A stretch of DNA of 44,468 nucleotides, taken from IMG/VR virus record IMGVR_UViG_2778261246_000004, positions 1-44,468 of that record, one strand, 5' to 3'. Of the stretch, positions 1 to 44,468 are shown piece after piece. How positions within the stretch are numbered: the stretch's first letter is position 1; each line of letters starts with the position of its first letter. Source of the stretch: a virus (lineage: Duplodnaviria > Heunggongvirae > Uroviricota > Caudoviricetes). Under the pieces are notes generated by a model. It did no database searches. It was not told the DNA's origin and worked only from the letters and a program-made list of their open reading frames with translations. Both the position numbers and the translations under genes were made by a program.

Positions 1-576
1 TTATTGGCCAATACCAAACGCTCGGATTGAACCCAAATCCTCCAGGTTATTCAGCTCTTGCTTCATCTCCCGCTGACGCTGATAAATCTCGTCATTGCGA
101 TCGACCTGTGCCTGCGCCATTGCTGTCGCCAGTTCTTCCAGTTCCGGCATTGACAGTTTCACCTGTTGATTATCGGCATCACCCCACGCAAGGGTGGTTC
201 GTGCCGTATCGGATTTCGCCGCCATTACTACCGGATAAAGACGTGCCATTGAGTCGGGGCCAGCGTTCCAGGTGCGACCGTTCCATTCGAACGTGAACGG
301 CAGTGCTTCCTGTTCTGTACGCCACACCTCGATTTCCCGCTTTTTGGCATCTTTTGCCGCTGCGATAAGTTCCGGCGTGATGGTGAACGGGGCGATTTCG
401 CCCCATTTTCCGCTCTGCAACTCTTCCCAGATGCGCTGGCCTGTCGGTGCGGTATCGTCCTGCATGGCGGTATACGGGACGAATTCCGTTTCACCTTCAA
501 ATAACACCTCGCAGTCAACCGCGCCATTTTCAAGGTAATGCGCGTTTCTGATGCCTTTTACCGCTCTGATTTTCAT
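1..576 (-). CDS. Tail fibre assembly protein (Tfa-type chaperone) for the adjacent side tail fibre
   Basis: 191-aa ORF, ATG at 576, stop at 1-3; immediately 3' of the long fibre gene; Tfa-like composition (from memory, no search). Confidence 0.6.
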   Translation of the reverse strand: MKIRAVKGIRNAHYLENGAVDCEVLFEGETEFVPYTAMQDDTAPTGQRIWEELQSGKWGEIAPFTITPELIAAAKDAKKREIEVWRTEQEALPFTFEWNGRTWNAGPDSMARLYPVVMAAKSDTARTTLAWGDADNQQVKLSMPELEELATAMAQAQVDRNDEIYQRQREMKQELNNLEDLGSIRAFGIGQ

Positions 577-590
577 GTCTTATTTCCTCG

Positions 591-3500
591 TTACTCGATG
601 CGCACGAACAGGCAAAGGAATCCTCTATCACCATATGTAACACGCGTACCAGACAAAGCCTGATAACGCCCCGGGAAATTGTATGCACCGGCTCCGCCAA
701 CATTAACCTGGGGAGATGAAACATACGACCCGGCATCATTGATTGTGCAACTCATCGAGACTGGCCCCAGCCGCGAACCCGGTACGATATCCCCCAGACC
801 AATTTTGATTGCCTTATCGCCTGCTGCTGTTCCCTGATAGACTGCGAGAATAAGAGAGCCAACTGCCGGATATTTGTAATATGAGTACGGGCCGTTGCCT
901 GCCGTCCGGGACAGCAGGAAGGCCAGCGAATCGCCGTCGTAAATGACGGGACTTACTGTTGCATTCCAGTTATTTCCACTCCAGCGGTAAGTCAGGCGAT
1001 GAATACTGTGCTCACCTTCGTAATACTGGTTAAAACACAGCAGCGTTTTGAATTTACGCGTTGTGTCCGACTCATCGTTATCAAAGGGCGACCACATTAC
1101 ATCAATGATGCCGTTAAATTTTGTGGTTCCTGCCAGTAGTGTGGAAGAATCCGCAATACTGACCGCATAACGCCCCGGGGTGACCTCTTTCAGCCACTCA
1201 GCAAAATCAGCCTGCCCATCAAATGCCAGTGCATCGGTGCTGGTAAATGCCTGACCGAATCCATACATGCCGGACAGCGCCAGCCTGCTTGGTGTACGGT
1301 CGCGGATATCGCTCTGGGGGTCCATTGTTGCGGCAGCTTTTAATTCCAGCAACGCACGCATCTTCTCATATGTTCCCAGACCAAGAAGCGACTTCGCTCG
1401 CCCTGTCAGGTCCGTCAGTGTCAGATTCCCGCTTTCGTTGTAATACAAAAGTGAATTTTTTCTCGGCGTAATCTGACCGACTGCTGTTAACACGTCATTA
1501 AGCGGCTGTTTACCTGCCAGTGCTTTAGTGACGGTTGTCGCAAAGTTCGGGTCATTACCCAGCGCCGCTGCCAGCTCGTTCAGCGTGTCGAGGGCTTCCG
1601 GTGATGAGCCAACCAGCGCGGCAAGCAGTTTGCGGACAAACTCCGCATTGGCTATTTCATTACCTGCTGCATCATCTGGTGGTGTTGGCGTGGACGGCGT
1701 TCCGGTCAGTGCCGGGCTGTTCAGTGGCGCGCGGGTTTCAATCAGTGCCCGGAGTGAAGCCTCGTTGACTTTCAGGTTTTCCCAGCCAACCAGATAACCA
1801 TCTCCGGTAGTCCAGTAGCGATTGTAATAAATATGGCCGTTAATACCGTAAAAAATAATGATTTTGGCCACATATGCCGGATTGGGGTTGGTTTGAGGTT
1901 CCGGCCAGATAATTTCAACGGTGCCGCTGAACAGGACTCCGGGAATCACTTTATCTGCGCCATAAACGACATAACGACCCGGTTTTGCTGTTTTTACCCA
2001 GCGGAGAAAATCTGCCTCTGTTTTAAACTCGGTCCTGTCGCCGCTGGAAAATACTTTCCCGAATCCAAACATGCCGGGAATCGCCAGACGGCCTTCGGTG
2101 CGGTCGTAAATATTCTCCTGCGCATCCTTTTGTGCTGCATTGCCCAGTTGTGGCGTCAGATTCGTCCAGGTGACCGGGGCGGAGATATTATCGCCACGAA
2201 CGGTCATGAGTATCCGTCCGTCTTTTCCAAAAAACAGAACCAGCTTTGTTGCTGTCTGGCTGGTTTTGTCGTCCCAGCCATTATCCAGCCAGATAATTTC
2301 TGTTATTCCGGTCGTCTCTTCCGTTTGTGTGGAAAAGGTGTAATACCGTCCCGGGTGCAGGTTATGCGCGCTTTTGGCTATGGTCGCCATATCGCGGGCA
2401 ATAATTGAACTTGCTCCGGCGTCCGTCATTCCGTAACCAAATGCACCTGGCAGCGCAACACGGCCTTCCGTGCTGTCGTAAAGGTCTGTCTGAATGTCCC
2501 TTACCGCTGCGCTTTTCAGCTCAAGCTCATTGCGCATGGTTTCCACTGTGGCCTGTGCCAGCAGTGACCGGGCTTTTTCTGACAGCGGAGACAGTGAAGC
2601 ATTCCCGTCCTGATTAAAGCACAGAAGATTATCCGCCCGTTCTTCCAGATTACTGATTGCGGTTAACACGTCACTGAGTGGTTGTTTACCCGCCAGCGCG
2701 TTCATGATTGTTGTCGCAAACTCCGGGTCATTGCCCAGCGCCGCTGCCAGCTCGTTCAGCGTGTCCAGGGTTTCCGGTGACGAGTCAACCAGTGCAGCAA
2801 GCAGCTTACGGACAAAAGCCGCGTTCGCCATCTCCAGCCCGGTCGCATCGTCCGGTGGAGTTGGTGTGGTTGGCGTGCCGGTGAACGCCGGGCTGTCCAG
2901 CGGCGCTTTTGTTTTCGTCTCGTCCATGACGGTTTTGACGGCCTTCGGTGTGGCTGCCAGTTCTTCGCTGTCGTTATCCGTATCACTACAGAGTTGCACC
3001 AGGCCTTTTTCTGTCGTGGAGGCATTGCTTCCCTTCAGGTCATCAACTATCCGTTGCGCCTCGTCCCTGTGCTGTTTCGCGTTCTGCTCGCTTTTTGCTG
3101 CCGCTTCGGCGCTGGCTTTTGCCTCGCCGGTCAGCGTTGCGGCTTCATCGAGTTTATCGACCGCTTTCTGGACTATCTTATCGGCATCTTTGACCGCCTG
3201 TTCTGCACGGGCGGCATCCTGTTTGGCAGATGACGCCAGTAACGCCACCTGCTTTTTATCTTCGGCAACGTCTTCTGCGTTCTGCTGTACGTTATCTGCC
3301 AGCGTCTGACAGTCTGCCTTTATCTTCTGCGCATCAGCGACATGTTGCCCGGCCTGTTGTTCGCTTTCCGCTGCCGCTTCCGCGCTCTGCTGCGCCTGCG
3401 CCACCATTTCCTCAAAGCGTTTCACTACATCCGGCTTTAAATCGCCTTCATCAAGGGCGGTCAGAAAGTCGTTCAGCGTGCCGGGCTTTGAATCGTCGTA

Positions 3501-3731
3501 AACCGAAATATCACCGACACAATATTCTCTTTCAATACACGACCGAAAATAAACATCATATCTTCCAGTCTGAGCCTCAAATGCATATTCTCCTGCCGGC
3601 CCTGTCACCACTGTTGCCACCGTTCTCATGACCACTGCAGATGTATTCTGTCGGGCTTTCAGAATAATATGGTATCCGGACATGGGAAGCCCCGCCCCAT
3701 CAGTCAGCACACCAGAAATTAATACAGACAT
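591..3731 (-). CDS. stf: Side tail fibre protein, lambda Stf-like N-terminus with repeated C-terminal modules
   Basis: 1046-aa ORF; N-terminal 100 aa align by eye with lambda Stf (ISGVL..G.G.P...I.LKAR.N...V....V, YDDS/EDSQPGTLNDFL); coiled Ala/Gln-rich stalk; conserved block APLDSPA.TGTP..P; internal duplication. Confidence 0.8.
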   Translation of the reverse strand: MSVLISGVLTDGAGLPMSGYHIILKARQNTSAVVMRTVATVVTGPAGEYAFEAQTGRYDVYFRSCIEREYCVGDISVYDDSKPGTLNDFLTALDEGDLKPDVVKRFEEMVAQAQQSAEAAAESEQQAGQHVADAQKIKADCQTLADNVQQNAEDVAEDKKQVALLASSAKQDAARAEQAVKDADKIVQKAVDKLDEAATLTGEAKASAEAAAKSEQNAKQHRDEAQRIVDDLKGSNASTTEKGLVQLCSDTDNDSEELAATPKAVKTVMDETKTKAPLDSPAFTGTPTTPTPPDDATGLEMANAAFVRKLLAALVDSSPETLDTLNELAAALGNDPEFATTIMNALAGKQPLSDVLTAISNLEERADNLLCFNQDGNASLSPLSEKARSLLAQATVETMRNELELKSAAVRDIQTDLYDSTEGRVALPGAFGYGMTDAGASSIIARDMATIAKSAHNLHPGRYYTFSTQTEETTGITEIIWLDNGWDDKTSQTATKLVLFFGKDGRILMTVRGDNISAPVTWTNLTPQLGNAAQKDAQENIYDRTEGRLAIPGMFGFGKVFSSGDRTEFKTEADFLRWVKTAKPGRYVVYGADKVIPGVLFSGTVEIIWPEPQTNPNPAYVAKIIIFYGINGHIYYNRYWTTGDGYLVGWENLKVNEASLRALIETRAPLNSPALTGTPSTPTPPDDAAGNEIANAEFVRKLLAALVGSSPEALDTLNELAAALGNDPNFATTVTKALAGKQPLNDVLTAVGQITPRKNSLLYYNESGNLTLTDLTGRAKSLLGLGTYEKMRALLELKAAATMDPQSDIRDRTPSRLALSGMYGFGQAFTSTDALAFDGQADFAEWLKEVTPGRYAVSIADSSTLLAGTTKFNGIIDVMWSPFDNDESDTTRKFKTLLCFNQYYEGEHSIHRLTYRWSGNNWNATVSPVIYDGDSLAFLLSRTAGNGPYSYYKYPAVGSLILAVYQGTAAGDKAIKIGLGDIVPGSRLGPVSMSCTINDAGSYVSSPQVNVGGAGAYNFPGRYQALSGTRVTYGDRGFLCLFVRIE

Positions 3732-3756
3732 TTTTATTTCCTGATTCAGAAAACCA

Positions 3757-4857
3757 TTAACCGTAATAATTCACGCCTTTTTTATCGGCTTTTTTCTTCC
3801 CTGATGCTTTCCCTTTCACGGAGATATCGGTGGCCAGCGACAGATTCAGCGTAAATCCCTGCCCCGGTGCCAGTGAAAACTCCACCGACTCAGCCTGCCA
3901 GTTATGATCCTCGCGTACCCCAAAACCCTGCGTGATAAAACGCATCTCCGCTCCTGCTTTCAGCAGTTCCGGCCTGCAGGGCAACGTTATCGTCATCTGG
4001 CGTCCGGCTTTCTGCACACGTTTAACCTTCGACTCTGCACAGTGTTTTGCGGTATCCTGGTCAGGTTGGGTAAACGGATGCCGCTTGTCTGTTGACTCCA
4101 CGTCAACTTTAACTTCACGTGTGCGTCCGTCACGGGCATCAAAATACCGGACACCCACTTTCCCTTTTTTTGTTGTTCCTTTTCCGCCTCCGGATGCTCC
4201 CTGCCGCTCCCCCTCCCGGTAATCCCAGTCTGACACCATATCCGGTGTGATGGTCATTACAGGGGCATCCCTGCCACCTGTGCTCTGTGATGCACCATAC
4301 TCCAGAAATAACCAGTAACCGTTCGTCGGTTTACTGGTGGCACCATACATACCAGCAAGCCGGGAAAGCAGGGACGCATCCGATTCAGATGACTGCATCG
4401 CCCACGGAATACGAATTTTTGCCAGCGCCGGTGATACCTGCGCCACCAGATTATTTTCAGTGGCGATGGTTTTCACCAGGTCGCCCAGTGTGATATCGCT
4501 GAAAGCCCGGGTTTTCAGTGCGGTCACGTCTGCGCCATGTTTTGACGCATTCATGGGGGCTGCGGTGGCATAAATGGTGATCCGGCGGGGAGGACCGCCG
4601 CTTGCCACCTGACAGACTGTAAAGCTGCCTTTATTGACCAGGTTTCCGTTGAATCCCAGTCCCAGCATTAACACCGCGCCTTTTGGTGGCAGCGCCATCG
4701 TCTCACTGAACAGGGTTATCATCAGTTCATCAGAGCGCTTTGTGGCAGCACCATTATCGGTATAACGCAGTTCAGCCAGCCCCCGCTTTATGGCCTTCGT
4801 GATATCCTCACCCTCTGCTGTCAGGCTGAAATCCGGCTGATACTCATTCAGTCCCAT
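3757..4857 (-). CDS. Tail protein D (P2 gpD / late control D family)
   Basis: 366-aa ORF at the distal end of the sheath-tube-E-T-U-X-D block, matching P2 gene order; size and Gly/Lys-rich C-terminus typical. Confidence 0.7.
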   Translation of the reverse strand: MGLNEYQPDFSLTAEGEDITKAIKRGLAELRYTDNGAATKRSDELMITLFSETMALPPKGAVLMLGLGFNGNLVNKGSFTVCQVASGGPPRRITIYATAAPMNASKHGADVTALKTRAFSDITLGDLVKTIATENNLVAQVSPALAKIRIPWAMQSSESDASLLSRLAGMYGATSKPTNGYWLFLEYGASQSTGGRDAPVMTITPDMVSDWDYREGERQGASGGGKGTTKKGKVGVRYFDARDGRTREVKVDVESTDKRHPFTQPDQDTAKHCAESKVKRVQKAGRQMTITLPCRPELLKAGAEMRFITQGFGVREDHNWQAESVEFSLAPGQGFTLNLSLATDISVKGKASGKKKADKKGVNYYG

Positions 4858-5066
4858 AACTGAAACGTCTCCTTCACTTCCGGTTCATATACCCAGTCCG
4901 GCAACACGATTTCCACTCCCGCCGGATAGACCGGACCAAGGTCAGCCAGTCCGGGATTGGCTTCCAGTACCGCCGCCAGTGACTGGTTAAGCCCGGTACT
5001 GCCATAGTGTCTCTGGCAGATGTCATCCAGCATATCGCCGTCAGTAGTCCGCCAGTTTTTCGCCAT
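4848..5066 (-). CDS. Tail protein X-like (P2 gpX family, LysM-like)
   Basis: 72-aa ORF overlapping neighbours; size and position consistent with gpX. Confidence 0.5.
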   Translation of the reverse strand: MAKNWRTTDGDMLDDICQRHYGSTGLNQSLAAVLEANPGLADLGPVYPAGVEIVLPDWVYEPEVKETFQLWD

Positions 5067-5535
5067 AGTATTTCAGCTCCAGTGTGAACGTTTTGTTCTT
5101 CGGCGCACCGCCGGGAAGAAAGGACGTGGTGTTATCTGAATAGGCAGTTGCCACGAAATACCCCATCACATCACCTGTGCTCGAGACCAGAAGATGCGGG
5201 GCCGGATTGTCATCCACCATCTGAACCAGTGTATCAAGAGCGTCCATTCCCACACCGTCACGAAATCCTGCATGCGCCATACCTTCAAGGGTTATTGTTC
5301 TGGCCCCCTTGCCGGTATACTGCAGCAGGTCGTTTTTTCCGATAAGCTGTTGTTCATCCCATCGCCATTCCATCGTGCGCTTCATGGCGTTATAAGCAGC
5401 AGTATCAATACTGAATTCAAACTCACCAAACGACAGCATGACGCGGGAGGCGACATCCGTTAATGATCCCACCGCGTCCCATGCTTCACGCTCAAGCCGG
5501 TTTACGCCCCAGCCCAGCAAATCCACCATATTCAC
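5041..5535 (-). CDS. Tail protein U-like (P2 gpU family)
   Basis: 164-aa ORF directly after the tape measure gene with ATGA overlap; matches P2 T-U-D order. Confidence 0.55.
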   Translation of the reverse strand: MNMVDLLGWGVNRLEREAWDAVGSLTDVASRVMLSFGEFEFSIDTAAYNAMKRTMEWRWDEQQLIGKNDLLQYTGKGARTITLEGMAHAGFRDGVGMDALDTLVQMVDDNPAPHLLVSSTGDVMGYFVATAYSDNTTSFLPGGAPKNKTFTLELKYYGEKLADY

Positions 5536-7193
5536 CCCCAGAATGCATCACCATCAGTCATGCGGGAACGCTGACCAAAATTAATATCTCCCAGATTTTT
5601 CGTTACCCTGTCTGCCAGTTGTCCGGCATCCTCGCCGGGCTTCTGAGTGATGTTAAATTCCGCCCGTATCTGATATGTGGGTTTTACTTCCACCTGGCTG
5701 ATACTGCCAGAGGTATCTTTCAGTGCCGAGAGGCGATCCTGGTTTTCCGGCTCCTGCCCTGCAGCAGGGAGTACGCCATACTCTGACAGACCATTGCGGA
5801 TTGCCTCTTCCCATCCCTTAAAGTCGGGAGTATCTTCTGGCCCCAGCAAAGGGTCGAGAAATGCATCAAACTTTTTATTGTCGTGATTCCAGGGGAGATA
5901 ACCGCGGGTGTCTTTATAGGCCTGTACAACCTGTTTCGTCAGGTCCGGATTTTTCCTGATAAGTTCATCAAACCATTCACCCTGACCGTTTTTCTGCGCC
6001 ACCGCTCTTGCCAGCTCCGGCGACCCCATTTTTGCCAGATATTCCAGCACCTCTCGCCGGTCCTCTCGCGGATCATCCGCCAGCCCCCACTCAATGGCTT
6101 TTTGTGTAATTCCGCCCAATACTTTTCCGAAATTCCACATCCAGGCAGCCATCCTGATCAACGTCGGCAAAGCGACGTCATTTATAAATTTCTGAATTTT
6201 TTCCAGTCCACCATACTTAAACCAGGCCGCAAGGTCATCCGTCACTCGTTGAATATGGGGGGAAAGCTGCTTACCCAGCTTTCCACTGATATCATCAATG
6301 GAAGAATTCAGAACATTGCGGAGATTCGACAGCGCCGCATGTCCCTGTACTGCGCCATCTACCCCTTCTTTTGTTACCAGGTTATAACGTTTCTGCTCAC
6401 TGATAAGCTCACCGAAGGTTTTTCCTGACAGACGCATCCAGGTCAGAATTTTATTGGCCTCACCACCAAACAATGCATCTGCCATCCCGGCAGCCACCTG
6501 TTCATCTTTCACCTCCAGCAACCGATCAAAAATAAATTCAACCTGCTCCTGGTTGTTTTTTCCGGCCATCACCCCGGCTTTCAGTCCCAGTTTGCCAAAA
6601 ACCTCCTGAATGGCCCCTTTATCAGTGGCACCATTATCATCGTCAAAAACCTTGTTCCGGTACTCCTCAAACAGATCACCGATGTTTTCACCGTTCAGCC
6701 CCATCAGTCGGGCCAGAGAATCCCATGCCGCATAGGTTTCATAATCCACCCCATAACTGCGGGCTATCCCTGCCCGCTCTGCCGTCTCCGTATTCCGGTT
6801 AAGCACAGCAGTAGTGCCCGCCGCCAGCGTCAGGCCCGCCCCCGCAGAAAGCCCAAAACCGGTTTTAAGGACCGTCCCCGCCCGCCCTTTCCAGCGTTCC
6901 AGGCGTTCCGCACGAGCCAGTTTACGGTTAAATTTGTCCTGCTCTCCGGTGGCATCATGAATTTTTTTACCCAGCTTTTCATACTGCTTTCGCAGATCAG
7001 TAATATCCTGTCCAGCCAGTACGCCAGCCTGAATTTTTCGTTTCAGTACATCCTGCTGGCGTGTCAGGCGAGCCACTTCCTGCGTTGCTCCTGATAATCC
7101 GTGCTTCAGTCCATCTACCGATTTTTTCCACGACGGATCTATCGAGCCGCCGATCCTGATATTCGCTTTAAGGTTATCGCCAACCGTTGCCAT
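5532..7193 (-). CDS. Tail tape measure protein
   Basis: 553-aa ORF downstream of the tail chaperone frameshift gene; Ala/Gly/Leu-rich with predicted coiled segments; overlapped by the E' extension. Confidence 0.7.
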   Translation of the reverse strand: MATVGDNLKANIRIGGSIDPSWKKSVDGLKHGLSGATQEVARLTRQQDVLKRKIQAGVLAGQDITDLRKQYEKLGKKIHDATGEQDKFNRKLARAERLERWKGRAGTVLKTGFGLSAGAGLTLAAGTTAVLNRNTETAERAGIARSYGVDYETYAAWDSLARLMGLNGENIGDLFEEYRNKVFDDDNGATDKGAIQEVFGKLGLKAGVMAGKNNQEQVEFIFDRLLEVKDEQVAAGMADALFGGEANKILTWMRLSGKTFGELISEQKRYNLVTKEGVDGAVQGHAALSNLRNVLNSSIDDISGKLGKQLSPHIQRVTDDLAAWFKYGGLEKIQKFINDVALPTLIRMAAWMWNFGKVLGGITQKAIEWGLADDPREDRREVLEYLAKMGSPELARAVAQKNGQGEWFDELIRKNPDLTKQVVQAYKDTRGYLPWNHDNKKFDAFLDPLLGPEDTPDFKGWEEAIRNGLSEYGVLPAAGQEPENQDRLSALKDTSGSISQVEVKPTYQIRAEFNITQKPGEDAGQLADRVTKNLGDINFGQRSRMTDGDAFWG

Positions 7194-7310
7194 AACGTCG
7201 CTTCCTCTCTTCCGACTCCGCCAGCATCATTGACACAAAATCCGTATACGGCAGCGCCATCACATCTCCGGGAGACCACCCGAACCAGGCACCGGCACGC
7301 CGTATCGCCG

Positions 7311-7619
7311 TCAGGATGCTTTCTTCTTCCGCCGGACCGGCGGCAGCAAAAAAACATTAAACTGCCGCTCCAGAGCCAGGTAATCACACGCTTCCATGTT
7401 CATCATGTCTGCCGCGTCCATCCCGCACAGACCGGCAATCATATCCAGATCAGCCTCGGCTTCCGGTTTGGTACTCCTGCGATGTAACAGACGATCGCGG
7501 ACAGTGGGCGCACGCATGGTGACGTGCGTGATCGTCTGTCCTGATGCGGTGACATACGGCACGGATAACACAATTTCCACGCTGCTGGCAGGCACACTGT
7601 TTTTTTCCGACATAAGCAT
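7311..7619 (-). CDS. Tail assembly chaperone (P2 gpE-like); E+E' fusion made by -1 frameshift, extension ending at stop 7174-7176
   Basis: 102-aa ORF between tube and tape measure genes; slippery T TTT TTG near its 3' end; -1 frame stays open for 57 codons (AAAGPAEEESILTAIRRAGAWFGW...GNGWR) and overlaps the tape measure start. Confidence 0.7.
   Translation of the reverse strand: MLMSEKNSVPASSVEIVLSVPYVTASGQTITHVTMRAPTVRDRLLHRRSTKPEAEADLDMIAGLCGMDAADMMNMEACDYLALERQFNVFLLPPVRRKKKAS
7346..7356 (-). promoter_or_regulatory. Programmed -1 ribosomal frameshift slippery site (G TTT TTT TG, T-run at plus 7348-7354)
   Basis: Heptamer T TTT TTG in the zero frame of the chaperone gene; same motif and position as the P2 E/E' and lambda G/GT systems. 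Confidence 0.6.
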
Positions 7620-7673
7620 CTCCTTTAAAAAAGAAAAGGCGGCCTGAGCCGCCTGAATAACCGGATACCCGGA

Positions 7674-8192
7674 TTAAACCCGGATGATTTTTTTCAGATC
7701 AGACAGAACATTAACGCCGTTAATACGGCGCACAAATTCCTCCGGAATAATGCAGATGGTTTCCACACCGTCGACAGCCTGACGGTAATAACTCAGTGAC
7801 ATTTCCACCGTCACCGAAGCCTCTGCCTGTGATGTCGCCGGGCGCGCATCCGGCGTGATACTGGTGATCATCCCCTGCAGTGTCTCCACCTGCCCGCTGG
7901 TCGCATTTCCCACCTGGTAAGCCTGGCGGACAACAATCTCCGGCGAATAAAGCCCGGCCTGCAATCCCAGCAGCGTAAGCATGGCAACATCATAACCATA
8001 AATCTTAAACGAACAGGTCAGCGCTTCCATGCCGTCATCCACTGCCACCGGTGCATCCATTGCGCCGGTTTTGATATCCACTGTCGTGATATTAATGGCA
8101 GGCGGCGTGTATTCATGCGCACCCTGAAGGCGGATCCCGCCAGGAAGAAATAACGCCCATGCGCGCAACAGTTTTTTTTCACCCGTCATCAT
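7674..8192 (-). CDS. Tail tube protein (P2 FII-like)
   Basis: 172-aa ORF directly downstream of sheath with ATGA overlap; same length as P2 FII. Confidence 0.75.
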   Translation of the reverse strand: MMTGEKKLLRAWALFLPGGIRLQGAHEYTPPAINITTVDIKTGAMDAPVAVDDGMEALTCSFKIYGYDVAMLTLLGLQAGLYSPEIVVRQAYQVGNATSGQVETLQGMITSITPDARPATSQAEASVTVEMSLSYYRQAVDGVETICIIPEEFVRRINGVNVLSDLKKIIRV

Positions 8193-9664
8193 ACCGTCAG
8201 TTCCTCCAGCGCCAGTTTATTGTTAATCATTGCCCGCAGTGTCAGGCGCTCCAGTGGTGACTTCGGCCCAAAGTCATAATCGATATACAACTGCCCTGCC
8301 GCCAGGGTTTCTGCTGTATTCAGTTCATCATTCAGCCAGGCGCTGCCACCGTGGATCGCACCCAGATTTTTAAGCTGACGCATATAGGCATTAATGCTGC
8401 CAAGAATGTCGTCTGCCACATCCCGATCAAGCGGGCGATCGACATAAGGCAACATGGCCTCCTGGATACTGTCCTCAATCACATCTGCAGTGCGACGTAC
8501 CGGTTCAAAGCGCCACTGACTGTGGGATGTGCACAGACGGTTACCCCAGTGTTTAAAACCGTCATGGCGAATAATGGTGGAGATATTTTCCATGTTCAGC
8601 AGGTTTGCCGTGCAGTTCTGCTCCCCGAGAATAAACGTATCCACCTGCTCCAGACCGGTGATATTCATCACGTCCTGGTTTGATTTGGACCACCACCACC
8701 CTTTTTCGTAATCAATACGGGCACGCAGCCCGGCAGCACGAGCCGAATATGGACGAAATATCGTTTGCCCGCTGTCATCCGTCACTGACACGCGCGGACG
8801 CAGCAGCTCCACACGCCCACCAAATGACGCGCGCCGCTGAACCACATCCTGCGGCGTTGCCATTGAAGGCGAGTCAATATAGGCCACAGCCCGCAGCTTC
8901 ACGGCATACGTTTCCAGCGCCTTTGCCACGCCATCATCCTCACTGTACCCCGTGGCAATGAGGATGCGCGGTTGATAGCCTGTGACGCCCTTACTTTCTG
9001 TCAGCGCCTCCATGGCCTGAATCACCGCCGCACGCTGTTCGGCCTCTTTCGCCTTTGTTTTACTTTCTGCGCGCACCACAATCACCAGCGCACCAGTCTG
9101 GTCAAAAATATCACGCAGGGCCGGGTATAATGTTCCGGCTGTGCCCAGTTTCCCCGCCTGAGTAATGGCCCCTGCCACCACCACCGGTGTGTTGACCGGG
9201 AACGCCTCATCTTCCCCGCCGGATAACGTCAGGCTGAATGGCGACACCACTTTATTTTCAGCGCCTCCTGCATTCAGGGTGCTGGCAGCCGCCGTCACAG
9301 GCGAATCCCCCAGCGCATTCACCACTTCAGTCACACGATCCACCGTGGCGTTAACCTGGCTGTGTTCGTCCGTCCCCAGTGTTATCGTCAGGGTCGTACC
9401 TTTCAGCGAGGCCACTGTCTGCGCGTTTTGTTCCGTGGCAGCCACGGCAACAACCGAAATCTTATTACCGACCCGACCTTCCTGTTTCGCCGTGAAATCC
9501 AGCGCCGTTCCCAGCAGCCATGAGCCGGCAGTGCCGGAAGCGCACACACCACCAGAGGCGTCCGGCGCTGTCCCCACCAGGCCAATCACTGCCGTGGAGA
9601 TGGTCTGCACGGCAACCGTGCCTGTCGTCAGTTCAATGGTTTCAACACCATGTAATCCGGACAT
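8189..9664 (-). CDS. Contractile tail sheath protein (P2 FI-like)
   Basis: 491-aa ORF; size, position upstream of tube gene and overall sequence character match myovirus sheath proteins. Confidence 0.8.
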   Translation of the reverse strand: MSGLHGVETIELTTGTVAVQTISTAVIGLVGTAPDASGGVCASGTAGSWLLGTALDFTAKQEGRVGNKISVVAVAATEQNAQTVASLKGTTLTITLGTDEHSQVNATVDRVTEVVNALGDSPVTAAASTLNAGGAENKVVSPFSLTLSGGEDEAFPVNTPVVVAGAITQAGKLGTAGTLYPALRDIFDQTGALVIVVRAESKTKAKEAEQRAAVIQAMEALTESKGVTGYQPRILIATGYSEDDGVAKALETYAVKLRAVAYIDSPSMATPQDVVQRRASFGGRVELLRPRVSVTDDSGQTIFRPYSARAAGLRARIDYEKGWWWSKSNQDVMNITGLEQVDTFILGEQNCTANLLNMENISTIIRHDGFKHWGNRLCTSHSQWRFEPVRRTADVIEDSIQEAMLPYVDRPLDRDVADDILGSINAYMRQLKNLGAIHGGSAWLNDELNTAETLAAGQLYIDYDFGPKSPLERLTLRAMINNKLALEELTV

Positions 9665-9676
9665 ACATTTCTCCCA

Positions 9677-9700
9677 TAAAAAAACCGCCCTCAGGCGGTC
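9677..9700 (-). terminator. Rho-independent terminator-like hairpin between the fibre chaperone gene and the sheath gene
   Basis: Minus-strand RNA GACCGCC-UGAG-GGCGGUC followed by U8, just upstream of the sheath RBS. Confidence 0.5.
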
Positions 9701-9718
9701 AGATGATTAACTTCTTTT

Positions 9719-10264
9719 TCAGGTATTTTGTGGCTGCTCAGGCCAGCTAATATTGTTGTAAGTGGTCTTATCCGTAATAGCGCTGAAATCCATCGCCTGC
9801 AGCGATTTCGCGTAAATGCGGTACGCTTTGAGCTTTTCCCTGTCTTCGTCGCTGATTAAACCCAGCAGCAGGTCTTTTTCCCATTCGCTGGTCATGATAC
9901 TGACCTGTTTTAACAGTGCGTCACACTCATCTTCCGCTTTAAGTTTGTAGTCAAAAACAAATTCATCATTGCGGTAGAACCAGTAACCCGACGCCTCAAT
10001 GCGACGATTGGCGGTAATATCCGGTAGCTCAATCACGCTTTTATTTTCCGGGCAGATTGAGGTGATGTCTTTTCCGACCCAGACCACTTCGCCAGTTTCA
10101 ACATAAATAACTTTCAGAGTGTCTGGCTGAAATTTTTCCTGGGCTTCGTGCCATTCCTGACCATCATCGGAGAACAGCCACAATAAAAATTTATGCTGTC
10201 GCGCCAGCTGGTATTGCTCAATTGTTTTGGGGTTTTGTACCGTAAGATTTTTTAAGTGCATCAT
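9719..10264 (-). CDS. Tail fibre assembly protein (P2 gpG / Tfa-like)
   Basis: 181-aa ORF; N-terminus MMHLKN...NPKT.EQYQL and motif LPDITANRR typical of enterobacterial Tfa proteins; directly 3' of fibre gene. Confidence 0.75.
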   Translation of the reverse strand: MMHLKNLTVQNPKTIEQYQLARQHKFLLWLFSDDGQEWHEAQEKFQPDTLKVIYVETGEVVWVGKDITSICPENKSVIELPDITANRRIEASGYWFYRNDEFVFDYKLKAEDECDALLKQVSIMTSEWEKDLLLGLISDEDREKLKAYRIYAKSLQAMDFSAITDKTTYNNISWPEQPQNT

Positions 10265-10266
10265 AA

Positions 10267-11652
10267 TTACAAACTCGCTACATTCCGCCAGACGCCATTA
10301 ATCAGAACCTGCACCGGGCGGGCATTGGCCCAGTCCATACTTTCACCACCATCAAGACCGCTGATAAGGTGACCTGATGGTGCATTCCCGCCACGCCCAA
10401 TACCAATGGCACCGCCCAGACGCACATCCTGTACACCGCCTGTTTTGGTCTGATAGCGGGCATCAAAGTTTCCGTAGTTTGATGGAACCATCTGCCCGTT
10501 TACAGCGAACGTTATACTGTTATCCGTATTCCTCTGACTGTAAAAATGCCAGCCGGAATCATCGCCAAGCTCTGCAACTACAGGTCGGGATGAATTACCC
10601 CATAAATTAAACGTTGCGTTTTTCGTGGAGTTGTTGGCGCTGGATAACGTGAATTTTTTAGCATTTCCGGCCTGAATATTTTTTAACGCTATCGCCACAC
10701 CATTCTGGAAACGAAATACATGCTGTCCATTCGCATAAACATCCAGAATGCCGTCGCCGTTTTGTTTTATACCTGTATCGTTATCCCCGAAAGCAATTGA
10801 GTTTCCGCCCAGCGCGTTCTGAACGCCGATACCCAGCGTACCATTGACCTGAGAACCGCCGCCAACAGACACTTTATGCGACATGGATATTTCACCCGTC
10901 CGCAGATTAATAGTGAACGGTCGAAGTGGACCAATATCGCCATTCTCGCCCTGACCTTCACTGGTAGGGATAAGGTGCAGGCACTCTTCCGAACGACGAA
11001 AAATCAGACCAAAGGCTTCGTTGAAAATCCTCAGCGCATTAACACCACGGATTTTCAGTTCCCCGGTCATGGTGTCACCATCACGCTGAACGGCATTTTT
11101 TGCCTTGTCCACCGTGGGTTTTAATCCGAGGTTTTCAACAGCCTCATCCTTGTCTTCCACATCCGAAAGATTCTTTTTTCGTTGCAGATAGCGTCTGTCT
11201 CCGATTTCCTGAGTAATAATGGCCCTGTCCGGATCAACTTCCAGCACCACGTTTTGTGCGTGCGTCAGCCCAAGAACCAGCGTCAGAATAACTTCCTTGA
11301 TAACGGAGTCCGTCTGGTCTGGTAAAAAGGTGTCGGGATAACGTCCGTACGCGATAAGCGTACCTCTGTCGCTGATCATCCCCAGTTCACGAAGGGTTTT
11401 ACCGGGGTATGATTTACAGTCAATCACAATATCCCCGCTGATGAAGCCCTCCTCCACCGCACCGTCGGAAAAGGGTTCCTGCCCGAATTCGCCGTACAAC
11501 GATGTCATTGCTGCCATTTCATCCGGCGTGGAGGGCAATGCCCGCCCGCCCCCGTCACCAAGCAGAACATGCCGGACGGTCACGGTTTGCCCGTTCTGAT
11601 ATGCTGCTTCAATTTCTGCAGCGCCGGACGTTGTCAGAATCAGTCCATTCAT
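10267..11652 (-). CDS. Tail fibre protein (P2 gpH-like N-terminal domain)
   Basis: 461-aa ORF between gpI-like and Tfa genes; Gly/Asn-rich C-terminal half typical of fibre tips. Confidence 0.75.
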   Translation of the reverse strand: MNGLILTTSGAAEIEAAYQNGQTVTVRHVLLGDGGGRALPSTPDEMAAMTSLYGEFGQEPFSDGAVEEGFISGDIVIDCKSYPGKTLRELGMISDRGTLIAYGRYPDTFLPDQTDSVIKEVILTLVLGLTHAQNVVLEVDPDRAIITQEIGDRRYLQRKKNLSDVEDKDEAVENLGLKPTVDKAKNAVQRDGDTMTGELKIRGVNALRIFNEAFGLIFRRSEECLHLIPTSEGQGENGDIGPLRPFTINLRTGEISMSHKVSVGGGSQVNGTLGIGVQNALGGNSIAFGDNDTGIKQNGDGILDVYANGQHVFRFQNGVAIALKNIQAGNAKKFTLSSANNSTKNATFNLWGNSSRPVVAELGDDSGWHFYSQRNTDNSITFAVNGQMVPSNYGNFDARYQTKTGGVQDVRLGGAIGIGRGGNAPSGHLISGLDGGESMDWANARPVQVLINGVWRNVASL

Positions 11653-12239
11653 ACACCTGCCTCACTCTGCCCGCCTGTGGGCACTGTCTTTGTTGTCACA
11701 CCGGTACTTCTGATTTTTTCTGTCGCCATCACATAGCCGTAACCAAATCCACGCCCTGTGCTGTTCCCGTAAACGTGAATACTGAACCAGCTGCGCAGAT
11801 TTTTGGCACGGAGCACCGCATGCTTCAGATCCTGATGATCATTCATCAGCACCGGTAAATCCTTCTGCTCCACGTTCAGACGAAAGGTATACGGCTCCCC
11901 GGGTGGGGTCTGCTCATACCACTCAACAATCTGCGACCGGAAGGGACTGTCAGCCAGCGATGCCATCAGCGCCGCTTTAGTCCCTCTGTGGCGGTGGATG
12001 TAAGCAGCACGTTTTATCGCAGACCGTTTTTCCGCCTCCGTCCAGTGTTCATTCCAGGTGTCCACCGCCATTTCCCAGGCCAGCCATGGCAGCAATTCAG
12101 CAGGACATAAATCGGGATTTTTCACATAGCGGATCAGGCAGACCGCTATGTCTGACAGCATATCTCCGGCGACACAGTCCACCACCCGCTCTGCCCGGCT
12201 GGCACTGACCGGCAGTATGCTCCTGATATCGTCATTCAT
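11649..12239 (-). CDS. Baseplate protein gpI-like
   Basis: 196-aa ORF; motif PA.LLPWLAWE/A...D.W matches P2 gpI by memory; position after gpJ. Confidence 0.75.
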   Translation of the reverse strand: MNDDIRSILPVSASRAERVVDCVAGDMLSDIAVCLIRYVKNPDLCPAELLPWLAWEMAVDTWNEHWTEAEKRSAIKRAAYIHRHRGTKAALMASLADSPFRSQIVEWYEQTPPGEPYTFRLNVEQKDLPVLMNDHQDLKHAVLRAKNLRSWFSIHVYGNSTGRGFGYGYVMATEKIRSTGVTTKTVPTGGQSEAGV

Positions 12240-13146
12240 CAGTTGTCTCCACCTTATTCAGCGTTACCTTACGGCACCACGGTGCCTGCCCCATCGCAGG
12301 AACGATATCACTGCCCGGAGAAGTCAGATTCACCGTAATCACCCCGGTCTGGTGAAGGGCACCATCCATGCCAGAACGGGATGCCACCGAGCCAATCCGG
12401 TGGACACTGTCAGTGTATGACTGCAGCGCCTTGTGGGCATTTGCCATAACCAGTTCACCATCCAGTCCGTAGGGAATATGAATATCCGCCACCACATCGT
12501 AGGGAATAATTTCTGCCGCCCGGACACTGACAAAATCCGTCAGGGGACGGGTTTCATCATCACAGACTGATGCTGCCACCTTATCCAGCAGAGGTTGTGA
12601 TGCAGTGCCATTTCCGGACCGGGATAACACATAAAGAAAAACCCGGCCTTCCTGCGAATGTGTTTCCGGCCCGTAAGCCTTCACATCCAGCACGTCAGGA
12701 TCAGCACTTTGTGCAAAATAGTGATACGCATTTTTCGCGCCGGCGGTGCTGAGCCGTGCCCATGACAACTGGATACGTTCGCGAAAAGCGTCATCATCTT
12801 CATACACCGCCGGCGTGGGCGGAACGGTGCTGTCGTCTGCCGGGGTAATCACCAGACGCTGTACCTGAAAATTCGCACCAATCTGATCCAGGTCGTTCCT
12901 TCGGGCGCTCGCAAGCAGTACACCCCGGACAGCATCATTGACCTGCTGGCGCATCAGCGCCACCCGGAAAGCCAGCGCCTCTGCCCATTTATACGCGGGA
13001 TCAGATTCCACCAGAGCCGAAAACAACGTATCCAGCTCCTGATACTTCGCCACTATCTGAGTGACCAGCACAGCGGTGTCCGGCACCTCCACCGCATCCG
13101 GTACCGGTATCGCGGACAGATCAATAATTGCCTGAGACGTTGCCAA
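12232..13146 (-). CDS. Baseplate assembly protein J (P2 gpJ-like)
   Basis: 304-aa ORF (P2 gpJ is about 302 aa); V-W-J-I order. Confidence 0.8.
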   Translation of the reverse strand: MATSQAIIDLSAIPVPDAVEVPDTAVLVTQIVAKYQELDTLFSALVESDPAYKWAEALAFRVALMRQQVNDAVRGVLLASARRNDLDQIGANFQVQRLVITPADDSTVPPTPAVYEDDDAFRERIQLSWARLSTAGAKNAYHYFAQSADPDVLDVKAYGPETHSQEGRVFLYVLSRSGNGTASQPLLDKVAASVCDDETRPLTDFVSVRAAEIIPYDVVADIHIPYGLDGELVMANAHKALQSYTDSVHRIGSVASRSGMDGALHQTGVITVNLTSPGSDIVPAMGQAPWCRKVTLNKVETTDE

Positions 13147-13477
13147 TTTTTATCTCCTCGAGTCGAATCGTTTCCTGAGTTTCGTTGTTCACCCCGACAA
13201 GCGTCAGCCACGCGCTTCCTTCTCCTGTCCACGTCACTTCCACCCGCCGGAGAGTCAGACGGGGTTCCCAGCGTTCAAGGGCGGTTACCGTTTCACGAAC
13301 AATTCTCACCCGCGTGAAATCATCCTGTGGGTTATCAAGCAGACTGAAAAGTCTGCTGCCGTATTCCCTGAGCAGGACCCGGCTGCCGACCGGTGTTGAC
13401 AAAATATCAGTGACGGACTGGCGCAGATGTTCGTTACCGTGCAGATATCTGCCGGTGGCTGAATCAATACCAATCAT
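13121..13477 (-). CDS. Baseplate protein W (gpW / GP25-like)
   Basis: 118-aa ORF; block D.L.TPVGSRV.RR.YGS resembles P2 gpW. Confidence 0.8.
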   Translation of the reverse strand: MIGIDSATGRYLHGNEHLRQSVTDILSTPVGSRVLLREYGSRLFSLLDNPQDDFTRVRIVRETVTALERWEPRLTLRRVEVTWTGEGSAWLTLVGVNNETQETIRLEEIKIGNVSGNY

Positions 13478-13510
13478 GTTGTTTATTCCGGAAAAAGAAC
13501 TGAAAGGAGA

Positions 13511-14134
13511 TTACATTTGCTGACCAGGCTGTCCGGTGCTGCCACCACTGTCGCCCCGGTGATTGTGACCGTTATAGACAATTCTGATTTGACTCATCGT
13601 TCCGTGATAATCAGAAACCTCACCACCGACCATCAGATCCGCCTTAACCACCGCCTCAGCATTCATGGTTGCTTTACCCTGTACGGTCAGGGTATCTGTG
13701 ATTTCTACCGGACCGTCCAGGGTTCCCCTGCCTGTAATTTTATAGCTGCCGCCTTCAGCCAGCGTGATGGACAGGACATTAGCCTGACGGTCGTAACGGA
13801 TTTCCGTTCCGGTATCAAACAAAATAACATGTTCGTATTCACTGCCCTCAGGGACAGGAATGGCGTCAATATTGGCCCCCGGATACACCCGACCGTTACG
13901 CAAATCGCCCGCCTCCGATATCACTGTAACGGCATCTCCGGGAGCCGGGTAATTACTGACCTGCATGTAGCGCCCGGACTGTACCTGAATCCAGGGCAAC
14001 GGAGGCGAAAGCACATCCCCGATATCCACCCGAACCATCACCGGGCTACCCGGGATCACCTCGTCCACCACGCCGCGACGGACCATGTCCGCCACCCTGC
14101 GGCGTAACTCTGCCACTTCATCCGCCAGACTCAT
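13511..14134 (-). CDS. Baseplate spike protein V (P2 gpV-like)
   Basis: Start taken at internal ATG 14134 (GGAGGG RBS 8 nt upstream; longer ORF overlaps the upstream gene); C-terminal Gly-rich needle motif with His residues. Confidence 0.75.
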   Translation of the reverse strand: MSLADEVAELRRRVADMVRRGVVDEVIPGSPVMVRVDIGDVLSPPLPWIQVQSGRYMQVSNYPAPGDAVTVISEAGDLRNGRVYPGANIDAIPVPEGSEYEHVILFDTGTEIRYDRQANVLSITLAEGGSYKITGRGTLDGPVEITDTLTVQGKATMNAEAVVKADLMVGGEVSDYHGTMSQIRIVYNGHNHRGDSGGSTGQPGQQM

Positions 14135-14684
14135 CACCGGTGCCCTCCGATTTCCAGATAAGACGATAATCCCGCTCATGTTTCTTGCCGGTTTCCGGAG
14201 CTTTCCCCAGCCAGACTTCCTGTAACGGCGCACCAGCCGGAACCTCGAACGGATCTTCTCCGACAGGAATATCCTGTTCAAAAGAAACGCGGAAAACGAT
14301 GTAGTCATCCAGAAGCCGGTCGAAGGTATCCACCTCAGCATCAATAAAAACAGCCGGATCAACGTTATCCAGCCCGAACGTGGCCCCCTCAATCCAGTCA
14401 GATAAATCCATCGCCAGACAACGGGCAAAAATCTGCGGTTTTGGCACGTTTTCCGTCTTCCCGGCCCGGTCTGTCACCACAAACAGATCACATTTCAGCG
14501 TGACCCGCGTCTGCCCGTCGGCAAACTGAGCCTTGTCCCAGCCCGGTACATCCACAAACACGGCAGGCGTCACCAGTTGTGTCACTTTTTCCGGATACTC
14601 ATCGGCATCTTCCACCCAGGGAATTTGTTTCAGACTGTCAATCACCGCCTGATGCCAGGCGCCCATCATCAATGGCTCCATCAC
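14118..14684 (-). CDS. Hypothetical tail completion / neck protein (position of P2 R/S)
   Basis: 188-aa ORF between head-joining genes and gpV; function assigned by position only. Confidence 0.4.
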   Translation of the reverse strand: MMEPLMMGAWHQAVIDSLKQIPWVEDADEYPEKVTQLVTPAVFVDVPGWDKAQFADGQTRVTLKCDLFVVTDRAGKTENVPKPQIFARCLAMDLSDWIEGATFGLDNVDPAVFIDAEVDTFDRLLDDYIVFRVSFEQDIPVGEDPFEVPAGAPLQEVWLGKAPETGKKHERDYRLIWKSEGTGDESGG

Positions 14685-15403
14685 TCCAGCCCCTTAAATA
14701 CCCGGAATTTCAGTTCATGCTCAAAATTTTTCAGGATCAGTGCTTCCGCATCCGGAAAAACAAAATCCTCTATACGGTTCAGCATGGCTTCATAAATATC
14801 AATTTCCGCTTCACGCACCCTCCGTCGTCCGGATGCCTGTCGGATCAGTATCGTTTTCCTTTTTGATATACGTCCGTTACGATTTTCCGCTTCGAACTGG
14901 TTGATAAAGGCATCATCCGTTGACCAGGTGGTGACAGGCAGGGATTCCCCGGCAGGTTTAAAACGGATCTCCCGTGCCTTCCTCCGGTGGGAAGCTGGTG
15001 CAAAACGCCCCCGCTCATCGCGCAACTGATGGCGTTCGCCGCGTCGTCCCCCACTGATGCGTCCGCGCAGATCGCGTACTTTGATGGCGTTCAGACCGAA
15101 CCATACCTTCGCCTCATCAAACTCATCACCGTTACGACGAATGATAAAATTATGCAGAACACGCTTTTTGATCATTTTCTGACTGCGTGGGGCAACCTGT
15201 TTTTTAAACTCTGCCATAGCCTTCATCCGCAGTGCAGACGCGGCTCTTTTCAGCGCCACGCCCCAGGCTTTACGGATCTGACTTTTTGACCCACCCAGTT
15301 TAGCGATAATTTTCAGCACCTCATCTTCATCAATATCGACAACGAGGTTTCGTGCCAGCCGTCGCTGCCGGGCACTGCTTCGTTCATGCTCTCTGACTGC
15401 CAT
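14681..15403 (-). CDS. Hypothetical virion protein (possible tail completion or head-tail connector)
   Basis: ORF 14681-15463; start likely ATG at 15403 (MAVREHER), overlapping the FII-like gene end; basic protein. Confidence 0.4.
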   Translation of the reverse strand: MAVREHERSSARQRRLARNLVVDIDEDEVLKIIAKLGGSKSQIRKAWGVALKRAASALRMKAMAEFKKQVAPRSQKMIKKRVLHNFIIRRNGDEFDEAKVWFGLNAIKVRDLRGRISGGRRGERHQLRDERGRFAPASHRRKAREIRFKPAGESLPVTTWSTDDAFINQFEAENRNGRISKRKTILIRQASGRRRVREAEIDIYEAMLNRIEDFVFPDAEALILKNFEHELKFRVFKGLE

Positions 15404-15791
15404 AACGTTTACTCGGTCGTTCCGGTGCAGCAGGTGTATTTCTCCCGGGCTCTCCACGCGCAAGGGTGATGGTAATCACCCCCTGACCCGCAGCGCCTGA
15501 CTCATCCCAGCCGGGATCGACTACCTGATAGGGTTCGCCGTGGATCATGACCCTGTCATATTTTTTCAGACCGGCGGCCCATGCGCTCCGGGTAAATAAC
15601 ACGGGCGCAGTATCACGAATTTCGCCGCTGCCAGTGTTCATCCCGGTGTTATCTGCCGGGGCATCAAAAACGGCACGGATTTTTCTTTCCGTGCCGCCCG
15701 GATATATGCTGATTTCCGTCCCCATCGTATCCAGGATGATGTCATCCGCATCACTCATGGCCTGATCGAACAGATTATCGAACATCATCAC
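15384..15791 (-). CDS. Head-tail joining protein, lambda FII-like
   Basis: 135-aa ORF; N-terminus M..FDNLFD.A...AD..I...MGT matches lambda FII by memory. Confidence 0.7.
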   Translation of the reverse strand: MMMFDNLFDQAMSDADDIILDTMGTEISIYPGGTERKIRAVFDAPADNTGMNTGSGEIRDTAPVLFTRSAWAAGLKKYDRVMIHGEPYQVVDPGWDESGAAGQGVITITLARGEPGRNTPAAPERPSKRYGSQRA

Positions 15792-16153
15792 TCCCGGATT
15801 TTTTCTGCCAGACCGTCTGCCAGCAACGCGGGAACTGTGGCTTCATTAACCAGCACAACACTGGAGGCCCGGGCAAACATCAACATTTTTCCCGTCACAG
15901 CATCACAGGCTGGCATATGCGCCGTTTTCAGCATACGCACCCGGGCGAGTCCCTGCTCAGAATGCATTCCGTCGCCGGATGCATCGTTGCCCACCTCTTC
16001 CTTCCCCGTCTCCTCCCCATCGAATCCGGCGGCCTCCTCCTCCCATTCCGCCAGACGCTGCTCAAGATCGGCTTTTGAACCTGAAATATCTGCTTCACGC
16101 CCCAGAATCACTGCCAGTTCCTGCAAACGTTCAGTCATCTGCTCTTTTGTCAT
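15788..16153 (-). CDS. DNA packaging protein, lambda FI-like
   Basis: Start at internal ATG 16153 (MTKEQ, RBS GGGAGAG); position between E and FII as in lambda. Confidence 0.55.
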   Translation of the reverse strand: MTKEQMTERLQELAVILGREADISGSKADLEQRLAEWEEEAAGFDGEETGKEEVGNDASGDGMHSEQGLARVRMLKTAHMPACDAVTGKMLMFARASSVVLVNEATVPALLADGLAEKIRE

Positions 16154-16203
16154 CACATCTCTCCCGTGCGCTAAAGAAAAAGGCGGGAATATCCCGCCCT
16201 GTC

Positions 16204-17232
16204 TTATTTCACCTGAACCACCACAAACGCATCCGGATCCGGCAGCACCATCAACGGCGCAGACTGCGTCATGGTATATTCGCAACCAGGATCCCCCACT
16301 TCCTCCCAGTGTTTCGGATAACGAATCGCAGAGGTGATCCCTTCACTCAGCGCCTGATTATCCTGGATTGCGCCATAGCAACGGACGCCCTCCGCCTGAG
16401 TGTTTCCCAGAATCAGTGTGCCTTCCGGCAGATAACGCTGTTCATCGCCGTTTTCATCAACATACGTTGTCTTCGCCACCACAATGGCCAGATCGCCGTA
16501 ATGGCCTTTAAAGGAAACCACGGAGCCCAGGTCTTTCAGTGCCGTTTCCAGCTCAGATTTGGAGCCACGGCGGGTATCCAGTTTTTCACGGAACAGTTTA
16601 AAACCGTTCAGCATACGCCAGACCGTACCGTCCATAATCGCGATATTGATGGTACCGGAAGCAAAATCGCAGTACGCATCAAGATCATGCGTCGGATCAA
16701 AGGTGTCAGCATTCTGCTTTGACCATTCGCGTCCGCCAGCCTGCGTAATGTTATTGGCGGCAGAACGCCCAAAATCCACTTCCACCGTCTCAAACTGCTC
16801 GCCGCTCATGGTGTATTTACCCTGCAGAACGGCACTGACTGCCTGCATTTCTTCCACCTGCACAATCGCCTGCTCTTCCTGTTTCAGGTTGTCCGTCAGA
16901 ATACGCAGACGGCGGTAAGCCGGGTCATTAAGGCGGGCCGGATCTTCCCCCGGAAGACGTTCTACAGCCTGCTGATAATCAAAGCGGTGTTTTGGTTTTA
17001 CATAACCGGGACGTAACACGCGGGTTTCACCACCACGGCTGCGCAGCACTTTGCCTGACACCACCGGAGACACATACGCCGCAACCGGTGTTTTGCCGGT
17101 AATTTTATCCAGCATGACTTCCTGAGTATGGAAAGTGATCGTGCGACGAAAGAACAGCTCAAGAAACAGCGCACGAAATTTCACTTTCTGCTCGGTGTAC
17201 CCGAGTAACTGACGCGTGGTAAATAACCCCAT
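16204..17232 (-). CDS. Major capsid protein, lambda gpE-like
   Basis: 342-aa ORF (lambda E is 341 aa); long runs align with lambda E (YVSPV.SG.V.RSRGG, PGYVKPKH, EEMQAVSAVL.GKYTM.GE.F, NITQ.GG.EWSK, LDTRRGS.SELETA.KDLG). Confidence 0.9.
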   Translation of the reverse strand: MGLFTTRQLLGYTEQKVKFRALFLELFFRRTITFHTQEVMLDKITGKTPVAAYVSPVVSGKVLRSRGGETRVLRPGYVKPKHRFDYQQAVERLPGEDPARLNDPAYRRLRILTDNLKQEEQAIVQVEEMQAVSAVLQGKYTMSGEQFETVEVDFGRSAANNITQAGGREWSKQNADTFDPTHDLDAYCDFASGTINIAIMDGTVWRMLNGFKLFREKLDTRRGSKSELETALKDLGSVVSFKGHYGDLAIVVAKTTYVDENGDEQRYLPEGTLILGNTQAEGVRCYGAIQDNQALSEGITSAIRYPKHWEEVGDPGCEYTMTQSAPLMVLPDPDAFVVVQVK

Positions 17233-17301
17233 AATTTATTTTCCTTCAGAAACACAAACGGGCCGCATCGCGACCCGTTTTTTCAGTTAATCACTTCACC
17301 A

Positions 17302-17637
17302 TCAGGCGTGGCTGATGGCACTTCCCACAAATGCGTTGGCTTTTTTCACCGCATCCACCGAACCAGGCCAGGCCAGCGACTCAGTGGCAAACGTACCGCT
17401 TTTGTAGTACGTCAGCATGGGCTCGGTCCCGGCAAGCGCCAGAGCCAGCACACCCACAGCCGTTCCGGCTTTCTGACCATCCCAGACAACCAGTTTTCCG
17501 GTGGCGTCATCCAGCATCAGTGGCGTCAGTGCAGGTGTGGCAGCACTGATACCACTGGTGGCTGTTGCGGTATGCGCCGGATCGCTTCCGGCAAAAATGC
17601 GCACATCTGCACGCTTTTCCGTGGTGGTTTTAATCAT
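17302..17637 (-). CDS. Head decoration protein, lambda gpD-like
   Basis: 111-aa ORF; SDPAHTATA..G.SA..PA.TPLMLD...KLV.WDG, YKSGTF and FVG.AIS match lambda D. Confidence 0.85.
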   Translation of the reverse strand: MIKTTTEKRADVRIFAGSDPAHTATATSGISAATPALTPLMLDDATGKLVVWDGQKAGTAVGVLALALAGTEPMLTYYKSGTFATESLAWPGSVDAVKKANAFVGSAISHA

Positions 17638-17675
17638 TTTTCAGCCTCCTGATTTATCTGAATTCCGGATATCGC

Positions 17676-19292
17676 TTACGGCATACTCATCAGCAGGTCT
17701 TCCTCCCCGCGCCCGGCAGTTCCGCCACCGGAAACCGCACTGGCAGCATGCTGTGCCATAAAGCGATCAAAAAGTGTTTCCTGTGACGGTTGCGATGCCG
17801 CCGGCGCGGCTGCCAGCAGCGTTTTCGCCTGCACCACCGTCATTCCTGGCTGTTCTGTCAGTGCCTGTGCAAGTTGCTCGCGCCCTTTTGCCTCCGGCAG
17901 CGCCATAATCTGATCGCCGACACTTGCAGAACCCGCAACCGGTGCCGCCGCCAGTAACGTTTTGGCCTGGTCAACGGTCATTCCCGGCTGTTCAGCCAGC
18001 GCCTGCGCGAGTTGTTCACGCCCTTTTGCTTCCGGTAACGCCATAATCTGATCGCCTGTGCCTGCAGCACCGGCAGCAGGGGCTGCCGCCAGAAACGCTT
18101 TCGCCTGCTCCACCGTCATCCCCGGTTGACCTGCCAGCATCTGTGCCAGTTGCTCACGCCCCTTTGCTTCCGGCAGCCCCATAATCTGATCACCTGTATT
18201 TGCCACACTGGCAGCAGGCACAGCAGCCAGGAACGCTTTCGCCTGCTCTACCGTCATTCCAGGCTGACCTGCCAGCATTTGCGCCAGTTGCTCGCGCCCT
18301 TTCGCCTCCTGACAATTCAGGATCCCCATCACGCGCTGATTTTCCTGGGCCACCGCTTCAGCAACGGTGAGATTTTTAACAGTCATTGCATTCTCCTTCG
18401 TAACAGAGTCATTCAGTGCAGAAACCATCACTTCAACGGCATCTGCAGCATTAATCAGTTGATCAGCCAGACCTGCATCAATGCCTGCCTGACCGTCATA
18501 AACGGCAGCCTCGGTATTCATCACCGCCTCTGAACTCAGCCCCGTATAAAGCGCCACCTTGTCGACAAACATCCGGCGGGCCTCATCAATACGGCGCTGA
18601 AAATCTGCACGCACACCTGCCGGCAATGCCTGAATACTGTTGCCATCAACCTTGTGCTGCCCGGAGTAAATCAGCGTGATGTCCACCCCTTCCTGTGCCA
18701 GTTGTTTCTCGTAACTGGCGTGCGCCATCATCACGCCAATCGAACCAATTTTTGCCGTCTGCGTGACCAGCCGACGGGTACAGGCTGCCGCCAGCAACAT
18801 GGCGGCTGAACAGGCCATGTCATTACACAGCGCCCACACGGGCTTCTGTTCCCGCAGACGGTAAATCATGTCAGCGCAGTCAAACGCCCCGGCAGCCTGA
18901 CCGCCCGGGCTGTCGATATCCAGCAAAATGCCGCTCACATCCGGATCATTCACCGCCATCTGAAGACGGGCAGTCAGGCCGTCATAGCCAGTCATGCCGG
19001 AGTAAGGCCGCAGGGTACCCAGTTTATGCACCAGCGTGCCGCTCACCGGCAGAATGGCGATGCCATTCTTCACCTGGTAACTCTTTGCCGGACGCTGACC
19101 GCCCGCCATATAGTCAGTCACAGCCAGTTGCATACCATCAGCATCAAGCTGAACAGCCTGCTGAGGAACGGCAAGGCTGCCGGCCCCCATCTCTTTACCC
19201 AGCGCGCAAAAGAAAACCCGCGCATAGGCGGGCTCCAGTAAAAGCGGTTCATTAAATGCCATGGCGGCAATATGCGATAAATTACGACGCAT
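17676..19292 (-). CDS. Prohead protease / scaffold protein, lambda gpC-like (S49 peptidase family) with expanded C-terminal repeats
   Basis: Start ATG 19292 (MRRNLSHIAAMAFNEPLLLEPAYARVFF matches lambda C N-terminus); C-terminus has four tandem 46-aa repeats. Confidence 0.8.
   Translation of the reverse strand: MRRNLSHIAAMAFNEPLLLEPAYARVFFCALGKEMGAGSLAVPQQAVQLDADGMQLAVTDYMAGGQRPAKSYQVKNGIAILPVSGTLVHKLGTLRPYSGMTGYDGLTARLQMAVNDPDVSGILLDIDSPGGQAAGAFDCADMIYRLREQKPVWALCNDMACSAAMLLAAACTRRLVTQTAKIGSIGVMMAHASYEKQLAQEGVDITLIYSGQHKVDGNSIQALPAGVRADFQRRIDEARRMFVDKVALYTGLSSEAVMNTEAAVYDGQAGIDAGLADQLINAADAVEVMVSALNDSVTKENAMTVKNLTVAEAVAQENQRVMGILNCQEAKGREQLAQMLAGQPGMTVEQAKAFLAAVPAASVANTGDQIMGLPEAKGREQLAQMLAGQPGMTVEQAKAFLAAAPAAGAAGTGDQIMALPEAKGREQLAQALAEQPGMTVDQAKTLLAAAPVAGSASVGDQIMALPEAKGREQLAQALTEQPGMTVVQAKTLLAAAPAASQPSQETLFDRFMAQHAASAVSGGGTAGRGEEDLLMSMP
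17780..18335. repeat. Four tandem imperfect 138-bp direct repeats inside the protease/scaffold gene
   Basis: Protein repeat LPEAKGREQLAQ(M/A)LA(G/E)QPGMTV.QAK..LAAAP...; lambda C carries a single copy of the related segment. Confidence 0.7.
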
Positions 19293-20853
19293 CGCCTTTT
19301 CCTCCCGTTGTCTGTCGGATCTGCTGCACAAACGTGTCCTTTATCCAGATGGGGCGGGGAAGACCCGCTGCCTGTCGCTCCTGGCTTTCACGCAGTTGCT
19401 GGCGGAAAATCTCCTGATAGTCATCGCCCATCAGGGCCAGCTCTTTCTCGTACGTGCTTAAACCACCTTCAATACGCATCACCGCTTCCTGCACTTCCTT
19501 AAGGCCATCAATCGCCATGCGACCGGCACCAATCCACTCGGCACGACACCATCCGGAACGGGCCTCCCAGAATGAAAAACGGGATTTCGGCGGACGGATC
19601 ACACCGCGAATAAGAGCTTCCTCCAGCCAGCAGGCAAACATCTGTGATGCCAGCCGGCTGGCCACAAATTTTCGTTTGCCCATAAAATACCGCCACGACT
19701 CATTGGCGGATGCCCTGGCACTGGAATAACTGACCTGTGAATAATCACGGGAAAGCTGTTCATAGGACACCCCCAGTCCGGCAGCGATGTAACGTAACAG
19801 CGCCTTTTCCAGTTCAGAGAAACCATTATCTGCATTCTGCGCTGTCTGCAGATTCAGTGAATCCCCCGGATAAAGATGCGGAATACGGACCCCGCCCAGC
19901 TTTACCGTATTGGTGGCGTAATAACGCGCGTAGCCTTTCATGATGGTGTTCAGGGGATTTTTACCGCCATCTCCCACCCCGGCGATATATTCAAATGCTT
20001 TTTCCGAATCCAGCGTGGATTCAATCGTCGCGGCATACATCGCCCGCACCACCGCCGACTGCAGTTGCGTGGCCTGCAGCGTGTCGAGCATCTTGAGACG
20101 CTCCATGACAGAATAAAACTGGTTGGCCCCGCGCGTCTGCCCGTCCTCCTGCGGCTGAAACACATGGATCATTCCCGGTCGCCCGGAGGGCAGCGTCGCC
20201 GCAATCCGCGTCCAGTTGCTGACACCGTAACCGGGCCAGTCATCTTCCTGAACATGGTAGGCCAGTGCTTTTCCGTACCGGTTGATTTCCACCCCGGCAC
20301 GCATAAAACGATCGCCGGTACCATAACCGGGTGTACTGACACGTTTCGGGCTGATGGTCTTGAATTTCGTCCGGAATAATGACGTGGATTCCGTATCCCA
20401 TACGGGCTGGACAAAAATTTCACCGTTAAACGTATGAACGCCCACCCCTTCACGAATAAATTCGGTAAACGAGCGACGCCCCTCCACATCCATCGAACCA
20501 AACACAGGATCGCAATATTCCATCCACGCCGCCTCCACATCTTCAATAAAGGCATGCGAATCGGCTTCCGACATCCCCAGCCAGCGCCAGTTGGGCCGGT
20601 AGCTCAGACGAAACATGTGCCCGACGATATGGTCTTTATGAATTTCCACTGCATTTGCGGCAATACCGTTGTTACGGACCAGATCATCCGCACGGGCGTT
20701 ACCCAGCTGAATGGAAGGTAAGAGCGCCACGTCGGCACTTTCCGGTGCAGGCAACCATTCCGCAAGCTGCCCGCCAAATCCGGTACCCCCTCCGGAATAC
20801 CCCATACTCTGCCGCAATGGCTGCCCGTGAAGATCCACCAGTTCCCTGTTCAC
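19282..20853 (-). CDS. Portal protein, lambda gpB-like
   Basis: 523-aa ORF between W and C as in lambda. Confidence 0.85.
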   Translation of the reverse strand: MNRELVDLHGQPLRQSMGYSGGGTGFGGQLAEWLPAPESADVALLPSIQLGNARADDLVRNNGIAANAVEIHKDHIVGHMFRLSYRPNWRWLGMSEADSHAFIEDVEAAWMEYCDPVFGSMDVEGRRSFTEFIREGVGVHTFNGEIFVQPVWDTESTSLFRTKFKTISPKRVSTPGYGTGDRFMRAGVEINRYGKALAYHVQEDDWPGYGVSNWTRIAATLPSGRPGMIHVFQPQEDGQTRGANQFYSVMERLKMLDTLQATQLQSAVVRAMYAATIESTLDSEKAFEYIAGVGDGGKNPLNTIMKGYARYYATNTVKLGGVRIPHLYPGDSLNLQTAQNADNGFSELEKALLRYIAAGLGVSYEQLSRDYSQVSYSSARASANESWRYFMGKRKFVASRLASQMFACWLEEALIRGVIRPPKSRFSFWEARSGWCRAEWIGAGRMAIDGLKEVQEAVMRIEGGLSTYEKELALMGDDYQEIFRQQLRESQERQAAGLPRPIWIKDTFVQQIRQTTGGKGDAS

Positions 20854-21059
20854 AGCCCCACTCCTGCCGGGCCACGACGCCGTCCGGATACGCCCAGCGC
20901 ACTTTCCAGCTCTTCAATATACTGGCGTAGTTCACCAATCGTCGCCCGCGAATACTGAACCTGACGCCCGTCCTTACTGACGGAAACCACAGCACGTCCG
21001 ATCATCAGTTCATGTAATGCCCGGCGGGCATCACAAAGCATTTCATGCGTATAAACCAT
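20850..21059 (-). CDS. Head-tail joining protein, lambda gpW-like
   Basis: 69-aa ORF; AR.ALH.LM.G..V..V.KDGR.V....A....L..YI.ELE and C-terminal RRRGPAG match lambda W. Confidence 0.8.
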   Translation of the reverse strand: MVYTHEMLCDARRALHELMIGRAVVSVSKDGRQVQYSRATIGELRQYIEELESALGVSGRRRGPAGVGL

Positions 21060-21062
21060 TCT

Positions 21063-23021
21063 TTATCCTCCACTCAGTGCAGCCGCGATTTCTTCCAGAC
21101 TCATCTCATCGTCGTCCTGCTCATCTCTTCTGGCACGGGCCAGTGCTTCAAGATCCAGCTGCCACCGCTGAACTGAAATACGCAGGGCAGCATAGGCATA
21201 TACCAGGCAGTCGAGGGCTTCGTTGCGTCGCCCTTTTTTATCCCACAGCAGTTTCACCCTGCCATTAACCACCTTCTCCACCAACTCTTCCGCCACGATC
21301 TGACGCGCCTCTTCTTCCGAAAAAATGTCGGGGTTATCCGGAAAACGGAAGGTATACGGGGCGGCTTCACTGGCAGAGACCACCGGCAGGGCAAAACGGG
21401 CGTACAGCATTTCCTTGACGGTATCGGAGCCCACCTCACACAAAAACACACCACGCTGGTTGCGCTTTTTGGGCATGGTGATCACCGGCTTGCCGTACAC
21501 CGATGCCCCTTTTATGGGAAGCACAAAAAAAGTGCCGTGTTTCCTGGAACGCTGATACACAATGTCCTGGTCGATACCACCGGTATCCCAGCAGACACGG
21601 GAAATGGAAATTTCAGTACCGTCAGCATGACGATATTTTTTCCGGATCACCGTATCAACACGTTTAAGGGTGTCCTCGTCTTCCGGTCGCCCCATGATAA
21701 TTTGCTTATCAATCAGAAAGGCTTCTTCGCCGGGAGCCCAGCCCCAGACATAAATTTCATAGCGATCTTTCTGGGAGTCGATCCCTGCGGTCAGGTAAAC
21801 CACCCGCAGGGGAACCTGCGCGCCATAGTGGCAGACTTTTTCCAGCAACAACTCAAAGCTCAGTTTTTCTGCCACGGCCTCTTCATAGGGCTCCCCGAGC
21901 GTGGTGTTAATAAACGTCTTAACACCGTTCGGATCCTTCAGCGCATCCAGCCAGTCATAAACAATCTGTACCCAGGTGGTGAACGGACTGTACGCCGTCC
22001 AGATGTGGAAAGTGACGGAGCGCGGCGGTGGCATCTCCTCATCGCCGGCGCTGTAAAATGCCAGGCCGTCGCGCGTCCACATCCCGGTATTGTCACAAAT
22101 CCAGCGCCCGTCGGTCTGGTCAAGTTCCGACTGCCGGATCACACAGCCATTATGTTCACACAGGTAATACACCGTTTCCGGTTTACCCTTCTCCCATTTC
22201 AGGCCAAATGGCGTCGCATCATCACCAAACTTCAGATACTGGGCCTCCCCGCAATGAGGGCAAGGGACATAAAACCGCATGAAATGCGCTGATTCATTTG
22301 CGGCTTTCTCAATCTGGCAGGAGCCTTTAATTTTTGGCGTTGAGCCACGTATGGATTTAGGCCATACCGAGCCTTCGATACGCTTATCGCCAAGCAGCGT
22401 CGGCGAACCTTCTTTTTCCACATCCGGTTCAAACGAGGAGAGTTCGTCATAGCAGACCACATCCACAGATTTTTCACGGTAGTTTTTAGCAGCCGCGCCG
22501 CCAAGGCACCAGAAACCCACACCGGAGGAAAAACGCTTCAGGGTGAGTGTATTATCGCGGTGCTTTCTTCCGAACCATGGAGCCAGCTCCAGCAATGCAG
22601 GGACATCCCTTATCGTGGGCTCAACATGAGATTTCATGAAATCTTCTGCAGCAGAATCTGTTGGCTGAAAAAGCAGACTGTTACGGGATTTATGCTCAAT
22701 AAAATAAGCCTCCACCCCCAACAGCATTTTGGTGTAACCAACGCGCGCCGATTTAATCAGATTAACGGTGCGGATCCGGTCATTTCCCATGCTGTTCATA
22801 ATAGCAACCTGAAACGGCAGGGTTTCCCATTGCCCGGGGGTATATGAAGATTCTTTCGGCAGATAATAATGTTTATCAGCCCACTGAACTGTCGTCAGTG
22901 GAACCGGAATATTGAGAGATAAAAGCCCTGTAGCTATCGCACCGGCTGCATTAGCTGCCTTCTGTGCGTCTGAAATCATCAATCCACCTGCCCACGTTTT
23001 CACCGGCTTTAGCTGCAACAT
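21063..23021 (-). CDS. Terminase large subunit, lambda gpA-like
   Basis: 652-aa ORF; extended identity to lambda A by eye ([67 protein letters not shown]). Confidence 0.9.
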
Positions 23022-23499
23022 TGGAGGCTTTCGCGATTTCAGTTTTCACCACATCAAGGTGTGACGGTGAAATATCCGGATATTTACGCTGTAATGTCAG
23101 CGGCACACGTACAAGTATCCCCGAAATCTCCTGTGCCACACGTTGCAGAATGAAGGTAAACAATTCCGTTTCCAGCACCAGCCCTTCTTCACGGGCATTT
23201 TTCAGCTCCTGTGCGTCAGCCTGTGCTTTGGTTAGCCGGTAGCGTTCATAGTCAATGGTGCCGGGTTGTAAATCTGATTCTGCAGCCGCACGCAAATCTT
23301 CCAGTTCTTTGCGGAGCTTTTCGTTTTCGATATCAGTTTCTCTCTGCGCGTACCACTGAATTGCCATCGCGGTATCAAACACAGATTCAACACCCTTGCT
23401 ACCTCCGGAGACGCAAGATAGCCCCTGAGACTGCCAGCGTTCAATCGTTCGCGGATCCACGTTGAAAATTTCGGCAAGTTTCTTTTTGTTAACTTTCAT
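22951..23499 (-). CDS. Terminase small subunit, lambda Nu1-like
   Basis: Start at ATG 23499 ([12 protein letters not shown], cf. lambda MEVNKKQLADIF); TIERWQ.QGL, IENEKLR.E.E.LR and [24 protein letters not shown] conserved. Confidence 0.85.
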
Positions 23500-23523
23500 A
23501 ATACATTTCTCTATCAAATACAG

Positions 23524-23578
23524 GGTCCGACATGAAAACGCTTAAAATGTCCTTTTTCTGGTGTTTTCATGTCGGACC
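23524..23578. promoter_or_regulatory. 16-bp perfect inverted repeat (GGTCCGACATGAAAAC ... GTTTTCATGTCGGACC) just upstream of the small terminase gene; candidate cosB / terminase binding element
   Basis: Seen directly; lies 25-80 bp upstream of the Nu1 start, where lambda carries cosB R sites. Confidence 0.35.
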
Positions 23579-24083
23579 TTTTACTGATGTGATGTCAGAA
23601 AAAACAAATAGTTATGCGCGAGAAGTACCGACATGCTTTTTCCTGAAAAATTTTCATAAATAGCGCGTTTTTGCGCGTGCTATGACCCCCGGTGTTTCAA
23701 CTCCCGGAAAGGACCCGCACAAATGGGAGCGTTTATCATTAACATTTACAGATAAGATGACGTACATCATTGAAACGCCATTCAGCCATATACCGGCAGC
23801 ATTCGTAGTTGCACTCCGTAACTCTGCGACTAAGGTTAAAAACATGGCCCTCTTTTGCCACCGGCAAATCTTCAATGGATTTCCCCTGCCGGTTTTTTAT
23901 TTTCGTCGATGCATAACATTGCATTTACATCAATAGCGGCTATTGTCATTAGTATGTTGCATCAATGCATGGGTGGTATTGGCGGTCTTCGCTGGCCGGT
24001 TCTGTGTAGCTGCTCCCTGTGACCGGTTTTTTATTTCTCACATTACAGCAGTCCCTTAGAGTGAAGGGCTGCTGTAATGCCTG

Positions 24084-24482
24084 TTACTCACGAATCAGGC
24101 GAGCACTCTTATCATTCATTTCAATACGCGAATACTGCGGTTTACCATCAATGATGTCTGTCATTACGAACATCTCACCCGGCTGCAGCTCAACCACTGC
24201 GCCTTCCGGTAATTTCATACCGGCAAATACCGGACAACCTGGATGACGATCATCTTCTGTTGCTTCCAGCATTGACTCACCAAACCACTCCGTCGTGGCG
24301 CGACCGTCAGCTGCCTTGTAGTGGATCAAGTACTGGTTTTCGCCATCCGCATACTGCGCACGGGCTTTAACCTCACCCCATTCGTCACTGATGCGCATCT
24401 CCACCAGTTGAGACAACTCAAACTTAAACGGAGCAGCATCAGCACCAATTACAATCGGTTTGTTTTCTGTTTTTTCCATCAT
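24084..24482 (-). CDS. Hypothetical protein
   Basis: Start at MMEK with AGGAGA RBS; acidic soluble protein; no family recognised. Confidence 0.4.
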   Translation of the reverse strand: MMEKTENKPIVIGADAAPFKFELSQLVEMRISDEWGEVKARAQYADGENQYLIHYKAADGRATTEWFGESMLEATEDDRHPGCPVFAGMKLPEGAVVELQPGEMFVMTDIIDGKPQYSRIEMNDKSARLIRE

Positions 24483-24653
24483 CGTCTCCTGATATCGAAG
24501 CCCGTCGCCGCACCGGGCACTGATCAACATTTGAGTATTCGCGGCGACAGAAAGAATTTATTTTATTGAATAGCCACTAACACAGAATTTCATGCTATCC
24601 GAACGCTGACGCACCCTTCATTTTTCAGCAAAATATTCTACTATTACAGGTGA

Positions 24654-24836
24654 TCAGTTCTGCAGACACTGCCGAACGCCATCGATAAGCTGGCAGACCT
24701 GAGAAGCCGTATCGAAAAGCTGGCGCGCCTTATCCAGGCTGACGCATCCCACCAGGAAAAAAGGCACCAGTATCGCTACCAGTGCCCATTTCGCCGCCGT
24801 TCGCGGCATTCTGTGTGTCCAGTGTTTTTGCTTCAT
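24654..24836 (-). CDS. Small predicted lipoprotein (60 aa; signal peptide with lipobox LVGC)
   Basis: MKQKHWTHRMPRTAAKWALVAILVPFFLVGC...; ATG 4 nt after the stop of the upstream small ORF. Confidence 0.5.
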   Translation of the reverse strand: MKQKHWTHRMPRTAAKWALVAILVPFFLVGCVSLDKARQLFDTASQVCQLIDGVRQCLQN

Positions 24837-24840
24837 CTCA

Positions 24841-24981
24841 CTATCCACCAATCAATCCGGATAAGCTCAATACTCGCCAGGCGGTGGAAATGAAAATGGC
24901 AACCAACATTGCTGAAAATGAAAGACCAACAACCACACAAAGAATCCGCGCCAGTTTTATGATGCTATCTGACATACTCAT
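24841..24981 (-). CDS. Small membrane protein (46 aa, one TM helix)
   Basis: MSMSDSIIKLARILCVVVGLSFSAMLVAIFISTAW...; translationally coupled to flanking small ORFs. Confidence 0.35.
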   Translation of the reverse strand: MSMSDSIIKLARILCVVVGLSFSAMLVAIFISTAWRVLSLSGLIGG

Positions 24982-24992
24982 CCCCGCACCAC

Positions 24993-25175
24993 TTACGATT
25001 TCACAGCAATGATCAATTTTGCCATCCCATACAGAATCGGAGACACAGCGATACCGACAGCCACCCACTTAATGGCAAAAGCCACCGCTCTGCTGATGTC
25101 ATCAGTTACAGGCGCTTTCAATTCAAGGCCGTTTTTCATAGTCAACCTAAACAGAATTCGTTTATACTTCTCCAT
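24993..25175 (-). CDS. Small membrane protein (60 aa, C-terminal TM helix)
   Basis: AGGGAGA RBS before ATG; hydrophobic segment AFAIKWVAVGIAVSPILYGMAKLIIAV. Confidence 0.45.
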   Translation of the reverse strand: MEKYKRILFRLTMKNGLELKAPVTDDISRAVAFAIKWVAVGIAVSPILYGMAKLIIAVKS

Positions 25176-25246
25176 GTTCTCCCTTGCTTACTCAAGGTCA
25201 GAAACAGAAAACCCCGAACTGTTCCCGCAGCCGGGGTTTTTGCTTT

Positions 25247-25528
25247 TTATTTATCTGTATGGGCGCGACATCTTGCTATTTCATTCCGGGCTTCACTGTC
25301 GCCACGACAGATACAACGCGCCGTGTCACCGTTCAGTGTGATGATGTAGGCTTCATCCTCTTTTTCTACAGGAATGCACGGAATATTCCCGTCCCGGCAA
25401 TACTCAATCTTCGCTGCAAGATGAGTGTTACGCGGATAGAACTCCAGGCGGTACATATCCCCCAGGACATGCACTTCCTCAACATGACGACCGTCTTCTG
25501 TTACCGTGATTTTCTTGAGTGCGTACAT
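25247..25528 (-). CDS. Hypothetical Cys-containing small protein
   Basis: 93-aa ORF with GGAGGT RBS; Cys pairs (C..DG..PC, C.C, RCR). Confidence 0.45.
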   Translation of the reverse strand: MYALKKITVTEDGRHVEEVHVLGDMYRLEFYPRNTHLAAKIEYCRDGNIPCIPVEKEDEAYIITLNGDTARCICRGDSEARNEIARCRAHTDK

Positions 25529-25562
25529 ACGTACCTCCGTTCTTTCGTTTTTGAGTAATAAA

Positions 25563-25590
25563 AAAGGCCGCCGAAGCGACCTTTGTCAGA
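25563..25590 (-). terminator. Rho-independent terminator-like hairpin
   Basis: Minus-strand RNA GGUCGC-UUCG-GCGGCC followed by U6, downstream of the 25608-25814 gene. Confidence 0.45.
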
Positions 25591-25607
25591 ATTATTCACA
25601 CCTTATG

Positions 25608-25814
25608 TCAGGATGTATGGCAATCTCTGCAGCACCAGTAACATCCATTCACCCTCGTGTAACCCAGATTTTTTGCGGCCTTCACTGCCGGCTCACATGA
25701 GCTAAACTCTCCAAGCTCTTTACGATTGTTTGCATCAGGAAGTCGAAAACATGTTTCTGTATGAACCTCATGATCGTTCTGATTATCTGTAAGAGTATGA
25801 ACATAGTACTTCAT
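25608..25814 (-). CDS. Hypothetical Cys-rich small protein
   Basis: Start at internal ATG 25814 with strong RBS AAAAGGAGAAA; C-terminal GCYWCCRDCH. Confidence 0.45.
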   Translation of the reverse strand: MKYYVHTLTDNQNDHEVHTETCFRLPDANNRKELGEFSSCEPAVKAAKNLGYTRVNGCYWCCRDCHTS

Positions 25815-25903
25815 ACGTATTTCTCCTTTTGGTTGCGTACGCCCAGGAGAAATTAAACGCAAAATACACTTAACTCATTGATAATGATCATTTTTAAATG
25901 CTA

Positions 25904-26449
25904 TCACACAGCCACGCGCTCTTTCATCCAGCCGTAGACAAACGACTCGTTGGCCTCACGTTTTTCTGCCAGTTCCAGATAGCGGTCGCCCTGCGTGCAG
26001 TTCAGCGCTTTCACCAGTACCAATTCGCCGTCTTTGCCTCGTTTTTGCAGATATGCGCGTAGTGCATTAATAGTGCGTGGACCGATACGCCCGTCTGTGT
26101 CCATATCCGGGTACAACTTGCCTTGTTGATTGAACACGTTCAGCCAGCGTTGAAGCATTCTGGACGCCACGGTTGGTCCCATGTTCACGCCCGTATCGCA
26201 CAGTTCTGCGGCAATATCCGGCGACAGAGTTGCCACCTGGTCAAAACGTGGTCCGAACCAGTAATCCGCCTCGAGTATTTCCAGCGCCTGCCCGCGCGTC
26301 AGGTCACGCATATCGCCGCGATATCCGTGAGCGCGGGCGACTTTTTCTGTAATACCCCATTTTGTCGGCCCACCTTTATCGTCCGGATGATTGACGTAGC
26401 CACCCTCTTTTCCGAGGATTTCATCAAAAATGACGTCCTTTGATTTCAT
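25904..26449 (-). CDS. Endolysin, glycoside hydrolase family 108 N-terminal domain with C-terminal peptidoglycan-binding domain
   Basis: 181 aa; N-terminal EGGYVNHPDDKGGPTKWGIT motif characteristic of GH108 lysozymes; directly follows holin-like genes. Confidence 0.75.
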   Translation of the reverse strand: MKSKDVIFDEILGKEGGYVNHPDDKGGPTKWGITEKVARAHGYRGDMRDLTRGQALEILEADYWFGPRFDQVATLSPDIAAELCDTGVNMGPTVASRMLQRWLNVFNQQGKLYPDMDTDGRIGPRTINALRAYLQKRGKDGELVLVKALNCTQGDRYLELAEKREANESFVYGWMKERVAV

Positions 26450-26450
26450 C

Positions 26451-26729
26451 TCAGTGCCTCAACAATGGAAAGATTCTTGTGACATTCCCGCGCGCACGTA
26501 TCACCAGCACGCAAAACAGCAGGTTAAAAAACACTTCCAGCCAGCCCGTTGCTAACGGGCGACCACACAGATAGCTGAGGGGCGCAAAGGCATACAGCAG
26601 CATCAGCAGCCAGGCCAGCCATGACATCAGTGGTTTATGTCTGGAATCACGGCGACGATAAAAAAAGAGCGTCAGCACGATAACCGTGCATAACGCCACA
26701 TTCAGTAATCCGGGAAGGTTACTTAACAT
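26451..26729 (-). CDS. Membrane protein of lysis cassette (holin or antiholin-like, 92 aa)
   Basis: Start ATG 26729 with GGAGGAGG RBS, overlapping the upstream holin stop; 2-3 hydrophobic helices. Confidence 0.45.
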   Translation of the reverse strand: MLSNLPGLLNVALCTVIVLTLFFYRRRDSRHKPLMSWLAWLLMLLYAFAPLSYLCGRPLATGWLEVFFNLLFCVLVIRARGNVTRIFPLLRH

Positions 26730-27111
26730 TGCCGCCTCCTCCGCCCCGCAGGCGCGAGAACAGGCCGGACACCAGTGATGCAATATCCTGCTGGTGGATG
26801 AACGAGAGAATCTTCACCGACACCACCGCCACCAGCACCGCACACAGTGCATCCGCAGATGTACCGTCATAACCTGTTTTTGATGCAATCCAGGCTGACA
26901 GTACACGCGCCCCCAGCACACCAACAATGAACGACACCAGAAAATGTGCCGCCACACGCCAGGCTGAAATCTTCTGCGGCATCGTTGCCACAAATAACGC
27001 CCCGGCGAACGCACCAAACACAATCCCGAAATCCGTTCCGGTAAACAGCCCGAATACCGTCGCCCCGCCGAGCGCCACAGCCGTGCCGGAACCGGATAAG
27101 GGTTCAGACAT
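26719..27111 (-). CDS. Putative holin
   Basis: 130-aa ORF with AGGAGA RBS; Gly/Ala-rich hydrophobic helices; first gene of lysis cassette. Confidence 0.55.
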   Translation of the reverse strand: MSEPLSGSGTAVALGGATVFGLFTGTDFGIVFGAFAGALFVATMPQKISAWRVAAHFLVSFIVGVLGARVLSAWIASKTGYDGTSADALCAVLVAVVSVKILSFIHQQDIASLVSGLFSRLRGGGGGNVK

Positions 27112-27201
27112 ACTTTTTTCTCCTGTAAATAAAAAAGGGCCACCAGCGGCCCGTAAAAAAACACCCCATCAAAGGCACCCGCAGATGCCTTTTGTGTGGT
27201 G

Positions 27202-27354
27202 TTATTCAGATTTACGCAGTAAAGGCCGGAGCACGACCAGCGCCATCGCCACCAGCACACCATCTGCCAGCACCGACATCAGCCGTCCGGTGAAATCCAC
27301 CACCACTACCAGAAACAGCAGGATGGCAGCCAGCACAAGGTGCGCACTTTTCAC
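27202..27354 (-). CDS. Small hydrophobic ORF (50 aa, GTG start overlapping the upstream stop)
   Basis: cctGTGAaa overlap with the TerB-like gene stop, GGAG 8 nt upstream; VKSAHLVLAAILLFLVVVVDFTG...; not in ORF track (short). Confidence 0.3.
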   Translation of the reverse strand: MKSAHLVLAAILLFLVVVVDFTGRLMSVLADGVLVAMALVVLRPLLRKSE

Positions 27355-27776
27355 AGGTACTGCTCCAGCGGCAACTGCAGCGCCTGAGCAATTTTCTTGA
27401 GCTGTGCTTCTTCATCCGGACCAATGCCATCCTGGTCAGCAATATCAAGACACAGGCACAGCACATCAACCGCTTCGGCGGTTCCTGCCACATCAGCCAG
27501 TTCACGCAAAGCCTGAGCATTCGCACTACGAGGTGACGCTTCATAACGGGCGCGGATATTTGCACTCATTTGTGCAATCTCACCCGAGAACGGCGCAAAA
27601 GCAGGAAGTGCTGCAATGGTTTTCTCCAGCACAGCGATTTCTTTCGCATCACAGGTGCCGTCGGCGAATGCTATGGAATACGCGCCCCAGACGGTCGCCT
27701 CCACTGCGTCGCGGTTCTCCATCTTCTTCACTTCGGTAATGGCCTTGCGGGTTTTCTTTTTGAAAATACCAAACAT
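27351..27776 (-). CDS. TerB-like / DUF533-like protein
   Basis: 141-aa ORF with AAGGAA RBS; resemblance to TerB-family proteins is from memory only. Confidence 0.4.
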   Translation of the reverse strand: MFGIFKKKTRKAITEVKKMENRDAVEATVWGAYSIAFADGTCDAKEIAVLEKTIAALPAFAPFSGEIAQMSANIRARYEASPRSANAQALRELADVAGTAEAVDVLCLCLDIADQDGIGPDEEAQLKKIAQALQLPLEQYL

Positions 27777-28098
27777 CGTGACGTTTCCTTTTAGTGGGTG
27801 AGCCTCCGCCCTGGGGTGACCAGCCCACAGAGAAAGTCACACTGACCATCCCGTAAGCTCACCCCTGAAAGGCTCTGTGGTTTTTGATGTGCGCCGGGCG
27901 TGACGCAAAGAAATGAAATAAGAATTACCTGAAATTAAGGTTAATCTGAGGATTTAAACCATTTTTAATGCTTAGTAATATAAATACGTCTCTCTGGAGG
28001 AGAGAGATGCTTATTCTTCTTCATGGACTTTGTCCCGCGGCTTTAATCCGACAGCCGCGCCCTTTTTTCGCCAATATAAACCGGGTTGAACTCATACA

Positions 28099-28122
28099 AA
28101 AAGCTCGCCGAAGCGAGCCTGT
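28099..28122 (-). terminator. Rho-independent terminator-like hairpin downstream of tRNA-like element A
   Basis: Minus-strand RNA GCUCGC-UUCG-GCGAGC followed by U5. Confidence 0.45.
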
Positions 28123-28146
28123 TAAAAGTATATTTACCGTTACAAA

Positions 28147-28228
28147 TGGACCGTCACCGGGGACTCGAACCCCGCACCACAAAACAACAATACGTGTTAT
28201 GCACTCTTACCCGATGAGTTAGTGACGG
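28147..28228 (-). tRNA. tRNA-like element A (atypical; anticodon not assignable by eye)
   Basis: 7-bp acceptor stem CCGTCAC/GTGACGG, U8, A14, G18G19, canonical T-arm CGGGG-TTCGAGT-CCCCG and 3' CCA, but no clean anticodon arm; 82 nt. Confidence 0.35.
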
Positions 28229-28282
28229 TTTTTTGTTCTGTGGGAATCCAGCCTGACGACAGAATTACTGGAACACCTTGCA

Positions 28283-28318
28283 AAAAAAGCCAGCCACCAG
28301 AGACTGGCTGGCAAATTA
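28283..28318 (-). terminator. Rho-independent terminator-like hairpin
   Basis: Minus-strand RNA GCCAGCCA-loop-UGGCUGGC followed by U7. Confidence 0.45.
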
Positions 28319-28487
28319 CAAAGTTTAAATGATTCATCATACAATCGTCGTTACAGGGGAATCCTGCGGTGCAGCAAGATACAGAAATGTAAGCAAGCTA
28401 ACAATAAGCAAGAACAGCATCTTCGGAATTAGTTATATTTTTAACGATACAATGCTTATTTAGCGTACAACTCTGCCATTTACCGAA

Positions 28488-28513
28488 AAAAAACCGCCTG
28501 TTAAGGCGGTGGT
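28488..28513 (-). terminator. Rho-independent terminator-like hairpin
   Basis: Minus-strand RNA CCGCC-UUAACA-GGCGG followed by U8. Confidence 0.45.
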
Positions 28514-28881
28514 CAAATCAGTAAGTGCTGAAGAGTATTATTATAATATAGGTGAGGTGTCGGGTGCCTCCCGAAATACCTGACATTCCATCAGATACTG
28601 TAGTTTCCCCGCTAAACAACCACTTAAACCACCCCCGCACATGGAGCCCACCTCATTTTGTGATGTTAACAACATCGGGATAGTGCATAATCAGCCCCTG
28701 CATGGAAATATCAAAAAAAATCCCACCAATAATGCACTATTCCGATAGCATCAAAAAACACAGCACCGAAATCATAACTGGTCTCCGTTATAATTCGGGA
28801 GCGCGATAAGGGATATACGAGACCTTTTCCCGCGAGAAAAAAAACGCCAGTGCTGAAAAACCTGTACCTCATTTGTTTTGC

Positions 28882-28956
<75 letters not shown>

Positions 28957-28959
28957 ATA

Positions 28960-29035
<76 letters not shown>

Positions 29036-29037
29036 AC

Positions 29038-29114
29038 TGGACCGCCACCGGGGACTCGAACCTCGCACACTCAACTTAAAGGGTTGACGCTCTTTCCTGA
29101 TGAGCTAGTGGCGG
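29038..29114 (-). tRNA. tRNA-like element B (divergent; anticodon loop CCUUUAA, possibly UUU)
   Basis: Acceptor CCGCCAC/GTGGCGG, U8, A14, GG in D-loop, perfect 5-bp anticodon stem TCAAC/GTTGA, T-loop TTCGAGT, CCA; position 33 is C not U. Confidence 0.45.
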
Positions 29115-29115
29115 T

Positions 29116-29191
29116 TGGTGGCCCTTGCTGGATTTGAACCAGCGACCTGGCGATTATGAGTCGCTCGCTCTCACCACTGAGCTAAAGGGCC
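29116..29191 (-). tRNA. tRNA with anticodon CAU, closest to tRNA-Ile2 (lysidine type, ileX/ileZ-like)
   Basis: GGCCCTTTAGCTCAGTGGT.AGAGC...GACTCATAATCGC...GGTTCAAATCCAGCAAGGGCCACCA; near-identical to E. coli ileX by memory. Confidence 0.8.
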
Positions 29192-29311
29192 GAGCGCAGG
29201 ATAATAACGTTACAAAATCAATGTTGCAAGCACTCAAAAATCACCTGGTTAAAAATCACCCTGACCTCCTCCACCAGCGCATTCACCATGTCTATCCGAG
29301 ATAAGTGGCAC

Positions 29312-29336
29312 AAAAAAACCCGCTTGATGCGGGTTT
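29312..29336 (-). terminator. Strong rho-independent terminator on the minus strand (candidate late-operon tR')
   Basis: Minus-strand RNA ACCCGC-AUCAA-GCGGGU followed by U7. Confidence 0.5.
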
Positions 29337-29381
29337 AAGTTGTGTGGCGAAGCGACCACTCTTAACAGATTAAGATAGTTT

Positions 29382-29411
29382 TTGCGTACGCGTTAGTGAT
29401 TTTTTCATAAT
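29382..29411 (+). promoter_or_regulatory. Candidate sigma70 promoter for the plus-strand three-gene cassette
   Basis: TTGCGT - 18 nt - CATAAT about 45 nt upstream of the first ATG. Confidence 0.35.
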
Positions 29412-29456
29412 TATCTGTATCCTGTGACTATTTCTCTTGCGCAAAGGATGCTTTTG

Positions 29457-30335
29457 ATGACGCAGCAACTCGAAAACATGCCAATAACAGAAATCGAAAT
29501 TGCCTACGGTGGAGAGGCATACGCAGACAATCAGATCGACGCGAAAACATTAGGCGAAGCCTTAACCTCTCTTAGTGCCCTGATTGAACATGCCGAAAAA
29601 ATAATTAATGGCGAAACAGCAGAGCCGAAAGTCAACATCAAGGCAACAAAAGAAGGTTCATTTACTTTGCTTGTTGCTGTGATGGGGAGCATAAAAACTA
29701 TTAACGCCCTTGGCCTCGTTGCAGGTGGTGGAGTTGCCGCAGGTGGCGTACTCGGGATAATCGAATGGCTCAAAGGGCGTAAAATCAGCTCCATTGTCGT
29801 CGATGAACAAAAAGATACAGCAGAAATCGAAGTGGATGGTGAGAAGGTTAAATGCAGTAACGACATTCAAAAATTAATAACCAGTCCAATCATCCGAAAA
29901 GAACTGGATAAATTAATCTATAAACCCCTGCAGACTGAAAAACCATCCACGTTCTCAGTTTCACAGCAGAAGCATAAGGTAGTCAGGGTGACGCAAGCTG
30001 AAGCAGTAAGTTTTAAAACTGCAAAATCCACCTTTGTCGAGAAAACGCACGTAACGACACGCCAAGCTAATGTACATTTTGCTAATGTTCGATTCAAGCA
30101 AGGCAAAAGCTGGGATATCATCCTGCCAAATGGCGAAGAAGTTAGCGCATCTATGAAAGATGAGGCTTTTCTTGAACGGGTTGAACACAACCAAGCAGCA
30201 TTCTGTAAGGGCGATCTTTTTGTTGTAGAACTGACAGAAACAACAAAAGAAACAAATGGCGCGCTGTCTAAACCACGCTATAGTATTACTAAGGTTATAC
30301 GCCACAGAGCGGCGGCAGATAGGAAACTACTTTAA
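29457..30335 (+). CDS. Hypothetical protein, cassette gene 1 (292 aa, central Gly/Ala-rich hydrophobic segment)
   Basis: ORF from 29424 (GTG); preferred start ATG 29457 with AAAGGA RBS; A/T-rich codon usage; no family recognised. Confidence 0.5.
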   Translation: MTQQLENMPITEIEIAYGGEAYADNQIDAKTLGEALTSLSALIEHAEKIINGETAEPKVNIKATKEGSFTLLVAVMGSIKTINALGLVAGGGVAAGGVLGIIEWLKGRKISSIVVDEQKDTAEIEVDGEKVKCSNDIQKLITSPIIRKELDKLIYKPLQTEKPSTFSVSQQKHKVVRVTQAEAVSFKTAKSTFVEKTHVTTRQANVHFANVRFKQGKSWDIILPNGEEVSASMKDEAFLERVEHNQAAFCKGDLFVVELTETTKETNGALSKPRYSITKVIRHRAAADRKLL

Positions 30336-30338
30336 ATC

Positions 30339-30584
30339 ATGTCAATCCTAAGCATTATGCTTTACATCACTGTATTCATGGCTGTCGCAGCGACGGTCAG
30401 ATATGCTGTGCTTAGGTTCTTGGTTTGGGTAAAGCCGAATGCGTATATTGAACTAACCTACACCGATCCTGAAGGCAGAACAGCTAAAAGGAAAGTCAGC
30501 GTTAGAAACGAAAATGACGCAGAAGAGTTGGCGCTACTGCTACGCGAACTCAAAACTCGCAACGAAGCAAGTGCAGGAAGGTGA
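30339..30584 (+). CDS. Hypothetical small membrane protein, cassette gene 2 (81 aa, N-terminal TM helix)
   Basis: ATG 4 nt after gene 1 stop; N-terminus MSILSIMLYITVFMAVAATVRYAVLRFLVWV. Confidence 0.5.
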   Translation: MSILSIMLYITVFMAVAATVRYAVLRFLVWVKPNAYIELTYTDPEGRTAKRKVSVRNENDAEELALLLRELKTRNEASAGR

Positions 30585-30971
30585 ATGGCTAACACTAAAT
30601 CCTACCTGGCAATGCAGGCATGGTTTACCACCCTTATCACTGCGGGATTGAATTTCCTTTTTGACTGGCTTCCTCAATTAGCCTTCTTCAAATCATTGGC
30701 GCCTGGAGCTGCTGTCGGCTTATCTCATGTGGTAATTCTTCTTATCGCTTACATAGGTTTGCCTACGCTTAATGATGTAAGAATGAAAAGAGAAATAAAA
30801 ACGGCCAGAAAATTCATCACGAACTGCCTGGCCAACCCTAACCTAACACCAGACCAAATTGCGCACTACAACCAATGTCTTATCGATCTAGACAATAAGC
30901 TATTAAAAAACATAAATATTCGTATTGATGCTTTATCTGACGCCGAATCGAAAGCTCAAGCAAACGAGTAG
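30585..30971 (+). CDS. Hypothetical membrane protein, cassette gene 3 (128 aa, two TM helices)
   Basis: TGAATG stop-start junction with gene 2; hydrophobic helices WFTTLITAGLNFLFDWL and AAVGLSHVVILLIAYIGL. Confidence 0.5.
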   Translation: MANTKSYLAMQAWFTTLITAGLNFLFDWLPQLAFFKSLAPGAAVGLSHVVILLIAYIGLPTLNDVRMKREIKTARKFITNCLANPNLTPDQIAHYNQCLIDLDNKLLKNINIRIDALSDAESKAQANE

Positions 30972-30984
30972 TAACAGTCATAAC

Positions 30985-31335
30985 TTATGATAGAATCAAG
31001 CATATACATCCATCAATAAAGCCTAATGCAGTTTGCAGCTCCTTTCTTATAGTTCCATCTGAGCACCTGCGTTTCTTCGCGATTGAGCGTAGAGAAACAC
31101 CAATAACAAAGTGAGCTATGATCAGCTCATATTCCTCTGGTTTATACTTTCGCAACCGAGCCACACAACCGTCTATCATGATGCCTTCATCATCATCACA
31201 CTGGAGACGTGACTTTTTACCATGTGGCAAAAGCCCCTTGAAGCCCGCTGCTATCGGTTGCCAATCGACACCGCTATTTTCTGCTGCAGCCCATGCCCCC
31301 CAGCGATCTAAAACCTCATACATATCACGCCCCAT
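30985..31335 (-). CDS. Late-gene antiterminator Q (QuuD-like)
   Basis: 116-119 aa; LDRWGAWAA...W..IAAGFKGLL resembles DLP12 QuuD by memory; sits between rusA and the late region. Confidence 0.55.
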   Translation of the reverse strand: MGRDMYEVLDRWGAWAAAENSGVDWQPIAAGFKGLLPHGKKSRLQCDDDEGIMIDGCVARLRKYKPEEYELIIAHFVIGVSLRSIAKKRRCSDGTIRKELQTALGFIDGCICLILS

Positions 31336-31701
31336 TACCATCACCTCTGATTTCGCAAATCTTCACGCCCAGTCGCCCACCAGGAACGAGCTGACCGCGC
31401 ACAATATTGATTTCATCAAACTGCTCGTCGTCTATGAGAAGCCCCGCATGCGTCAGTGCATCCAGCGGTGCTTTCAGGATATTGTCCAGGTCGCGGCGGC
31501 GCTTATCCGGTGGCTCCGCAATAATCTTTATCGCCAGCCTTCCGGACAGGTTTAATTTCAACCGCTGCTGGCGAACAATTAGCGCCACATCATGGCGATA
31601 ACGCTTTCCGGCCTCCGAGATGAAATACGTATTCCATGACGTCGCCAGTAGGTATTCACCGTCGGCGGGTAAGGTAAAACAAATTCTATGCGTTCAGTCA
31701 T
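31325..31701 (-). pseudogene. rusA: rusA Holliday-junction resolvase disrupted by a 1-nt frameshift
   Basis: N-terminal frame from ATG 31701 gives MTERIEFVLPYPPTVNTYWRRHG then stops at 31580-31582; C-terminal frame (ORF 31325-31588) gives ...YFISEAGKRYRHDVALIV...PDKRRRDLDN...; both halves match RusA; join at GGAATACG (about 31628-31636) implies loss of one A. Confidence 0.65.
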
Positions 31702-32757
31702 TCATGCTTTCCACTTCAGGACACCCGAATTTCTCGCGTGCATTAAAAAACGAATCAGCAACAACAGCTGGCTGCCATGTTTTTCTTCAAAATCTTTTAC
31801 CCCGGCGTGCAGTTCGTTATGACATTTACGGCACAGCGGAATAACAAACAAATCGTCAGCCTTTGTTCCCATCCCTCCCAGTCCATGACCAATGATGTGA
31901 TGCGGATCATCTGCCTGATTACCGCACGTCATGCATTTCTGCGTTTTTACCCAGCGCGTGTATACAGGCATCTCTTCCCGTTGTGGTTTCTGGCGCTGGA
32001 GATACTGAGCCGGTGACTCCGGATCAACGGCAATGCTGACCACCGTCTTTTCCTGTGGCGGGTTTTGCTGGTGGGCGTGAGGCAGCGGCGCAAGATTTTT
32101 TGTGCGCTGTTTCAGTATGCTGGTGGTGGTCTGCTCTCCCGGTACGATGTCGCTTTCGCGGTACACCGAGTGGATTTTTTCCGCACGTAACCCCAGAGAA
32201 CGACGTAGTACTGCCTCCGGTAGCGCGTCTGCCACCTGATTGCAGACCGCCCACCAGGATAATTCAGCCAGCGATAATTCCCGCTCCTGTGTGCCATTCA
32301 TTGCGTGACCGATGACGTCAATCATCCATGCTGACAGGTTTTGATGAGCAAGTTGCTCGAGTGATTCGGATGTCTGGTCACGCAGCTGGTTGTCGCAGTG
32401 CCAGCACAACACCATTGCGCCGGTACCATAACGGTGAATGACGGTTTCGCTGTGATGATAATCGCCGTGTGGCCACTGGCAGGATTTAATATGGCGCAAC
32501 AGCCAGTCAGACAATGCACCGGCACCACCAGCAGCACGAATCACCCGTGCGTTACTGAAAAACGGTAGCAATGTTTTGTCTTCCACCAGCTGCTGGCGAA
32601 CGGCAGGAACGATGCCGGACGGCAGACCGCGCATGCTTTTCGGTTCCGGCTCCACCAGCACTCGAGGGTTATGGAATACCTGCATGGATTCACGACCTGG
32701 TTTAAGGAGCACCAGCCCGAGTTCCGGTATCAGAACAGGTCGAAGTAATACCCGCAC
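31702..32757 (-). CDS. DUF968 / YdfU-like phage protein with C-terminal HNH-like zinc-binding motif
   Basis: 351-aa ORF; C-terminal CMTCGN...DPHHI...CRKCHNELH; resemblance to Qin YdfU from memory; start codon uncertain (GTG in track). Confidence 0.6.
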   Translation of the reverse strand: MRVLLRPVLIPELGLVLLKPGRESMQVFHNPRVLVEPEPKSMRGLPSGIVPAVRQQLVEDKTLLPFFSNARVIRAAGGAGALSDWLLRHIKSCQWPHGDYHHSETVIHRYGTGAMVLCWHCDNQLRDQTSESLEQLAHQNLSAWMIDVIGHAMNGTQERELSLAELSWWAVCNQVADALPEAVLRRSLGLRAEKIHSVYRESDIVPGEQTTTSILKQRTKNLAPLPHAHQQNPPQEKTVVSIAVDPESPAQYLQRQKPQREEMPVYTRWVKTQKCMTCGNQADDPHHIIGHGLGGMGTKADDLFVIPLCRKCHNELHAGVKDFEEKHGSQLLLLIRFLMHARNSGVLKWKA

Positions 32758-32758
32758 G

Positions 32759-33031
32759 TTACCTCCAGATGCGTTGCTGGAATATGCGGGACGGACGCGG
32801 TGGGCGTTCGGAATAAGGGAGTCTGACGTAGATTATCCAGTGACGATAATCGAGGGTGAGGGCTTTCCTAAACTCATACCCACGTCTGCGGTAGTTCTGA
32901 ATCAGCCATTCGGCCTGTTCTTCAGTGCAGGGATCGTGCTGATACCAGTCATATTTGAATGCGTGCGAACGCCGCCCGTGCCTGCTGGCACGAACGGTAT
33001 CAGAATTGTGTAATTTGGTCTTGTGCGCCAT
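32759..33031 (-). CDS. Hypothetical nin-region protein
   Basis: ORF 32759-33085 (TTG); likely ATG start at 33031 (MAHKTKLHN). Confidence 0.4.
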   Translation of the reverse strand: MAHKTKLHNSDTVRASRHGRRSHAFKYDWYQHDPCTEEQAEWLIQNYRRRGYEFRKALTLDYRHWIIYVRLPYSERPPRPSRIFQQRIWR

Positions 33032-33099
33032 CTGTTTTCTCTGCTGGCGCAGCAGGTGCCAGTTGTTCAGGCTGGCGTGCAGCAATATTGTCTCTGATT

Positions 33100-33135
33100 T
33101 CTGTTGTCGTCAACAGGCAACGTGCTATCATCGAA
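33100..33135 (+). promoter_or_regulatory. Candidate parDE promoter with overlapping palindromic operator
   Basis: TTGTCG - 16 nt - TATCAT upstream of parD; inverted repeat CTGTTG-TCGT-CAACAG overlaps the -35. Confidence 0.4.
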
Positions 33136-33166
33136 TGGTGTTCTATCCTACTCCGTGAGGTTTACC

Positions 33167-33424
33167 ATGCGTACAACCCAACAATTCAGCATTACATTAA
33201 CTAACGAAATGGCTGACATGGTGCGCGCCCGTGTGGCTTCCGGTGCCTATGCTTCAGAAAGCGAGGTCATTCGTGAAGGACTTCGCGCACTGAATGAGCG
33301 CGATAAAGCAATCGAAGCGTGGTTAACGCATTCAGCCGCTCCCTCTCTTGATTCTATCCGCGAAAATCCAAACAACGGACGCTCCATTTCACAGGTTCGC
33401 GCCGCGATTCGATCCGGGAAGTAA
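33167..33424 (+). CDS. parD: Type II antitoxin, ParD family (ribbon-helix-helix)
   Basis: 85-aa product from ATG 33167 (GAGG RBS); FSITL..EMA..V...V.SG.Y.S.SEVIREGLR.L motif; 6-nt spacing to toxin gene. Confidence 0.7.
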   Translation: MRTTQQFSITLTNEMADMVRARVASGAYASESEVIREGLRALNERDKAIEAWLTHSAAPSLDSIRENPNNGRSISQVRAAIRSGK

Positions 33425-33429
33425 TCTGC

Positions 33430-33729
33430 ATGACATATGAAGTCATCATTACTCCTGAGGCCGAACAACAAATAATCAACCTGCACAGATATATAACGGA
33501 GAAAGCAGGGAACGTCATTGCTGACAATTATGCCAATGCGCTTCTTGATTATCTTGATGGGTTTTCTACATTCCCGCATCGGGGCAATAAACGCGATGAT
33601 ATTCGCCAGGGGATGCGGGTAACTCATTTCCGCCACAGAACGATTATTGCTTTTGCCGTTGATGGCAGAAAAGTCTTTATTGTCGGTATCTATCATGGTG
33701 GGCAAAGTTATGAAACCGATTTCTTATAA
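33430..33729 (+). CDS. parE: Type II toxin, ParE/RelE family
   Basis: 99-aa ORF directly downstream of parD; typical size and pairing. Confidence 0.7.
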   Translation: MTYEVIITPEAEQQIINLHRYITEKAGNVIADNYANALLDYLDGFSTFPHRGNKRDDIRQGMRVTHFRHRTIIAFAVDGRKVFIVGIYHGGQSYETDFL

Positions 33730-33934
33730 ACTTTTACCCACATCATTCCGGTGTTAGAATAAACCGTCCGCCTCCTCTCTTACTGGCGGATTCGTAGGCT
33801 ATATAAATCAAAGATCCCGGCTCATGTTTGTGTCGGGATCTTTTTTTCGGCGATTTATCCCCAGCGGCAAATCGAATACACCACCAGCGCCACCGCCATC
33901 GCAATTCCTACCGTGGTGAATGCCTCAGGCCAGG

Positions 33935-34330
33935 TCATCGATTCACCTCCTGCTCAATATTTTTAAGGTCATTTTCCGCATACAGTATTGCTGTTCTGGC
34001 TGCTCGTAACCGGGCTTTGGCGTTTTTCTCTTCACGTTCAAGTTTTGCCACAGCTTCACGAAGAGCATCCCGCTTTGCATAGAGTGATTTAATCTCAGAC
34101 ACTATGTTTTCACCGTTTCTCGCACGGTCGAGAACAAGCTCGAACGGATCTAAAGCCAATCCGCATCGGTTACAGGTAATCGTACGATTCACTTCTGAAA
34201 TTGTTGTACGGATATGCTGACAGCATTTTTGCTCGCCGCTTTTTCTGTCGGCTATCACAACGTTGAGGAGTCCTTCCTCCTCTGATTTTGGCTGTACCAG
34301 AGTGATAACATTGTCGACTTCATTTTTCAT
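33935..34330 (-). CDS. Zinc-finger plus coiled-coil protein (paralog A)
   Basis: 131 aa; C..H...C..C motif then coiled-coil tail ...EREEKNAKARLRAARTA; paralogous to the 34943-35299 product. Confidence 0.5.
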   Translation of the reverse strand: MKNEVDNVITLVQPKSEEEGLLNVVIADRKSGEQKCCQHIRTTISEVNRTITCNRCGLALDPFELVLDRARNGENIVSEIKSLYAKRDALREAVAKLEREEKNAKARLRAARTAILYAENDLKNIEQEVNR

Positions 34331-34845
34331 CAGCTCACCTCCTGCGGCGGTTCCGGTAGCGGCATCCAGTCTGTTACATTGCGGCTCTGTGTTTCAAAAA
34401 ATTCATCACCATTGCGGACAATATCGAAAAACTCACCGTCTCGATATTGCGCATAAAGAACGAATGCGCCATCACATAAAATAATTACGTGCTGACCGTC
34501 CACTGGCATCCGCTCACTACAGCTTATCCAACCATCCGGAATTACCGGCGCTGATGGCGCTGCGTAAAGTGGTGTTATTTCTGCCCGAAAGTCACCTATT
34601 TCATGCAGCCGCACCCACTGTTCAGCTTCTGCTTTGTCAGAATACATAGCGGTGAACGTATTATATTCATGGTCAATTTGCGTGAAGGTTGCCTTCCAGG
34701 CCACCGGCTCTGCTTCCAGCGATGCCAGTGCAATTTTGAATAACTCACCATCTACCTGTGCCATCCCTGAATTTGGGTGGCATTTCACAATTGCTATTTT
34801 TAATTTAGCTTCTTCGATTAATTGCTCTTTGGTTAATTCAGTCAT
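34330..34845 (-). CDS. DUF551-like phage protein
   Basis: 171 aa; C-terminal W.S..E..P...........W.PLPEPP motif typical of DUF551 (from memory). Confidence 0.55.
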   Translation of the reverse strand: MTELTKEQLIEEAKLKIAIVKCHPNSGMAQVDGELFKIALASLEAEPVAWKATFTQIDHEYNTFTAMYSDKAEAEQWVRLHEIGDFRAEITPLYAAPSAPVIPDGWISCSERMPVDGQHVIILCDGAFVLYAQYRDGEFFDIVRNGDEFFETQSRNVTDWMPLPEPPQEVS

Positions 34846-34942
34846 TTTTCATTACCGCCATTTCAGACGGTCTCCCGATGTTCTGAGGGGGCAGAAATCC
34901 CTCCGGTTAAGGATTAAATTTTATTTACAGCGCTAAATTTAT

Positions 34943-35299
34943 TTATTCAGTTCTGGATTTTGTCGCCCTGCGTATCCGCGCTTTCGCGTTACGCTCAATC
35001 TGAATTAACTTTTCTATATTTTTCCGTCTTTCCTGTTCCTCCTGGCGCAATAGCCTTACATCATCTGCCAGTCTGGTTTCTCTTTTCGCCACTGAGAGCA
35101 TCCAGTCAAACGGCTCCACAACTGCACCGCAGATTTTACAGCGGACCTGACGCTCTTTTTCGTCAACCCGGACAGAAGCGTGATGGCAGTATGGTCTTTC
35201 CGATGGCTCATAAAGAAAATTAACTTGATTACGTGGGTCATCCTCTTTTGCCGGAAATAAAACAATATTACTTAACTCATCTTCTGGTTTTATTTCCAT
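34943..35299 (-). CDS. Zinc-finger plus coiled-coil protein (paralog B)
   Basis: Start at ATG 35299 (MEIKPEDE, RBS AAAGGAGAGGAG); C.H...C..C motif and C-terminal ...IERNAKARIRRATKS parallel to paralog A. Confidence 0.5.
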   Translation of the reverse strand: MEIKPEDELSNIVLFPAKEDDPRNQVNFLYEPSERPYCHHASVRVDEKERQVRCKICGAVVEPFDWMLSVAKRETRLADDVRLLRQEEQERRKNIEKLIQIERNAKARIRRATKSRTE

Positions 35300-35356
35300 A
35301 CTCCTCTCCTTTGATGCGAATGCCAGCGGCAATTGAAGCCTGATAGTTAATTTCAC

Positions 35357-35779
35357 TCACAGCACCACCTCCTGAAATTTCCCCTGATAAAACGACAATA
35401 TGCGCTGCATAACTTCACTCTTCCGGCACTCGCGACAGATTATGTTCTGACGCCTGTCGTAGCGACGTATTTCTCCGTCAGGTAATGACCAGATAAGGTC
35501 CGGATCAACCGCAGATGGTTTCTTCAGCTTTGCCCTTGAGAGCTTTTTACGGGCATTTTGCCAGTCCTTACGCGCCTGTTCAGACGGGAATAACCCGTAA
35601 CCAGAGTTGTATACATCGCCGCTGGCAACCAGCTCTCTTGCGAGAACGCTCATCAGATATCTTGTCGCACCTGTCTTGACTTCCAGTTGCCGTAACGTCT
35701 CACGCCCACTCTGGCGTACGAGTTCAACAACCTGTCCTTTAATTTTTTCCCGCTCTTCTTGTGTAAAAACTTTTGCCAC
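35357..35779 (-). CDS. Hypothetical phage early protein
   Basis: 140-aa ORF in an operon with replication and nin genes; basic, with Cys pair C.EC. Confidence 0.4.
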   Translation of the reverse strand: MAKVFTQEEREKIKGQVVELVRQSGRETLRQLEVKTGATRYLMSVLARELVASGDVYNSGYGLFPSEQARKDWQNARKKLSRAKLKKPSAVDPDLIWSLPDGEIRRYDRRQNIICRECRKSEVMQRILSFYQGKFQEVVL

Positions 35780-35819
35780 AAGCCCTCCTGAAAATTACCT
35801 CATGACCAGAAATTAACAC

Positions 35820-36896
35820 TTACCCCCTGAAGCCCGGCGGAATTTCGTTATCCGGTTCAGAAATATGATTCACACAACGCTGGTTGTTCGTGCCGCTTAC
35901 CGGGAGCAACCAGGGGTTCTCAAAATTCCGGTCCGGTCCAAAAAACGTCGTCGCTCGCTGAACAAATTCCGTTCCCGTTTTCCCGGTAGCCGCCAGGTAT
36001 CTTGCGTAACGCCTCACGCCATCCAGCATGGCCTCTGGTGGCACCCCCTCGCGTAATCTGGCCTTCCAGGCACTGAAAGCTGATTTCTTCGGGTTTGCTC
36101 CGGCACGCAACGGGTACTCCCGCCAGACCTGTTCGAACACATCCGGATAATCCACTCGTCCCACAGACTGCCCGGTGTTTTCCGGGACTACCCGATCGGC
36201 TTCCCGCTGAATGGCGGAATCGGCTTCGGGCTGCTGCAGTTGGTGTGATTGCTCCAGCCTTGCGGTCATCACCTGCTGCACAGCGCCCGAATCGGCTTTC
36301 AGCGCATACGCTGAATCGGCTTCCGGTGTCGTGCCTGCTGGCTGACCAAGATTGACGGTCTGAACATCCCCTGCCTGGTTCGTGGCGTTTTTTACGCCAT
36401 GGACCATAGTGTTTTGATCTTCTTGATCTGTATCTTTATCTGTATCTTTATCTGTCGTGACTCGTCGTGACATGTGCGTGACATTTCGTGACGCGCCGTG
36501 ACAATCGCCATTTTGTTCCCGCTTTCTTTCCCTCTCTCGCTGCGCCCTCTTGCGCTCTGCAGGAGATTTTGCGGTTTGCGAAATATTGCCGTTGTCCTCT
36601 TTAAGCACCTGGCGTTTTTCCCATCCAGTGATTAAATCACCATCAAGTACCCGCCCCTGCATCGTCTGCAAAATTGAATCAATTACCTCTTCTGTCACGT
36701 CGAGCGCACTTGCCAAATCTTCTGTCGTGACATCAATGTGACCTCGCGTGACATTTCGTGACGCGCTCACCAGGAGGTGGATATACACTGCCATCACTGT
36801 TGCAATTGGCTGCCCTGACACCCTGGCAATTGTTCGCCACTTAGGGTCATTTGGCATGTCATGCCATAATCTGAGCCAGGCGTTAGCCATACTCAC
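35820..36896 (-). CDS. Replication initiation protein (replisome-organizer type) containing the putative origin iterons
   Basis: 358 aa; N-terminus MANAWLRLWHDMPNDPKW...IA..VY.HLL typical of phage replisome organizers (memory); two clusters of CGTGAC repeats inside the gene. Confidence 0.6.
   Translation of the reverse strand: MSMANAWLRLWHDMPNDPKWRTIARVSGQPIATVMAVYIHLLVSASRNVTRGHIDVTTEDLASALDVTEEVIDSILQTMQGRVLDGDLITGWEKRQVLKEDNGNISQTAKSPAERKRAQRERERKREQNGDCHGASRNVTHMSRRVTTDKDTDKDTDQEDQNTMVHGVKNATNQAGDVQTVNLGQPAGTTPEADSAYALKADSGAVQQVMTARLEQSHQLQQPEADSAIQREADRVVPENTGQSVGRVDYPDVFEQVWREYPLRAGANPKKSAFSAWKARLREGVPPEAMLDGVRRYARYLAATGKTGTEFVQRATTFFGPDRNFENPWLLPVSGTNNQRCVNHISEPDNEIPPGFRG
36434..36515. 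repeat. Iteron cluster 1: 2.5 copies of ATCTGTATCTTT then five CGTGAC repeats at 10-11 bp spacing
   Basis: Seen directly; 22-bp element GCGTGACATTTCGTGACGCGC shared with cluster 2. Confidence 0.6.
36690..36765. repeat. Iteron cluster 2: four to five GTCACG/CGTGAC repeats including second copy of GCGTGACATTTCGTGACGCGC
   Basis: Seen directly, about 260 bp from cluster 1 inside the same gene. Confidence 0.6.
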
Positions 36897-36961
36897 CTCT
36901 TCTGATACCGAATCTTTTTACTCACGAGTTGCCGGAAGCGATTCGATATGGCTATTGTCAG

Positions 36962-37387
36962 TCAATGTACTGCCACAGCATTTCCTGCCGGGCCACCACG
37001 GTTCATCTGATTGAAACCGGCGATTGCCACTGCGACAAAATCATCAGCGTCTCTCACCAGTCGCTCCCGCGTCTCCACCAGCTCCCGAAAATAAGCTGAA
37101 CTGTGGCTGCGCATTCTGGCCACCAGCAAAGGTGGCATTGCCTTTTCGATCGCTGGTAACAACGCCTGAATTTTTTCAACTGCATCAGGGGTGTCTTTCT
37201 CTACCCAGCGGAAAATTTTCTGGGTATTGCGAGCCAGGGCTTCCGGATGGCTGTCGTCATACAGTTCTGGGAACGTCATACCCAGTTCAAAATAAGCCCT
37301 GGTTATTTCAGCTGCCGGAACTTTTTCACCGTCCGGATGCGCCCAGGCATTCATCGCCATGCGGATGTGTTCATGCTTGATTTTCAT
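36962..37387 (-). CDS. CII-like / YdaT-like early regulator
   Basis: 141-aa ORF immediately downstream of the Cro-like gene; resemblance to Rac YdaT from memory. Confidence 0.45.
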   Translation of the reverse strand: MKIKHEHIRMAMNAWAHPDGEKVPAAEITRAYFELGMTFPELYDDSHPEALARNTQKIFRWVEKDTPDAVEKIQALLPAIEKAMPPLLVARMRSHSSAYFRELVETRERLVRDADDFVAVAIAGFNQMNRGGPAGNAVAVH

Positions 37388-37652
37388 GAATCAAGCTCCT
37401 AGAAAGTGGTTGTGTTAACGTTTTGGTATCTTCCAGCTCGGGCCAAATATTCATCCAATCAAAAGGCCTTAGTTGCTGACGTGTAACTTCACCATTACTG
37501 GCTCGCTCAATAAGGACACATAACGATGCCCCTAACACTTGACCTTTACTCAATGCCTTTCTTAGATAACCGATGCTGGTACCACACTCGCATGCAAACA
37601 TACGCTGTTCATCTGACGAAAGAGAATTGAGAAATATTCTTAATTCTTCCAT
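37371..37652 (-). CDS. Cro-like HTH regulator (YdaS/DicC analogue)
   Basis: 93-aa ORF divergent from the repressor gene; HTH-like segment EQRMFACECGTSIGYLRKAL. Confidence 0.55.
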   Translation of the reverse strand: MEELRIFLNSLSSDEQRMFACECGTSIGYLRKALSKGQVLGASLCVLIERASNGEVTRQQLRPFDWMNIWPELEDTKTLTQPLSRSLIHENQA

Positions 37653-37679
37653 AGCTACTCCTTAGTAAACACAGTAAAG

Positions 37680-37735
37680 AATACCCACAGGTAAACAAAA
37701 GTCAATACCCACAGGTTGTTTACCTTGCGGTAATC
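37680..37735. promoter_or_regulatory. Immunity-region operators: three copies of a TACC-N4-5-GGTA half-palindrome between divergent Cro-like and repressor genes
   Basis: ATACCCACAGGTA (x2) and TTACCTTGCGGTAA seen directly. Confidence 0.5.
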
Positions 37736-37752
37736 GCATCTATTATTTACCT

Positions 37753-38172
37753 ATGGACAAATATGAATTTAGACGACAGCAACTCATCAAAATTCGTGAT
37801 GAGAAATGCGATGGTAAAGCGGTTAACGTGGCCAGAAAGATCGGGCGCGAGCCTTCTTATGTATCAAGAATGTTGTACCCAGAGGGGAAAAAGGGAAAAA
37901 AACGGATCGCTGATGATATGGTGGAGATTATCGAAGAGTCCTTTGGGTTACCCCGGGGATGGATGGATGGTATCGTTTCATCATCAACGAACACAGCCTC
38001 CAGTTATGAAACAAGGGTTCTAACGCCACGACAACGTATTTTTTTAGATCTCTTAGACGAACTGCCAGAAAGTGAAGCGGATAACTTATTAAAAACTCTT
38101 GAAGAGAAAAAACAGTATTACAATATGATCTACGAAGAAATCCGTAAAAAGAAAGCACAAAACGCATCATAG
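37753..38172 (+). CDS. Prophage repressor, DicA/RacR-like HTH protein
   Basis: 139 aa; HTH VNVARKIGREPSYVSRML; C-terminus L.P...FLDLLDELPESEAD resembles DicA (memory). Confidence 0.65.
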   Translation: MDKYEFRRQQLIKIRDEKCDGKAVNVARKIGREPSYVSRMLYPEGKKGKKRIADDMVEIIEESFGLPRGWMDGIVSSSTNTASSYETRVLTPRQRIFLDLLDELPESEADNLLKTLEEKKQYYNMIYEEIRKKKAQNAS

Positions 38173-38212
38173 CTCACCAAACAACTAGTCACCAGTTAAG
38201 ACACCGCAAAAA

Positions 38213-38253
38213 GTTACCCACGGGTATTTACTTTTTAAATACCTATGGGTATC
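38213..38253. promoter_or_regulatory. Two further palindromic operators (TTACCCACGGGTA, ATACCTATGGGTAT) between the repressor gene and ydfA, overlapping a candidate promoter
   Basis: Seen directly; same TACC...GGTA motif as the upstream set. Confidence 0.5.
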
Positions 38254-38437
38254 CTTCTTTTCATACCAACCCACCCCGCCCCACAGAATGCAGGGCAATA
38301 CTTCGAGTTACCAGGCAGTGGTCAGGGGTTAAGTAGCCAGCCCGAGGCGTAAGAACATGACGGCAGGGTTCAACTTTAATAACTATGCAGCAGGTTTTTG
38401 TTCCGCTACCCCGGCGTTAAGGGGAAATGAGGTCAGC

Positions 38438-38593
38438 ATGGATACTATCGATCTTGGCAACAACGAATCTCTGGTGTACGGCGTGTTTCCCAACCAGGAC
38501 GGCACATTCACCGCGATGACGTATACCAAAAGCAAAACGTTTAAAACCGAAAATGGTGCCCGTCGCTGGCTGGAAAGAAACTCAGGTGAGTGA
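38438..38593 (+). CDS. ydfA: YdfA-like small protein (51 aa)
   Basis: ATG 38438 with GAGG RBS; same size and position as Qin ydfA. Confidence 0.5.
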   Translation: MDTIDLGNNESLVYGVFPNQDGTFTAMTYTKSKTFKTENGARRWLERNSGE

Positions 38594-38594
38594 T

Positions 38595-38723
38595 ATGGAT
38601 TTCGACACAATCATGGAAAAGGCTTACGAAGAATACTTCGAAGGTCTTGCCGAAGGCGAAGAAGCTCTCAGCTTCAACGAATTTAAACAGGCGCTTTCCA
38701 GTTCGGCAAAATCTAACGGCTGA
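38595..38723 (+). CDS. ydfB: YdfB-like small protein (42 aa)
   Basis: ATG 1 nt after ydfA stop; MDFDTIMEKAYEEYFEGLAEGEEALSFNEFKQALSSSAKSNG; not in ORF track (short). Confidence 0.5.
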   Translation: MDFDTIMEKAYEEYFEGLAEGEEALSFNEFKQALSSSAKSNG

Positions 38724-38752
38724 TAAGCGAAGCAGCACCGCGAGGAATCAGT

Positions 38753-38971
38753 ATGCAGAAACGAGAACCCGTCATCATCGCGCCAGACTATACCGATGAT
38801 GAACTTTATGAGTGGATGCGCCAGAAAATTAATGCAGCGCAGGATCTGAAATGGGCCAATGAAGCCAGGGCTAAGCAGGCTGAAAATCTGTCCGCTCTGG
38901 AGCAGGATATCACCAGGCTGGAAAAAGCAGCGGCATTAAGCATTGCCAGAATGATTACATACCCGCGTTAA
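38753..38971 (+). CDS. ydfC: YdfC-like small protein (72 aa)
   Basis: 72-aa ORF with GAGGAA RBS, preceding DicF. Confidence 0.5.
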   Translation: MQKREPVIIAPDYTDDELYEWMRQKINAAQDLKWANEARAKQAENLSALEQDITRLEKAAALSIARMITYPR

Positions 38972-39311
38972 TAGCTAACCAACGAAGCTAAGGTTGGTAA
39001 TTAAGGAGTTCTCCACGGGTGAGGTGGAGTGCGTGCGCCGGACACGGGTGAGCATCCGGCACTGACAGTTTACTGAAAGGATATTTCCATGAAAAGTCAG
39101 ACCATAACGCGAAAGCGCACGGCGAGGTAGCTGGTTCATAGATAGCCTGTCGTTAAATTTTCGTCGACCGTGCGCTTCCGGTTGTGGCACTCCGCGAAAT
39201 GGCGCGGCGGTAAGTATGGCGGGGTTATTCCTTCCCCGTTGAGGACACCGGGTTGTCAGGTTGACCATACGCTTAAGTGACAACCCCGCTGCAACGCCCT
39301 CTGTTATCAAT

Positions 39312-39364
39312 TTTCTGGTGACGTTTGGCGGTATCAGTTTTACTCCGTGACTGCTCTGCCGCCC
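39312..39364 (+). ncRNA. dicF: DicF small regulatory RNA
   Basis: UUUCUGGUGACGUUUGGCGGUAUCAGUUUUACUCCGUGACUGCUCUGCCGCCC plus U5 matches remembered E. coli DicF; lies between ydfC-like and dicB as in Qin. Confidence 0.8.
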
Positions 39365-39538
39365 TTTTTAAAGTGAATTTTGTGATGCGGTGAATGCGGC
39401 TAAGCGCACGCGGAACAGTTAAAACCAAAAACAGTGTTATGGGTGGATTCTCTGTATCCGGCGTTAATTGTTAACTGGTTAACGTCACCTGGAGGCACCA
39501 GGCACCGCATCACAAAATTCATTGTTGAGGACGCGATA

Positions 39539-39727
39539 ATGGAAACGTTATTACCAAACGTTAATACGTCTGAAGGTTGTTTTGAAATTGGTGTCACTAT
39601 CAGTAACCCTGTATTTACTGAAGATGCCATTAACAAGAGAAAACACGAACGGGAGTTACTAAATAAAATATGCATTCTTTCAATGCTGGCCCGTTTACGT
39701 CCGATACAAAAAGGATGCTGGCAATGA
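39539..39727 (+). CDS. dicB: Cell division inhibitor DicB
   Basis: 62-aa product M.TLLPNVNTSEGCFEIGVTISNPVFTEDAINKRK.ERELLNKICI.SMLARLR matches DicB; RBS GAGG. Confidence 0.85.
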   Translation: METLLPNVNTSEGCFEIGVTISNPVFTEDAINKRKHERELLNKICILSMLARLRPIQKGCWQ

Positions 39728-39915
39728 ATACAGCATTTGCACTTGTTCTGACAGTTTTTCTTGTTTCCGGAGAGCCAGTTGATATTGCAGTCAGTGTTCA
39801 CAGAACAATGCAGGAATGTATGGCAGCAGCAACCGAACAGAAAATTCCCGGTAACTGTTACCCGGTCGATAAAGTTATTCACCAGGATAGTAACGAAATC
39901 CCGGCAGGTCTTTAA
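39724..39915 (+). CDS. ydfD: YdfD-like small membrane protein
   Basis: ATGA overlap with dicB stop; MNTAFALVLTVFLVSGEPVDIAVSVHRTMQECM.AATEQKIPGNCYPVDKVIHQD..EIPAGL matches Qin YdfD. Confidence 0.7.
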   Translation: MNTAFALVLTVFLVSGEPVDIAVSVHRTMQECMAAATEQKIPGNCYPVDKVIHQDSNEIPAGL

Positions 39916-40007
39916 AACAGTTCCGTAATAAACATCCGATTTCATTCTTATATGCCAGCAATGGCAGGGATTTGTTCACCATTAAATCTGTAATGAGGTA
40001 AAACAAA

Positions 40008-42479
40008 ATGAGTAAAGTCTTTATTTGCGCCGCCATTCCGGACGAACAGGCAATAAAGGAAGAAGGTGCAGTCGCTGTAGCTACTGCCATTGAAGCCGGT
40101 GATGAACGTCGCGCCCGCGCAAAATTTCACTGGCAATTCCTGGAACATTATCCGGCTGCTCAGGACTGCGCTTATAAATTTCTTGTCTGCGAGGATAAAC
40201 CCGGTATACCCCGCCCTGCCCTCGATTCCTGGGATGCTGAATATATGCAGGAAAACCGCTGGGATGAGGAGTCTGCTTCCTTTGTCCCGGTTGAGACTGA
40301 ATCAGATCCGATGAACGTCACTTTTGACAAGCTGGCCCCTGAAGTACAGAACGCTGTCATGGTTAAGTTCGACACATGTGAAAACATCACTGTTGATATG
40401 GTGATTAGCGCACAGGAATTGTTGCAGGAAGACATGGCAACATTCGACGGCCATATCGTTGAAGCGTTGATGAAAATGCCAGAAGTAAACGCCATGTATC
40501 CGGAGCTTAAGCTGCATGCCATCGGGTGGGTTAAGCATAAATGTAAGCCTGGTGCCAAATGGCCCGAAATTCAGGCAGAGATGTGCATCTGGAAAAAACG
40601 TCGCGAAGGTGAACGCAAGGAAACCGGAAAATACACGTCTGTTGTTGATCTCGCCCGCGCCAGACCCAATCAACAGAACACTGAAAATTCAACAGGAAAA
40701 ATCAACCCGGTCATTGCTGCCACTCATCGCGAATACAAGCAGACATGGAAAACACTGGATGACGAACTGGCCTACGCTCTCTGGCCTGGTGATGTGGATG
40801 CCGGAAACATTGACGGCAGCATCCATCGCTGGGCAAAAAATGAAGTTATCGACAACGACCGCGAAGACTGGAAGCGTATCTCGGCATCAATGCGCAAACA
40901 GCCTGATGCCCTTCGCTACGACCGCCAGACTATTTTTGGCCTTGTCCGTGAACGTCCGATCGACATTCACAAAGACCCTGTGGCACTGAACAAATACATT
41001 ACTGAATACCTGACTACAAAGGGCGTGTTTGAAGATGAAGGAAGAAATCAGAGCGCAACTGATACTCTCTCGTCGCCAGTACCAGAAACTGATGCAGTGG
41101 AAACGGCAATTCCGGACAACGAAAAAACCGAATGCAAAGTGGAAGTCGAACCATCTGTAGAGCGTGAGGGGCCGTTCTACTTCCTCTTCACCGACAAGAA
41201 TGGCGAAAAATACGGTCGCGCAAACAAACTTTCTGGTCTGGATAAGGCGCTGGCTGCCGGGGCTACTGAAATCACGAAAGAAGAATATTTCGCCCGCAAA
41301 AACGGTACATACTCAGGTTCACAACAAAATACTGGTGCATCTGACACGACCGCACAACCAGAGCCGGTAAAAGTTACCGCTGACGAAGTAAACAAAATTA
41401 TGCAGGCAGCCAATATCAGCCAGCCTGACGCCGATGAACTGCTTGCAGTATCACGTGGTGAATTTGTTGCAGGGATTAGCGATCCGAATGATCCGAAATG
41501 GGTGAAGGGGATTGAAACCCGCGATTCTGTGAACCAGAACCAGCAAGAAACGGAACAGAACGACCAGAAAGCGGAACAAAACAGCCCAAATGCGTTACAA
41601 AACGAGCCAGAAACGAAACAATCCGAACCAGTAGCGCAACAGGAACCGGAAAAAGTCTGCACCGCCTGCGGTCAGAGCGGTGGCGGCAACTGCCCTGATT
41701 GTGGCGCGGTGATGGGCGACGCAACATACCAGGAAACATTCGATGAAGAGAATCAGGTTGAAGTTCAGGAAAATGATCCGGAGGAAATGGAAGGCGCTGA
41801 ACATCCACACAAGGAGAACCCTGGCGGCAATCAGCATCACGCCAGCGATAATAAAACTGGCGAGGCGACAGATCCCTTAATTAAGGTGAATGGTCATTAT
41901 AAGCTCACATCCACCAGCAGAGCGGGGATTCATCTGATGATCGACCTTGAAACAATGGGAAAAAATCCCGATGCCCCGATTATCTCAATAGGCGCAATAT
42001 TTTTCGATCCACAAACCGGAGAGATGGGGCCGGAATTTAGCAAGACCATCGATCTGGATACTGCTGGCGGAGTCATTGATCGTGACGTCATTAAATGGTG
42101 GCTGAAGCAATCACGTGAAGCGCAGTCTGCCATTATGACCGATGAAATCCCGTTAGATGATGCACTACTGCAATTGCGGGAATTTATCGACGAAAACTCC
42201 GGTGAATTTTTTGTTCAGGTCTGGGGTAATGGGGCCAACTTCGACAACGTGATTTTACGCCGTTCATACGAACGACAGGGTATCCCCTGCCCGTGGCGCT
42301 ACTGCAACGATCGCGATGTACGCACAATCGTTGAGCTGGGGAAAGCCATAGACTTCGATGCCAGAACTGCTATCCCATTCGAAGGTGAGCGCCATAATGC
42401 ACTTGATGACGCTCGTTACCAGGCAAAATACGTTTCAGCTATCTGGCAAAAACTGATCCCGAGTCAGGCTGATTTTTAA
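40008..42479 (+). CDS. Large early-region protein with C-terminal DEDDh 3'-5' exonuclease domain, zinc-ribbon and acidic low-complexity linker
   Basis: 823 aa; C-terminal motifs IDLETMG, WGNGANFD, HNALDDARYQ (DnaQ-like); CTACG...CPDCG zinc ribbon; Gln/Glu-rich linker. Confidence 0.55.
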   Translation: MSKVFICAAIPDEQAIKEEGAVAVATAIEAGDERRARAKFHWQFLEHYPAAQDCAYKFLVCEDKPGIPRPALDSWDAEYMQENRWDEESASFVPVETESDPMNVTFDKLAPEVQNAVMVKFDTCENITVDMVISAQELLQEDMATFDGHIVEALMKMPEVNAMYPELKLHAIGWVKHKCKPGAKWPEIQAEMCIWKKRREGERKETGKYTSVVDLARARPNQQNTENSTGKINPVIAATHREYKQTWKTLDDELAYALWPGDVDAGNIDGSIHRWAKNEVIDNDREDWKRISASMRKQPDALRYDRQTIFGLVRERPIDIHKDPVALNKYITEYLTTKGVFEDEGRNQSATDTLSSPVPETDAVETAIPDNEKTECKVEVEPSVEREGPFYFLFTDKNGEKYGRANKLSGLDKALAAGATEITKEEYFARKNGTYSGSQQNTGASDTTAQPEPVKVTADEVNKIMQAANISQPDADELLAVSRGEFVAGISDPNDPKWVKGIETRDSVNQNQQETEQNDQKAEQNSPNALQNEPETKQSEPVAQQEPEKVCTACGQSGGGNCPDCGAVMGDATYQETFDEENQVEVQENDPEEMEGAEHPHKENPGGNQHHASDNKTGEATDPLIKVNGHYKLTSTSRAGIHLMIDLETMGKNPDAPIISIGAIFFDPQTGEMGPEFSKTIDLDTAGGVIDRDVIKWWLKQSREAQSAIMTDEIPLDDALLQLREFIDENSGEFFVQVWGNGANFDNVILRRSYERQGIPCPWRYCNDRDVRTIVELGKAIDFDARTAIPFEGERHNALDDARYQAKYVSAIWQKLIPSQADF

Positions 42480-42540
42480 TGTTCAACTGTCGCCAGTTGT
42501 CGTTGGTATTCTGCAACTGGCGCGTTCCGGAGTGATAGCC

Positions 42541-42810
42541 ATGAGCGAACAGTACCTGATAACGCTCGATGAGTGGAAGCCAAAACGGTTCAGTCTCCCA
42601 ATAACAAACACTACCCTGGTGAAATACGGAAAACTAGGATACATCGTTCCAAGACCACAAAAAATTCGTGGGCGTTGGCTGATAGATCGCCGGGCAGTAT
42701 TTGTTGGACCTGGTGAAACGGGAATTGCGCCGGAAATTCATACTGGCGATGATGATGCACTGAAGGAGATTTTAACTCATGTCACCGAGGCCACGAAAAA
42801 ACAGCACTGA
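42541..42810 (+). CDS. xis: Excisionase (lambda Xis-like)
   Basis: YLITLDEW..KR........V.....G..VP.P.K..GRWLIDRRAV parallels lambda Xis; directly upstream of and overlapping int. Confidence 0.6.
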   Translation: MSEQYLITLDEWKPKRFSLPITNTTLVKYGKLGYIVPRPQKIRGRWLIDRRAVFVGPGETGIAPEIHTGDDDALKEILTHVTEATKKQH

Positions 42811-43897
42811 CGTAACCGGTCTTTACGAAAAGTTTGATCGCAGAACTGGCAGGGTTTACTACCAGTATAAAAATCCTGTGACTGGAAAATTTCACGGACT
42901 CGGAACAGACAAAGGTAAGGCAGAAAAAATCGCTTCCACAGCCAATCAGCGAATAGCTGCAGCAGAAGCTGAATATTTCATGCGCAAAATTGATGAAAGT
43001 CCGTCAGCAACAAAACGTCGGGGTATCAGATTAAAGGCATGGGTTGATCGATATCTGAAAATACAGGACGCGCGACTGAAAAATGGAGATATTGCAGCTA
43101 CAACTCACAAAGAAAAAGCCCGAATGGCTGCATACCTGGTTTCCCGTCTGGGAAACCACCCATTGAAAGAACTGGAAGTAAGAGACTTTGCATTAATACT
43201 GGATGAGTGGCTGGATAAAGACATGGTCAGCACAGCGAGAGTAAATCGTGGATTATGGGTTGATATTTATAAAGAAGCACAGCATGCAGGGGAAGTTCCT
43301 CCTGGATGGAATCCTCCGGAGGCTACCCGTAAACCGATCCCTAAAGTAACCAGAGCCAGACTCACCCTGGAGGACTGGCAAAAAATTTACAATTCAACAC
43401 CAGAAAAACACTTTATCCGTAACGCAATGCTTCTTGCGATTGTTACTGGTCAGCGCCGTGATGACATTTGCCACATGCGTTTTTCAGATGTGTGGAACGA
43501 ACACTTGCATATCACCCAGGGAAAAACCGGAATGCGTCTGGCGTTACCGCTTACGCTACGCTGTGATGCCATTGGAATATCGCTAAAAGAAGTGATTGAT
43601 GGATGCAAGGACAGAATATTGAGTCCATACCTGATTCATAGTCGGCACCAGAAACAACCAAAACCAATGAGTAAAGATAACCTGAGCGACTACTTTGCTA
43701 AAGCGCGGGATCTGGCAGGAATAACTCCACCAGCAGGAAAAACACCACCAACATTTCATGAACAACGCTCCCTGTCAGAACGACTGTACCGCGCACAGGG
43801 TATCGATACAAAAACATTACTGGGACATAAAGTCCAAGCAACCACCGATCGTTATAACGATACTCGTGGTCAGGAATGGGTTAAATTGGTTGTTTGA
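42779..43897 (+). CDS. int: Tyrosine site-specific integrase (lambda Int family)
   Basis: 372 aa; C-terminal catalytic box TFHEQRSLS.RLY...LLGHK...TTDRYNDTRG (H-x-x-R and Tyr) parallels lambda Int. Confidence 0.85.
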   Translation: MSPRPRKNSTDVTGLYEKFDRRTGRVYYQYKNPVTGKFHGLGTDKGKAEKIASTANQRIAAAEAEYFMRKIDESPSATKRRGIRLKAWVDRYLKIQDARLKNGDIAATTHKEKARMAAYLVSRLGNHPLKELEVRDFALILDEWLDKDMVSTARVNRGLWVDIYKEAQHAGEVPPGWNPPEATRKPIPKVTRARLTLEDWQKIYNSTPEKHFIRNAMLLAIVTGQRRDDICHMRFSDVWNEHLHITQGKTGMRLALPLTLRCDAIGISLKEVIDGCKDRILSPYLIHSRHQKQPKPMSKDNLSDYFAKARDLAGITPPAGKTPPTFHEQRSLSERLYRAQGIDTKTLLGHKVQATTDRYNDTRGQEWVKLVV

Positions 43898-43970
43898 CGA
43901 AATAAATACAGCTGTAACGTTGCCAGTAATTAACAACCGATAAAAATGTTGATATTGCTTTACTGATGTA

Positions 43971-43996
43971 AAAACCCCGGCTGATGCCGGGGTTTT
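43971..43996. terminator. Bidirectional rho-independent terminator between int and the convergent downstream gene
   Basis: AAAACCCCGGC-TGAT-GCCGGGGTTTT, perfect 7-bp GC stem with A/T tracts on both sides. Confidence 0.7.
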
Positions 43997-44000
43997 GAGA

Positions 44001-44468
44001 CTAATCTTGATCAGGTTCCTGCTTAGAATAATGTTTTCCAACAATAAATGCCGTAACCAATGCAACAAGATCTATTGAAACGAGAGCTCCAGCAAGAACA
44101 GTCTCCCCCATGACACCAAAGACAGCAGCAACGAAGATAATCAATATCGCCAGCCAAAAAGCCTTTGTTTGACCATCTCTGGCAATATCAATGGTATCAG
44201 CCACCGTTTTGTGGCGATGAGCCTGCTCCTTTTCAGTCAACTCAACAAGCCTATTTGCAAGCCCTGGCATCAGTTGATCATACTTTTTAAGCATTGATGG
44301 CGGAGGAACCGGCCCCTGAAAATGCTGGCAAACAATAGCTCGCACCTGCGGGCTCTCCAAAACCCTGTTTAAGACTTCTGGATTTTCGATTACTCGAGAA
44401 ACCAGTTCATTGTCCTTTTGTTCTTCACAAGTGAGTTTGGTGTTCTCACTTTCTTTTTGATCTGGCAT
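44001..44468 (-). CDS. Membrane protein (likely host or prophage-flanking gene); 5' end may extend beyond window
   Basis: ORF runs to the window edge; C-terminal hydrophobic helices AFWLAILIIFVAAVFGVMG and LVALVTAFIVG. Confidence 0.4.
   Translation of the reverse strand: MPDQKESENTKLTCEEQKDNELVSRVIENPEVLNRVLESPQVRAIVCQHFQGPVPPPSMLKKYDQLMPGLANRLVELTEKEQAHRHKTVADTIDIARDGQTKAFWLAILIIFVAAVFGVMGETVLAGALVSIDLVALVTAFIVGKHYSKQEPDQD

What the first reader, a model, noticed from the sequence alone, without database searches (positions are those of the whole stretch)
33935..35299. Two paralogous zinc-finger/coiled-coil genes flanking a DUF551-like gene
Seen: the 131-aa and 118-aa products share a CxxH...CxxC motif followed by a basic coiled-coil tail (KNAKARLRAARTA versus RNAKARIRRATKS) and sit either side of a DUF551-like ORF, all co-directional with tight junctions. 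Inference: a duplicated, diverged nin-region regulator or nucleic-acid-binding protein; function unknown to me.
Basis: seen in the sequence. Interest (0 to 1): 0.45.

Follow-up and report, generated by a model that had tools for sequence, protein, structure and literature searches.

The report
Two diverged zinc-ribbon zipper phage genes
Two small genes in an E. coli lambdoid prophage are real but very distant relatives from a widespread, uncharacterised phage protein family (a zinc-binding knob, a long coiled-coil helix and an almost invariant basic patch); what the family does is still only an inference.

Summary
On the minus strand, gene B (34943-35299, 118 aa) and gene A (33935-34330, 131 aa) are homologous (BLASTP E=2e-13, 25% identity). 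Both match PHROG 1621 (unknown function) and flank a true DUF551 gene (34330-34845). The shared zinc motif is CxH-x13-CxxC, not CxxH. It is followed by a roughly 55-70-residue heptad-repeat helix carrying E-(R/K)-N-A-K-A-R-(L/I)-R.

The family is large (2017 clusters at 50% identity) and occurs in phage contigs of 27-72% GC. It has no Pfam or NCBIfam model, no solved relative and no literature that I could find. Both genes are under purifying selection (median dN/dS 0.07 for B, 0.23 for A).

The pair is not a local duplication. A and B are as far apart as the deepest splits in the family. Most phages carry one copy. Gene A is a cassette bracketed by a repeated 19-nt junction.

My best inference is a coiled-coil dimer that binds nucleic acid, or a conserved host machine, early in the phage programme. 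This function is not shown. The finding is ordinary in kind and moderately interesting as an uncharacterised pan-phage family.

The parts
34943..35299 (-). Gene B: 118-aa zinc-ribbon / coiled-coil protein (PHROG 1621, B-type subfamily)
   Evidence: ORF with a strong Shine-Dalgarno sequence. PHROG 1621 at 1.7e-56. AF2 model: residues 1-33 disordered, hairpin 43-54, helix 63-117. dN/dS median 0.07 over 21 alleles. Present at >=90% nt identity in 1679 of 5426 complete E. coli genomes.
35129..35188 (-). B zinc ribbon, residues 38-57 (C38-x-H40 ... C54-x-x-C57)
   Evidence: The Cys positions are invariant in 129/129 diverse homologues; His is present in 125/129, with Cys in the other 4. The best Foldseek PDB hit is the TFIIB N-terminal zinc ribbon, which is weak (E=0.23).
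34970..34996 (-). B basic motif E102-R-N-A-K-A-R-I-R110
   Evidence: Read directly from the sequence. Family-wide counts: E102 115/129, N104 113, K106 113, R108 120.
34330..34845 (-). Middle gene: 171-aa acidic protein with an Ead/YfdT-like N-terminus and a C-terminal DUF551 domain
   Evidence: Pfam DUF551 E=1e-19 at residues 105-168. The first 47 residues resemble YfdT (E=3e-6). pI 4.46, net charge -16. Its stop overlaps the start of A by 1 nt.
33935..34330 (-). Gene A: 131-aa zinc-ribbon / coiled-coil protein (PHROG 1621, A-type subfamily)
   Evidence: PHROG 1621 at 1.5e-47. AF2 with 123 sequences: mean pLDDT 90.3, hairpin 42-53, single helix 62-130. dN/dS median 0.23 over 4 alleles. A 59%-identical homologue sits in 933W and other Stx phages.
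34163..34222 (-). A zinc ribbon, residues 37-56 (C37-x-H39 ... C53-x-x-C56)
   Evidence: Alignments A1 and A4.
34004..34030 (-). A basic motif E101-K-N-A-K-A-R-L-R109
   Evidence: Read directly from the sequence. In A the heptad repeat continues to the C-terminus after this motif (inferred by applying the heptad register to A's sequence).
34327..34345 (-). Junction repeat, copy 1 (DUF551 to A): GCAGGAGGTGAGCTGATGA
   Evidence: Direct repeat D7. Aligned with the other junctions.
33935..33953 (-). Junction repeat, copy 2 (A to the 27-codon ORF): GCAGGAGGTGAATCGATGA
   Evidence: The same junction joins DUF551 directly to the 27-codon ORF in a prophage that lacks A (L098).
33855..33938 (-). Unannotated 27-codon ORF (MTWPEAFTTVGIAMAVALVVYSICRWG), translationally coupled to A through an ATGA overlap; last ORF of the unit
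   Evidence: Found in most of the lambdoid loci fetched, at 59-100% aa identity in those listed before the output was cut, with or without A upstream. No family match.
33810..33843 (.). Inverted repeat between this operon and the convergent parDE genes; probably a bidirectional terminator
   Evidence: Inverted repeat I6: 15-nt arms, 87% complementary, 4-nt loop. It has a T-run on the + strand and a weaker one on the - strand. The simple terminator scan did not flag it.
35357..35779 (-). Upstream neighbour in the same transcription direction: DUF977 ('Ren-like' / LygF) gene
   Evidence: Pfam DUF977 E=1.1e-30 and PHROG 142. It lies immediately upstream of B-type genes in 41 of 80 IMG/VR loci.

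Best explanation
A and B are two anciently diverged members of one widespread, uncharacterised phage protein family (PHROG 1621). Mosaic recombination, not local duplication, brought them into the same early operon.

Shown: each protein has three parts.
1. An acidic N-terminal peptide with a conserved hydrophobic stretch (hydrophobic-hydrophobic-x-hydrophobic, often followed by Pro).
2. A CHCC zinc ribbon (C-x-H-x13-C-x-x-C, followed by D-P-F).
3. One long helix with a continuous heptad repeat. This helix carries a nearly invariant basic block, E-(R/K)-N-A-K-A-R-(L/I)-R.

Inferred: the helix forms a coiled-coil dimer, probably parallel. The dimer would place two zinc ribbons at one end and a two-fold basic surface near the other. 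That basic surface binds nucleic acid, or an equally conserved host machine. I exclude a phage-specific operator because the motif is the same in phages of hosts from different phyla.

Inferred: the genes are transcribed with the replication genes from the early rightward promoter and act early, as accessory (non-essential) functions.
For: Homology and family membership:
- A versus B: BLASTP E=2e-13. Both match PHROG 1621.
- An exhaustive profile search finds 2017 clusters at E<=1e-3 and 580 at E<=1e-10.

Conserved features:
- The zinc ligands and the ERNAKAR block are invariant or nearly so in 129 diverse members.
- Hydrophobic residues sit at heptad positions a/d from residue 67 to 116. Position 102 (a) is a conserved Glu and position 105 (d) is small.
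- g-to-e' charge pairs favour a parallel register at 87->92 (44 attractive, 10 repulsive) and 101->106 (63 to 7).
- Positions 103-115 are overwhelmingly basic, and position 107 (f, the most exposed) is conserved as Ala/Ser/Gly. That pattern suggests close contact with a partner.

Structure: AF2 gives a zinc-ribbon hairpin plus one long helix. Mean pLDDT is 90.3 for A with a deep alignment and 73.7 for B.

Breadth: the motif occurs in phage contigs of 27%, 64%, 69% and 72% GC, and in named Solirubrobacterales, Longimicrobiales and Enterobacterales genomes.

Real genes: purifying selection on both.

Operon context:
- No promoter-like or terminator-like site lies on the minus strand between the replication genes and A.
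- B-type genes habitually follow the replication module and DUF977.

Mosaic origin rather than duplication.
Against: - No experiment or characterised homologue supports any function.
- There is no PDB relative by sequence. Fold searches return only generic zinc ribbons and long helices.
- Two of the four informative g-to-e' pairs are neutral or repulsive: 94->99 (27 attractive, 33 repulsive) and 108->113 (19 to 67).
- In the A-type the heptad repeat continues past the basic block. A bZIP-like fork is therefore unlikely there, and the basic face could equally bind an acidic protein.
- The bZIP signature is not met, and the profile comparison with GCN4 gives 5.5% probability.
Confidence: 0.4

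Rival explanations
1. The family is a protein-binding inhibitor or adaptor. The invariant basic helix, and/or the acidic N-terminal peptide, docks onto a conserved host protein such as a replisome, RNA polymerase or defence component. This would be a host-takeover or counter-defence function rather than nucleic-acid binding.
For: - The motif is essentially identical across hosts of very different phyla, which fits a universally conserved protein target.
- Every face of the helix is conserved around residues 100-111.
- The genes lie in accessory-gene regions next to antirepressor, TraR-like, Ea22-like and toxin-antitoxin genes.
- The N-terminal acidic/hydrophobic peptide is conserved in distant members.
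Against: - No partner was identified.
- PADLOC gives only coiled-coil noise: LmuB at about 1e-3 and the Cas12 zinc ribbon.
- No conserved neighbour gene exists outside Enterobacterales.
- The net positive charge of the motif also fits nucleic acid.
Confidence: 0.25
2. A and B work as partners of the acidic Ead/Ea22-DUF551 proteins encoded next to them. The basic coiled-coil block binds the acidic DUF551-type protein, and the complex modulates the lysis-lysogeny decision or host replication initiation, as reported for Ea22 and for the CPS-53 yfdQRST cluster.
For: - The DUF551-to-A junction is a 1-nt overlap, conserved in the window, in Stx phages and in strain 401651.
- DUF551/Ead-type genes lie just downstream of B-type genes in 58 of 80 loci.
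- The DUF551 protein here has pI 4.46 and net charge -16.
- Literature: Ea22 C-terminal domains are acidic and Ea22 favours lysogeny (PMC10834534). Overexpressed yfdQRS or yfdQRT inhibits oriC initiation (PMC4776307).
Against: - The same junction couples DUF551 directly to the 27-codon ORF when A is absent. The coupling is therefore a property of the junction, not of the gene pair.
- Distant family members have no DUF551 neighbour in the three loci with Pfam calls, yet they keep the motif.
- YfdT is not a family member; it has no Cys.
Confidence: 0.15
3. This is the first reader's reading: a locally duplicated, diverged, phage-specific transcription regulator of the nin region that recognises operators in this prophage.
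For: - The two genes are paralogous and sit 613 nt apart in one operon.
- A zinc ribbon plus a basic helix is compatible with DNA binding.
Against: - The A-B distance equals the deepest splits in the family.
- Each subfamily spreads independently, and single copies dominate.
- A is a cassette between repeated junctions.
- The putative DNA-contacting block does not vary between phages. That is unlike operator-specific regulators.
- No repeated palindromic site stands out around the genes.
Confidence: 0.07

Closest known systems
PHROG 1621 (phage orthologous group, function unknown)
   Same: Both A and B match the profile end to end, at E=1.5e-47 and 1.7e-56. They are members.
   Different: Nothing differs structurally. 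The group carries no annotation, so membership says nothing about function.
TFIIB/TFB-type zinc ribbon (Pfam PF08271) and other nucleic-acid-machine zinc ribbons (S27e, the TnpB/Cas12f TNB domain)
   Same: - Two zinc knuckles flank a beta-hairpin.
- The weak Pfam hits go to these families, and 25 of 123 family members touch PF08271.
- The best Foldseek PDB hit is 1pft.
   Different: - All scores are below the gathering thresholds.
- The ligand set is C-H-C-C rather than C4.
- The hhalign probability against TFB is 22%.
- No cyclin, RuvC or ribosomal context is present.
CHC2 zinc-binding domain of DnaG-type primases (Pfam PF01807)
   Same: - The ligand order is the same (Cys, His, Cys, Cys).
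- After the second knuckle comes a helix that starts similarly (CGxxx-D-F-L).
- The hhalign probability is 49% over 32 columns against the E. coli DnaG N-terminus, which I recalled from memory.
- The genes lie next to replication genes.
   Different: - The spacing is CxH-x13-CxxC rather than CxxH-x17-CxxC.
- The first knuckle did not align.
- hmmscan gave no PF01807 hit, even at E<=1.
- No primase catalytic domain is present.
bZIP transcription factors (e.g. GCN4)
   Same: - A heptad leucine zipper adjoins a conserved Asn/Ala/Arg-rich basic helix.
- The N-x-x-A spacing occurs in the basic block (N104, A107).
   Different: - The order is reversed: the zipper comes before the basic block.
- The N-x2-AA-x2-[CS]-R signature fails at three positions.
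- The hhalign probability is 5.5%.
- In the A-type the zipper resumes after the block.
- An extra zinc ribbon is present.
Bacterial coiled-coil plus zinc-domain proteins: YabA, HP0958 (COG1579), DksA/TraR
   Same: These are small proteins that combine a coiled coil with one zinc site and act on replication or transcription machines. A TraR homologue is encoded near A-type genes in Stx phages.
   Different: - The domain order is opposite: those proteins have the coiled coil first and the zinc site second.
- DksA/TraR use a C4 finger and an acidic DxxDxA tip.
- Only 3 of 123 members touch the YabA model weakly.
- No PF01258 hit was found.

Membership tests
PHROG 1621 | Significant full-length match to the family profile | tested here: met
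   A: 1.5e-47 over residues 1-130. B: 1.7e-56 over residues 1-117.
Zinc ribbon, TFIIB type (Pfam PF08271) | Score at or above the Pfam gathering threshold (29 bits) | tested here: not met
   B scores 21.5 bits (E=1.7e-4). A has no hit. 25 of 123 members hit at E<=0.1, best 1.3e-5.
Zinc ribbon (structural class) | Two zinc knuckles with four ligands flanking a beta-hairpin | tested here: met
   The C/H/C/C columns are invariant. AF2 places strands at 43-46/51-54 in B and 42-45/50-53 in A. The top Foldseek hit is 1pft. Zinc binding itself was not tested.
Primase CHC2 zinc-binding domain (Pfam PF01807) | CxxH-x17-CxxC motif with detectable profile similarity, normally fused to a primase core | tested here: inconclusive
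   The ligand order matches, but the spacing is CxH-x13-CxxC. The hhalign probability is 49%, covering only the second knuckle and the helix start. hmmscan gives no hit. No primase core is present.
bZIP | Basic region N-x2-AA-x2-[CS]-R lying N-terminal to the leucine zipper | tested here: not met
   The basic block lies C-terminal to heptads 67-98. Its sequence is N-A-K-A-R-L-R-R-A. The hhalign probability against GCN4 is 5.5%.
DksA/TraR (Pfam PF01258) | C4 finger CxxC-x17-CxxC after an N-terminal helix with a DxxDxA tip | tested here: not met
   No PF01258 hit at E<=1. The ligand set is CHCC, and the zinc site comes before the long helix.
DUF551 (Pfam PF04448), middle gene only | Score above the gathering threshold (22 bits) | tested here: met
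   71.6 bits, E=1e-19, residues 105-168, covering the whole 68-position profile.
Parallel dimeric coiled coil | Continuous a/d hydrophobic heptads, complementary g-to-e' charges, and demonstrated dimerisation | tested here: inconclusive
   The a/d pattern is clear from residue 67 to 116. Charge pairs 87->92 and 101->106 are favourable; 94->99 and 108->113 are not.

The most novel reading that the evidence does not exclude
PHROG 1621 could be a previously unrecognised pan-bacterial class of phage 'zinc-ribbon reverse-zipper' proteins. Its invariant ERNAKAR surface would grip a universally conserved nucleic-acid transaction, for example forked or primed DNA at replication initiation, or a conserved polymerase or helicase surface. 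Phages carrying two subfamily members, as here, would use homo- and heterodimers to widen that activity.
Probability: 0.15. Interest if true: 0.65.

Novelty: new member of a known kind. Interest (0 to 1): 0.35.

Why it matters
Gene B alone is present in about 31% of complete E. coli genomes, in up to five copies. Relatives sit in Shiga-toxin phages such as 933W. Yet the family has no Pfam or NCBIfam model, no solved structure and no literature that I could find.

A motif kept nearly unchanged in phages of hosts from Actinomycetota to Enterobacterales points to a conserved target. Finding that target would annotate thousands of 'hypothetical proteins'. It could also reveal a general early-infection function.

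The pairing itself is a by-product of mosaic recombination rather than a designed two-gene system.

Tried and rejected
- Solved relatives by sequence: only coiled-coil noise.
- Fold searches:
  - Foldseek against PDB gave a weak TFIIB ribbon hit.
  - Foldseek against BFVD gave nothing significant.
  - The afdb50 library was unavailable.
- Pfam scans of ten longer family members, looking for informative fusions, found nothing. The Ead_Ea22, DUF977 and DUF1133 'fusions' in the databases look like read-through or frameshift products.
- PADLOC gave only coiled-coil or zinc-ribbon noise.
- Literature searches (DUF977, L0139, phrog_1621, zinc-ribbon/lambdoid terms) found nothing on this family.
- The DUF551 literature led to the CPS-53 yfdQRST cluster. 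However, YfdT is not a member (no Cys); it only shares an N-terminal module with the middle gene.
- Cluster look-ups gave no organism names for distant members.
- The broad-alignment genome scan failed for lack of a conserved stretch. It worked with a motif-anchored alignment.
- Neighbour annotation in a Longimicrobiales locus, plus one ORF from a Solirubrobacterales locus, was uninformative.
- I considered SSB-tail mimicry or a clamp-binding motif for the N-terminal acidic/hydrophobic peptide. I could not test this and leave it as an idea only.

Full report
**What is there**

The region is read on the minus strand and belongs to a lambdoid (Rac/Qin-like early region, HK97-like head) E. coli prophage. 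The closest complete genome is strain RM10740, 98.5% identical over 2.1 kb. The gene order in the direction of transcription is:

1. cro-like gene
2. YdaT/cII-like gene
3. replisome organiser (35820-36896)
4. DUF977 'Ren-like' gene (35357-35779)
5. gene B (34943-35299, 118 aa)
6. DUF551 gene (34330-34845, 171 aa)
7. gene A (33935-34330, 131 aa)
8. an unannotated 27-codon ORF (33855-33938)
9. an inverted repeat (33810-33843)

After that come the convergent parD/parE genes, then DUF968, RusA and Q. No promoter-like or terminator-like site was found on the minus strand between the replication genes and A. The genes are therefore most simply part of the early rightward transcript.

**Checking the observation**

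- A and B align over 109 residues at 25% identity, E=2e-13.
- Both match PHROG 1621 end to end, at 1.5e-47 and 1.7e-56.
- The middle gene is a true DUF551 protein (E=1e-19).
- Only the DUF551/A junction is tight (TGATG, 1-nt overlap). B is separated from its neighbours by 57 and 97 nt.
- Both genes are under purifying selection. Median dN/dS against other alleles is 0.07 for B (n=21) and 0.23 for A (n=4).

**Anatomy of the family**

An exhaustive profile search finds 2017 clusters (50% identity) at E<=1e-3 and 580 at E<=1e-10. In 129 diverse members the following are conserved, in B numbering:

| Position(s) | Conservation |
|---|---|
| C38, C54, C57 | 129/129 |
| H40 | 125/129 (Cys in the other 4) |
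| R50 | 123 |
| D62-P63-F64 | 103 / 95 / 94 |
| A71 | 116 |
| L98 | 119 |
| Block R100, E102, R/K103, N104, K106, A/S107, R108, L/I109, R/K110 | about 70-99% each |

A short N-terminal stretch (hydrophobic-hydrophobic-x-hydrophobic, often followed by Pro) preceded by acidic residues is also conserved.

Heptad analysis shows hydrophobic a/d positions running continuously from residue 67 to 116. Position 102 (a) is a conserved Glu, and position 105 (d) is small. Residues 103-115 are almost entirely basic, and position 107 (f, the most exposed) is a conserved small residue.

The g-to-e' charge pairs favour a parallel register at 87->92 (44 attractive, 10 repulsive) and 101->106 (63 to 7). They do not at 94->99 or 108->113. 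Helix orientation is therefore suggested, not shown.

AlphaFold2 gives a beta-hairpin zinc ribbon and one uninterrupted helix:

- B: residues 63-117, mean pLDDT 73.7 with 25 sequences.
- A: residues 62-130, mean pLDDT 90.3 with 123 sequences.

In the A-type the heptad pattern resumes after the basic block, as far as I can read by applying the register to A's sequence. A bZIP-like splayed fork is therefore unlikely for that subfamily.

**Comparison with known families**

- No Pfam or NCBIfam model reaches threshold. The recurring sub-threshold hits are the TFIIB zinc ribbon (25 of 123 members), S27e, and leucine-zipper or coiled-coil families.
- No PDB relative exists by sequence.
- Fold searches return only the TFIIB ribbon (E=0.23) and generic long helices.
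- Profile comparisons give 49% probability for the E. coli DnaG CHC2 zinc domain (second knuckle and helix start only), 22% for a TFB ribbon and 5.5% for GCN4. The query sequences for these three were recalled from memory, so they are leads rather than tests.
- I found no paper on the family.

The nearest experimental data concern neighbouring gene types, not this family. Ea22/DUF551 mosaics favour lysogeny (PMC10834534). The CPS-53 yfdQRST cluster inhibits oriC initiation when overexpressed (PMC4776307). YfdT, which follows DUF551 there, is not a member of this family.

**Distribution and context**

- The family occurs in phage contigs of 27%, 64%, 69% and 72% GC. Each time it sits among small early or accessory genes (DNA methyltransferase, PAPS reductase, DUF2303, LexA-like, RusA, DnaT-like).
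- It also occurs in named Solirubrobacterales, Longimicrobiales, Pasteurellaceae and many Enterobacterales genomes.
- In 80 IMG/VR loci, mostly enterobacterial, B-type genes typically follow DUF977 (41 loci) and a replication module of varying type. They are followed by Ead/DUF551-type genes (58 loci).
- A-type genes also occur at the attR end of 933W-like Stx phages, after antirepressor, TraR-like and Ea22/DUF551 genes and before hok/sok.
- A B-type gene lies in the ead/Ea22 region of phage ArgO145.
- B is present in 1679 of 5426 complete E. coli genomes, in up to five copies. This A allele is present at >=80% coverage in 74 genomes.

**Why the pair is not a local duplication**

- A and B are as far apart (25-26%) as either is from metagenomic members of other phyla.
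- Each has its own subfamily across several genera.
- Two copies within 5 kb occur in 1 of 80 IMG/VR loci. Among GenBank phages only one record shows both, and there the B copy is disrupted.
- Related prophages carry B without A, a decayed B together with A, or different cassettes between the two.
- A is bracketed by a 19-nt repeated junction, GCAGGAGGTGAnnnGATGA. This junction ends one ORF, supplies the Shine-Dalgarno sequence and starts the next. The same junction joins DUF551 directly to the 27-codon ORF where A is absent.

**Most likely mechanism**

The steps are marked as shown or inferred.

- Shown: homology, the domain layout, the conservation pattern, purifying selection and early-operon placement.
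- Inferred: zinc binding.
- Inferred: a coiled-coil dimer, probably parallel.
- Inferred: the invariant basic, small-residue-centred surface contacts nucleic acid or a conserved host machine.
- Argument against a regulator of phage-specific operators: the putative contact residues do not vary among phages of unrelated hosts.

The rivals are a protein-binding inhibitor or adaptor of a conserved host factor, and a partner of the acidic Ead/DUF551 proteins (the one here has pI 4.46).

**Verdict**

This is a real and correctly located observation. The two genes are members of a catalogued but functionally blank phage family. Interest is moderate (0.35). The value lies in the family's breadth and its invariant motif, not in the pairing.

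Noticed in passing
window 33855-33938 (-): An unannotated 27-codon ORF (MTWPEAFTTVGIAMAVALVVYSICRWG). It has one hydrophobic helix, its ATG overlaps the stop of gene A (ATGA), and a Shine-Dalgarno sequence lies upstream. It appears in most of the lambdoid loci fetched, at 59-100% aa identity in those listed before the output was cut. These include 933W-type Stx phages and prophages without gene A. It has no family match and is not annotated in RefSeq records.
   Followed up: partly
window 33935-33953 and 34327-34345: A 19-nt direct repeat, GCAGGAGGTGAnnnGATGA, forms both boundaries of gene A. The same junction links DUF551 directly to the 27-codon ORF in strain ECL27977 (L098). It looks like a portable recombination and translational-coupling junction.
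   Followed up: yes
window 36464-36502 and 36724-36762 (also 36195-36230 / 36291-36326): Clusters of CGTGAC-type direct repeats lie inside the replisome-organiser gene. They resemble origin iterons embedded in an initiator gene, as in lambda O.
   Followed up: no
window 33104-33729 (+): A parD/parE toxin-antitoxin pair is convergent with the operon. In Stx phages and many other lambdoid loci the equivalent position holds hok/sok instead. This points to a toxin-antitoxin slot just beyond the operon end.
   Followed up: partly
window 39313-39364 (+) and 28885-29191 (-): A DicF antisense RNA (76.7 bits) lies next to dicB/ydfD-type genes. A block of four tRNA genes lies on the late-gene side of Q, beyond the nin region.
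   Followed up: no
L001 (NZ_CP043821.1) 12236-12850; L099 (NZ_CP019953.1) 1345-1701: In the closest complete genome (RM10740), gene A is annotated as frameshifted and the DUF551 gene as truncated. In strain M8, gene B has an internal stop. The genes therefore decay in some lysogens, although they are under purifying selection overall.
   Followed up: partly
window 34333-34845 (-), residues 1-47: The N-terminus of the DUF551 protein resembles the N-terminus of CPS-53 YfdT (E=3e-6). This shows the module shuffling typical of Ead/Ea22-type proteins.
   Followed up: partly
window 35820-36896 (-): The replication module has a replisome-organiser gene (DnaD/DnaT-like matches) followed directly by DUF977. 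No DnaC- or P-type helicase loader gene lies between them. Related loci pair B-type genes with several different replication modules.
   Followed up: no

Follow-up and report, generated by a model that had tools for sequence, protein, structure and literature searches.

A candidate replication origin within the initiator gene of a lambdoid Escherichia coli prophage that has no detectable helicase loader of its own

Within the replication initiator gene of a Caudoviricetes genome of 44,468 nt (IMG/VR record IMGVR_UViG_2778261246_000004; the whole of this stretch is referred to as the window) we find two arrays of short direct repeats, together with an adjoining A+T-rich tract. By far the best reading of these elements, judging from their arrangement and from their relatives, is that they would form a replication origin within the initiator gene. 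In its full form, to which we assign a probability of roughly 0.65, the proposal is that this is the vegetative origin of a lambdoid E. coli prophage, located in its own initiator gene, and that the initiator recruits the host's DnaB-DnaC in a phage that has no loader. An origin within an initiator gene is of a known kind, and what deserves attention is rather the lack of a loader, along with the connection to the tail of DnaT; no earlier description of the origin of this module was found in the literature searched. The original prediction had likewise read the arrays as the prophage origin, and the iteron-like character of the repeats, their location in the initiator gene, the A+T-rich neighbour and the comparative data all speak in its favour.

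The initiator gene is the third of the early-right operon, behind cro/YdaS-like and cII/YdaT-like genes. Its extent and that of its N-terminal domain are:

35820..36890, minus strand: gene for the replication initiator, 356 aa if read from the ATG at 36890; PHROG phrog_3729.
36510..36890, minus strand: N-terminal domain, presumed to bind the origin; aa 1-127, with a helical core (1-80) and a basic helix (110-126) according to AlphaFold2.

The ORF lister starts the gene at a GTG at 36896, which gives an initiator of 358 aa. The protein matches phrog_3729, 'replication initiation protein', over its full length (E 3e-257), is labelled 'phage replisome organizer' or 'hypothetical protein' by PGAP, and reaches the threshold of no Pfam family. 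Its AlphaFold2 model consists of two small domains with more than 100 disordered residues between them; Foldseek found no PDB entry with E < 1 for the full-length model, and a profile search of the N-terminal domain against PDB sequences gave no match. So what kind of domain is it? Its match to PF09681 (Phage_rep_org_N), which arose in one of ten family members, covers positions 1-119 of the 121 in the profile and scores 16.4 bits (E 0.0096) against a cut-off of 23.3. There are furthermore weak matches of the N-terminal domain to Crp-type HTH domains, and of the initiator to PHROG 'replisome organizer' families (E 4e-6 and 2e-4). From these resemblances the N-terminal domain is probably a distant relative of PF09681, though not a member by the curated threshold. 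The initiator of Bacillus phage SPP1, G38P, belongs to PF09681 and binds oriL inside its own gene as well as a second site elsewhere. The near-full-length match and the PGAP name are what the present initiator has in common with it; unlike the phage studied here, whose initiator stays below the Pfam threshold, SPP1 brings both a loader (G39P) and a helicase (G40P) of its own.

Two clusters of CGTGAC at helical spacing had been predicted in the replisome-organizer gene, about 260 bp apart, and both the exact positions and Tandem Repeats Finder (a 10-bp period x4.9 at 36454-36503) agree with this. Read in the orientation of the gene, where the hexamer is GTCACG, the sites are arranged as follows:

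36456..36502, minus strand: gene-distal iteron array, five exact GTCACG 10-11 bp apart; encodes aa 130-146.
36726..36766, minus strand: gene-proximal iteron array, GTCACG, GTCACG, GTCACA and GTCACG in steps of 10, 10 and 11 bp.
36694..36699, plus strand: lone inverted hexamer, 32 bp past the proximal array in the direction of the gene.

On the plus strand, the exact CGTGAC copies of the distal array start at 36456, 36466, 36477, 36487 and 36497 (steps of 10, 11, 10 and 10), and those of the proximal array at 36726, 36747 and 36757, with a TGTGAC variant at 36737. The separation of ~260 bp corresponds to ~25 helical turns, the proximal array lying upstream in the gene. An element said to be shared by both clusters is indeed identical at 36476-36496 and 36746-36766, although it measures 21 bp (GCGTGACATTTCGTGACGCGC) rather than the 22 bp first given. 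Moreover, the inverted hexamer and its flanks pair with the edge of the distal array, forming a 12-nt inverted repeat that is 92% complementary (36461-36472 / 36693-36704). The hexamer occurs 23 times in the 44.5-kb window and nine of these copies fall inside ~310 bp, where 0.098 would be expected from the rest of the window (Poisson P ~2e-15). As for the protein, the distal array is coded within the linker that AlphaFold2 predicts to be disordered (128-243), and the proximal array encodes aa 43-55, within the N-terminal domain. Part of the conservation of the latter array could thus come from protein constraint, since it codes for a folded domain, and its role could be autoregulation or pairing of the arrays rather than initiation.

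Next to the distal array the gene changes in composition, and two further elements were located there:

36400..36455, no strand assigned: A+T-rich strand-asymmetric tract adjoining the distal array, with two GATC sites; candidate DNA-unwinding element.
36376..36406, no strand assigned: inverted repeat with 13-bp arms TGGTTCGTGGCGT / ACGCCATGGACCA around a loop of 5 nt, across the A+T-rich tract from the distal array.

The tract is 68-71% A+T with an AT skew of -0.63, forms the GC-poorest part of the gene (32.5% GC), and holds GATAAAGATACA x2.9 at 36421-36455, which Tandem Repeats Finder reports as TCTTTATCTGTA x2.9. Across E. coli prophages the copy number of this repeat ranges from 1.5 to 5.5. 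The tract is conserved in nucleotide sequence in the Aeromonas and Pseudomonas versions, and at the corresponding place the distant relatives L116, L119 and L129 have AGATAA/GATAAA runs. The inverted repeat beyond it is possibly a third element of the origin, which we put forward as suggestive only. Of 40 related loci, 15 have an inverted repeat at 45-75 nt past the last iteron that could form a hairpin and that scores within the top 10% of windows drawn at random from the same locus (nominal binomial P 3.5e-6, with one mismatch allowed in the scored measure and with loci that are related, not independent). The sequences of these inverted repeats differ from locus to locus, and a measure based on perfect-stem hairpins did not discriminate them. 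Rfam gave no RNA family overlapping the region.

The comparison with relatives of the N-terminal domain is particularly informative, as this layout is kept wholly or partly in ~40 of ~50 full-length ones, which come from Gamma-, Beta- and Alphaproteobacteria and Acidobacteria. We compared 52 genome loci from many genera, in which the arrays lie at gene nt ~130-165 and 355-425 with 10-bp spacing; ~40 related loci have an array where the proximal one lies (gene nt about 129-160). The hexamer core is GTCACG in close relatives and GTAACG or CGAACG in farther ones, and the alphaproteobacterial locus L139 has a single array with the core AACGCC. Loci in which both arrays were detected have an identical core in each, and most copies per 10-kb locus are intragenic. 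From one relative to another, the hexamers of both arrays change together, and so do the peptides that they encode. The inverted copy near gene nt 192 recurs as well, in many relatives (L089, L092-L094, L097, L105, L107, L004 and L005). A second set consisted of 80 IMG/VR contigs with an N-terminal domain identical to that of the window; here the distal hexamers are almost invariant and their spacers vary, with ATCACG at one position of L035. The number of distal copies is five in E. coli, three in Aeromonas and four in Pseudomonas, and the phages of the latter two genera combine an N-terminal domain that is ~70% identical with the same hexamer. Aeromonas phage pAEv1818 and Pseudomonas phage phi1 have only the N-terminal 140 aa in common with the window, and both clusters and the GATAAAGATA tract are present in them. 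Conversely, phage 75/02 Stx has only the C-terminal half of the initiator in common, and no GTCACG cluster. The cI/cro region is exchanged independently, and the arrays co-vary with the N-terminal domain instead. Taken at the level of sequence, these comparative data are strong evidence in favour of an origin that would be bound by the initiator.

Nevertheless, arrays of this type might serve as regulatory operators, with the true origin elsewhere or with a recombination-dependent or PriA-dependent start of replication. Autoregulation is common among iteron-binding initiators, and the proximal array lies near the start of the gene, a place at which transcription could be blocked by bound protein. 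Furthermore, there is no DnaA box with at most one mismatch near the arrays, where two-mismatch sites only were found, and the DnaT-like tail described below could in principle engage the PriA/PriB restart machinery and not DnaB-DnaC. We nonetheless judge this reading unlikely, because the conserved triad of iterons, A+T-rich strand-asymmetric tract and inverted repeat is origin-like, and because the arrays are located inside the gene and not at its promoter, promoter-like sites being found at 37678-37746 instead. Moreover, the arrays follow the N-terminal domain of the initiator and not the cI/cro region, and in the other regions inspected we noticed no cluster of repeats like these. Replication and autoregulation combined in the same arrays would be compatible with their being an origin.

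The candidate origin invites comparison with that of lambda, in which an A+T-rich tract and a palindrome come after the iterons. As in lambda, it would lie within the initiator gene of the pR operon, with a Ren-like gene after the module and with the distal array in the linker between the presumed N-terminal origin-binding and C-terminal recruitment domains; the order of iterons, A+T-rich strand-asymmetric tract and inverted repeat, in the direction of transcription, is also the same. However, lambda has four sites of 18-19 bp, whereas here a 6-bp core is spaced by 10-11 bp and is purely direct within the arrays, and a second array with an inverted site lies 260 bp away in the region coding for the N-terminal domain. 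The window is furthermore without a P gene, and lambda O ends in …LDLTNTDWIYGVDL where the present initiator has its DnaT-like tail. There is no sequence similarity between the two, as tblastn of lambda O against the window gave nothing better than E 1. Iteron plasmids provide another parallel: R6K pi, pSC101 RepA and RK2 TrfA are lone initiators that act on direct repeats beside an A+T-rich region and recruit host DnaB (with DnaC in E. coli), no loader of their own being involved, and in P4 two separated clusters of short repeats, ori and crr, are needed. An element-encoded initiator, direct repeats and the use of a host helicase are common to these systems and to our proposal, as are the two clusters in the case of P4. 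Plasmid iterons, however, are 17-22 bp long at a spacing of about two turns and usually require DnaA boxes, of which none within one mismatch is present here, and no sequence relationship with the iteron plasmid initiators or with P4 was detected.

So how would such a phage load its helicase? The absence of a P/DnaC-like loader gene, already noted in the original prediction, was borne out across the window by tblastn, PHROG and Pfam. In the tblastn searches E. coli DnaC, two phage DnaC-like proteins, lambda P, E. coli DnaB, P22 gp12 and a 609-aa phage protein (a 'replication protein P' by annotation only) gave no match better than E 0.2. PHROG and Pfam were applied to the ORFs of the early region and to ten others, among them the majority of the long ORFs; they revealed no detectable loader or helicase, although a very divergent or novel loader may escape such searches, and the neighbouring and long ORFs gave structural, regulatory or accessory genes only. 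With no P-, DnaC- or DnaB-like gene in the window, dependence on host DnaB-DnaC is the natural inference, and of the earlier proposal that the phage relies on host DnaC or on a novel partner it is this first half that is favoured. The C-terminal part of the initiator comprises:

35901..36155, minus strand: C-terminal helical domain, presumed to recruit the host machinery; aa 246-330.
35823..35897, minus strand: C-terminal tail SGTNNQRCVNHISEPDNEIPPGFRG, matched by the flexible tail in which E. coli DnaT ends.

A check of the C-terminus for DnaT-like features, as had been recommended, proved rewarding. The final 24 residues of the initiator (ending SEPDNEIPPGFRG) align with positions 156-179 of the 179 in the NCBIfam DnaT model (E 6.6e-4); the score of the initiator against this model, NF002770, is 19.4 bits compared to a cut-off of 201, with the tail alone matched. 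By BLASTP, 15 of 25 residues of the tail are identical to E. coli DnaT (pairwise E 1e-7), including SEPDxxIPPGFRG at the C-terminal end, and tblastn of DnaT against the whole window returned the tail as the sole match (E 6.5e-6). A profile of the C-terminal domain also matched the DnaT chains 6aep and 2ru8 in the PDB, via the tail only, and the domain gave no significant structural match. Pfam did not find PF17948, the ssDNA-binding domain of DnaT, in the initiator of the window, whereas it is present in sister initiators that share the same N-terminal domain. Within DnaT, the tail corresponds to the flexible 20 residues beyond the three-helix bundle (PMC5778457). In E. coli dnaT lies directly 5' of dnaC, as the phage initiator does with respect to the DnaC-like gene in the loader-containing variant, and the dnaC of Enterobacteriaceae is a domesticated phage gene (PMC5109545). 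It should be noted, however, that the similarity to DnaT is confined to the tail, and that DnaT works at forks via PriA and PriB, not at an origin. According to a 2026 cryo-EM paper on the preprimosome, which favours the N-terminal domain of DnaT and does not discuss the tail, the recruitment of DnaB/DnaC 'remains unknown' (PMC13377028). The resemblance suggests a way in which the phage may borrow the host helicase-loading machinery. Going one step further, …S-x-P-D-x-x-I-P-x-G-F-R-G might be a portable docking motif for enterobacterial DnaB-DnaC, common to DnaT and to the C-termini of several unrelated phage initiators, a tentative idea for which we would give somewhat less than even odds.

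An origin working along these lines would be bipartite, with four GTCACG-type sites and one inverted site in the proximal array and five sites in the distal array, the distal array being followed by the A-rich (GATAAAGATACA)n tract and the inverted repeat. The N-terminal helical (winged-helix-like) domain would bind the hexamers on one face of the helix and oligomerise, possibly bridging the arrays, and the A+T-rich tract beside the distal array would melt. The C-terminal domain with its DnaT-like tail would bring in host DnaB as a DnaB-DnaC complex, and the phage would for this reason need no loader of its own.

The genes that follow the initiator in other genomes bear directly on this proposal. 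In 67 of the 80 IMG/VR contigs a Ren-like gene comes next, at +38 or +41 nt, and in nine a DnaC-like gene lies at +7 nt behind the same initiator (tail EPDTEIPPGFRG); a DnaC paralogue is, in other words, an optional part of the module. Tail-bearing initiators without a loader were found in the window, Shigella L089, Superficieibacter L098, Scandinavium L107, SfV, cdtI and Stx2a_WGPS2, all of these cases belonging to the Enterobacteriaceae, and tail-bearing initiators followed by a DnaC-like gene alone in 75/02 Stx, L113 and a Klebsiella phage. Neither a P-like loader nor a phage helicase follows a tail-bearing initiator in the cases examined, an association of tail and loader that extends over about a dozen lineages, which are phylogenetically related. 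Phage phiP27 has the same C-terminal domain with its own DnaC-like and DnaB-like genes, and no tail. Many of the non-enterobacterial relatives have no detectable partner gene, where detection may be insensitive. The loader-carrying form is well illustrated by Shigella phage 75/02 Stx (Eru4 replication type, PMC8951638), in which the C-terminal half of the initiator has 63% aa identity, the tail …SEPDTEIPPGFRG is identical and a Ren-like DUF977 gene lies downstream. In contrast to the window, its N-terminal domain is a different one, GTCACG arrays are absent, and a DnaC-like loader and a DUF1627 gene are located between the initiator and the Ren-like gene; this DnaC-like protein aligns along its whole length with E. 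coli DnaC at 51% identity. With an initiator presumed to bind the origin and with neither helicase nor loader, the window itself is of the 'O-only' type described for phage LLS and for 34 of 314 Enterobacteriales lambdoid phages (PMC12315714, Genome Res 2025). Phage Tritos, which carries the same module at 98.6% protein identity, is included in that study, according to which O-only replication 'is not yet understood', and which does not describe an origin, iterons or a DnaT-like tail.

Could the module then be a decayed remnant, in which an initiator and DnaC-like pair lost its loader by deletion, so that the prophage no longer replicates autonomously and the arrays are a fossil origin? The existence of the +7 nt variant, in nine contigs and in phages of the 75/02 Stx type, fits such a scenario, and in H1, the E. 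coli match that comes closest to the window, the integrase is frameshifted. However, the loader-less form is the majority form among the contigs and is carried by 1552 E. coli genomes at a query coverage of at least 80%, and the intact initiator ORF and the almost invariant iteron hexamers make decay improbable. The same C-terminal domain and tail occur with no loader in SfV, cdtI and Stx2a_WGPS2, and the 34 phages with an O homologue only among the 314 of the 2025 survey count against it as well. Finally, the genome records of the phages Tritos and Evi and of five vB_Eco phages contain the loader-less module, which speaks against its being simply defective.

A loader might also be hidden among the genes downstream of the initiator, the first of which is:

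35357..35779, minus strand: 140-aa gene, DUF977 / LygF / Ren-like; listed for context, as neither origin component nor loader.

This ORF had been singled out as the possible novel partner. It occupies the position of lambda P, 41 nt after the initiator, and its product has a predicted winged-helix-like N-terminus; either this protein or that of a small downstream ORF (e.g. the two zinc-ribbon phrog_1621 paralogues) would then be a novel loader or adaptor replacing P or DnaC. Profile searches, however, place the 140-aa protein in the DUF977/Ren-like group, with 106.9 bits against PF06163 (gathering threshold 22.1, E 1e-30) and E 7.5e-47 against phrog_142, 'Ren-like exclusion protein', and BLASTP aligns its C-terminal 20 aa with lambda Ren at 45% identity (E 5e-6). 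Lambda Ren, the gene of which comes after P, is dispensable for lambda replication. No ATPase signature or helicase-binding family was detected in the 140-aa protein by Pfam or PHROG. DUF977/Ren-like genes also trail modules that do carry a loader, as in 75/02 Stx, Klebsiella ST13-OXA48phi12.4 and the nine IMG/VR contigs, which makes the ORF a poor loader candidate. The loader-less initiators of Superficieibacter, Scandinavium, SfV and cdtI, moreover, have other genes downstream (ParB-like, methyltransferase, transcriptional-activator-like or dam/PAPS-reductase-type). We consequently find a loader or adaptor among these genes very unlikely, and that part of the earlier proposal is not supported.

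That the repeats merely reflect a repetitive peptide (…SRNVT…, DKDT) with no function at the DNA level is effectively refuted: although the 21-bp duplicate encodes ASRNVT both times and the 12-mer encodes (DKDT)n, GTCACG is present in frames 0, 1 and 2 of the gene, and 20,000 trials of synonymous-codon resampling of the same protein gave a mean of 0.74 hexamers and a maximum of 6 against the 8 observed (P < 5e-5), so that the repeat is a feature of the DNA, as is also evident from relatives that swap the hexamer in both arrays jointly while the peptides change, and from hexamers that hardly vary between variable spacers.

Well over a thousand complete E. coli genomes carry the module, which has relatives in Shiga-toxin and cdt phages and is among the commonest phage replication systems in E. 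coli. For this system the present analysis defines a candidate origin, made up of the two iteron arrays, a candidate unwinding element and an inverted repeat, and the cores GTCACG, GTAACG and CGAACG provide a natural specificity series for swaps. The hypothesis on the tail touches an open question in replication restart, namely which part of DnaT recruits DnaB-DnaC. If the docking motif were true, helicase loading by 'O-only' lambdoid phages would be explained, and the tail of DnaT, instead of or besides its N-terminal domain, would be the missing contact to DnaB-DnaC. The dnaT-dnaC operon would in that case look like a domesticated pair of phage initiator and loader.

A side idea, itself unproven, concerned a different tail: the lambda O-like 'LDxxxxDW', found on sister initiators, was considered as a specifier of P-type loaders. 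In L094 and L111 initiators with this tail are followed by P-like genes. L090, however, has the tail and no detectable P-like gene, and in L091 and L095 P-like genes are present, yet the tails are less similar to 'LDxxxxDW'.

The replication initiator gene of this prophage carries two arrays of the hexamer CGTGAC, and we consider the region embedding them to be, with a probability of about 0.85, the replication origin, which would be of the initiator-embedded iteron kind, as judged from sequence. The distal array has the hexamer (plus strand) at 36456, 36466, 36477, 36487 and 36497, and the proximal cluster at 36726, 36747 and 36757, with a TGTGAC variant at 36737 and an inverted copy at 36694. 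Every element that the original prediction had listed for these repeats was found on exact computation, and Tandem Repeats Finder recovers a 12-mer x2.9 at 36421-36455 and a 10-bp period x4.9; the element common to both arrays is an exact 21-mer, at 36476 and 36746. Nine of the window's 23 CGTGAC copies fall within ~310 bp, where 0.1 would be expected (P ~2e-15). In gene orientation, GTCACG occupies all three reading frames, the distal array encoding CH, SR, VT, SR and VT, and synonymous-codon resampling of the same protein (20,000 trials) gave a mean of 0.74 copies and a maximum of 6, against the 8 observed. Therefore, the hexamer repeat is under selection as DNA sequence.

The window is a lambdoid E. 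coli prophage with its early-right operon on the minus strand. Its segment 35300-37700 matches an E. coli chromosome at 99.1% identity, and 1552 of the 5426 complete E. coli genomes contain at least 80% of that segment. The features around the arrays are:

37753-38172, plus strand: cI-like gene, divergent from the early-right operon
37371-37652, minus strand: cro/YdaS-like gene, early-right operon
36962-37387, minus strand: cII/YdaT-like gene, early-right operon
35820-36890, minus strand: replication initiator, full-length match to PHROG 3729 'replication initiation protein' (E 3e-257)
36376-36406: inverted repeat with 13-bp arms, on the far side of an A+T-rich tract from the distal array
35357-35779, minus strand: DUF977/Ren-like gene (140 aa), after the initiator

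Searched against Pfam, the initiator has no family reaching threshold. The distal array falls in a linker left disordered by AlphaFold2 (residues 128-243), comparable to the O linker in which lambda has its iterons. Immediately past this array, GC content drops to its lowest value in the gene (36400-36459, 32.5% GC), in an A+T-rich tract with strong strand asymmetry and two GATC sites. The inverted repeat beyond encodes a peptide, MVHGVKNAT, conserved within the otherwise variable linker. In relatives, a potentially hairpin-forming repeat with another sequence tends to lie 45-75 nt past the last iteron, and its score ranks in the top 10% of random windows for 15 of the 40 loci, which are not independent of one another; an inverted repeat as a shared feature of these putative origins is therefore suggestive only. 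The proximal array, with a conserved inverted hexamer copy alongside, is placed within the sequence encoding the folded N-terminal domain, some 25 helical turns away from the distal array, and has no counterpart in lambda. The present arrangement is reminiscent of bipartite origins such as P4 ori/crr. No DnaA boxes with fewer than two mismatches occur near the arrays. What is new here is the combination of short-core, helically phased, bipartite arrays with an initiator that probably shares distant ancestry with replisome organizers and ends in a DnaT-like tail, in a module lacking a loader.

The initiator is modular, its N-terminal 140 residues and C-terminal half recurring separately: the former at ~70% identity in pAEv1818, an Aeromonas phage, and in several phages of Pseudomonas, the latter on other N-termini in 75/02 Stx (a Shigella phage), SfV, cdtI and numerous Stx phages. 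The arrays track the N-terminal domain, as both GTCACG clusters are present, ~250-260 bp apart, in pAEv1818 and phi1 and neither in 75/02 Stx. A DNA alignment across three genera shows the order proximal array, inverted copy, distal array (5, 3 or 4 units) and then ACAGATAAAGATA(C/A)AGATAAAGAT. A profile scan with the N-terminal domain, taking one genome per species, yielded 52 loci from Gamma-, Beta- and Alphaproteobacteria and Acidobacteria. In 26 of these (phage loci L004 and L005 counted), GTCACG arrays lie at gene nt ~129-160 and ~387-430 and hold most copies of each 10-kb locus. More divergent relatives have the same two positions and 10-bp spacing with a different core, namely GTAACG in five loci (L109, L113, L120, L121, L130) and CGAACG(C) in about ten (L116, L118, L119, L122-L127, L135); the alphaproteobacterial L139 has a single array with an AACGCC core, and L124 likewise has one array only. 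AGATAA/GATAAA runs often come after the distal array in these divergent relatives. The layout is kept, whole or in part, in ~40 of ~50 full-length loci, and both arrays of a locus, where detected, have the same core. Both arrays change in concert with the DNA-binding domain, as an initiator-iteron pair predicts, giving the original reading as an origin strong comparative support. With layout and phasing constant, these cores form a natural specificity series that could map the domain's recognition code. Comparison of 80 viral contigs of E. coli shows nearly constant hexamers and variable spacers. The (GATAAAGATACA)n tract at 36421-36455, encoding (DKDT)n, ranges from 1.5 to 5.5 units among otherwise near-identical E. 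coli prophages (loci L009-L088), resulting in initiators of 354-368 aa.

How, then, is the helicase loaded? The predicted lack of a loader gene held up, as none was detectable: tblastn of the whole window gave no match to any of seven reference proteins, namely DnaC and DnaB of E. coli, P of lambda, gp12 of P22, two DnaC-like proteins from phages and a 609-aa phage protein that annotation alone calls 'replication protein P', and the long ORFs scanned encode products of the sheath, tape-measure, fibre, protease, integrase and exonuclease types. Not supported was the suggestion of the 140-aa ORF as a novel partner. This DUF977, 'Ren-like' protein has the lambda Ren C-terminal motif, and its gene occurs with or without a loader in the module: it also follows modules already having a DnaC-like loader and is missing from other loader-less relatives, making it a poor loader candidate. 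A loader-less lambdoid class is already on record in a 2025 survey (PMC12315714) as a documented but unexplained design, and Tritos, one of the phages in that survey, has exactly this module.

The proposed check of the initiator's C-terminus for DnaT-like domains did return a match: its last 24 residues, ending …SEPDNEIPPGFRG, align with positions 156-179 of 179 of the NCBIfam DnaT model (E 6.6e-4; 15/25 identical to the DnaT C-terminal end), the only DnaT match in the window. Among 80 viral contigs in which the N-terminal domain is identical, the initiator is followed by the Ren-like gene in 67 and by a DnaC-like gene at +7 nt in 9; the DnaC-like protein of 75/02 Stx shares 51% identity with E. 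coli DnaC. Downstream partners across the family include DnaC-like, P-like and DnaB-like genes, as well as homologues of the 609-aa phi1 protein (a 'replication protein P' by annotation only). Every tail-bearing initiator seen has either no loader or only a DnaC-like gene beside it, and phiP27, with the same C-terminal domain and its own DnaC-like and DnaB-like genes, is without the tail. All loader-less, tail-bearing cases come from Enterobacteriaceae, whose dnaC is itself a domesticated phage gene (PMC5109545); in E. coli, dnaT is the gene immediately upstream of it. Host DnaB-DnaC is probably used: the C-terminal region would recruit host DnaB as the DnaB-DnaC complex, and a phage DnaC paralogue would be an optional substitute for this route. 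Rather more tentatively, the tail could be the recruiting motif, with DnaB, DnaC or another protein, e.g. PriA, as candidate partner. A 2026 preprimosome structure paper states that DnaB/DnaC recruitment 'remains unknown' and favours the DnaT N-terminal domain, the tail not being discussed there (PMC13377028); a 2024 study notes that DnaC and DnaT are not known to interact directly (PMC11087952).

Sister initiators (P0057, P0067, P0112) have an acidic 'LDxxxxDW'-type tail, like the lambda O C-terminus …LDLTNTDWIYGVDL (L008), and a lambda-P-like loader gene follows such initiators in loci L094 and L111, with none detectable in L090. Initiator C-terminal tails may be partner-specifying short motifs. 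Many phage initiators have the full DnaT C-terminal domain, that of SPN1S being 63% identical to DnaT residues 86-179, and the E. coli K-12 dnaT-dnaC pair (L007, 3-nt gap) mirrors the phage pair of an initiator with DnaT-like tail and a DnaC-like gene (7-nt gap; L020, L026, L083, L003). This suggests that the C-terminus of a phage initiator may have given rise to dnaT, in parallel with the origin of dnaC from a phage loader.

Beyond the Ren-like gene follow zinc-ribbon, DUF551, ParD/ParE, DUF968, Q-like and tRNA genes, then lysis and structural genes. Two paralogous zinc-ribbon/coiled-coil ORFs (PHROG 1621; 34943-35356 and 33935-34330, minus strand) flank the DUF551 gene just downstream of the Ren-like gene, and the ParD antitoxin/ParE toxin pair (33104-33729, plus strand; PF03693, E 2e-7; PF05016, E 3e-10) is an opposite-strand insertion in the nin-like region. 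Four tandem tRNA genes (28885-29191, minus strand) separate the Q-like antiterminator region from the lysis genes, an arrangement known from Stx-phage-like late regions. The DicF antisense sRNA (39313-39364, plus strand; Rfam RF00039, 76.7 bits) and a downstream DUF1482 ORF (39670-39915) form a Qin/Rac-type cell-division-inhibition cassette, also present in Tritos. Finally, a contractile-tail structural module (sheath, phrog_23, 8189-9664, minus strand) is combined with the lambdoid early region, a mosaic echoed by the mixed vB_EcoS/vB_EcoM names among related phage records.

Follow-up and report, generated by a model that had tools for sequence, protein, structure and literature searches.

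In phage lambda, the operators OR1 and OR2 lie 24 bp apart from centre to centre, and OR2 is located about 42 bp upstream of the leaderless repressor start. The OR/OL layout has already been documented experimentally for lambda and likewise for Qin and CP-933P (PMC10448788, PMC8630535). In Qin, operators have been described in the intergenic regions on both sides of dicA; DicA represses dicBp and dicC, and deletion of dicA raises dicBp activity 22-fold (PMC10448788). In CP-933P, PaaR2 and YdaS act on OR and on PL933P, and both paaR2 and lambda cI provide precedents for a leaderless repressor mRNA (PMC8630535). For Rac, where the design is likewise documented by experiment, the proteins RacR, YdaS and YdaT have been described as analogues of CI, Cro and CII (PMC11879457).

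The locus described here belongs to a prophage inserted beside tRNA-Ser/mtfA and was analysed within a window of 44,468 bases, which is the whole stretch of DNA. We consider it very probable, at roughly 85%, that the locus constitutes a lambdoid immunity region within an E. coli prophage, in which a 139-aa CI-type repressor would act on operators of the form TACC-N4-GGTA at a PR-like and a PL-like promoter. The genes and gene-associated features of this region are the following:

36962-37387, minus strand: gene of a YdaT-family, CII-like regulator, second in the PR-like operon (Pfam YdaT_toxin, 7.4e-10; PHROG 163, CII-like activator, 7.4e-46)
37371-37652, minus strand: Cro-like gene of the YdaS family, 93 aa (Pfam YdaS, weak; PHROG 35, transcriptional repressor)
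37753-38172, plus strand: repressor gene, 139 aa (PHROG 5736, transcriptional regulator, 4.4e-70)
38256-38437, plus strand: conserved untranslated leader of the ydfA operon (alignment to Rac, Tritos and Qin)
38438-39727, plus strand: the putatively controlled operon ydfABC-dicF-dicB
38438-38593, plus strand: ydfA (Pfam DUF1391, 1.7e-28)
38595-38723, plus strand: ydfB (RefSeq name at a 99.8%-identical locus)
38753-38971, plus strand: ydfC (RefSeq name at the same 99.8%-identical locus)
39313-39364, plus strand: dicF (Rfam DicF, 76.7 bits against a gathering score of 48)
39539-39727, plus strand: dicB (Pfam DicB, 1.7e-37)

The order ydfA-ydfB-ydfC-dicF-dicB downstream of the repressor gene identifies the dicBF operon. 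Its leader is about 90% identical to the leaders of Rac and phage Tritos and largely deleted in Qin; as an RNA (38262-38440), its single-sequence fold was no better than that of shuffled sequences, and no Rfam family was found in it. PHROG scans of 20 neighbouring open reading frames identified replication, Ren-like, Q-like, holin and endolysin genes and no recognisable antirepressor, and a tblastn search did not find a homologue of a Rem-type antirepressor in the window. A nearly identical locus occurs in E. coli NRZ14408 (99.8% identity over window positions 37300-38500), where it adjoins an integrase gene, tRNA-Ser and mtfA, and where the 139-aa product is listed in RefSeq as a hypothetical protein. 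Among the complete E. coli genomes searched (5,426), 822 carry no less than 80% of this 1.2-kb segment, with about 99.8% identity among the best matches listed. None of the complete E. coli genomes covers at least 80% of window positions 23000-44468, indicating that the prophage is a mosaic.

The first-pass annotation had described three copies of one palindromic motif between the divergent Cro-like and repressor genes and two further palindromes between the repressor gene and ydfA, and both sets were recovered. Exact matches to TACCNNNNGGTA occurred four times within the whole window, where 0.26 were expected, and a count of at least four was reached in none of 100 dinucleotide shuffles. All four lie within 570 bp, in the two intergenic regions flanking the repressor gene: the matches at 37682 and 37721 fall between the divergent genes, those at 38215 and 38240 between the repressor gene and ydfA. 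When one mismatch was allowed, the third copy between the divergent genes was added at 37706; of the 12 such matches in the window (8.1 expected), the seven besides the operator sites were scattered and at chance level. An unbiased repeat search arrived at the same palindrome family. In addition, the whole window was scanned with a weight matrix built from related loci (see below). The top ranks were taken by operator sites with scores of 23.5, 23.3, 22.2 and 16.0, followed by a score of 11.0 at 37748-37759, and the best score elsewhere was 8.5. By both the weight matrix and the one-mismatch search, the 44-kb window contains no extra operator sites. The sites and the promoters to which they belong are arranged as follows:

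37678-37705, minus strand: PR-like promoter with -35 TTGACT (37705-37700), a 16-nt spacer and -10 TATTCT (37683-37678)
37682-37693: OR1, TACCCACAGGTA, in the spacer of PR and overlapping its -10 hexamer by 2 nt (exact match and weight matrix)
37706-37717: OR2, TACCCACAGGTT, with a weak right half, abutting the -35 hexamer of PR (one-mismatch match)
37719-37746, plus strand: PRM-like promoter with -35 TTTACC, a 16-nt spacer and -10 TATTAT (promoter scan)
37721-37732: OR3, TACCTTGCGGTA, between the -35 and -10 hexamers of the repressor promoter (exact match and weight matrix)
37748-37759: a doubtful fourth OR site, TACCTATGGACA, over the start codon (weight matrix)
38215-38226: OL2, TACCCACGGGTA, abutting the -35 hexamer of the PL-like promoter (exact match and weight matrix)
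38227-38255, plus strand: PL-like promoter, the analogue of dicBp, with -35 TTTACT, a 17-nt spacer and -10 TATCCT (38250-38255)
38240-38251: OL1, TACCTATGGGTA, in the spacer of PL and overlapping its -10 hexamer by 2 nt (exact match and weight matrix)

OR1, OR2 and OR3 are contained in the 100-bp intergenic region between the Cro-like and the repressor gene, with 24 bp between OR1 and OR2 and 15 bp between OR2 and OR3, and the centre of OR2 is located at about -41.5 relative to the repressor ATG. The OL sites are 25 bp apart and start 43 bp past the repressor stop codon. The candidate fourth OR site is probably a chance match, since no related locus has its left half, and the counterpart of its right half simply belongs to the coding sequence.

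The PR-like promoter was called by the promoter scan with 9 of 12 matches, and its position is kept across the related loci. The -10 hexamer of the PRM-like promoter ends 6 nt before the repressor ATG, and no Shine-Dalgarno sequence precedes this ATG in the window or in the related loci, so that the repressor mRNA is probably leaderless; nearly all related loci have a TAnnnT hexamer 6 to 7 nt ahead of the ATG. The hexamers of the PL-like promoter are weak (8 of 12 matches) and were missed by the scan. This promoter was placed by alignment with Rac and Qin, by its conserved position in the related loci and by its similarity to the PR cassette. As the scan missed PL and its calls in the region were not above chance (2 against 1.7 expected from shuffles), the promoter assignments rest on these comparisons. 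The PR and PL cassettes are inverted near-copies of each other, a relationship also recovered by the unbiased repeat search. In both, the distal operator is followed by the -35 hexamer, the proximal operator and the -10 hexamer. Of the 56 bases aligned between them, 33 agree, mostly within operators and hexamers. The PR-like cassette faces the Cro-like gene, and the PL/dicBp-like cassette faces ydfABC-dicF-dicB.

A scan of one genome per species identified 21 loci encoding the N-terminal domain of the repressor. The comparison set consisted of 20 loci, 19 with this domain at no less than 66% identity and phage mEp043, spanning about 10 genera (Edwardsiella, Klebsiella, Brenneria, Pantoea, Leclercia, Yersinia, Atlantibacter, Arsenophonus and Escherichia as well as a Hydrogenophilaceae metagenome-assembled genome). 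Within the 103 kb of these loci, 66 exact sites were found where 1.6 were expected, and 64 of them belong to a fixed OR triplet or to an OL doublet with a spacing of about 25 bp. More than half of the sites (34) fall in the interval from -80 to -25 relative to the repressor start, with -72, -47 and -32 as the typical positions; a further 30 form downstream doublets, spaced by 24-26 bp and located at +70 to +1863, and the remaining two are single downstream sites. The doublet is conserved in 18 of the 20 loci, and the other two have a single site. OR1 is located at -71 to -75 in the loci with at least 66% domain identity and OR3 at -32/-33 in most of the set, and the GGTT deviation of OR2 at -47/-48 recurs in most of the loci that also carry a Cro homologue. 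The TACC and GGTA arms are invariant across the related loci and the central 4 bp vary, while the -35 and -10 hexamers hold their position relative to the operator sites.

This conservation bears directly on the explanation that the repeats are chance palindromes or a functionless sequence relic, which we regard as extremely improbable. It would be in keeping with a prophage that may be defective and with the number of promoter-like matches in the region, which is at chance level. However, neither the excess of exact sites in the window and their clustering nor the fixed positions, invariant arms and free centres in the related loci would be expected of such repeats, and the module is retained in the 822 E. 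coli genomes with hardly any divergence among the best matches listed.

The related loci also indicate which protein the sites belong to. Five Klebsiella loci encode the N-terminal domain and possess OR1 and the OL motif but have no Cro homologue; OR3 is found in three of the five, and OR2 is absent. Most of the motif-bearing loci, including mEp043, have no YdaT homologue. Phage Tritos shares the ydfA-dicB backbone with the window, a 99%-identical YdaT and a repressor C-terminal domain of 72% identity, and differs in the N-terminal domain and in Cro; its immunity region contains no TACC sites and has TGWAC-N5-GTWCA instead, with three copies at OR and two at OL, the latter spaced by 24 bp. These contrasts show that the motif tracks the N-terminal domain of the repressor and not its C-terminal domain, not YdaT and not strictly Cro, which co-varies with the N-terminal domain in most loci. 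It is therefore very unlikely that recognition of the sites is confined to the Cro-like (YdaS-family) or the CII-like (YdaT) protein and that the 139-aa protein is not a DNA-binding repressor. Such an assignment could draw on the annotation of the 139-aa protein as hypothetical and its lack of a Pfam domain, on the Cro homologue, which co-occurs with the motif in most loci, and on YdaT proteins, whose binding to inverted repeats has been described for the intergenic region of Rac (PMC11879457). Yet it would have to account for the Cro-less Klebsiella loci, for the loci that keep the motif without YdaT and for Tritos, and also for an N-terminal domain that is modelled as a helix-turn-helix and forms the N-terminus of hundreds of LexA/S24-type phage repressors.

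The 139-aa protein, our candidate for the repressor, consists of a helix-turn-helix N-terminal domain (residues 1-72), a linker (77-87) and a C-terminal domain (89-138), and the PHROG 5736 match spans its full length. Residues 1-72 share 65% identity with the N-terminal part of cI from the lambdoid phage mEp043. In database searches, this domain mostly fronts LexA/S24-type repressors of 221-242 aa from Enterobacterales. The C-terminal domain is about 72% identical to that of Tritos CI, and residues 89-134, the only part aligned by BLASTP, are 33% identical to the C-terminus of DicA. No Pfam model matched the protein, including any helix-turn-helix model for the N-terminal domain and the S24 peptidase domain (PF00717) found in self-cleaving repressors, and no homology to RacR was found. 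The description of the protein as a DicA-like repressor in the first-pass annotation therefore holds for the C-terminal 50 or so residues and does not extend to the DNA-binding domain, which is of the mEp043 cI type. Membership of the DicA family was rejected, as the protein scored 23.9 bits against a cut-off of 101 bits with the NCBIfam DicA model (NF007257/PRK09706), to which residues 86-136 alone were matched; the operator is also unrelated to that of DicA. By sequence comparison, the repressor is a chimera that joins a DNA-binding domain of the mEp043 cI type to a DicA-type tail and lacks a domain for self-cleavage.

An AlphaFold2 model of the protein (mean pLDDT 85) comprises a four-helix N-terminal domain, a disordered linker at residues 77-87 and, C-terminally, a pair of helices of which one is long, so that a repressor with a helix-turn-helix and a C-terminal oligomerisation domain is predicted. 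A sequence search against solved structures returned only insignificant matches (E of 0.076 or worse). Foldseek matched the model to Rep of Salmonella phage SPC32H, to restriction-modification controller proteins, to HigA and to lambda repressor, which are folds of the phage-repressor and Xre types, with high probabilities and weak E-values. When both domains of the model are considered, SPC32H Rep ranked first (PDB 5D50, the Rep-Ant complex; E 2e-3, probability 1.0), with an rmsd that is high because the orientation of the domains in the model is undefined. Rep is likewise a short repressor without self-cleavage and is inactivated by an antirepressor. Its sequence identity to the window protein is only 15-16%, and no antirepressor was identified in the window.

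The locus was then compared with Qin, Rac and CP-933P. The spacer between the repressor gene and ydfA aligns with the dicA-ydfA spacer of Qin and the racR-ydaG spacer of Rac, revealing a common leader and a common promoter position (TTGACA-17-TATAGT in Rac, TTGACC-17-TAATCT in Qin), and at the shared operator positions the window, Qin and Rac each have a palindrome of their own. In Qin, two copies of TTAGY-N4-RCTAA lie between dicC and dicA, and a third covers the -10 hexamer of dicBp (at 2369, 2419 and 2915 of the Qin locus compared). DicA-type operators were not found in the window, where TACC-N4-GGTA takes the corresponding positions. The two loci share the downstream operon of ydfA, ydfB, ydfC, dicF and dicB, a repressor-specific proximal operator over the -10 hexamer of the downstream promoter and short repressors that are homologous in the C-terminal domain and lack a cleavage site. 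They differ in the N-terminal domain of the repressor, which is unrelated to that of DicA, in the operator sequence, in the Cro, which in the window is of the YdaS type and followed by YdaT, whereas Qin has DicC/YdfX, and in the Rem antirepressor, of which the window has no homologue. The proposal that one putative repressor controls both the lytic promoter and ydfABC-dicF-dicB, as DicA does in Qin, is supported by the promoter-operator geometry, the related loci and the alignment with Qin and Rac. The layout indeed matches that of Qin; it is, however, the general lambdoid OR/OL arrangement and not special to Qin.

In Rac, TAGGC-N3-GCCTA is present in three to four copies between racR and ydaS and as a doublet with 25-bp spacing downstream of racR; a version with a 4-bp spacer had no matches, the correct spacer being 3 bp. 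Both Rac and CP-933P resemble the window in that the CI analogue diverges from an operon of ydaS and ydaT, the analogues of Cro and CII, and in that operators are located both between the divergent genes and, past the repressor operon, at a PL-like promoter. The repressor proteins and the operators differ, with a GTTTAGTAA-type sequence in CP-933P and TAGGC-N3-GCCTA in Rac, and in CP-933P a toxin-antitoxin pair lies behind the repressor gene.

By its predicted DNA recognition, the window falls into the mEp043-type immunity specificity group. In mEp043, TACC-N4-GGTA occurs three times between cro and cI, spaced by 25 and 15 bp, and twice upstream of N, 25 bp apart. The N-terminal domain of cI and Cro (73% identity to the Cro-like protein of the window) are homologous, the operator consensus is the same, and both loci have three OR and two OL sites with almost the same spacing (24/15 bp in the window and 25/15 bp in mEp043 at OR, 25 bp in both at OL). 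From these sequence features, the window prophage and mEp043 are probably homoimmune or nearly so. They differ in that mEp043 cI has 228 aa and an S24/LexA-type C-terminal domain, that an accessory gene lies between cI and OL and that PL drives the N antiterminator operon. A literature search found no published description of the mEp043 operators. The operator consensus TACC-N4-GGTA is a previously undescribed sequence within a known design.

We observed directly that the sites exist and are enriched, how they are arranged, and that they are inherited together with the N-terminal domain; from this we infer operator binding, cooperativity, activation and leaderless transcription as follows. TACC-N4-GGTA, an inverted repeat of 12 bp, would be recognised by the N-terminal helix-turn-helix, with the repressor presumably dimerising through its helical C-terminal domain. 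By occupying OR2 and OR1, the repressor may control the PR-like promoter, which is predicted to drive the Cro-like, CII-like (YdaT) and replication genes, and by occupying OL2 and OL1 the PL-like promoter, predicted to drive ydfABC-dicF-dicB. RNA polymerase would be excluded since repressor at the proximal site would extend over the spacer and two bases into the -10 hexamer. The distal site abuts the -35 hexamer, and binding to the two sites is probably cooperative. OR2 may in addition activate the repressor's own promoter, because it is centred about 42 bp upstream of the start as is OR2 of lambda, and OR3, which lies inside this promoter, would mediate autorepression. The Cro-like protein is expected to act at the same sites and to flip the switch. 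As the repressor is devoid of an S24 self-cleavage domain, induction probably does not occur by RecA-stimulated cleavage.

The arrangement is that of lambda in several respects: the repressor and cro-like genes diverge, with three operators overlapping the hexamers of the back-to-back PR-like and PRM-like promoters, and a second operator set covers an early-left promoter beyond the repressor gene, oriented in the same direction as this gene. The distance of 24 bp between OR1 and OR2 and the position of OR2 upstream of a probably leaderless start also correspond. In contrast to lambda, the operators are 12-bp TACC-N4-GGTA palindromes instead of 17-bp sites, OL has two sites only (OL1-3 in lambda), the repressor has no S24 autocleavage domain, no rex genes lie between the repressor gene and OL, and the left operon is ydfABC-dicF-dicB in place of N. 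In addition, OR2 and OR3 are only 15 bp apart from centre to centre, unlike in lambda, and cooperativity and activation of the lambda type are therefore assumptions.

The OL doublet may be read differently, namely as sequence that acts mainly in the RNA: an intrinsic terminator hairpin that ends the repressor transcript before ydfA, or, in a softer version, does so in addition to binding the repressor. The segment 38215-38251 folds into an imperfect stem of 16 bp, with an RNA folding energy of -20.1 kcal/mol (z-score -3.45) that was matched by none of 200 shuffles, and is followed by UCCUUCUUUUC, a U-rich run. There is no other obvious terminator in the 42 bp between the repressor stop codon and OL2, whereas Qin and Rac, judged by eye, have a separate small hairpin with a T-run just after dicA and racR, and read-through into dicB would do harm. 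However, the hairpin is partly automatic, as any two adjacent copies of one palindrome can pair. It was not called by a terminator scan, and in 19 related loci the doublet yields only -5 to -17 kcal/mol with variable tails, so that the arms are conserved and a strong hairpin is not. The position of the doublet is also fixed relative to the -35 and -10 hexamers, and the same cassette occurs at PR, where no terminator is needed. We therefore consider this reading unlikely. As the strength of the hairpin is not conserved and the palindrome copies would pair in any case, termination is at most a possible secondary role of sites that we take to be primarily operators for the putative repressor.

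The regulatory logic of this immunity region is textbook lambdoid biology, and the design was already known; what is new is the operator consensus and the domain make-up of a common, unannotated repressor. Together, the window, mEp043, Tritos, Qin and Rac form a natural domain-swap series, in which the operator goes with the N-terminal domain of the repressor, while the promoter scaffold and the repressor C-terminal domain have been exchanged independently. For a protein that is hypothetical in RefSeq and not recognised by Pfam, the analysis provides a putative function and a precise predicted DNA target, and it defines the predicted promoter and operators that would keep the DicF small RNA and the division inhibitor DicB silent in these strains. 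A more far-reaching proposal combines several elements: the specificity of an SOS-inducible phage family (mEp043-type cI) grafted onto a non-cleavable DicA-type tail, immunity that is SOS-proof, derepression by Cro, and a terminator formed by OL1/OL2. That all of these hold jointly appears unlikely. If true, the resident repressor, present in about 15% of complete E. coli genomes, would make its host immune to mEp043-type phages in an SOS-proof manner, Cro brought in by a phage of this type could derepress the resident dicF/dicB cell-division inhibitors, and OL1/OL2 may also insulate dicB from the repressor transcript as an intrinsic terminator.

The start of the repressor transcript was examined in the window at positions 37741-37755, where the PRM-like promoter that serves the repressor gene has its -10 hexamer ending only 6 nt short of the ATG and where no Shine-Dalgarno sequence precedes that ATG. 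A TAnnnT hexamer was likewise found 6-7 nt 5' of the repressor ATG in nearly all related loci, that is, loci elsewhere encoding the N-terminal domain of the repressor. This arrangement suggests that the repressor mRNA is leaderless and that this is a conserved trait.

Residues 1-72 of the repressor (window 37753-37970) form a common N-terminus of LexA/S24-type phage repressors across Enterobacterales. No Pfam model covers this DNA-binding domain, and the short form of the repressor is labeled hypothetical in RefSeq; the domain is an annotation gap. In addition, two database proteins, P0015 and P0018, begin in the +1 frame of the repressor gene (window 37763-38023) and then run into the repressor sequence; both resemble what a frameshift or a wrong gene call would make of the repressor, as may have happened in some E. 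coli genomes.

Five related loci from Klebsiella (L008, L011-L014), considered roughly from position -75 to -25 relative to the repressor ATG, retained the N-terminal domain, the predicted operator OR1 and the OL sites, and three of the five also retained OR3. All five lacked both a Cro homologue and OR2, a joint absence suggesting that the weak OR2 site may be linked to the presence of this Cro type.

Downstream of the repressor gene, the predicted operators OL2 and OL1 together form an RNA hairpin with a 16-bp imperfect stem, at -20 kcal/mol and a z-score of -3.45, followed on the 3' side by UCCUUCUUUUC (hairpin and tail within window 38215-38262). The hairpin is a possible intrinsic terminator ending the repressor transcript; in the related loci its strength varied from -5 to -17 kcal/mol. 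Beyond it lies the following feature:

38256-38437, leader of ~180 nt between the PL-like promoter and ydfA

The racR-ydaG spacer of the E. coli prophage Rac and phage Tritos each share ~90% identity with this leader, and in the prophage Qin most of it is deleted, although the operators directly 5' are wholly different in each. The ATG at 38357 lies in the ydfA frame and gives a 78-aa ORF, the start used in the Tritos annotation. As the Rac counterpart of this ATG opens an ORF of just 17 codons, the leader is probably non-coding. Single-sequence folding of the leader RNA showed no gain over shuffles, and a comparison with Rfam returned no match. Further downstream, in the stretch that joins dicF to the beginning of dicB (window 39362-39571), the small RNA family STnc100 scored 39.1 bits (E 2.8e-6), below its Rfam gathering score of 47.

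No complete E. coli genome matched more than ~71% of the 21 kb at 23000-44468 in one place, and the 1.2-kb immunity core was found in 822 complete E. coli genomes. Judged from these sequence matches, the prophage is a mosaic, and its immunity module travels separately.

Follow-up and report, generated by a model that had tools for sequence, protein, structure and literature searches.

An intact dicBF operon as the probable proximal part of the early-left operon of a lambdoid Escherichia coli prophage

The window analysed here is a whole 44,468-nucleotide stretch of a tailed-phage record (IMG/VR IMGVR_UViG_2778261246_000004; Caudoviricetes). It carries ydfA, ydfB, ydfC, the small RNA gene dicF, dicB and ydfD, all six intact and on one strand, with the order and spacing seen in E. 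coli K-12 prophage Qin, as in a Qin-type operon (Table 1). Positions 38400-40774 aligned with K-12 Qin in a single blastn segment of ~2.4 kb at 96.1% identity, a resemblance far beyond chance. This block and the Rfam, Pfam and NCBIfam matches of its parts bear out the DicF, DicB, YdfD and YdfABC identities and the Qin order that a first-pass annotation had proposed.

Table 1. Features of the dicBF module and its flanks (positions in the window; aa, amino acids)
Feature	Position	Strand	Description
Cro/YdaS-like regulator gene	37371-37652	-	93 aa; phrog_35 'transcriptional repressor', 4.8e-23; DicC/Cro analogue
OR-like operator cluster	37682-37732		TACCCACAGGTA (37682), TACCCACAGGTT (37706, one mismatch), TACCTTGCGGTA (37721)
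Prophage repressor gene	37753-38172	+	139 aa; phrog_5736 'transcriptional regulator', 4.4e-70
OL/PL-like control region	38215-38255	+	Operators TACCCACGGGTA (38215-38226) and TACCTATGGGTA (38240-38251) bracketing an inferred promoter
Conserved 5' leader	38262-38437	+	Homology with Tritos and CV839-06 starts here, whatever the immunity type
ydfA	38438-38593	+	51 aa, DUF1391; 51/51 aa identical to K-12; PF07151, 98.5 bits; phrog_751
ydfB	38595-38723	+	42 aa; 41/42 aa identical to K-12; phrog_2061
ydfC	38753-38971	+	72 aa; 71/72 aa identical to K-12; phrog_1744
Untranslated dicF precursor region	38972-39311	+	Predicted hairpin at ~39110-39179 (fold, z = -2.86)
dicF sRNA	39312-39364	+	53/53 nt identical to K-12 b1574; Rfam RF00039
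Structured dicF-dicB spacer	39365-39531	+	Predicted fold and conservation
dicB	39539-39727	+	62 aa; 56/62 aa identical to K-12; PF05358, NF049927
ydfD	39724-39915	+	63 aa, DUF1482; 59/63 aa identical to K-12; PF07358, 88.1 bits; phrog_1092
Exonuclease gene	40008-42479	+	823 aa; PF16473, 223 bits; partial match to NCBIfam exoVIII
Excisionase gene (xis)	42532-42810	+	phrog_629
Integrase gene (int)	42779-43897	+	phrog_7244/phrog_1

DicB matched its Pfam family with 127.4 bits (cut-off 27) over residues 1-62 of 62 and its NCBIfam model with 132.7 bits (cut-off 100), which makes it a full-length member. The six residues that differ from K-12 are mostly C-terminal; the dicB allele of the window, present in 21 of 90 IMG/VR loci, is surpassed in frequency by only one other. 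YdfD, a small protein for which lysis on overexpression has been reported, scores far above the Pfam cut-off of 25 bits and has a hydrophobic N-terminus, in keeping with DUF1482 membership; its start codon and the stop of dicB share an ATGA at 39724-39727. YdfA likewise clears its Pfam cut-off. Searches of the PDB with the small proteins returned nothing useful, and DicB has no solved structure. In K-12, DicB brings MinC to the septum via ZipA, dissolving the Z ring; ManYZ-dependent injection of DNA by lambda-like phages is also stopped by the DicB-MinC pair; and YdfD binds IspG and causes a division-dependent lysis that DicB counteracts (PMC10448788, PMC5069750, PMC6832061, PMC8835842). By analogy, the DicB of the window would be a MinC-dependent division inhibitor, with MinC binding and the Z-ring block carried over from the K-12 protein.

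DicF aligned with positions 1-52 of 52 of its Rfam model with 76.7 bits (gathering score 48; E = 2.5e-15), so that the sequence comparison and Rfam scan earlier proposed as checks on dicF both came out in its favour; a lack of homology to DicF or DicB, named as grounds for rejecting the assignment, was seen for neither. RNAfold left the first 15 nucleotides unpaired and closed a Rho-independent terminator stem after them, in keeping with the single-stranded 5' and central pairing region of a DicF RNA, and a TTTTT U-tail stands directly 3' of the RNA at 39365-39369. The range of 39312-39369 given in the first-pass annotation corresponds to DicF plus this tail. The identical K-12 RNA represses ftsZ translation by Hfq-dependent antisense pairing (PMC5069750), and the DicF of the window is expected to do the same, on the strength of that experiment. 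The RNAduplex energy of DicF with the K-12 ftsZ leader was -38.5 kcal/mol, which is weakly discriminating since shuffled DicF gave -30.1 +/- 3.9 and 16 of 500 shuffles did as well.

The sequences around dicF are also compatible with the processing described in K-12, where DicF is excised from the transcript by RNases III and E, with a 53-nt form arising from the terminator, and acts with Hfq on the ftsZ, manX, xylR and pykA mRNAs (PMC10448788, PMC5069750, PMC6832061, PMC8835842). Predicted hairpins sit where the reported K-12 RNase III ends fall. The long hairpin in the precursor region fits the RNase III site that generates the 5' end of a 190-nt DicF species in K-12 (PMC10448788), its placement being estimated from lengths; the 3' end of a 72-nt DicF, also produced by RNase III (PMC5069750), would map to ~39383 in the window. 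The distance from the ydfC stop to dicF is 340 nt, most loci having 340 or 341 nt; counted from the first base of DicF, the dicB start lies 227 nt on, a spacing shared by 97 of 108 loci.

The spacer between dicF and dicB is itself strongly structured. Its predicted minimum free energy is -72.3 kcal/mol (z = -6.19), none of 200 shuffles folding as well, and a closing helix of 28 bp joins 39365-39392 to 39503-39531, in which the U-tail of DicF pairs with the dicB Shine-Dalgarno sequence GAGGA (39527-39531). Across 43 distinct variants, 98.4% of cells keep the closing helix paired, with one compensatory pair. The covariation score of the spacer helix was not above that of shuffles, the sequences being too similar, and support for the helix thus comes from thermodynamics and conservation. 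The spacer resembles Rfam STnc100 (RF02076), a candidate sRNA of gammaproteobacteria, aligning over the whole model (positions 1-206) and sharing its closing helix, but its 39.1 bits (E = 3.5e-7 in a 401-nt search) fall short of the gathering score, 47, and by the Rfam criterion it is no member; it differs further in being an intra-operon dicB leader and not an independent gene. We tentatively suggest, at odds that favour the opposite, that the spacer is an RNase III-gated switch in which the helix hides the dicB Shine-Dalgarno sequence of read-through transcripts, and DicB and the translationally coupled YdfD need either the RNase III cut that makes the 3' end of the 72-nt DicF or co-transcriptional escape. 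The RNase III end is published; the Shine-Dalgarno occlusion and its role in a viable phage were not found in the published literature.

Upstream of the module, the repressor gene and the divergent cro-like gene form an immunity region whose layout mirrors that of dicA and dicC in K-12. The cro-like product matched the Pfam YdaS_toxin family weakly (25.8 bits, below the cut-off of 30), and its gene takes the position of K-12 dicC. The repressor has no S24 self-cleavage domain and resembles DicA over only its C-terminal ~50 aa (BLASTP, 33% over 46 aa); it scored 23.9 bits against the NCBIfam DicA model, for which the cut-off is 101, and is not DicA itself. Judged from its sequence and placement, it is a DicA/CI analogue of a different immunity type that occupies the same position as the DicA module. 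The exact palindrome TACC-N4-GGTA occurs four times in the window, against 0.26 expected, and none of 100 shuffles reached four; two copies precede and two follow the repressor gene, each at no more than 100 nt from its ends. The repressor gene thus stands between two clusters of predicted operators and faces a divergent cro, as in a PL-type arrangement. The inferred promoter has a -35 of TTTACT (38227-38232) and a -10 of TATCCT (38250-38255). With 8 of 12 consensus positions it fell under the threshold of the scan and was not called, and it aligns with the TTGACT-17 nt-TACCTT of the CV839-06 immunity type, where a palindrome likewise sits in the spacer. The restriction of TACC-N4-GGTA to the flanks of the repressor gene argues that the phage repressor holds the operon off and that the operon fires on derepression.

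The leader that follows has only its last 38 nt in common with K-12. An in-frame upstream ATG at 38357 (ORF 38357-38593) would give a 78-aa YdfA, and Tritos annotates this 237-nt form; the longer form occurs in one leader type and is missing from the K-12 type, and indel variants exist. A promoter scan of the plus strand from 38256 to 39539 found no internal dicB promoter, and K-12 work likewise reports none (PMC10448788). Other regulators were sought in the window. No Rem homologue was found (tblastn of K-12 Rem, best E = 0.6) and the repressor is another than DicA, so the Rem/DicC/DicA control scheme does not apply; no antirepressor was recognised. Six loose matches to the LexA-box pattern CTG[TA]-N8-[TA]CAG were present; all lacked an AT-rich core, and no candidate antirepressor stood close to any of them. 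No arginine-rich ORF of the N-like antiterminator type lies between the repressor gene and ydfA, and YdfA, YdfB and YdfC lack the motif. Further downstream, an arginine-rich mini-ORF, MKSQTITRKRTAR (~39090), was considered as an N-like peptide and rejected because related loci do not conserve its ATG. An Rfam search of the leader gave no match; a put-like antitermination RNA may nevertheless act at the operon start.

Downstream of ydfD the same strand continues into recombination, excision and integration genes, again as in a PL-type operon. The exonuclease has a RecE-like central part and a C-terminal DEDDh/Rv2179c-like 3'-5' exonuclease domain, and its gene is of equal length in Tritos and CV839-06. 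Homology to K-12 stops at 40774, the position of IS2 in K-12; by this alignment the K-12 pseudogene ydfE is the IS2-truncated N-terminus of the 823-aa exonuclease. The xis-int order at the distal end of the early-left operon is that of CV839-06 and Tritos, and the window thus runs from the repressor over the operators and ydfABC-dicF-dicB-ydfD to exonuclease, xis and int. The succession of repressor, module, exonuclease, xis and int recurs in Tritos and in prophage CV839-06. Since xis and int follow on the same strand, phage excision would require read-through past the DicF terminator.

The rest of the window encodes small and large terminase, portal, protease/scaffold, decoration protein, major capsid protein and connectors, and a contractile-type tail with baseplate, sheath, tape measure and tail fibres; two holins, an endolysin, Q, replication genes, the repressor and cro are present as well. 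The prophage therefore looks complete by gene content, from terminase to int, as the claim of full head, tail and lysis genes had it; the att sites lie outside the window. Among complete E. coli genomes and phage records, none matched the window in full. The best coverage is 63-66% for the right half and 96% for the left half, in different strains, which marks the prophage as a mosaic.

Compared with the Qin operon of K-12 (ydfABC-dicF-dicB-ydfDE, b1571-b1577), the window has the same genes, order and spacing, the same ATGA overlap and an identical DicF. It differs upstream of 38400, where the repressor, the operators and the leader are all others and no Rem antirepressor homologue accompanies them, and downstream, where the exonuclease is full length and not IS2-truncated as ydfE is in K-12, followed by intact xis and int; head, tail and lysis genes are present in addition.

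Another close counterpart is Escherichia phage Tritos (OV696610; prophage 3 of AIEC LF82), which forms virions and plaques (PMC9928086). Tritos is 97.2% identical across the 1.7-kb module and likewise carries cro, a repressor, ydfABC, DicF (annotated in its record), dicB, ydfD, a 2472-nt exonuclease gene, xis and int. In contrast, its 'CI repressor' is only 39% identical to the repressor of the window, indicating a different immunity type; it is a siphovirus with lambda-like tail genes where the window has a contractile-tail module; and its integrase is not that of the window. The isolates vB_EcoS-689R5, vB_EcoM-606R7, PhiR42_1 and mEp460_ev081 are related to Tritos, and mEp460_ev081 has been discussed as a functional phage with dicB and dicF by Ragunathan et al. 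2023 (PMC10448788). The contrast between a defective K-12 prophage and an intact phage, put forward as the point of interest of this locus, is thus already documented by Tritos, with its annotated DicF, and by mEp460_ev081.

At ≥80% query coverage the module was found in about half of the complete E. coli genomes (2765 of 5426), often in several copies. Six phage records carry it, the plaque-forming Tritos among them, and at least 119 IMG/VR contigs contain the exact DicF sequence. Among at least 90 viral contigs DicF does not vary, and its spacing to dicB and ydfD stays the same. DicA-like, Tritos-like, window-like or LexA-family repressors precede the cassette in 92 IMG/VR loci, and homology among three immunity types starts at ~38262, directly 3' of the aligned -35 and -10 elements, which marks a mosaic boundary.

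We therefore consider it very likely that this canonical dicBF operon belongs to a lambdoid E. coli prophage and makes up the proximal part of its PL-type early-left operon, silenced by the repressor and firing on derepression. In the lysogen, the 139-aa repressor would bind the predicted operators and keep the operon silent; derepression or infection would yield a single polycistronic transcript, from which RNase III and RNase E would release DicF while read-through transcripts give DicB, steps established for the near-identical K-12 sequences. The net effect would be a passing block of host division and exclusion of competitor phages during lytic development, a functional counterpart of lambda Kil. 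Like lambda Kil and Rac KilR, the module encodes a small toxic inhibitor of Z-ring assembly in a repressor-controlled PL early-left operon expressed on derepression, and like Kil it has the immunity region on one side and the recombination, xis and int genes on the other. Unlike these, the dicBF products have no sequence relationship to Kil, which hits FtsZ through ZipA, whereas DicB works via MinC and ZipA and DicF via antisense pairing, so that an sRNA and a protein act jointly.

Of the two roles that the first-pass annotation left side by side, the architecture favours host takeover on derepression, in the manner of Kil, because the operator palindromes flank the PL-like promoter immediately before ydfA; a lysogen that is protected constitutively fits this layout less well. 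The list of genes expressed in a Tritos lysogen includes none from the dicBF operon, and DicA represses K-12 dicBp 22-fold, which together suggest that the operon is off in the lysogen. The cassette could instead serve in defence, as a moron-type module of lysogenic conversion that is expressed weakly, or in only some of the lysogens, and benefits mainly the lysogen, an unlikely but serious alternative; its retention would then be explained, with no greater probability, by DicB guarding against ManYZ-dependent phages and DicF retuning metabolism. Transient expression of K-12 dicBF does give ~100-fold, DicB-dependent lambda resistance (PMC6832061), and the module is kept in defective prophages as well as being widespread and often multicopy in the genomes surveyed. 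In K-12, DicF builds up in stationary phase and ~1% of cells derepress dicBp spontaneously (PMC10448788), so some expression in the lysogen is possible. Yet the scan found no promoter belonging to the cassette itself, predicted repressor palindromes stand upstream of it, the Tritos list speaks against expression, and sustained expression is toxic (PMC5069750). Nor did PADLOC place the proteins in a defence family: YdfB, YdfC, DicB and YdfD had no match, and YdfA had one to AbiEi at chance level (E = 0.0092).

That the operon is silent cargo, intact while contributing nothing to the prophage, for example because the terminator and the spacer helix stop DicB and YdfD or because the prophage is non-inducible, we regard as very improbable. 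It would agree with the failure to recognise an antiterminator or antirepressor in the window, with a dicB Shine-Dalgarno sequence buried in the predicted 28-bp helix, and with att sites beyond the window, viability not being readable from sequence. Against it stand the integrity of all six features, the conservation of DicF and of the dicB and ydfD spacing among the viral contigs, the same arrangement in a plaque-forming phage, and the read-through that excision would need.

The module is thus real but ordinary, a textbook copy of a known division-blocking phage cassette: the cassette and its components, their processing, the PL-like control and the occurrence in viable temperate phages have all been published or annotated in public records. 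Should the spacer switch prove true, it would put the sRNA arm and the protein arm of the division block in order during the lytic development of a live phage. The window also shows that K-12 ydfE and intQ are decayed remnants of the exonuclease-xis-int arm, and it offers a clean example of how the dicBF cassette moves as a unit behind exchangeable immunity modules.

The stretch 38438-39915, which the first-pass annotation had read as a Qin-type ydfABC-dicF-dicB-ydfD module, was confirmed in full, with all six features on the plus strand. Direct comparison found dicF identical to K-12 b1574, and an Rfam scan matched 39313-39364 to the full DicF model at 76.7 bits (gathering score, 48). DicB scored 132.7 bits against the NCBIfam DicB model (cut-off, 100) and differs from the K-12 protein at six residues; this allele ranks second commonest in IMG/VR (21/90). 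PHROG families exist for all five module proteins. A single blastn segment, 38400-40774, shares 96.1% identity with Qin and ends precisely at K-12's IS2 insertion in ydfE. The latter pseudogene (5079-5999 of the comparison sequence L001) is an N-terminal remnant of the 823-aa exonuclease downstream of the module, which has a RecE-like middle and a DEDDh/Rv2179c-like C-terminus and is intact in the window.

Features of the module and of the surrounding prophage
Feature	Position	Strand	Remarks
ydfA	38438-38593	+	51/51 aa identical to K-12; Pfam DUF1391, 98.5 bits
ydfB	38595-38723	+	41/42 aa identical to K-12
ydfC	38753-38971	+	71/72 aa identical to K-12
dicF	39312-39364	+	53 nt, identical to K-12 b1574
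dicB	39539-39727	+	56/62 aa identical to K-12; Pfam DicB, 127.4 bits
ydfD	39724-39915	+	59/63 aa identical to K-12; Pfam DUF1482, 88.1 bits
Cro/YdaS-like gene	37371-37652	divergent	upstream of module
Repressor gene	37753-38172		upstream of module; 139 aa; phrog_5736 match
CII/YdaT-like and replication initiator genes			upstream of module
Exonuclease	40008-42479	+	downstream of module; 823 aa
Excisionase and integrase genes		+	downstream of module
Head genes			lambda/21 type: terminase small and large subunits, portal, protease/scaffold, decoration, major capsid
Connector and tail genes			connectors, baseplate, sheath, tape measure, two tail-fibre sets
Sheath	8192-9664		in contractile-tail module with baseplate, two tail-fibre and chaperone sets
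Lysis and other genes			two holins, endolysin, Q, RusA-region genes, tRNA cluster
TerB-like 'tellurite resistance' protein gene	27351-27776		accessory
tRNA cluster	28147-29191	-	between lysis and Q regions; ARAGORN: Met-Lys-Thr-Gly
ParD/ParE-type toxin-antitoxin pair	about 33170-33730		inferred from 98.6% identity to annotated CV839-06 region
Ren-like exclusion protein gene	35357-35779		accessory

The prophage looks complete in its gene content, with the att sites falling outside the window. Its structural module (1-23517) is a hybrid, in which a lambda/21-like head with ~74% nucleotide identity to phage 21 is joined to a contractile-tail module. The tail part had no match among phage records at the megablast level, and at least 80% of the structural region is present in 63 complete E. 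coli genomes. Within the tRNA cluster, the Met-called gene is tRNA-Ile in a related record's annotation; an extra tRNA-Val (AAC) at 28147-28228 was called by ARAGORN alone and went unreported by Rfam at the gathering threshold.

The proposed contrast between the defective Qin of K-12 and a complete phage is by now documented. Balasubramanian et al. (2016) searched about 2,000 phage genomes without finding either DicB or DicF (PMC5069750), and the first-pass inference would have been new then; in 2023 the same laboratory described a functional phage, mEp460_ev081, carrying dicB, dicF, dicAC and rem (PMC10448788). The Escherichia phage Tritos, which produces virions and plaques (PMC9928086), has DicF, dicB and ydfD annotated in its GenBank record in the same order as in the window, and is among the six of sixty matching phage records that hold the full module. 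At a query cover of at least 80%, the module occurs in 2765 of 5426 complete E. coli genomes (median, two places per genome), and at least 119 IMG/VR contigs contain an exact DicF copy. The module is real, intact and correctly identified, and it is ordinary and already known.

The palindrome TACC-N4-GGTA is present in exactly four copies in 44.5 kb, against 0.26 expected, and none of the shuffles reached four. Two copies plus a one-mismatch copy (37706) lie within 37682-37732, between the cro-like and repressor genes; the other two, at 38215 and 38240 (to 38251), follow the repressor stop codon and precede ydfA. They are probably the OR- and OL-type operators of an immunity system that differs from that of DicA. 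The repressor resembles DicA only over its C-terminal ~50 residues and lacks an S24 self-cleavage domain. The copies at 38215 and 38240 bracket a weak sigma-70-like site, TTTACT-17 nt-TATCCT, which the promoter scan did not call; it aligns with TTGACT-17 nt-TACCTT of the prophage CV839-06, whose LexA-family repressor has a palindrome of its own in the same -35/-10 spacer. Neither a homologue of the Qin antirepressor Rem nor a convincing LexA box was found in the window, nor was an N-like antiterminator gene found to account for transcription past the DicF terminator.

Homology common to the window, Tritos and CV839-06 starts at ~38262, just 3' of the promoter-like site, and the sequence 5' of it is immunity-type-specific in all three. 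Among 92 IMG/VR loci with sufficient flanks, the repressor preceding the cassette is of at least three or four types, and the distance from the first base of DicF to the dicB start is 227 nt in 97 of 108 loci. The cassette is therefore a conserved unit whose expression would depend on the PL-like promoter and operator of the particular phage that carries it, in agreement with the K-12 model in which dicBp corresponds to PL and DicA to CI (PMC10448788). The 176-nt operon leader (38262-38437) is common to Tritos and CV839-06 but not K-12, and contains a further in-frame ATG (38357), which has a GAGG of its own and from which YdfA would extend to 78 aa; the Tritos record annotates this long form whereas PGAP annotates the short one. 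In many E. coli prophages, including CV839-06 and those of ETEC strains, ydfC is separated from the dicF precursor by a ~634-bp insertion that encodes two small hypothetical proteins and that the window lacks (junction 38991/38992, versus 15083-15718 of the comparison sequence L002).

A long hairpin forms at about 39110-39179 in the 340-nt spacer between ydfC and dicF, and the RNase III cut giving the 190-nt DicF species would be predicted to fall there. The dicF-dicB spacer (39365-39531) folds with a z of -6.19, and no shuffle folded equally well. Its 28-bp closing helix, in which the U-tail of the DicF terminator base-pairs with the Shine-Dalgarno of dicB (GAGGA, 39527-39531), is paired in 98.4% of cells across 43 distinct variants, including loci with another gene in place of dicB. 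Most changes are compatible with wobble pairing and one pair is compensatory; covariation statistics over the 43 variants are not significant. Rfam STnc100 matched the spacer at 39.1 bits, below its threshold of 47. The published 72-nt DicF species is made by RNase III, and its end would map to ~39383, inside the 5' arm of the helix. Gating of dicB translation by this conserved helix is possible, and would be a small addition to known facts.

In near-identical K-12 sequences, DicF represses ftsZ, manX, xylR and pykA (PMC5069750), and DicB acts with MinC to dissolve Z rings and to block the ManYZ-dependent entry of phage DNA (PMC6832061). YdfD, which binds IspG, causes dividing cells to lyse if neither DicB nor SulA halts division (PMC8835842). 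The operon would be silent in the lysogen and would fire on derepression; in support of this, no dicBF gene is listed as expressed in the LF82(Tritos) lysogen. Once derepressed it may impose a transient division block and exclude competing phages, and in this it would be a functional counterpart of lambda Kil.

Follow-up and report, generated by a model that had tools for sequence, protein, structure and literature searches.

RecE (exonuclease VIII) of the Rac prophage of E. coli K-12 is a large, acidic protein encoded in an early-left operon directly upstream of xis and int, with an N-terminus of the Exonuc_VIII family (PF06630) and a PD-(D/E)XK 5'-3' exonuclease as its catalytic domain (PF12684, residues 564/606-866). 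In the full-length protein, the N-terminal part of RecE boosts linear-linear recombination (PMC11611040). Lambdoid phages also encode relatives of RecE that have no nuclease domain, termed 'RecE-2', and DnaQ-type nucleases have already been described in their early-left operons (PMC12315714). The same study counts DnaQ-like nucleases such as that of phage g341c among the members of the Rec module, excludes from it DnaQ-type genes that adjoin int, and notes that the usual effect of 3'-5' exonucleases on homologous recombination is inhibitory.

Exonucleases of the DEDDh (DnaQ-like) group are found in other settings as well. T4 DexA (PDB 8KEL) is a single-domain DNase whose accepted roles include scavenging of host DNA, and its single-domain E. 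coli homologue EcD ('HREX'), an enzyme said to act on 5hmC DNA, is reported to give resistance to T4 (PMC12153337); the primer-derived ends of EcD, MIDTET... and ...TIPETYD, indicate a short stand-alone protein. Rv2179c of M. tuberculosis, the founder of Pfam family PF16473, is according to the family description a stand-alone chromosomal exoribonuclease, and a literature search for Rv2179c together with phage returned nothing relevant. ISG20-like exonucleases termed 'TONDO' have been reported to act against RNA-phage 3' ends, and prophage DEDDh exonucleases with auxiliary domains are reported to act against MS2 and Qbeta (PMC13344964). Finally, the Qin prophage of K-12 carries ydfE, a pseudogene truncated by IS2, for which our literature search found incidental mentions only.

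Here we set against these systems an intact gene of the ydfE type, located in a window of 44,468 nucleotides, by which we mean the whole stretch of phage DNA that was analysed. Our conclusion is that its product is a catalogued modular variant and not a new kind of system, because the middle of RecE is retained, with a DEDDh nuclease replacing RecE's 5'-3' nuclease.

Modules and distribution of the ydfE-type protein

The gene encodes an early protein of 823 residues (Table 1), as the initial annotation of this DNA had proposed, and its product is 100% identical to WP_032084640.1 from E. coli ETEC1749 and 95% identical to a protein of phage mEp460 (LR597641). As in the case of RecE, the protein is large and acidic (pI 4.68, net charge -57) and its gene occupies the early-left position directly upstream of xis and int. 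The motifs on which that annotation relied are real: the DnaQ-like stretches IDLETMG (aa 645-651), WGNGANFD (aa 739-746) and HNALDDARYQ (aa 796-805), a zinc ribbon formed by CTAC (aa 551-554) and CPDC (aa 562-565), which are the sole two CxxC pairs in the protein, and a Gln/Glu-rich linker (aa 501-547; 21% Q, 21% D+E).

Table 1. Positions of the ydfE-type gene, its modules and its surroundings in the window
Feature	Position	Strand	Details
DicF sRNA, same early-left operon, upstream	39313..39364	+	Rfam RF00039, 76.7 bits
dicB (39539-39727) and ydfD (39724-39915), directly upstream	39539..39915	+	annotation transferred from L001 and L004
ydfE-type 'exonuclease', intact 823-aa ORF	40008..42479	+	ATG to TAA
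Folded N-terminal module (Pfam YdfE_N / YdfE_C), aa 1-205	40008..40622	+	
Helical 'mid' domain, aa 245-340	40740..41027	+	AF2 pLDDT ~90; BLASTP to RecE
Small beta-beta-alpha-beta-alpha domain, aa 388-432	41169..41303	+	invariant columns; AF2 pLDDT ~90
DNA-level segment in common with Rac recE	41432..41881	+	nt 1425-1874 of the gene correspond to recE nt 1365-1772, 77% identity
Zinc ribbon, aa 548-570 (C551-x2-C554 ... C562-x2-C565)	41649..41717	+	AF2 pLDDT ~72; weak Pfam DZR match
Acidic linker, scaffold to head, aa 571-640, predicted disordered	41718..41927	+	pLDDT <50
Rv2179c-like DEDDh (DnaQ-like) 3'-5' exonuclease head, aa 642-813 (predicted)	41931..42446	+	
xis (~42541-42810) and int (42779-43897), directly downstream	42541..43897	+	
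15 Chi sites (GCTGGTGG), clustered	26790..43734		12 on the - strand, the late-gene strand

The N-terminal region had been described as unassignable, and a search of the PDB for a structural relative of the aa 1-205 module found none. Homology nevertheless assigns most of it: aa 1-205 belong to PF27430 (YdfE_N) and PF27432 (YdfE_C), both of which are matched in precomputed results for homologues more than 91% identical and for divergent relatives, and the RecE-like region begins at aa ~262. The mid domain has a distant likeness to RecE residues ~278-340 and a dN/dS of 0.06-0.09. The small domain, with the motif R.GPFY...GRANK...EI..EEY..K and a dN/dS of 0.03-0.05, is invariant in relatives with a DEDDh head and in those with an annealase-like tail, and falls in an alignment gap of K-12 RecE. 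In the acidic linker that precedes the head, 23% of residues are D+E and dN/dS rises to 0.5-0.65.

A rarity implied by the initial annotation proved wrong. Among complete E. coli genomes, 4799 of 5426 (~88%) carry the gene, in up to 10 copies and annotated as "exonuclease", and in 3533 genomes a copy extends over 80% or more of its length; carriers include O157:H7 and ETEC prophages. The full-length protein falls in PHROG phrog_2082, Pfam families bear the name of ydfE, and the gene is among the commonest prophage genes of E. coli. Sequences more than 91% identical filled the results of a first large homologue search; diversity was recovered through a representative library and a divergent query. 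The suggested connection to ydfE of K-12 was correct: K-12-type strains hold the first 767 nt of the gene, at 95% identity and in the same dicB-ydfD-ydfE context, interrupted by IS2, and so retain the N-terminal module but neither the RecE-like centre nor the nuclease head.

Such insertions are recurrent (IS2 in K-12-type strains, IS1203 in O157:H7 EC4115 and strain 2013C-4081) and the gene is commonly found in cryptic prophages, as would be expected of a decaying mosaic left by prophage recombination and without current function. We regard this explanation as barely credible. Compared with diverged copies, dN/dS is 0.17-0.21 over the whole gene, 0.03-0.10 in the folded units and 0.3-0.7 in the linkers; reading frames are intact and free of stop codons in copies with dS of up to 0.4-1.0, the catalytic residues are preserved, and near-complete copies persist in the 3533 genomes counted above. 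Every folded unit of the protein is under purifying selection, and on dN/dS gene decay is rejected.

The junction with RecE

By BLASTP, aa ~262-625 align with residues 278-591 of Rac RecE (E=1e-61, 39% identity overall), and over aa 470-625 identity reaches ~80%. The likeness is also visible at the level of DNA, in a segment that holds the RGEFV.GISDP.DPKW (RGEF) motif, the Q/E-rich linker, the zinc ribbon and the acidic linker. The initial annotation had not recognised the zinc ribbon, the acidic linker and the centre of the protein as parts that belong to RecE, the zinc ribbon being conserved there in the C519..C533 region. Because of the ~80% identity over aa 470-625, the protein is best viewed as a mosaic of the RecE family in which the catalytic head has been swapped, and not as an unrelated protein.

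Similarity to RecE ends at codon 625, equivalent to RecE codon 591, which is where the PD-(D/E)XK nuclease of RecE starts; thus at the same junction RecE has a 5'-3' exonuclease, whereas the protein studied here has a putative DEDDh 3'-5' exonuclease. A natural hybrid, P0128, consists of recE nt 1-1772 followed by a DEDDh head, with an identical boundary. These alignments mark out codon 625 as a sharp junction at which heads appear to have been swapped. K-12 RecE matches PF12684 in Pfam, whereas the ydfE-type protein has no Pfam match to this domain, nor to Exonuc_VIII PF06630. Against the NCBIfam RecE equivalog NF007259 it scores 283.8 bits (cutoff 1269), with aa 444-626 covering profile positions 437-603 of 877 only. 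Domain searching did not, then, return a RecE-type exonuclease of conventional architecture, in keeping with the view of the protein as non-canonical. At the N-terminus, where RecE has Exonuc_VIII and the protein described here has YdfE_N/C, homology is undetectable, and a remote relationship between the two was rejected (hhalign probability 0.2%).

A further form of the scaffold is seen in 'RecE-2'. These proteins are 32-46% identical to aa 1-450, share the YdfE_N/YdfE_C module, mid domain and small domain, and are encoded in the same early-left slot, but end in a ~270-aa non-nuclease domain instead of the DEDDh head. We provisionally identify this tail as a Rad52-like annealase. Sequence searches of the PDB with the tail, started from one sequence and from a profile, gave nothing significant, and a Pfam search of ten of these type-3 relatives at E<=0.001 returned zero families. 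Taken together, the alignments suggest that the scaffold carries interchangeable heads, namely PD-(D/E)XK, DEDDh or, probably, a Rad52-like annealase. Should the head swap be as we describe it, it would offer an inroad to the N-terminal two-thirds of RecE, which is relevant for linear-linear recombineering, it would help to explain DNA-end processing in Chi-rich lambdoid phages that lack Red, RecET and Erf, and the natural chimeras (nucleases of opposite polarity, and an annealase) could serve as recombineering reagents.

The DEDDh head and its candidate substrates

We are confident that the C-terminal 180 aa are an Rv2179c-like DEDDh exonuclease, and predict it to be active. The match to PF16473 is well above what chance would give and spans profile positions 2-177 of 177 (E=2.6e-66; 223.1 bits against a cutoff of 27), and this end-to-end match places the head in one family with Rv2179c, although here the domain sits in a phage-borne fusion. 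When the PDB was searched with the whole protein, DexA alone was matched (E=1.4e-5). The two have the DEDDh fold in common at 28% identity, and D646, E648, D746, H796 and D801 align with D7, E9, D119, H186 and D191 of DexA, so that the five catalytic residues of the ExoI, ExoII and ExoIII-h motifs are all present; the alignment shows the predicted two-metal active site to be intact. The head is under purifying selection (dN/dS 0.08-0.10). Unlike DexA and EcD, the head is fused to a scaffold of 640 aa.

Given the description of Rv2179c, the founder of the family, as an exoribonuclease, the head could act on RNA and might trim or turn over early-left transcripts or sRNAs such as DicF. The Pfam name ('3'-5' exoribonuclease Rv2179c-like') agrees with this, as do the NCBI label '3'-5' exoribonuclease' often given to homologues and the co-transcription of the gene with DicF, an sRNA that is processed from the operon transcript. 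We nevertheless think an RNase very unlikely: the names are transferred annotations, DexA, the nearest solved relative, is a DNase, Rac-like prophages that have no dicF also carry this head (P0128), and its stand-alone form is found in erf-ssb-abc2 DNA recombination modules. The closest such homologue, from the P22-like phage g341c, is 57% identical to the head and lies between erf/ssb and abc2. Like the ydfE-type head, gp29 of epsilon34 and g341c belongs to PF16473 and is encoded in an early-left operon (PMC12315714), but it is a stand-alone protein of ~180 aa within the Rec module, while the ydfE-type head is part of a fusion, is encoded next to int, and has neither a SAP nor an SSB nor an anti-RecBCD gene as a neighbour.

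The homology to DexA, together with 56-60% identity to stand-alone E. coli exonucleases that are apparently of EcD's kind, raises a different possibility, that of a prophage defence or superinfection-exclusion nuclease whose head would degrade 5hmC DNA or RNA-phage 3' ends and whose scaffold would sense or target them. The antiphage activities of EcD and of prophage DEDDh exonucleases with auxiliary domains, described above, favour such a role, and so does the fact that thousands of genomes retain the gene intact, frequently more than once. The neighbouring dicB, moreover, is known to confer phage resistance. We consider defence unlikely all the same. W152 and D169 of DexA, proposed to recognise 5hmC, are replaced by C766 and A780 (the alignment near D169 being uncertain), EcD, to judge by its primers, is short and stands alone, and the TONDO candidates are smaller than 500 aa, with a link to the ydfE-type family not established. 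A search of PADLOC-DB v2 gave no specific match, only one to a generic Cas-associated DEDDh model (E=1.1e-4, 20.9 bits). Because the gene sits in a repressor-controlled early-left operon by xis-int, expression in a quiescent lysogen would not be expected, and a head that changes places with the RecE nuclease or an annealase suggests a part in DNA recombination. If the protein were a defence nuclease after all, its abundance would make the gene a major contributor to the phage resistance of E. coli.

The known role of DexA in scavenging also suggests a function in host takeover or nucleotide scavenging or, as a variant, in anti-defence, by removal of host immune nucleic acids (3'-ended ssDNA, RNA signals or guides). 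Early expression beside the host-directed dicB, dicF and ydfD would fit. However, temperate lambdoid phages are not generally known to degrade host DNA, no anti-defence family is matched, and the 640-aa conserved scaffold, common to RecE and to the annealase fusions, is left unexplained, making us decidedly sceptical of this proposal. The initial annotation had offered a non-canonical recombination nuclease or an anti-defence nuclease: for the latter we found nothing in support, PADLOC giving a generic DEDDh match only, while for the former the evidence is real and comes from context.

Genomic context and proposed role

The gene was said to occupy the exo/bet slot next to xis-int without an annealase partner, and this is borne out both by gene order, with no recT, bet or erf between the gene and xis-int, and by a family search among the early-region ORFs, which found no RecT, Bet, Erf or Rad52 member. 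When compared with Rac and phage 673R7, therefore, it does not form a RecET pair with an adjacent recT, and with dicB, ydfD and xis/int as neighbours it falls outside the Rec-module nucleases in the sense of PMC12315714. Several observations count against a recombination role: an adjacent annealase gene is absent both here and beside the hybrid P0128, DnaQ-type genes next to int are the ones that the Rec-module definition leaves out, and the effect of 3'-5' exonucleases on homologous recombination is usually inhibitory (PMC12315714).

Chi sites are far more frequent in the window than chance would predict (15 against 1.8 expected; none of 100 shuffles reached 15), and most share one orientation. 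Neither a SAP nor an anti-RecBCD gene was found in the early region of the phage. With oriented Chi sites and neither type of gene, the phage fits the class that PMC12315714 describes as RecBCD-dependent.

The explanation that we prefer, and which we judge to have an even chance of being right, is that the protein is a recombination-associated 3'-5' exonuclease acting at DNA ends, carried on a RecE-like scaffold. It would be made from the dicF-dicB-ydfD early-left transcript upon prophage induction or infection. Its scaffold, comprising YdfE_N/C, the helical mid domain, the small domain, the RGEF motif and the zinc ribbon on acidic disordered linkers, would guide the head towards a host partner or the ends of phage DNA. 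The head itself, placed where RecE has its 5'-3' exonuclease, would trim 3' ends. A structural comparison of the scaffold found no informative relative, and for this reason its targeting role is purely inferred; the scaffold common to both proteins does, however, have a recombination phenotype in RecE, given the effect of the RecE N-terminal part on linear-linear recombination (PMC11611040). As the phage is Chi-rich and has no annealase or anti-RecBCD gene, trimming would most likely make ends ready, or edit them, for recombination that depends on host RecBCD/RecA, with the blunting of 3' tails as one example. Another possibility is that it exposes 5' tails, which could be joined without an annealase.

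More tentatively, and with rather less expectation of being correct, we suggest that the YdfE/RecE scaffold is a general lambdoid adaptor that addresses the same site or partner whichever head it carries, the DEDDh version serving annealase-independent, RecBCD/Chi-coupled recombination in the very abundant Chi-rich prophages of E. coli and the 'RecE-2' proteins being fused SSAPs. If so, many phages scored as lacking an annealase, such as ZF40, would in fact have one, in the form of 'RecE-2'. One of the Chi sites lies within the ydfE-type gene itself, at 41911-41918.

Architecture and maintenance of the 823-aa protein

The intact ydfE-type gene of the window encodes an 823-aa protein that is acidic over its whole length (pI 4.68, net charge -57). 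The initial annotation had reported DnaQ-like motifs in its C-terminal catalytic domain, here termed the head, and all three are found (IDLETMG, aa 645-651; WGNGANFD, aa 739-746; HNALDDARYQ, aa 796-805). By sequence, the nearest solved relative is the T4 exonuclease DexA (227 aa; 8KEL; E=1.4e-5), and the active site is intact, with D646, E648, D746, H796 and D801 aligning to DexA D7, E9, D119, H186 and D191. The zinc ribbon and Gln/Glu-rich linker are also present, the former as the protein's only CxxC pairs (aa 551-554 and 562-565) and the latter at aa 501-547.

The N-terminal region had been called large and unassignable. It is large, but two recently made Pfam families named for the K-12 Qin prophage gene ydfE cover its first 205 residues, and BLASTP aligns aa 262-625 to residues 278-591 of K-12 RecE, exonuclease VIII of the Rac prophage. 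Identity to RecE is ~80% from aa 470 on, across the RGEFV.GISDP.DPKW motif, the Q/E linker, the zinc ribbon and the acidic linker. DNA similarity to recE (nt 1425 to 1874 of the gene, 77%) ends sharply at codon 625, corresponding to RecE codon 591. This swap junction lies just N-terminal of the PD-(D/E)XK match in RecE (PF12684, residues 615-850); a review places the start of the RecE nuclease domain at residue 564 (PMC11611040). No homology was detected between the YdfE-type and RecE N-termini by hhalign (probability 0.2%).

Relative to RecE, then, the nuclease head has been swapped for one of predicted opposite polarity. A Pfam scan of the protein found neither the Exonuc_VIII nor the PD-(D/E)XK domain of RecE, and the NCBIfam RecE equivalog matched aa 444-626 only, scoring 283.8 bits where the cutoff is 1269. 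Because three defining features of RecE are missing, the protein is not a RecE. It is best classed as a RecE-type variant, and not as a new kind of system.

Features of the window, the 823-aa protein and its long relatives (P handles)
Feature	Position	Strand	Details
823-aa ORF	40008-42479	+	ATG to TAA; YdfE-type N-terminus, DEDDh head
Full-length DicF sRNA	39313-39364	+	Rfam, 76.7 bits; dicB then ydfD downstream
N-terminal module	first 205 residues		Pfam YdfE_N (PF27430) and YdfE_C (PF27432)
Rv2179c-like DEDDh exonuclease	aa 642-813		Pfam, E=2.6e-66
P0128, natural hybrid	L009:6001-8418		E. coli GCA_039763085.1; K-12 RecE N-terminus (100% identical over 1-200), DEDDh head (96% identical to window protein's)
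P0142, P0258			more distant RecE-type N-terminal part, DEDDh head
P0132			YdfE-type N module, PD-(D/E)XK head
P0143, P0200			mid region of 823-aa protein, PD-(D/E)XK head
P0129 and many others			YdfE type, third tail of ~270 aa without Pfam domain
P0125, P0256			YdfE type, fourth tail (phrog_26058) without Pfam domain

In an AlphaFold2 model of the scaffold (aa 1-640; input alignment of 19 sequences, 32-94% identity), aa 1-205, 245-340 and 388-432 form confident folded units, each with pLDDT of about 90, while the zinc ribbon (aa 548-570) forms a weaker fourth; the acidic linkers separating the units are disordered. Codon-wise comparison with three diverged E. coli copies put dN/dS at 0.03-0.10 for all folded units, the unassigned N-terminal module among them, and at 0.3-0.7 for the linkers; none of the three copies contains a stop codon. 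Thus selection maintains the whole multi-domain protein.

The gene has matches in 4799 of 5426 complete E. coli genomes, at a median of 2 places per genome (highest 10), and 3533 genomes hold a copy that spans 80% or more of it. The proposed link to ydfE is right, because in K-12-type strains IS2 has truncated the gene, leaving just its first 767 nt. Copies in O157:H7 EC4115 and strain 2013C-4081 are interrupted by IS1203; elsewhere they are mostly intact and under purifying selection, and we consider decay of the gene a less likely account. These recurrent IS interruptions are at homologous loci in NC_011353.1, NZ_CP027573.1 and NZ_CP026348.1. An identical protein (WP_032084640.1, 'exonuclease') is recorded for strain ETEC1749, phage mEp460 encodes one 95% identical, and phrog_2082 covers all 823 positions. 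A literature search found no characterisation of YdfE or of the 823-aa protein. It is real, was correctly described, and is ordinary in being ubiquitous and catalogued. Of greater interest, as side results, are the exchange of heads across the family and the provisional assignment of 'RecE-2' proteins to the annealases.

Head swapping and a probable annealase tail

When 1.84 billion representatives were searched exhaustively with aa 1-640, no more than 252 relatives emerged, and mapping of the long relatives by domain probes reveals combinatorial mosaicism of N-terminal parts and C-terminal heads (see table). The P0128 gene joins recE nt 1-1772 (92% to K-12) to nt 1447-2472 of the window gene (head 91%). 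It lies in a Rac-like prophage (sieB, kilR, ydaE) without recT, directly followed by xis-like and int genes. In P0125 and P0256, both from the representative search, the fourth tail ends in the conserved motif ...QQQLT.AAL.G.CANPA...

In the databases, the third-tail class numbers about 2700 proteins, from Klebsiella, Salmonella, Enterobacter and Citrobacter, which NCBI names 'exodeoxyribonuclease VIII' despite their having no recognisable nuclease domain. They appear to be the 'RecE-2' class of Zheng et al. (PMC12315714), RecE relatives without a nuclease domain whose role is given there as unknown. Pfam Rad52_Rad22 matched 5 of 10 members below threshold (E 0.017-0.12), always at the motif KKSLTDA.KKAL..GF, and matched a stand-alone homologue in Pseudomonas phage AH02 over profile positions 14-127 of 153 (E=0.012). 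The AlphaFold2 model (core pLDDT about 90) consists of a helix, a long beta-hairpin sheet, a helix and then a helical bundle. We think it probable that the third tail is a Rad52-like annealase, an assignment that stays provisional because Foldseek gave no significant match to the model.

Gene context agrees with this assignment. A Klebsiella prophage has the third-tail fusion between Gam and Sipho_Gp157; in AH02 the stand-alone homologue is followed by Sipho_Gp157; and Pseudomonas phage phiC725A (L012:3483-7454) has a compact module of a Rad52-like tail homologue, DUF1351, an RNase_T-type DEDDh exonuclease, SSB and RdgC. In this module, too, a 3'-5' exonuclease is encoded next to a probable annealase. 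Pectobacterium phage ZF40, classed as having anti-RecBCD function only (PMC12315714), has a protein with an annealase-like tail (JQ177065.1 2738-3547; 64% identity) and may encode an annealase.

Genomic context and possible function

Within the dicBF operon, the exonuclease gene takes the distal position. As had been noted for Bet/RecT, PGAP annotation of close prophages and Pfam scans of early ORFs in the window that had no assignment gave no RecT, Bet, Erf or Rad52 annealase, and PGAP annotates neither Gam nor Abc2 in closely related prophages. Chi (GCTGGTGG) occurs 15 times in the window against 1.8 expected, a number reached in 0 of 100 shuffles. The sites span 26790-43734, 12 of them on the - (late-gene) strand, all in the Q/lysis/replication/early half with none in the structural genes (26 kb). 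The prophage fits the lambdoid class without its own annealase or anti-RecBCD that is typically Chi-rich and dependent on host RecBCD (Zheng et al., PMC12315714).

From three independent associations we infer that both halves of the protein are tied to phage DNA-end and recombination transactions. The head and the nuclease of RecE replace one another; the scaffold is shared with the probable annealase; and the closest stand-alone homologue of the head among characterised phages, gp29 of P22-like phage g341c (57% identical), is encoded inside a recombination module, between erf/ssb and abc2. Zheng et al. (PMC12315714) accept DnaQ-like nucleases such as that of epsilon34 as Rec-module members, exclude int-adjacent DnaQ-type genes, and describe recombination as usually inhibited by 3'-5' exonucleases. 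Given these associations, the reading we favour, at roughly even odds, is a scaffold-delivered 3'-5' DNA-end exonuclease working with host RecBCD/RecA in a Chi-rich phage. The scaffold would bring the head to DNA ends where, from general knowledge of E. coli exonucleases, it might for example blunt 3' tails and thereby let RecBCD load, or permit annealase-independent joining via 5' tails.

One rival explanation is a defence nuclease. EcD, an E. coli DexA homologue, is reported to cleave 5hmC DNA only and to protect against T4 (PMC12153337), and ISG20-like prophage DEDDh exonucleases are reported to act against RNA phages (PMC13344964). However, EcD is a short stand-alone ORF, the proposed 5hmC-reading residues of DexA, W152 and D169, have C766 and A780 as their aligned counterparts here, the PADLOC match is generic only, and the gene sits in a repressed early operon. 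An RNA-directed role is less likely, as is one in host scavenging or anti-defence.

A low-GC island downstream of Q (28-31 kb, 42-46% GC) contains four tandem tRNA genes (28885-29191, -). The two ORFs next to these genes, at 29424-30971 (+) and of 303 aa (phrog_3243) and 128 aa (phrog_26468), are possibly moron or cargo genes. Just outside int, a DUF2335-family membrane-type ORF (44001-44468, -) gave a weak PADLOC match to PD-T4-6 (E=0.0025), which is probably due to chance.
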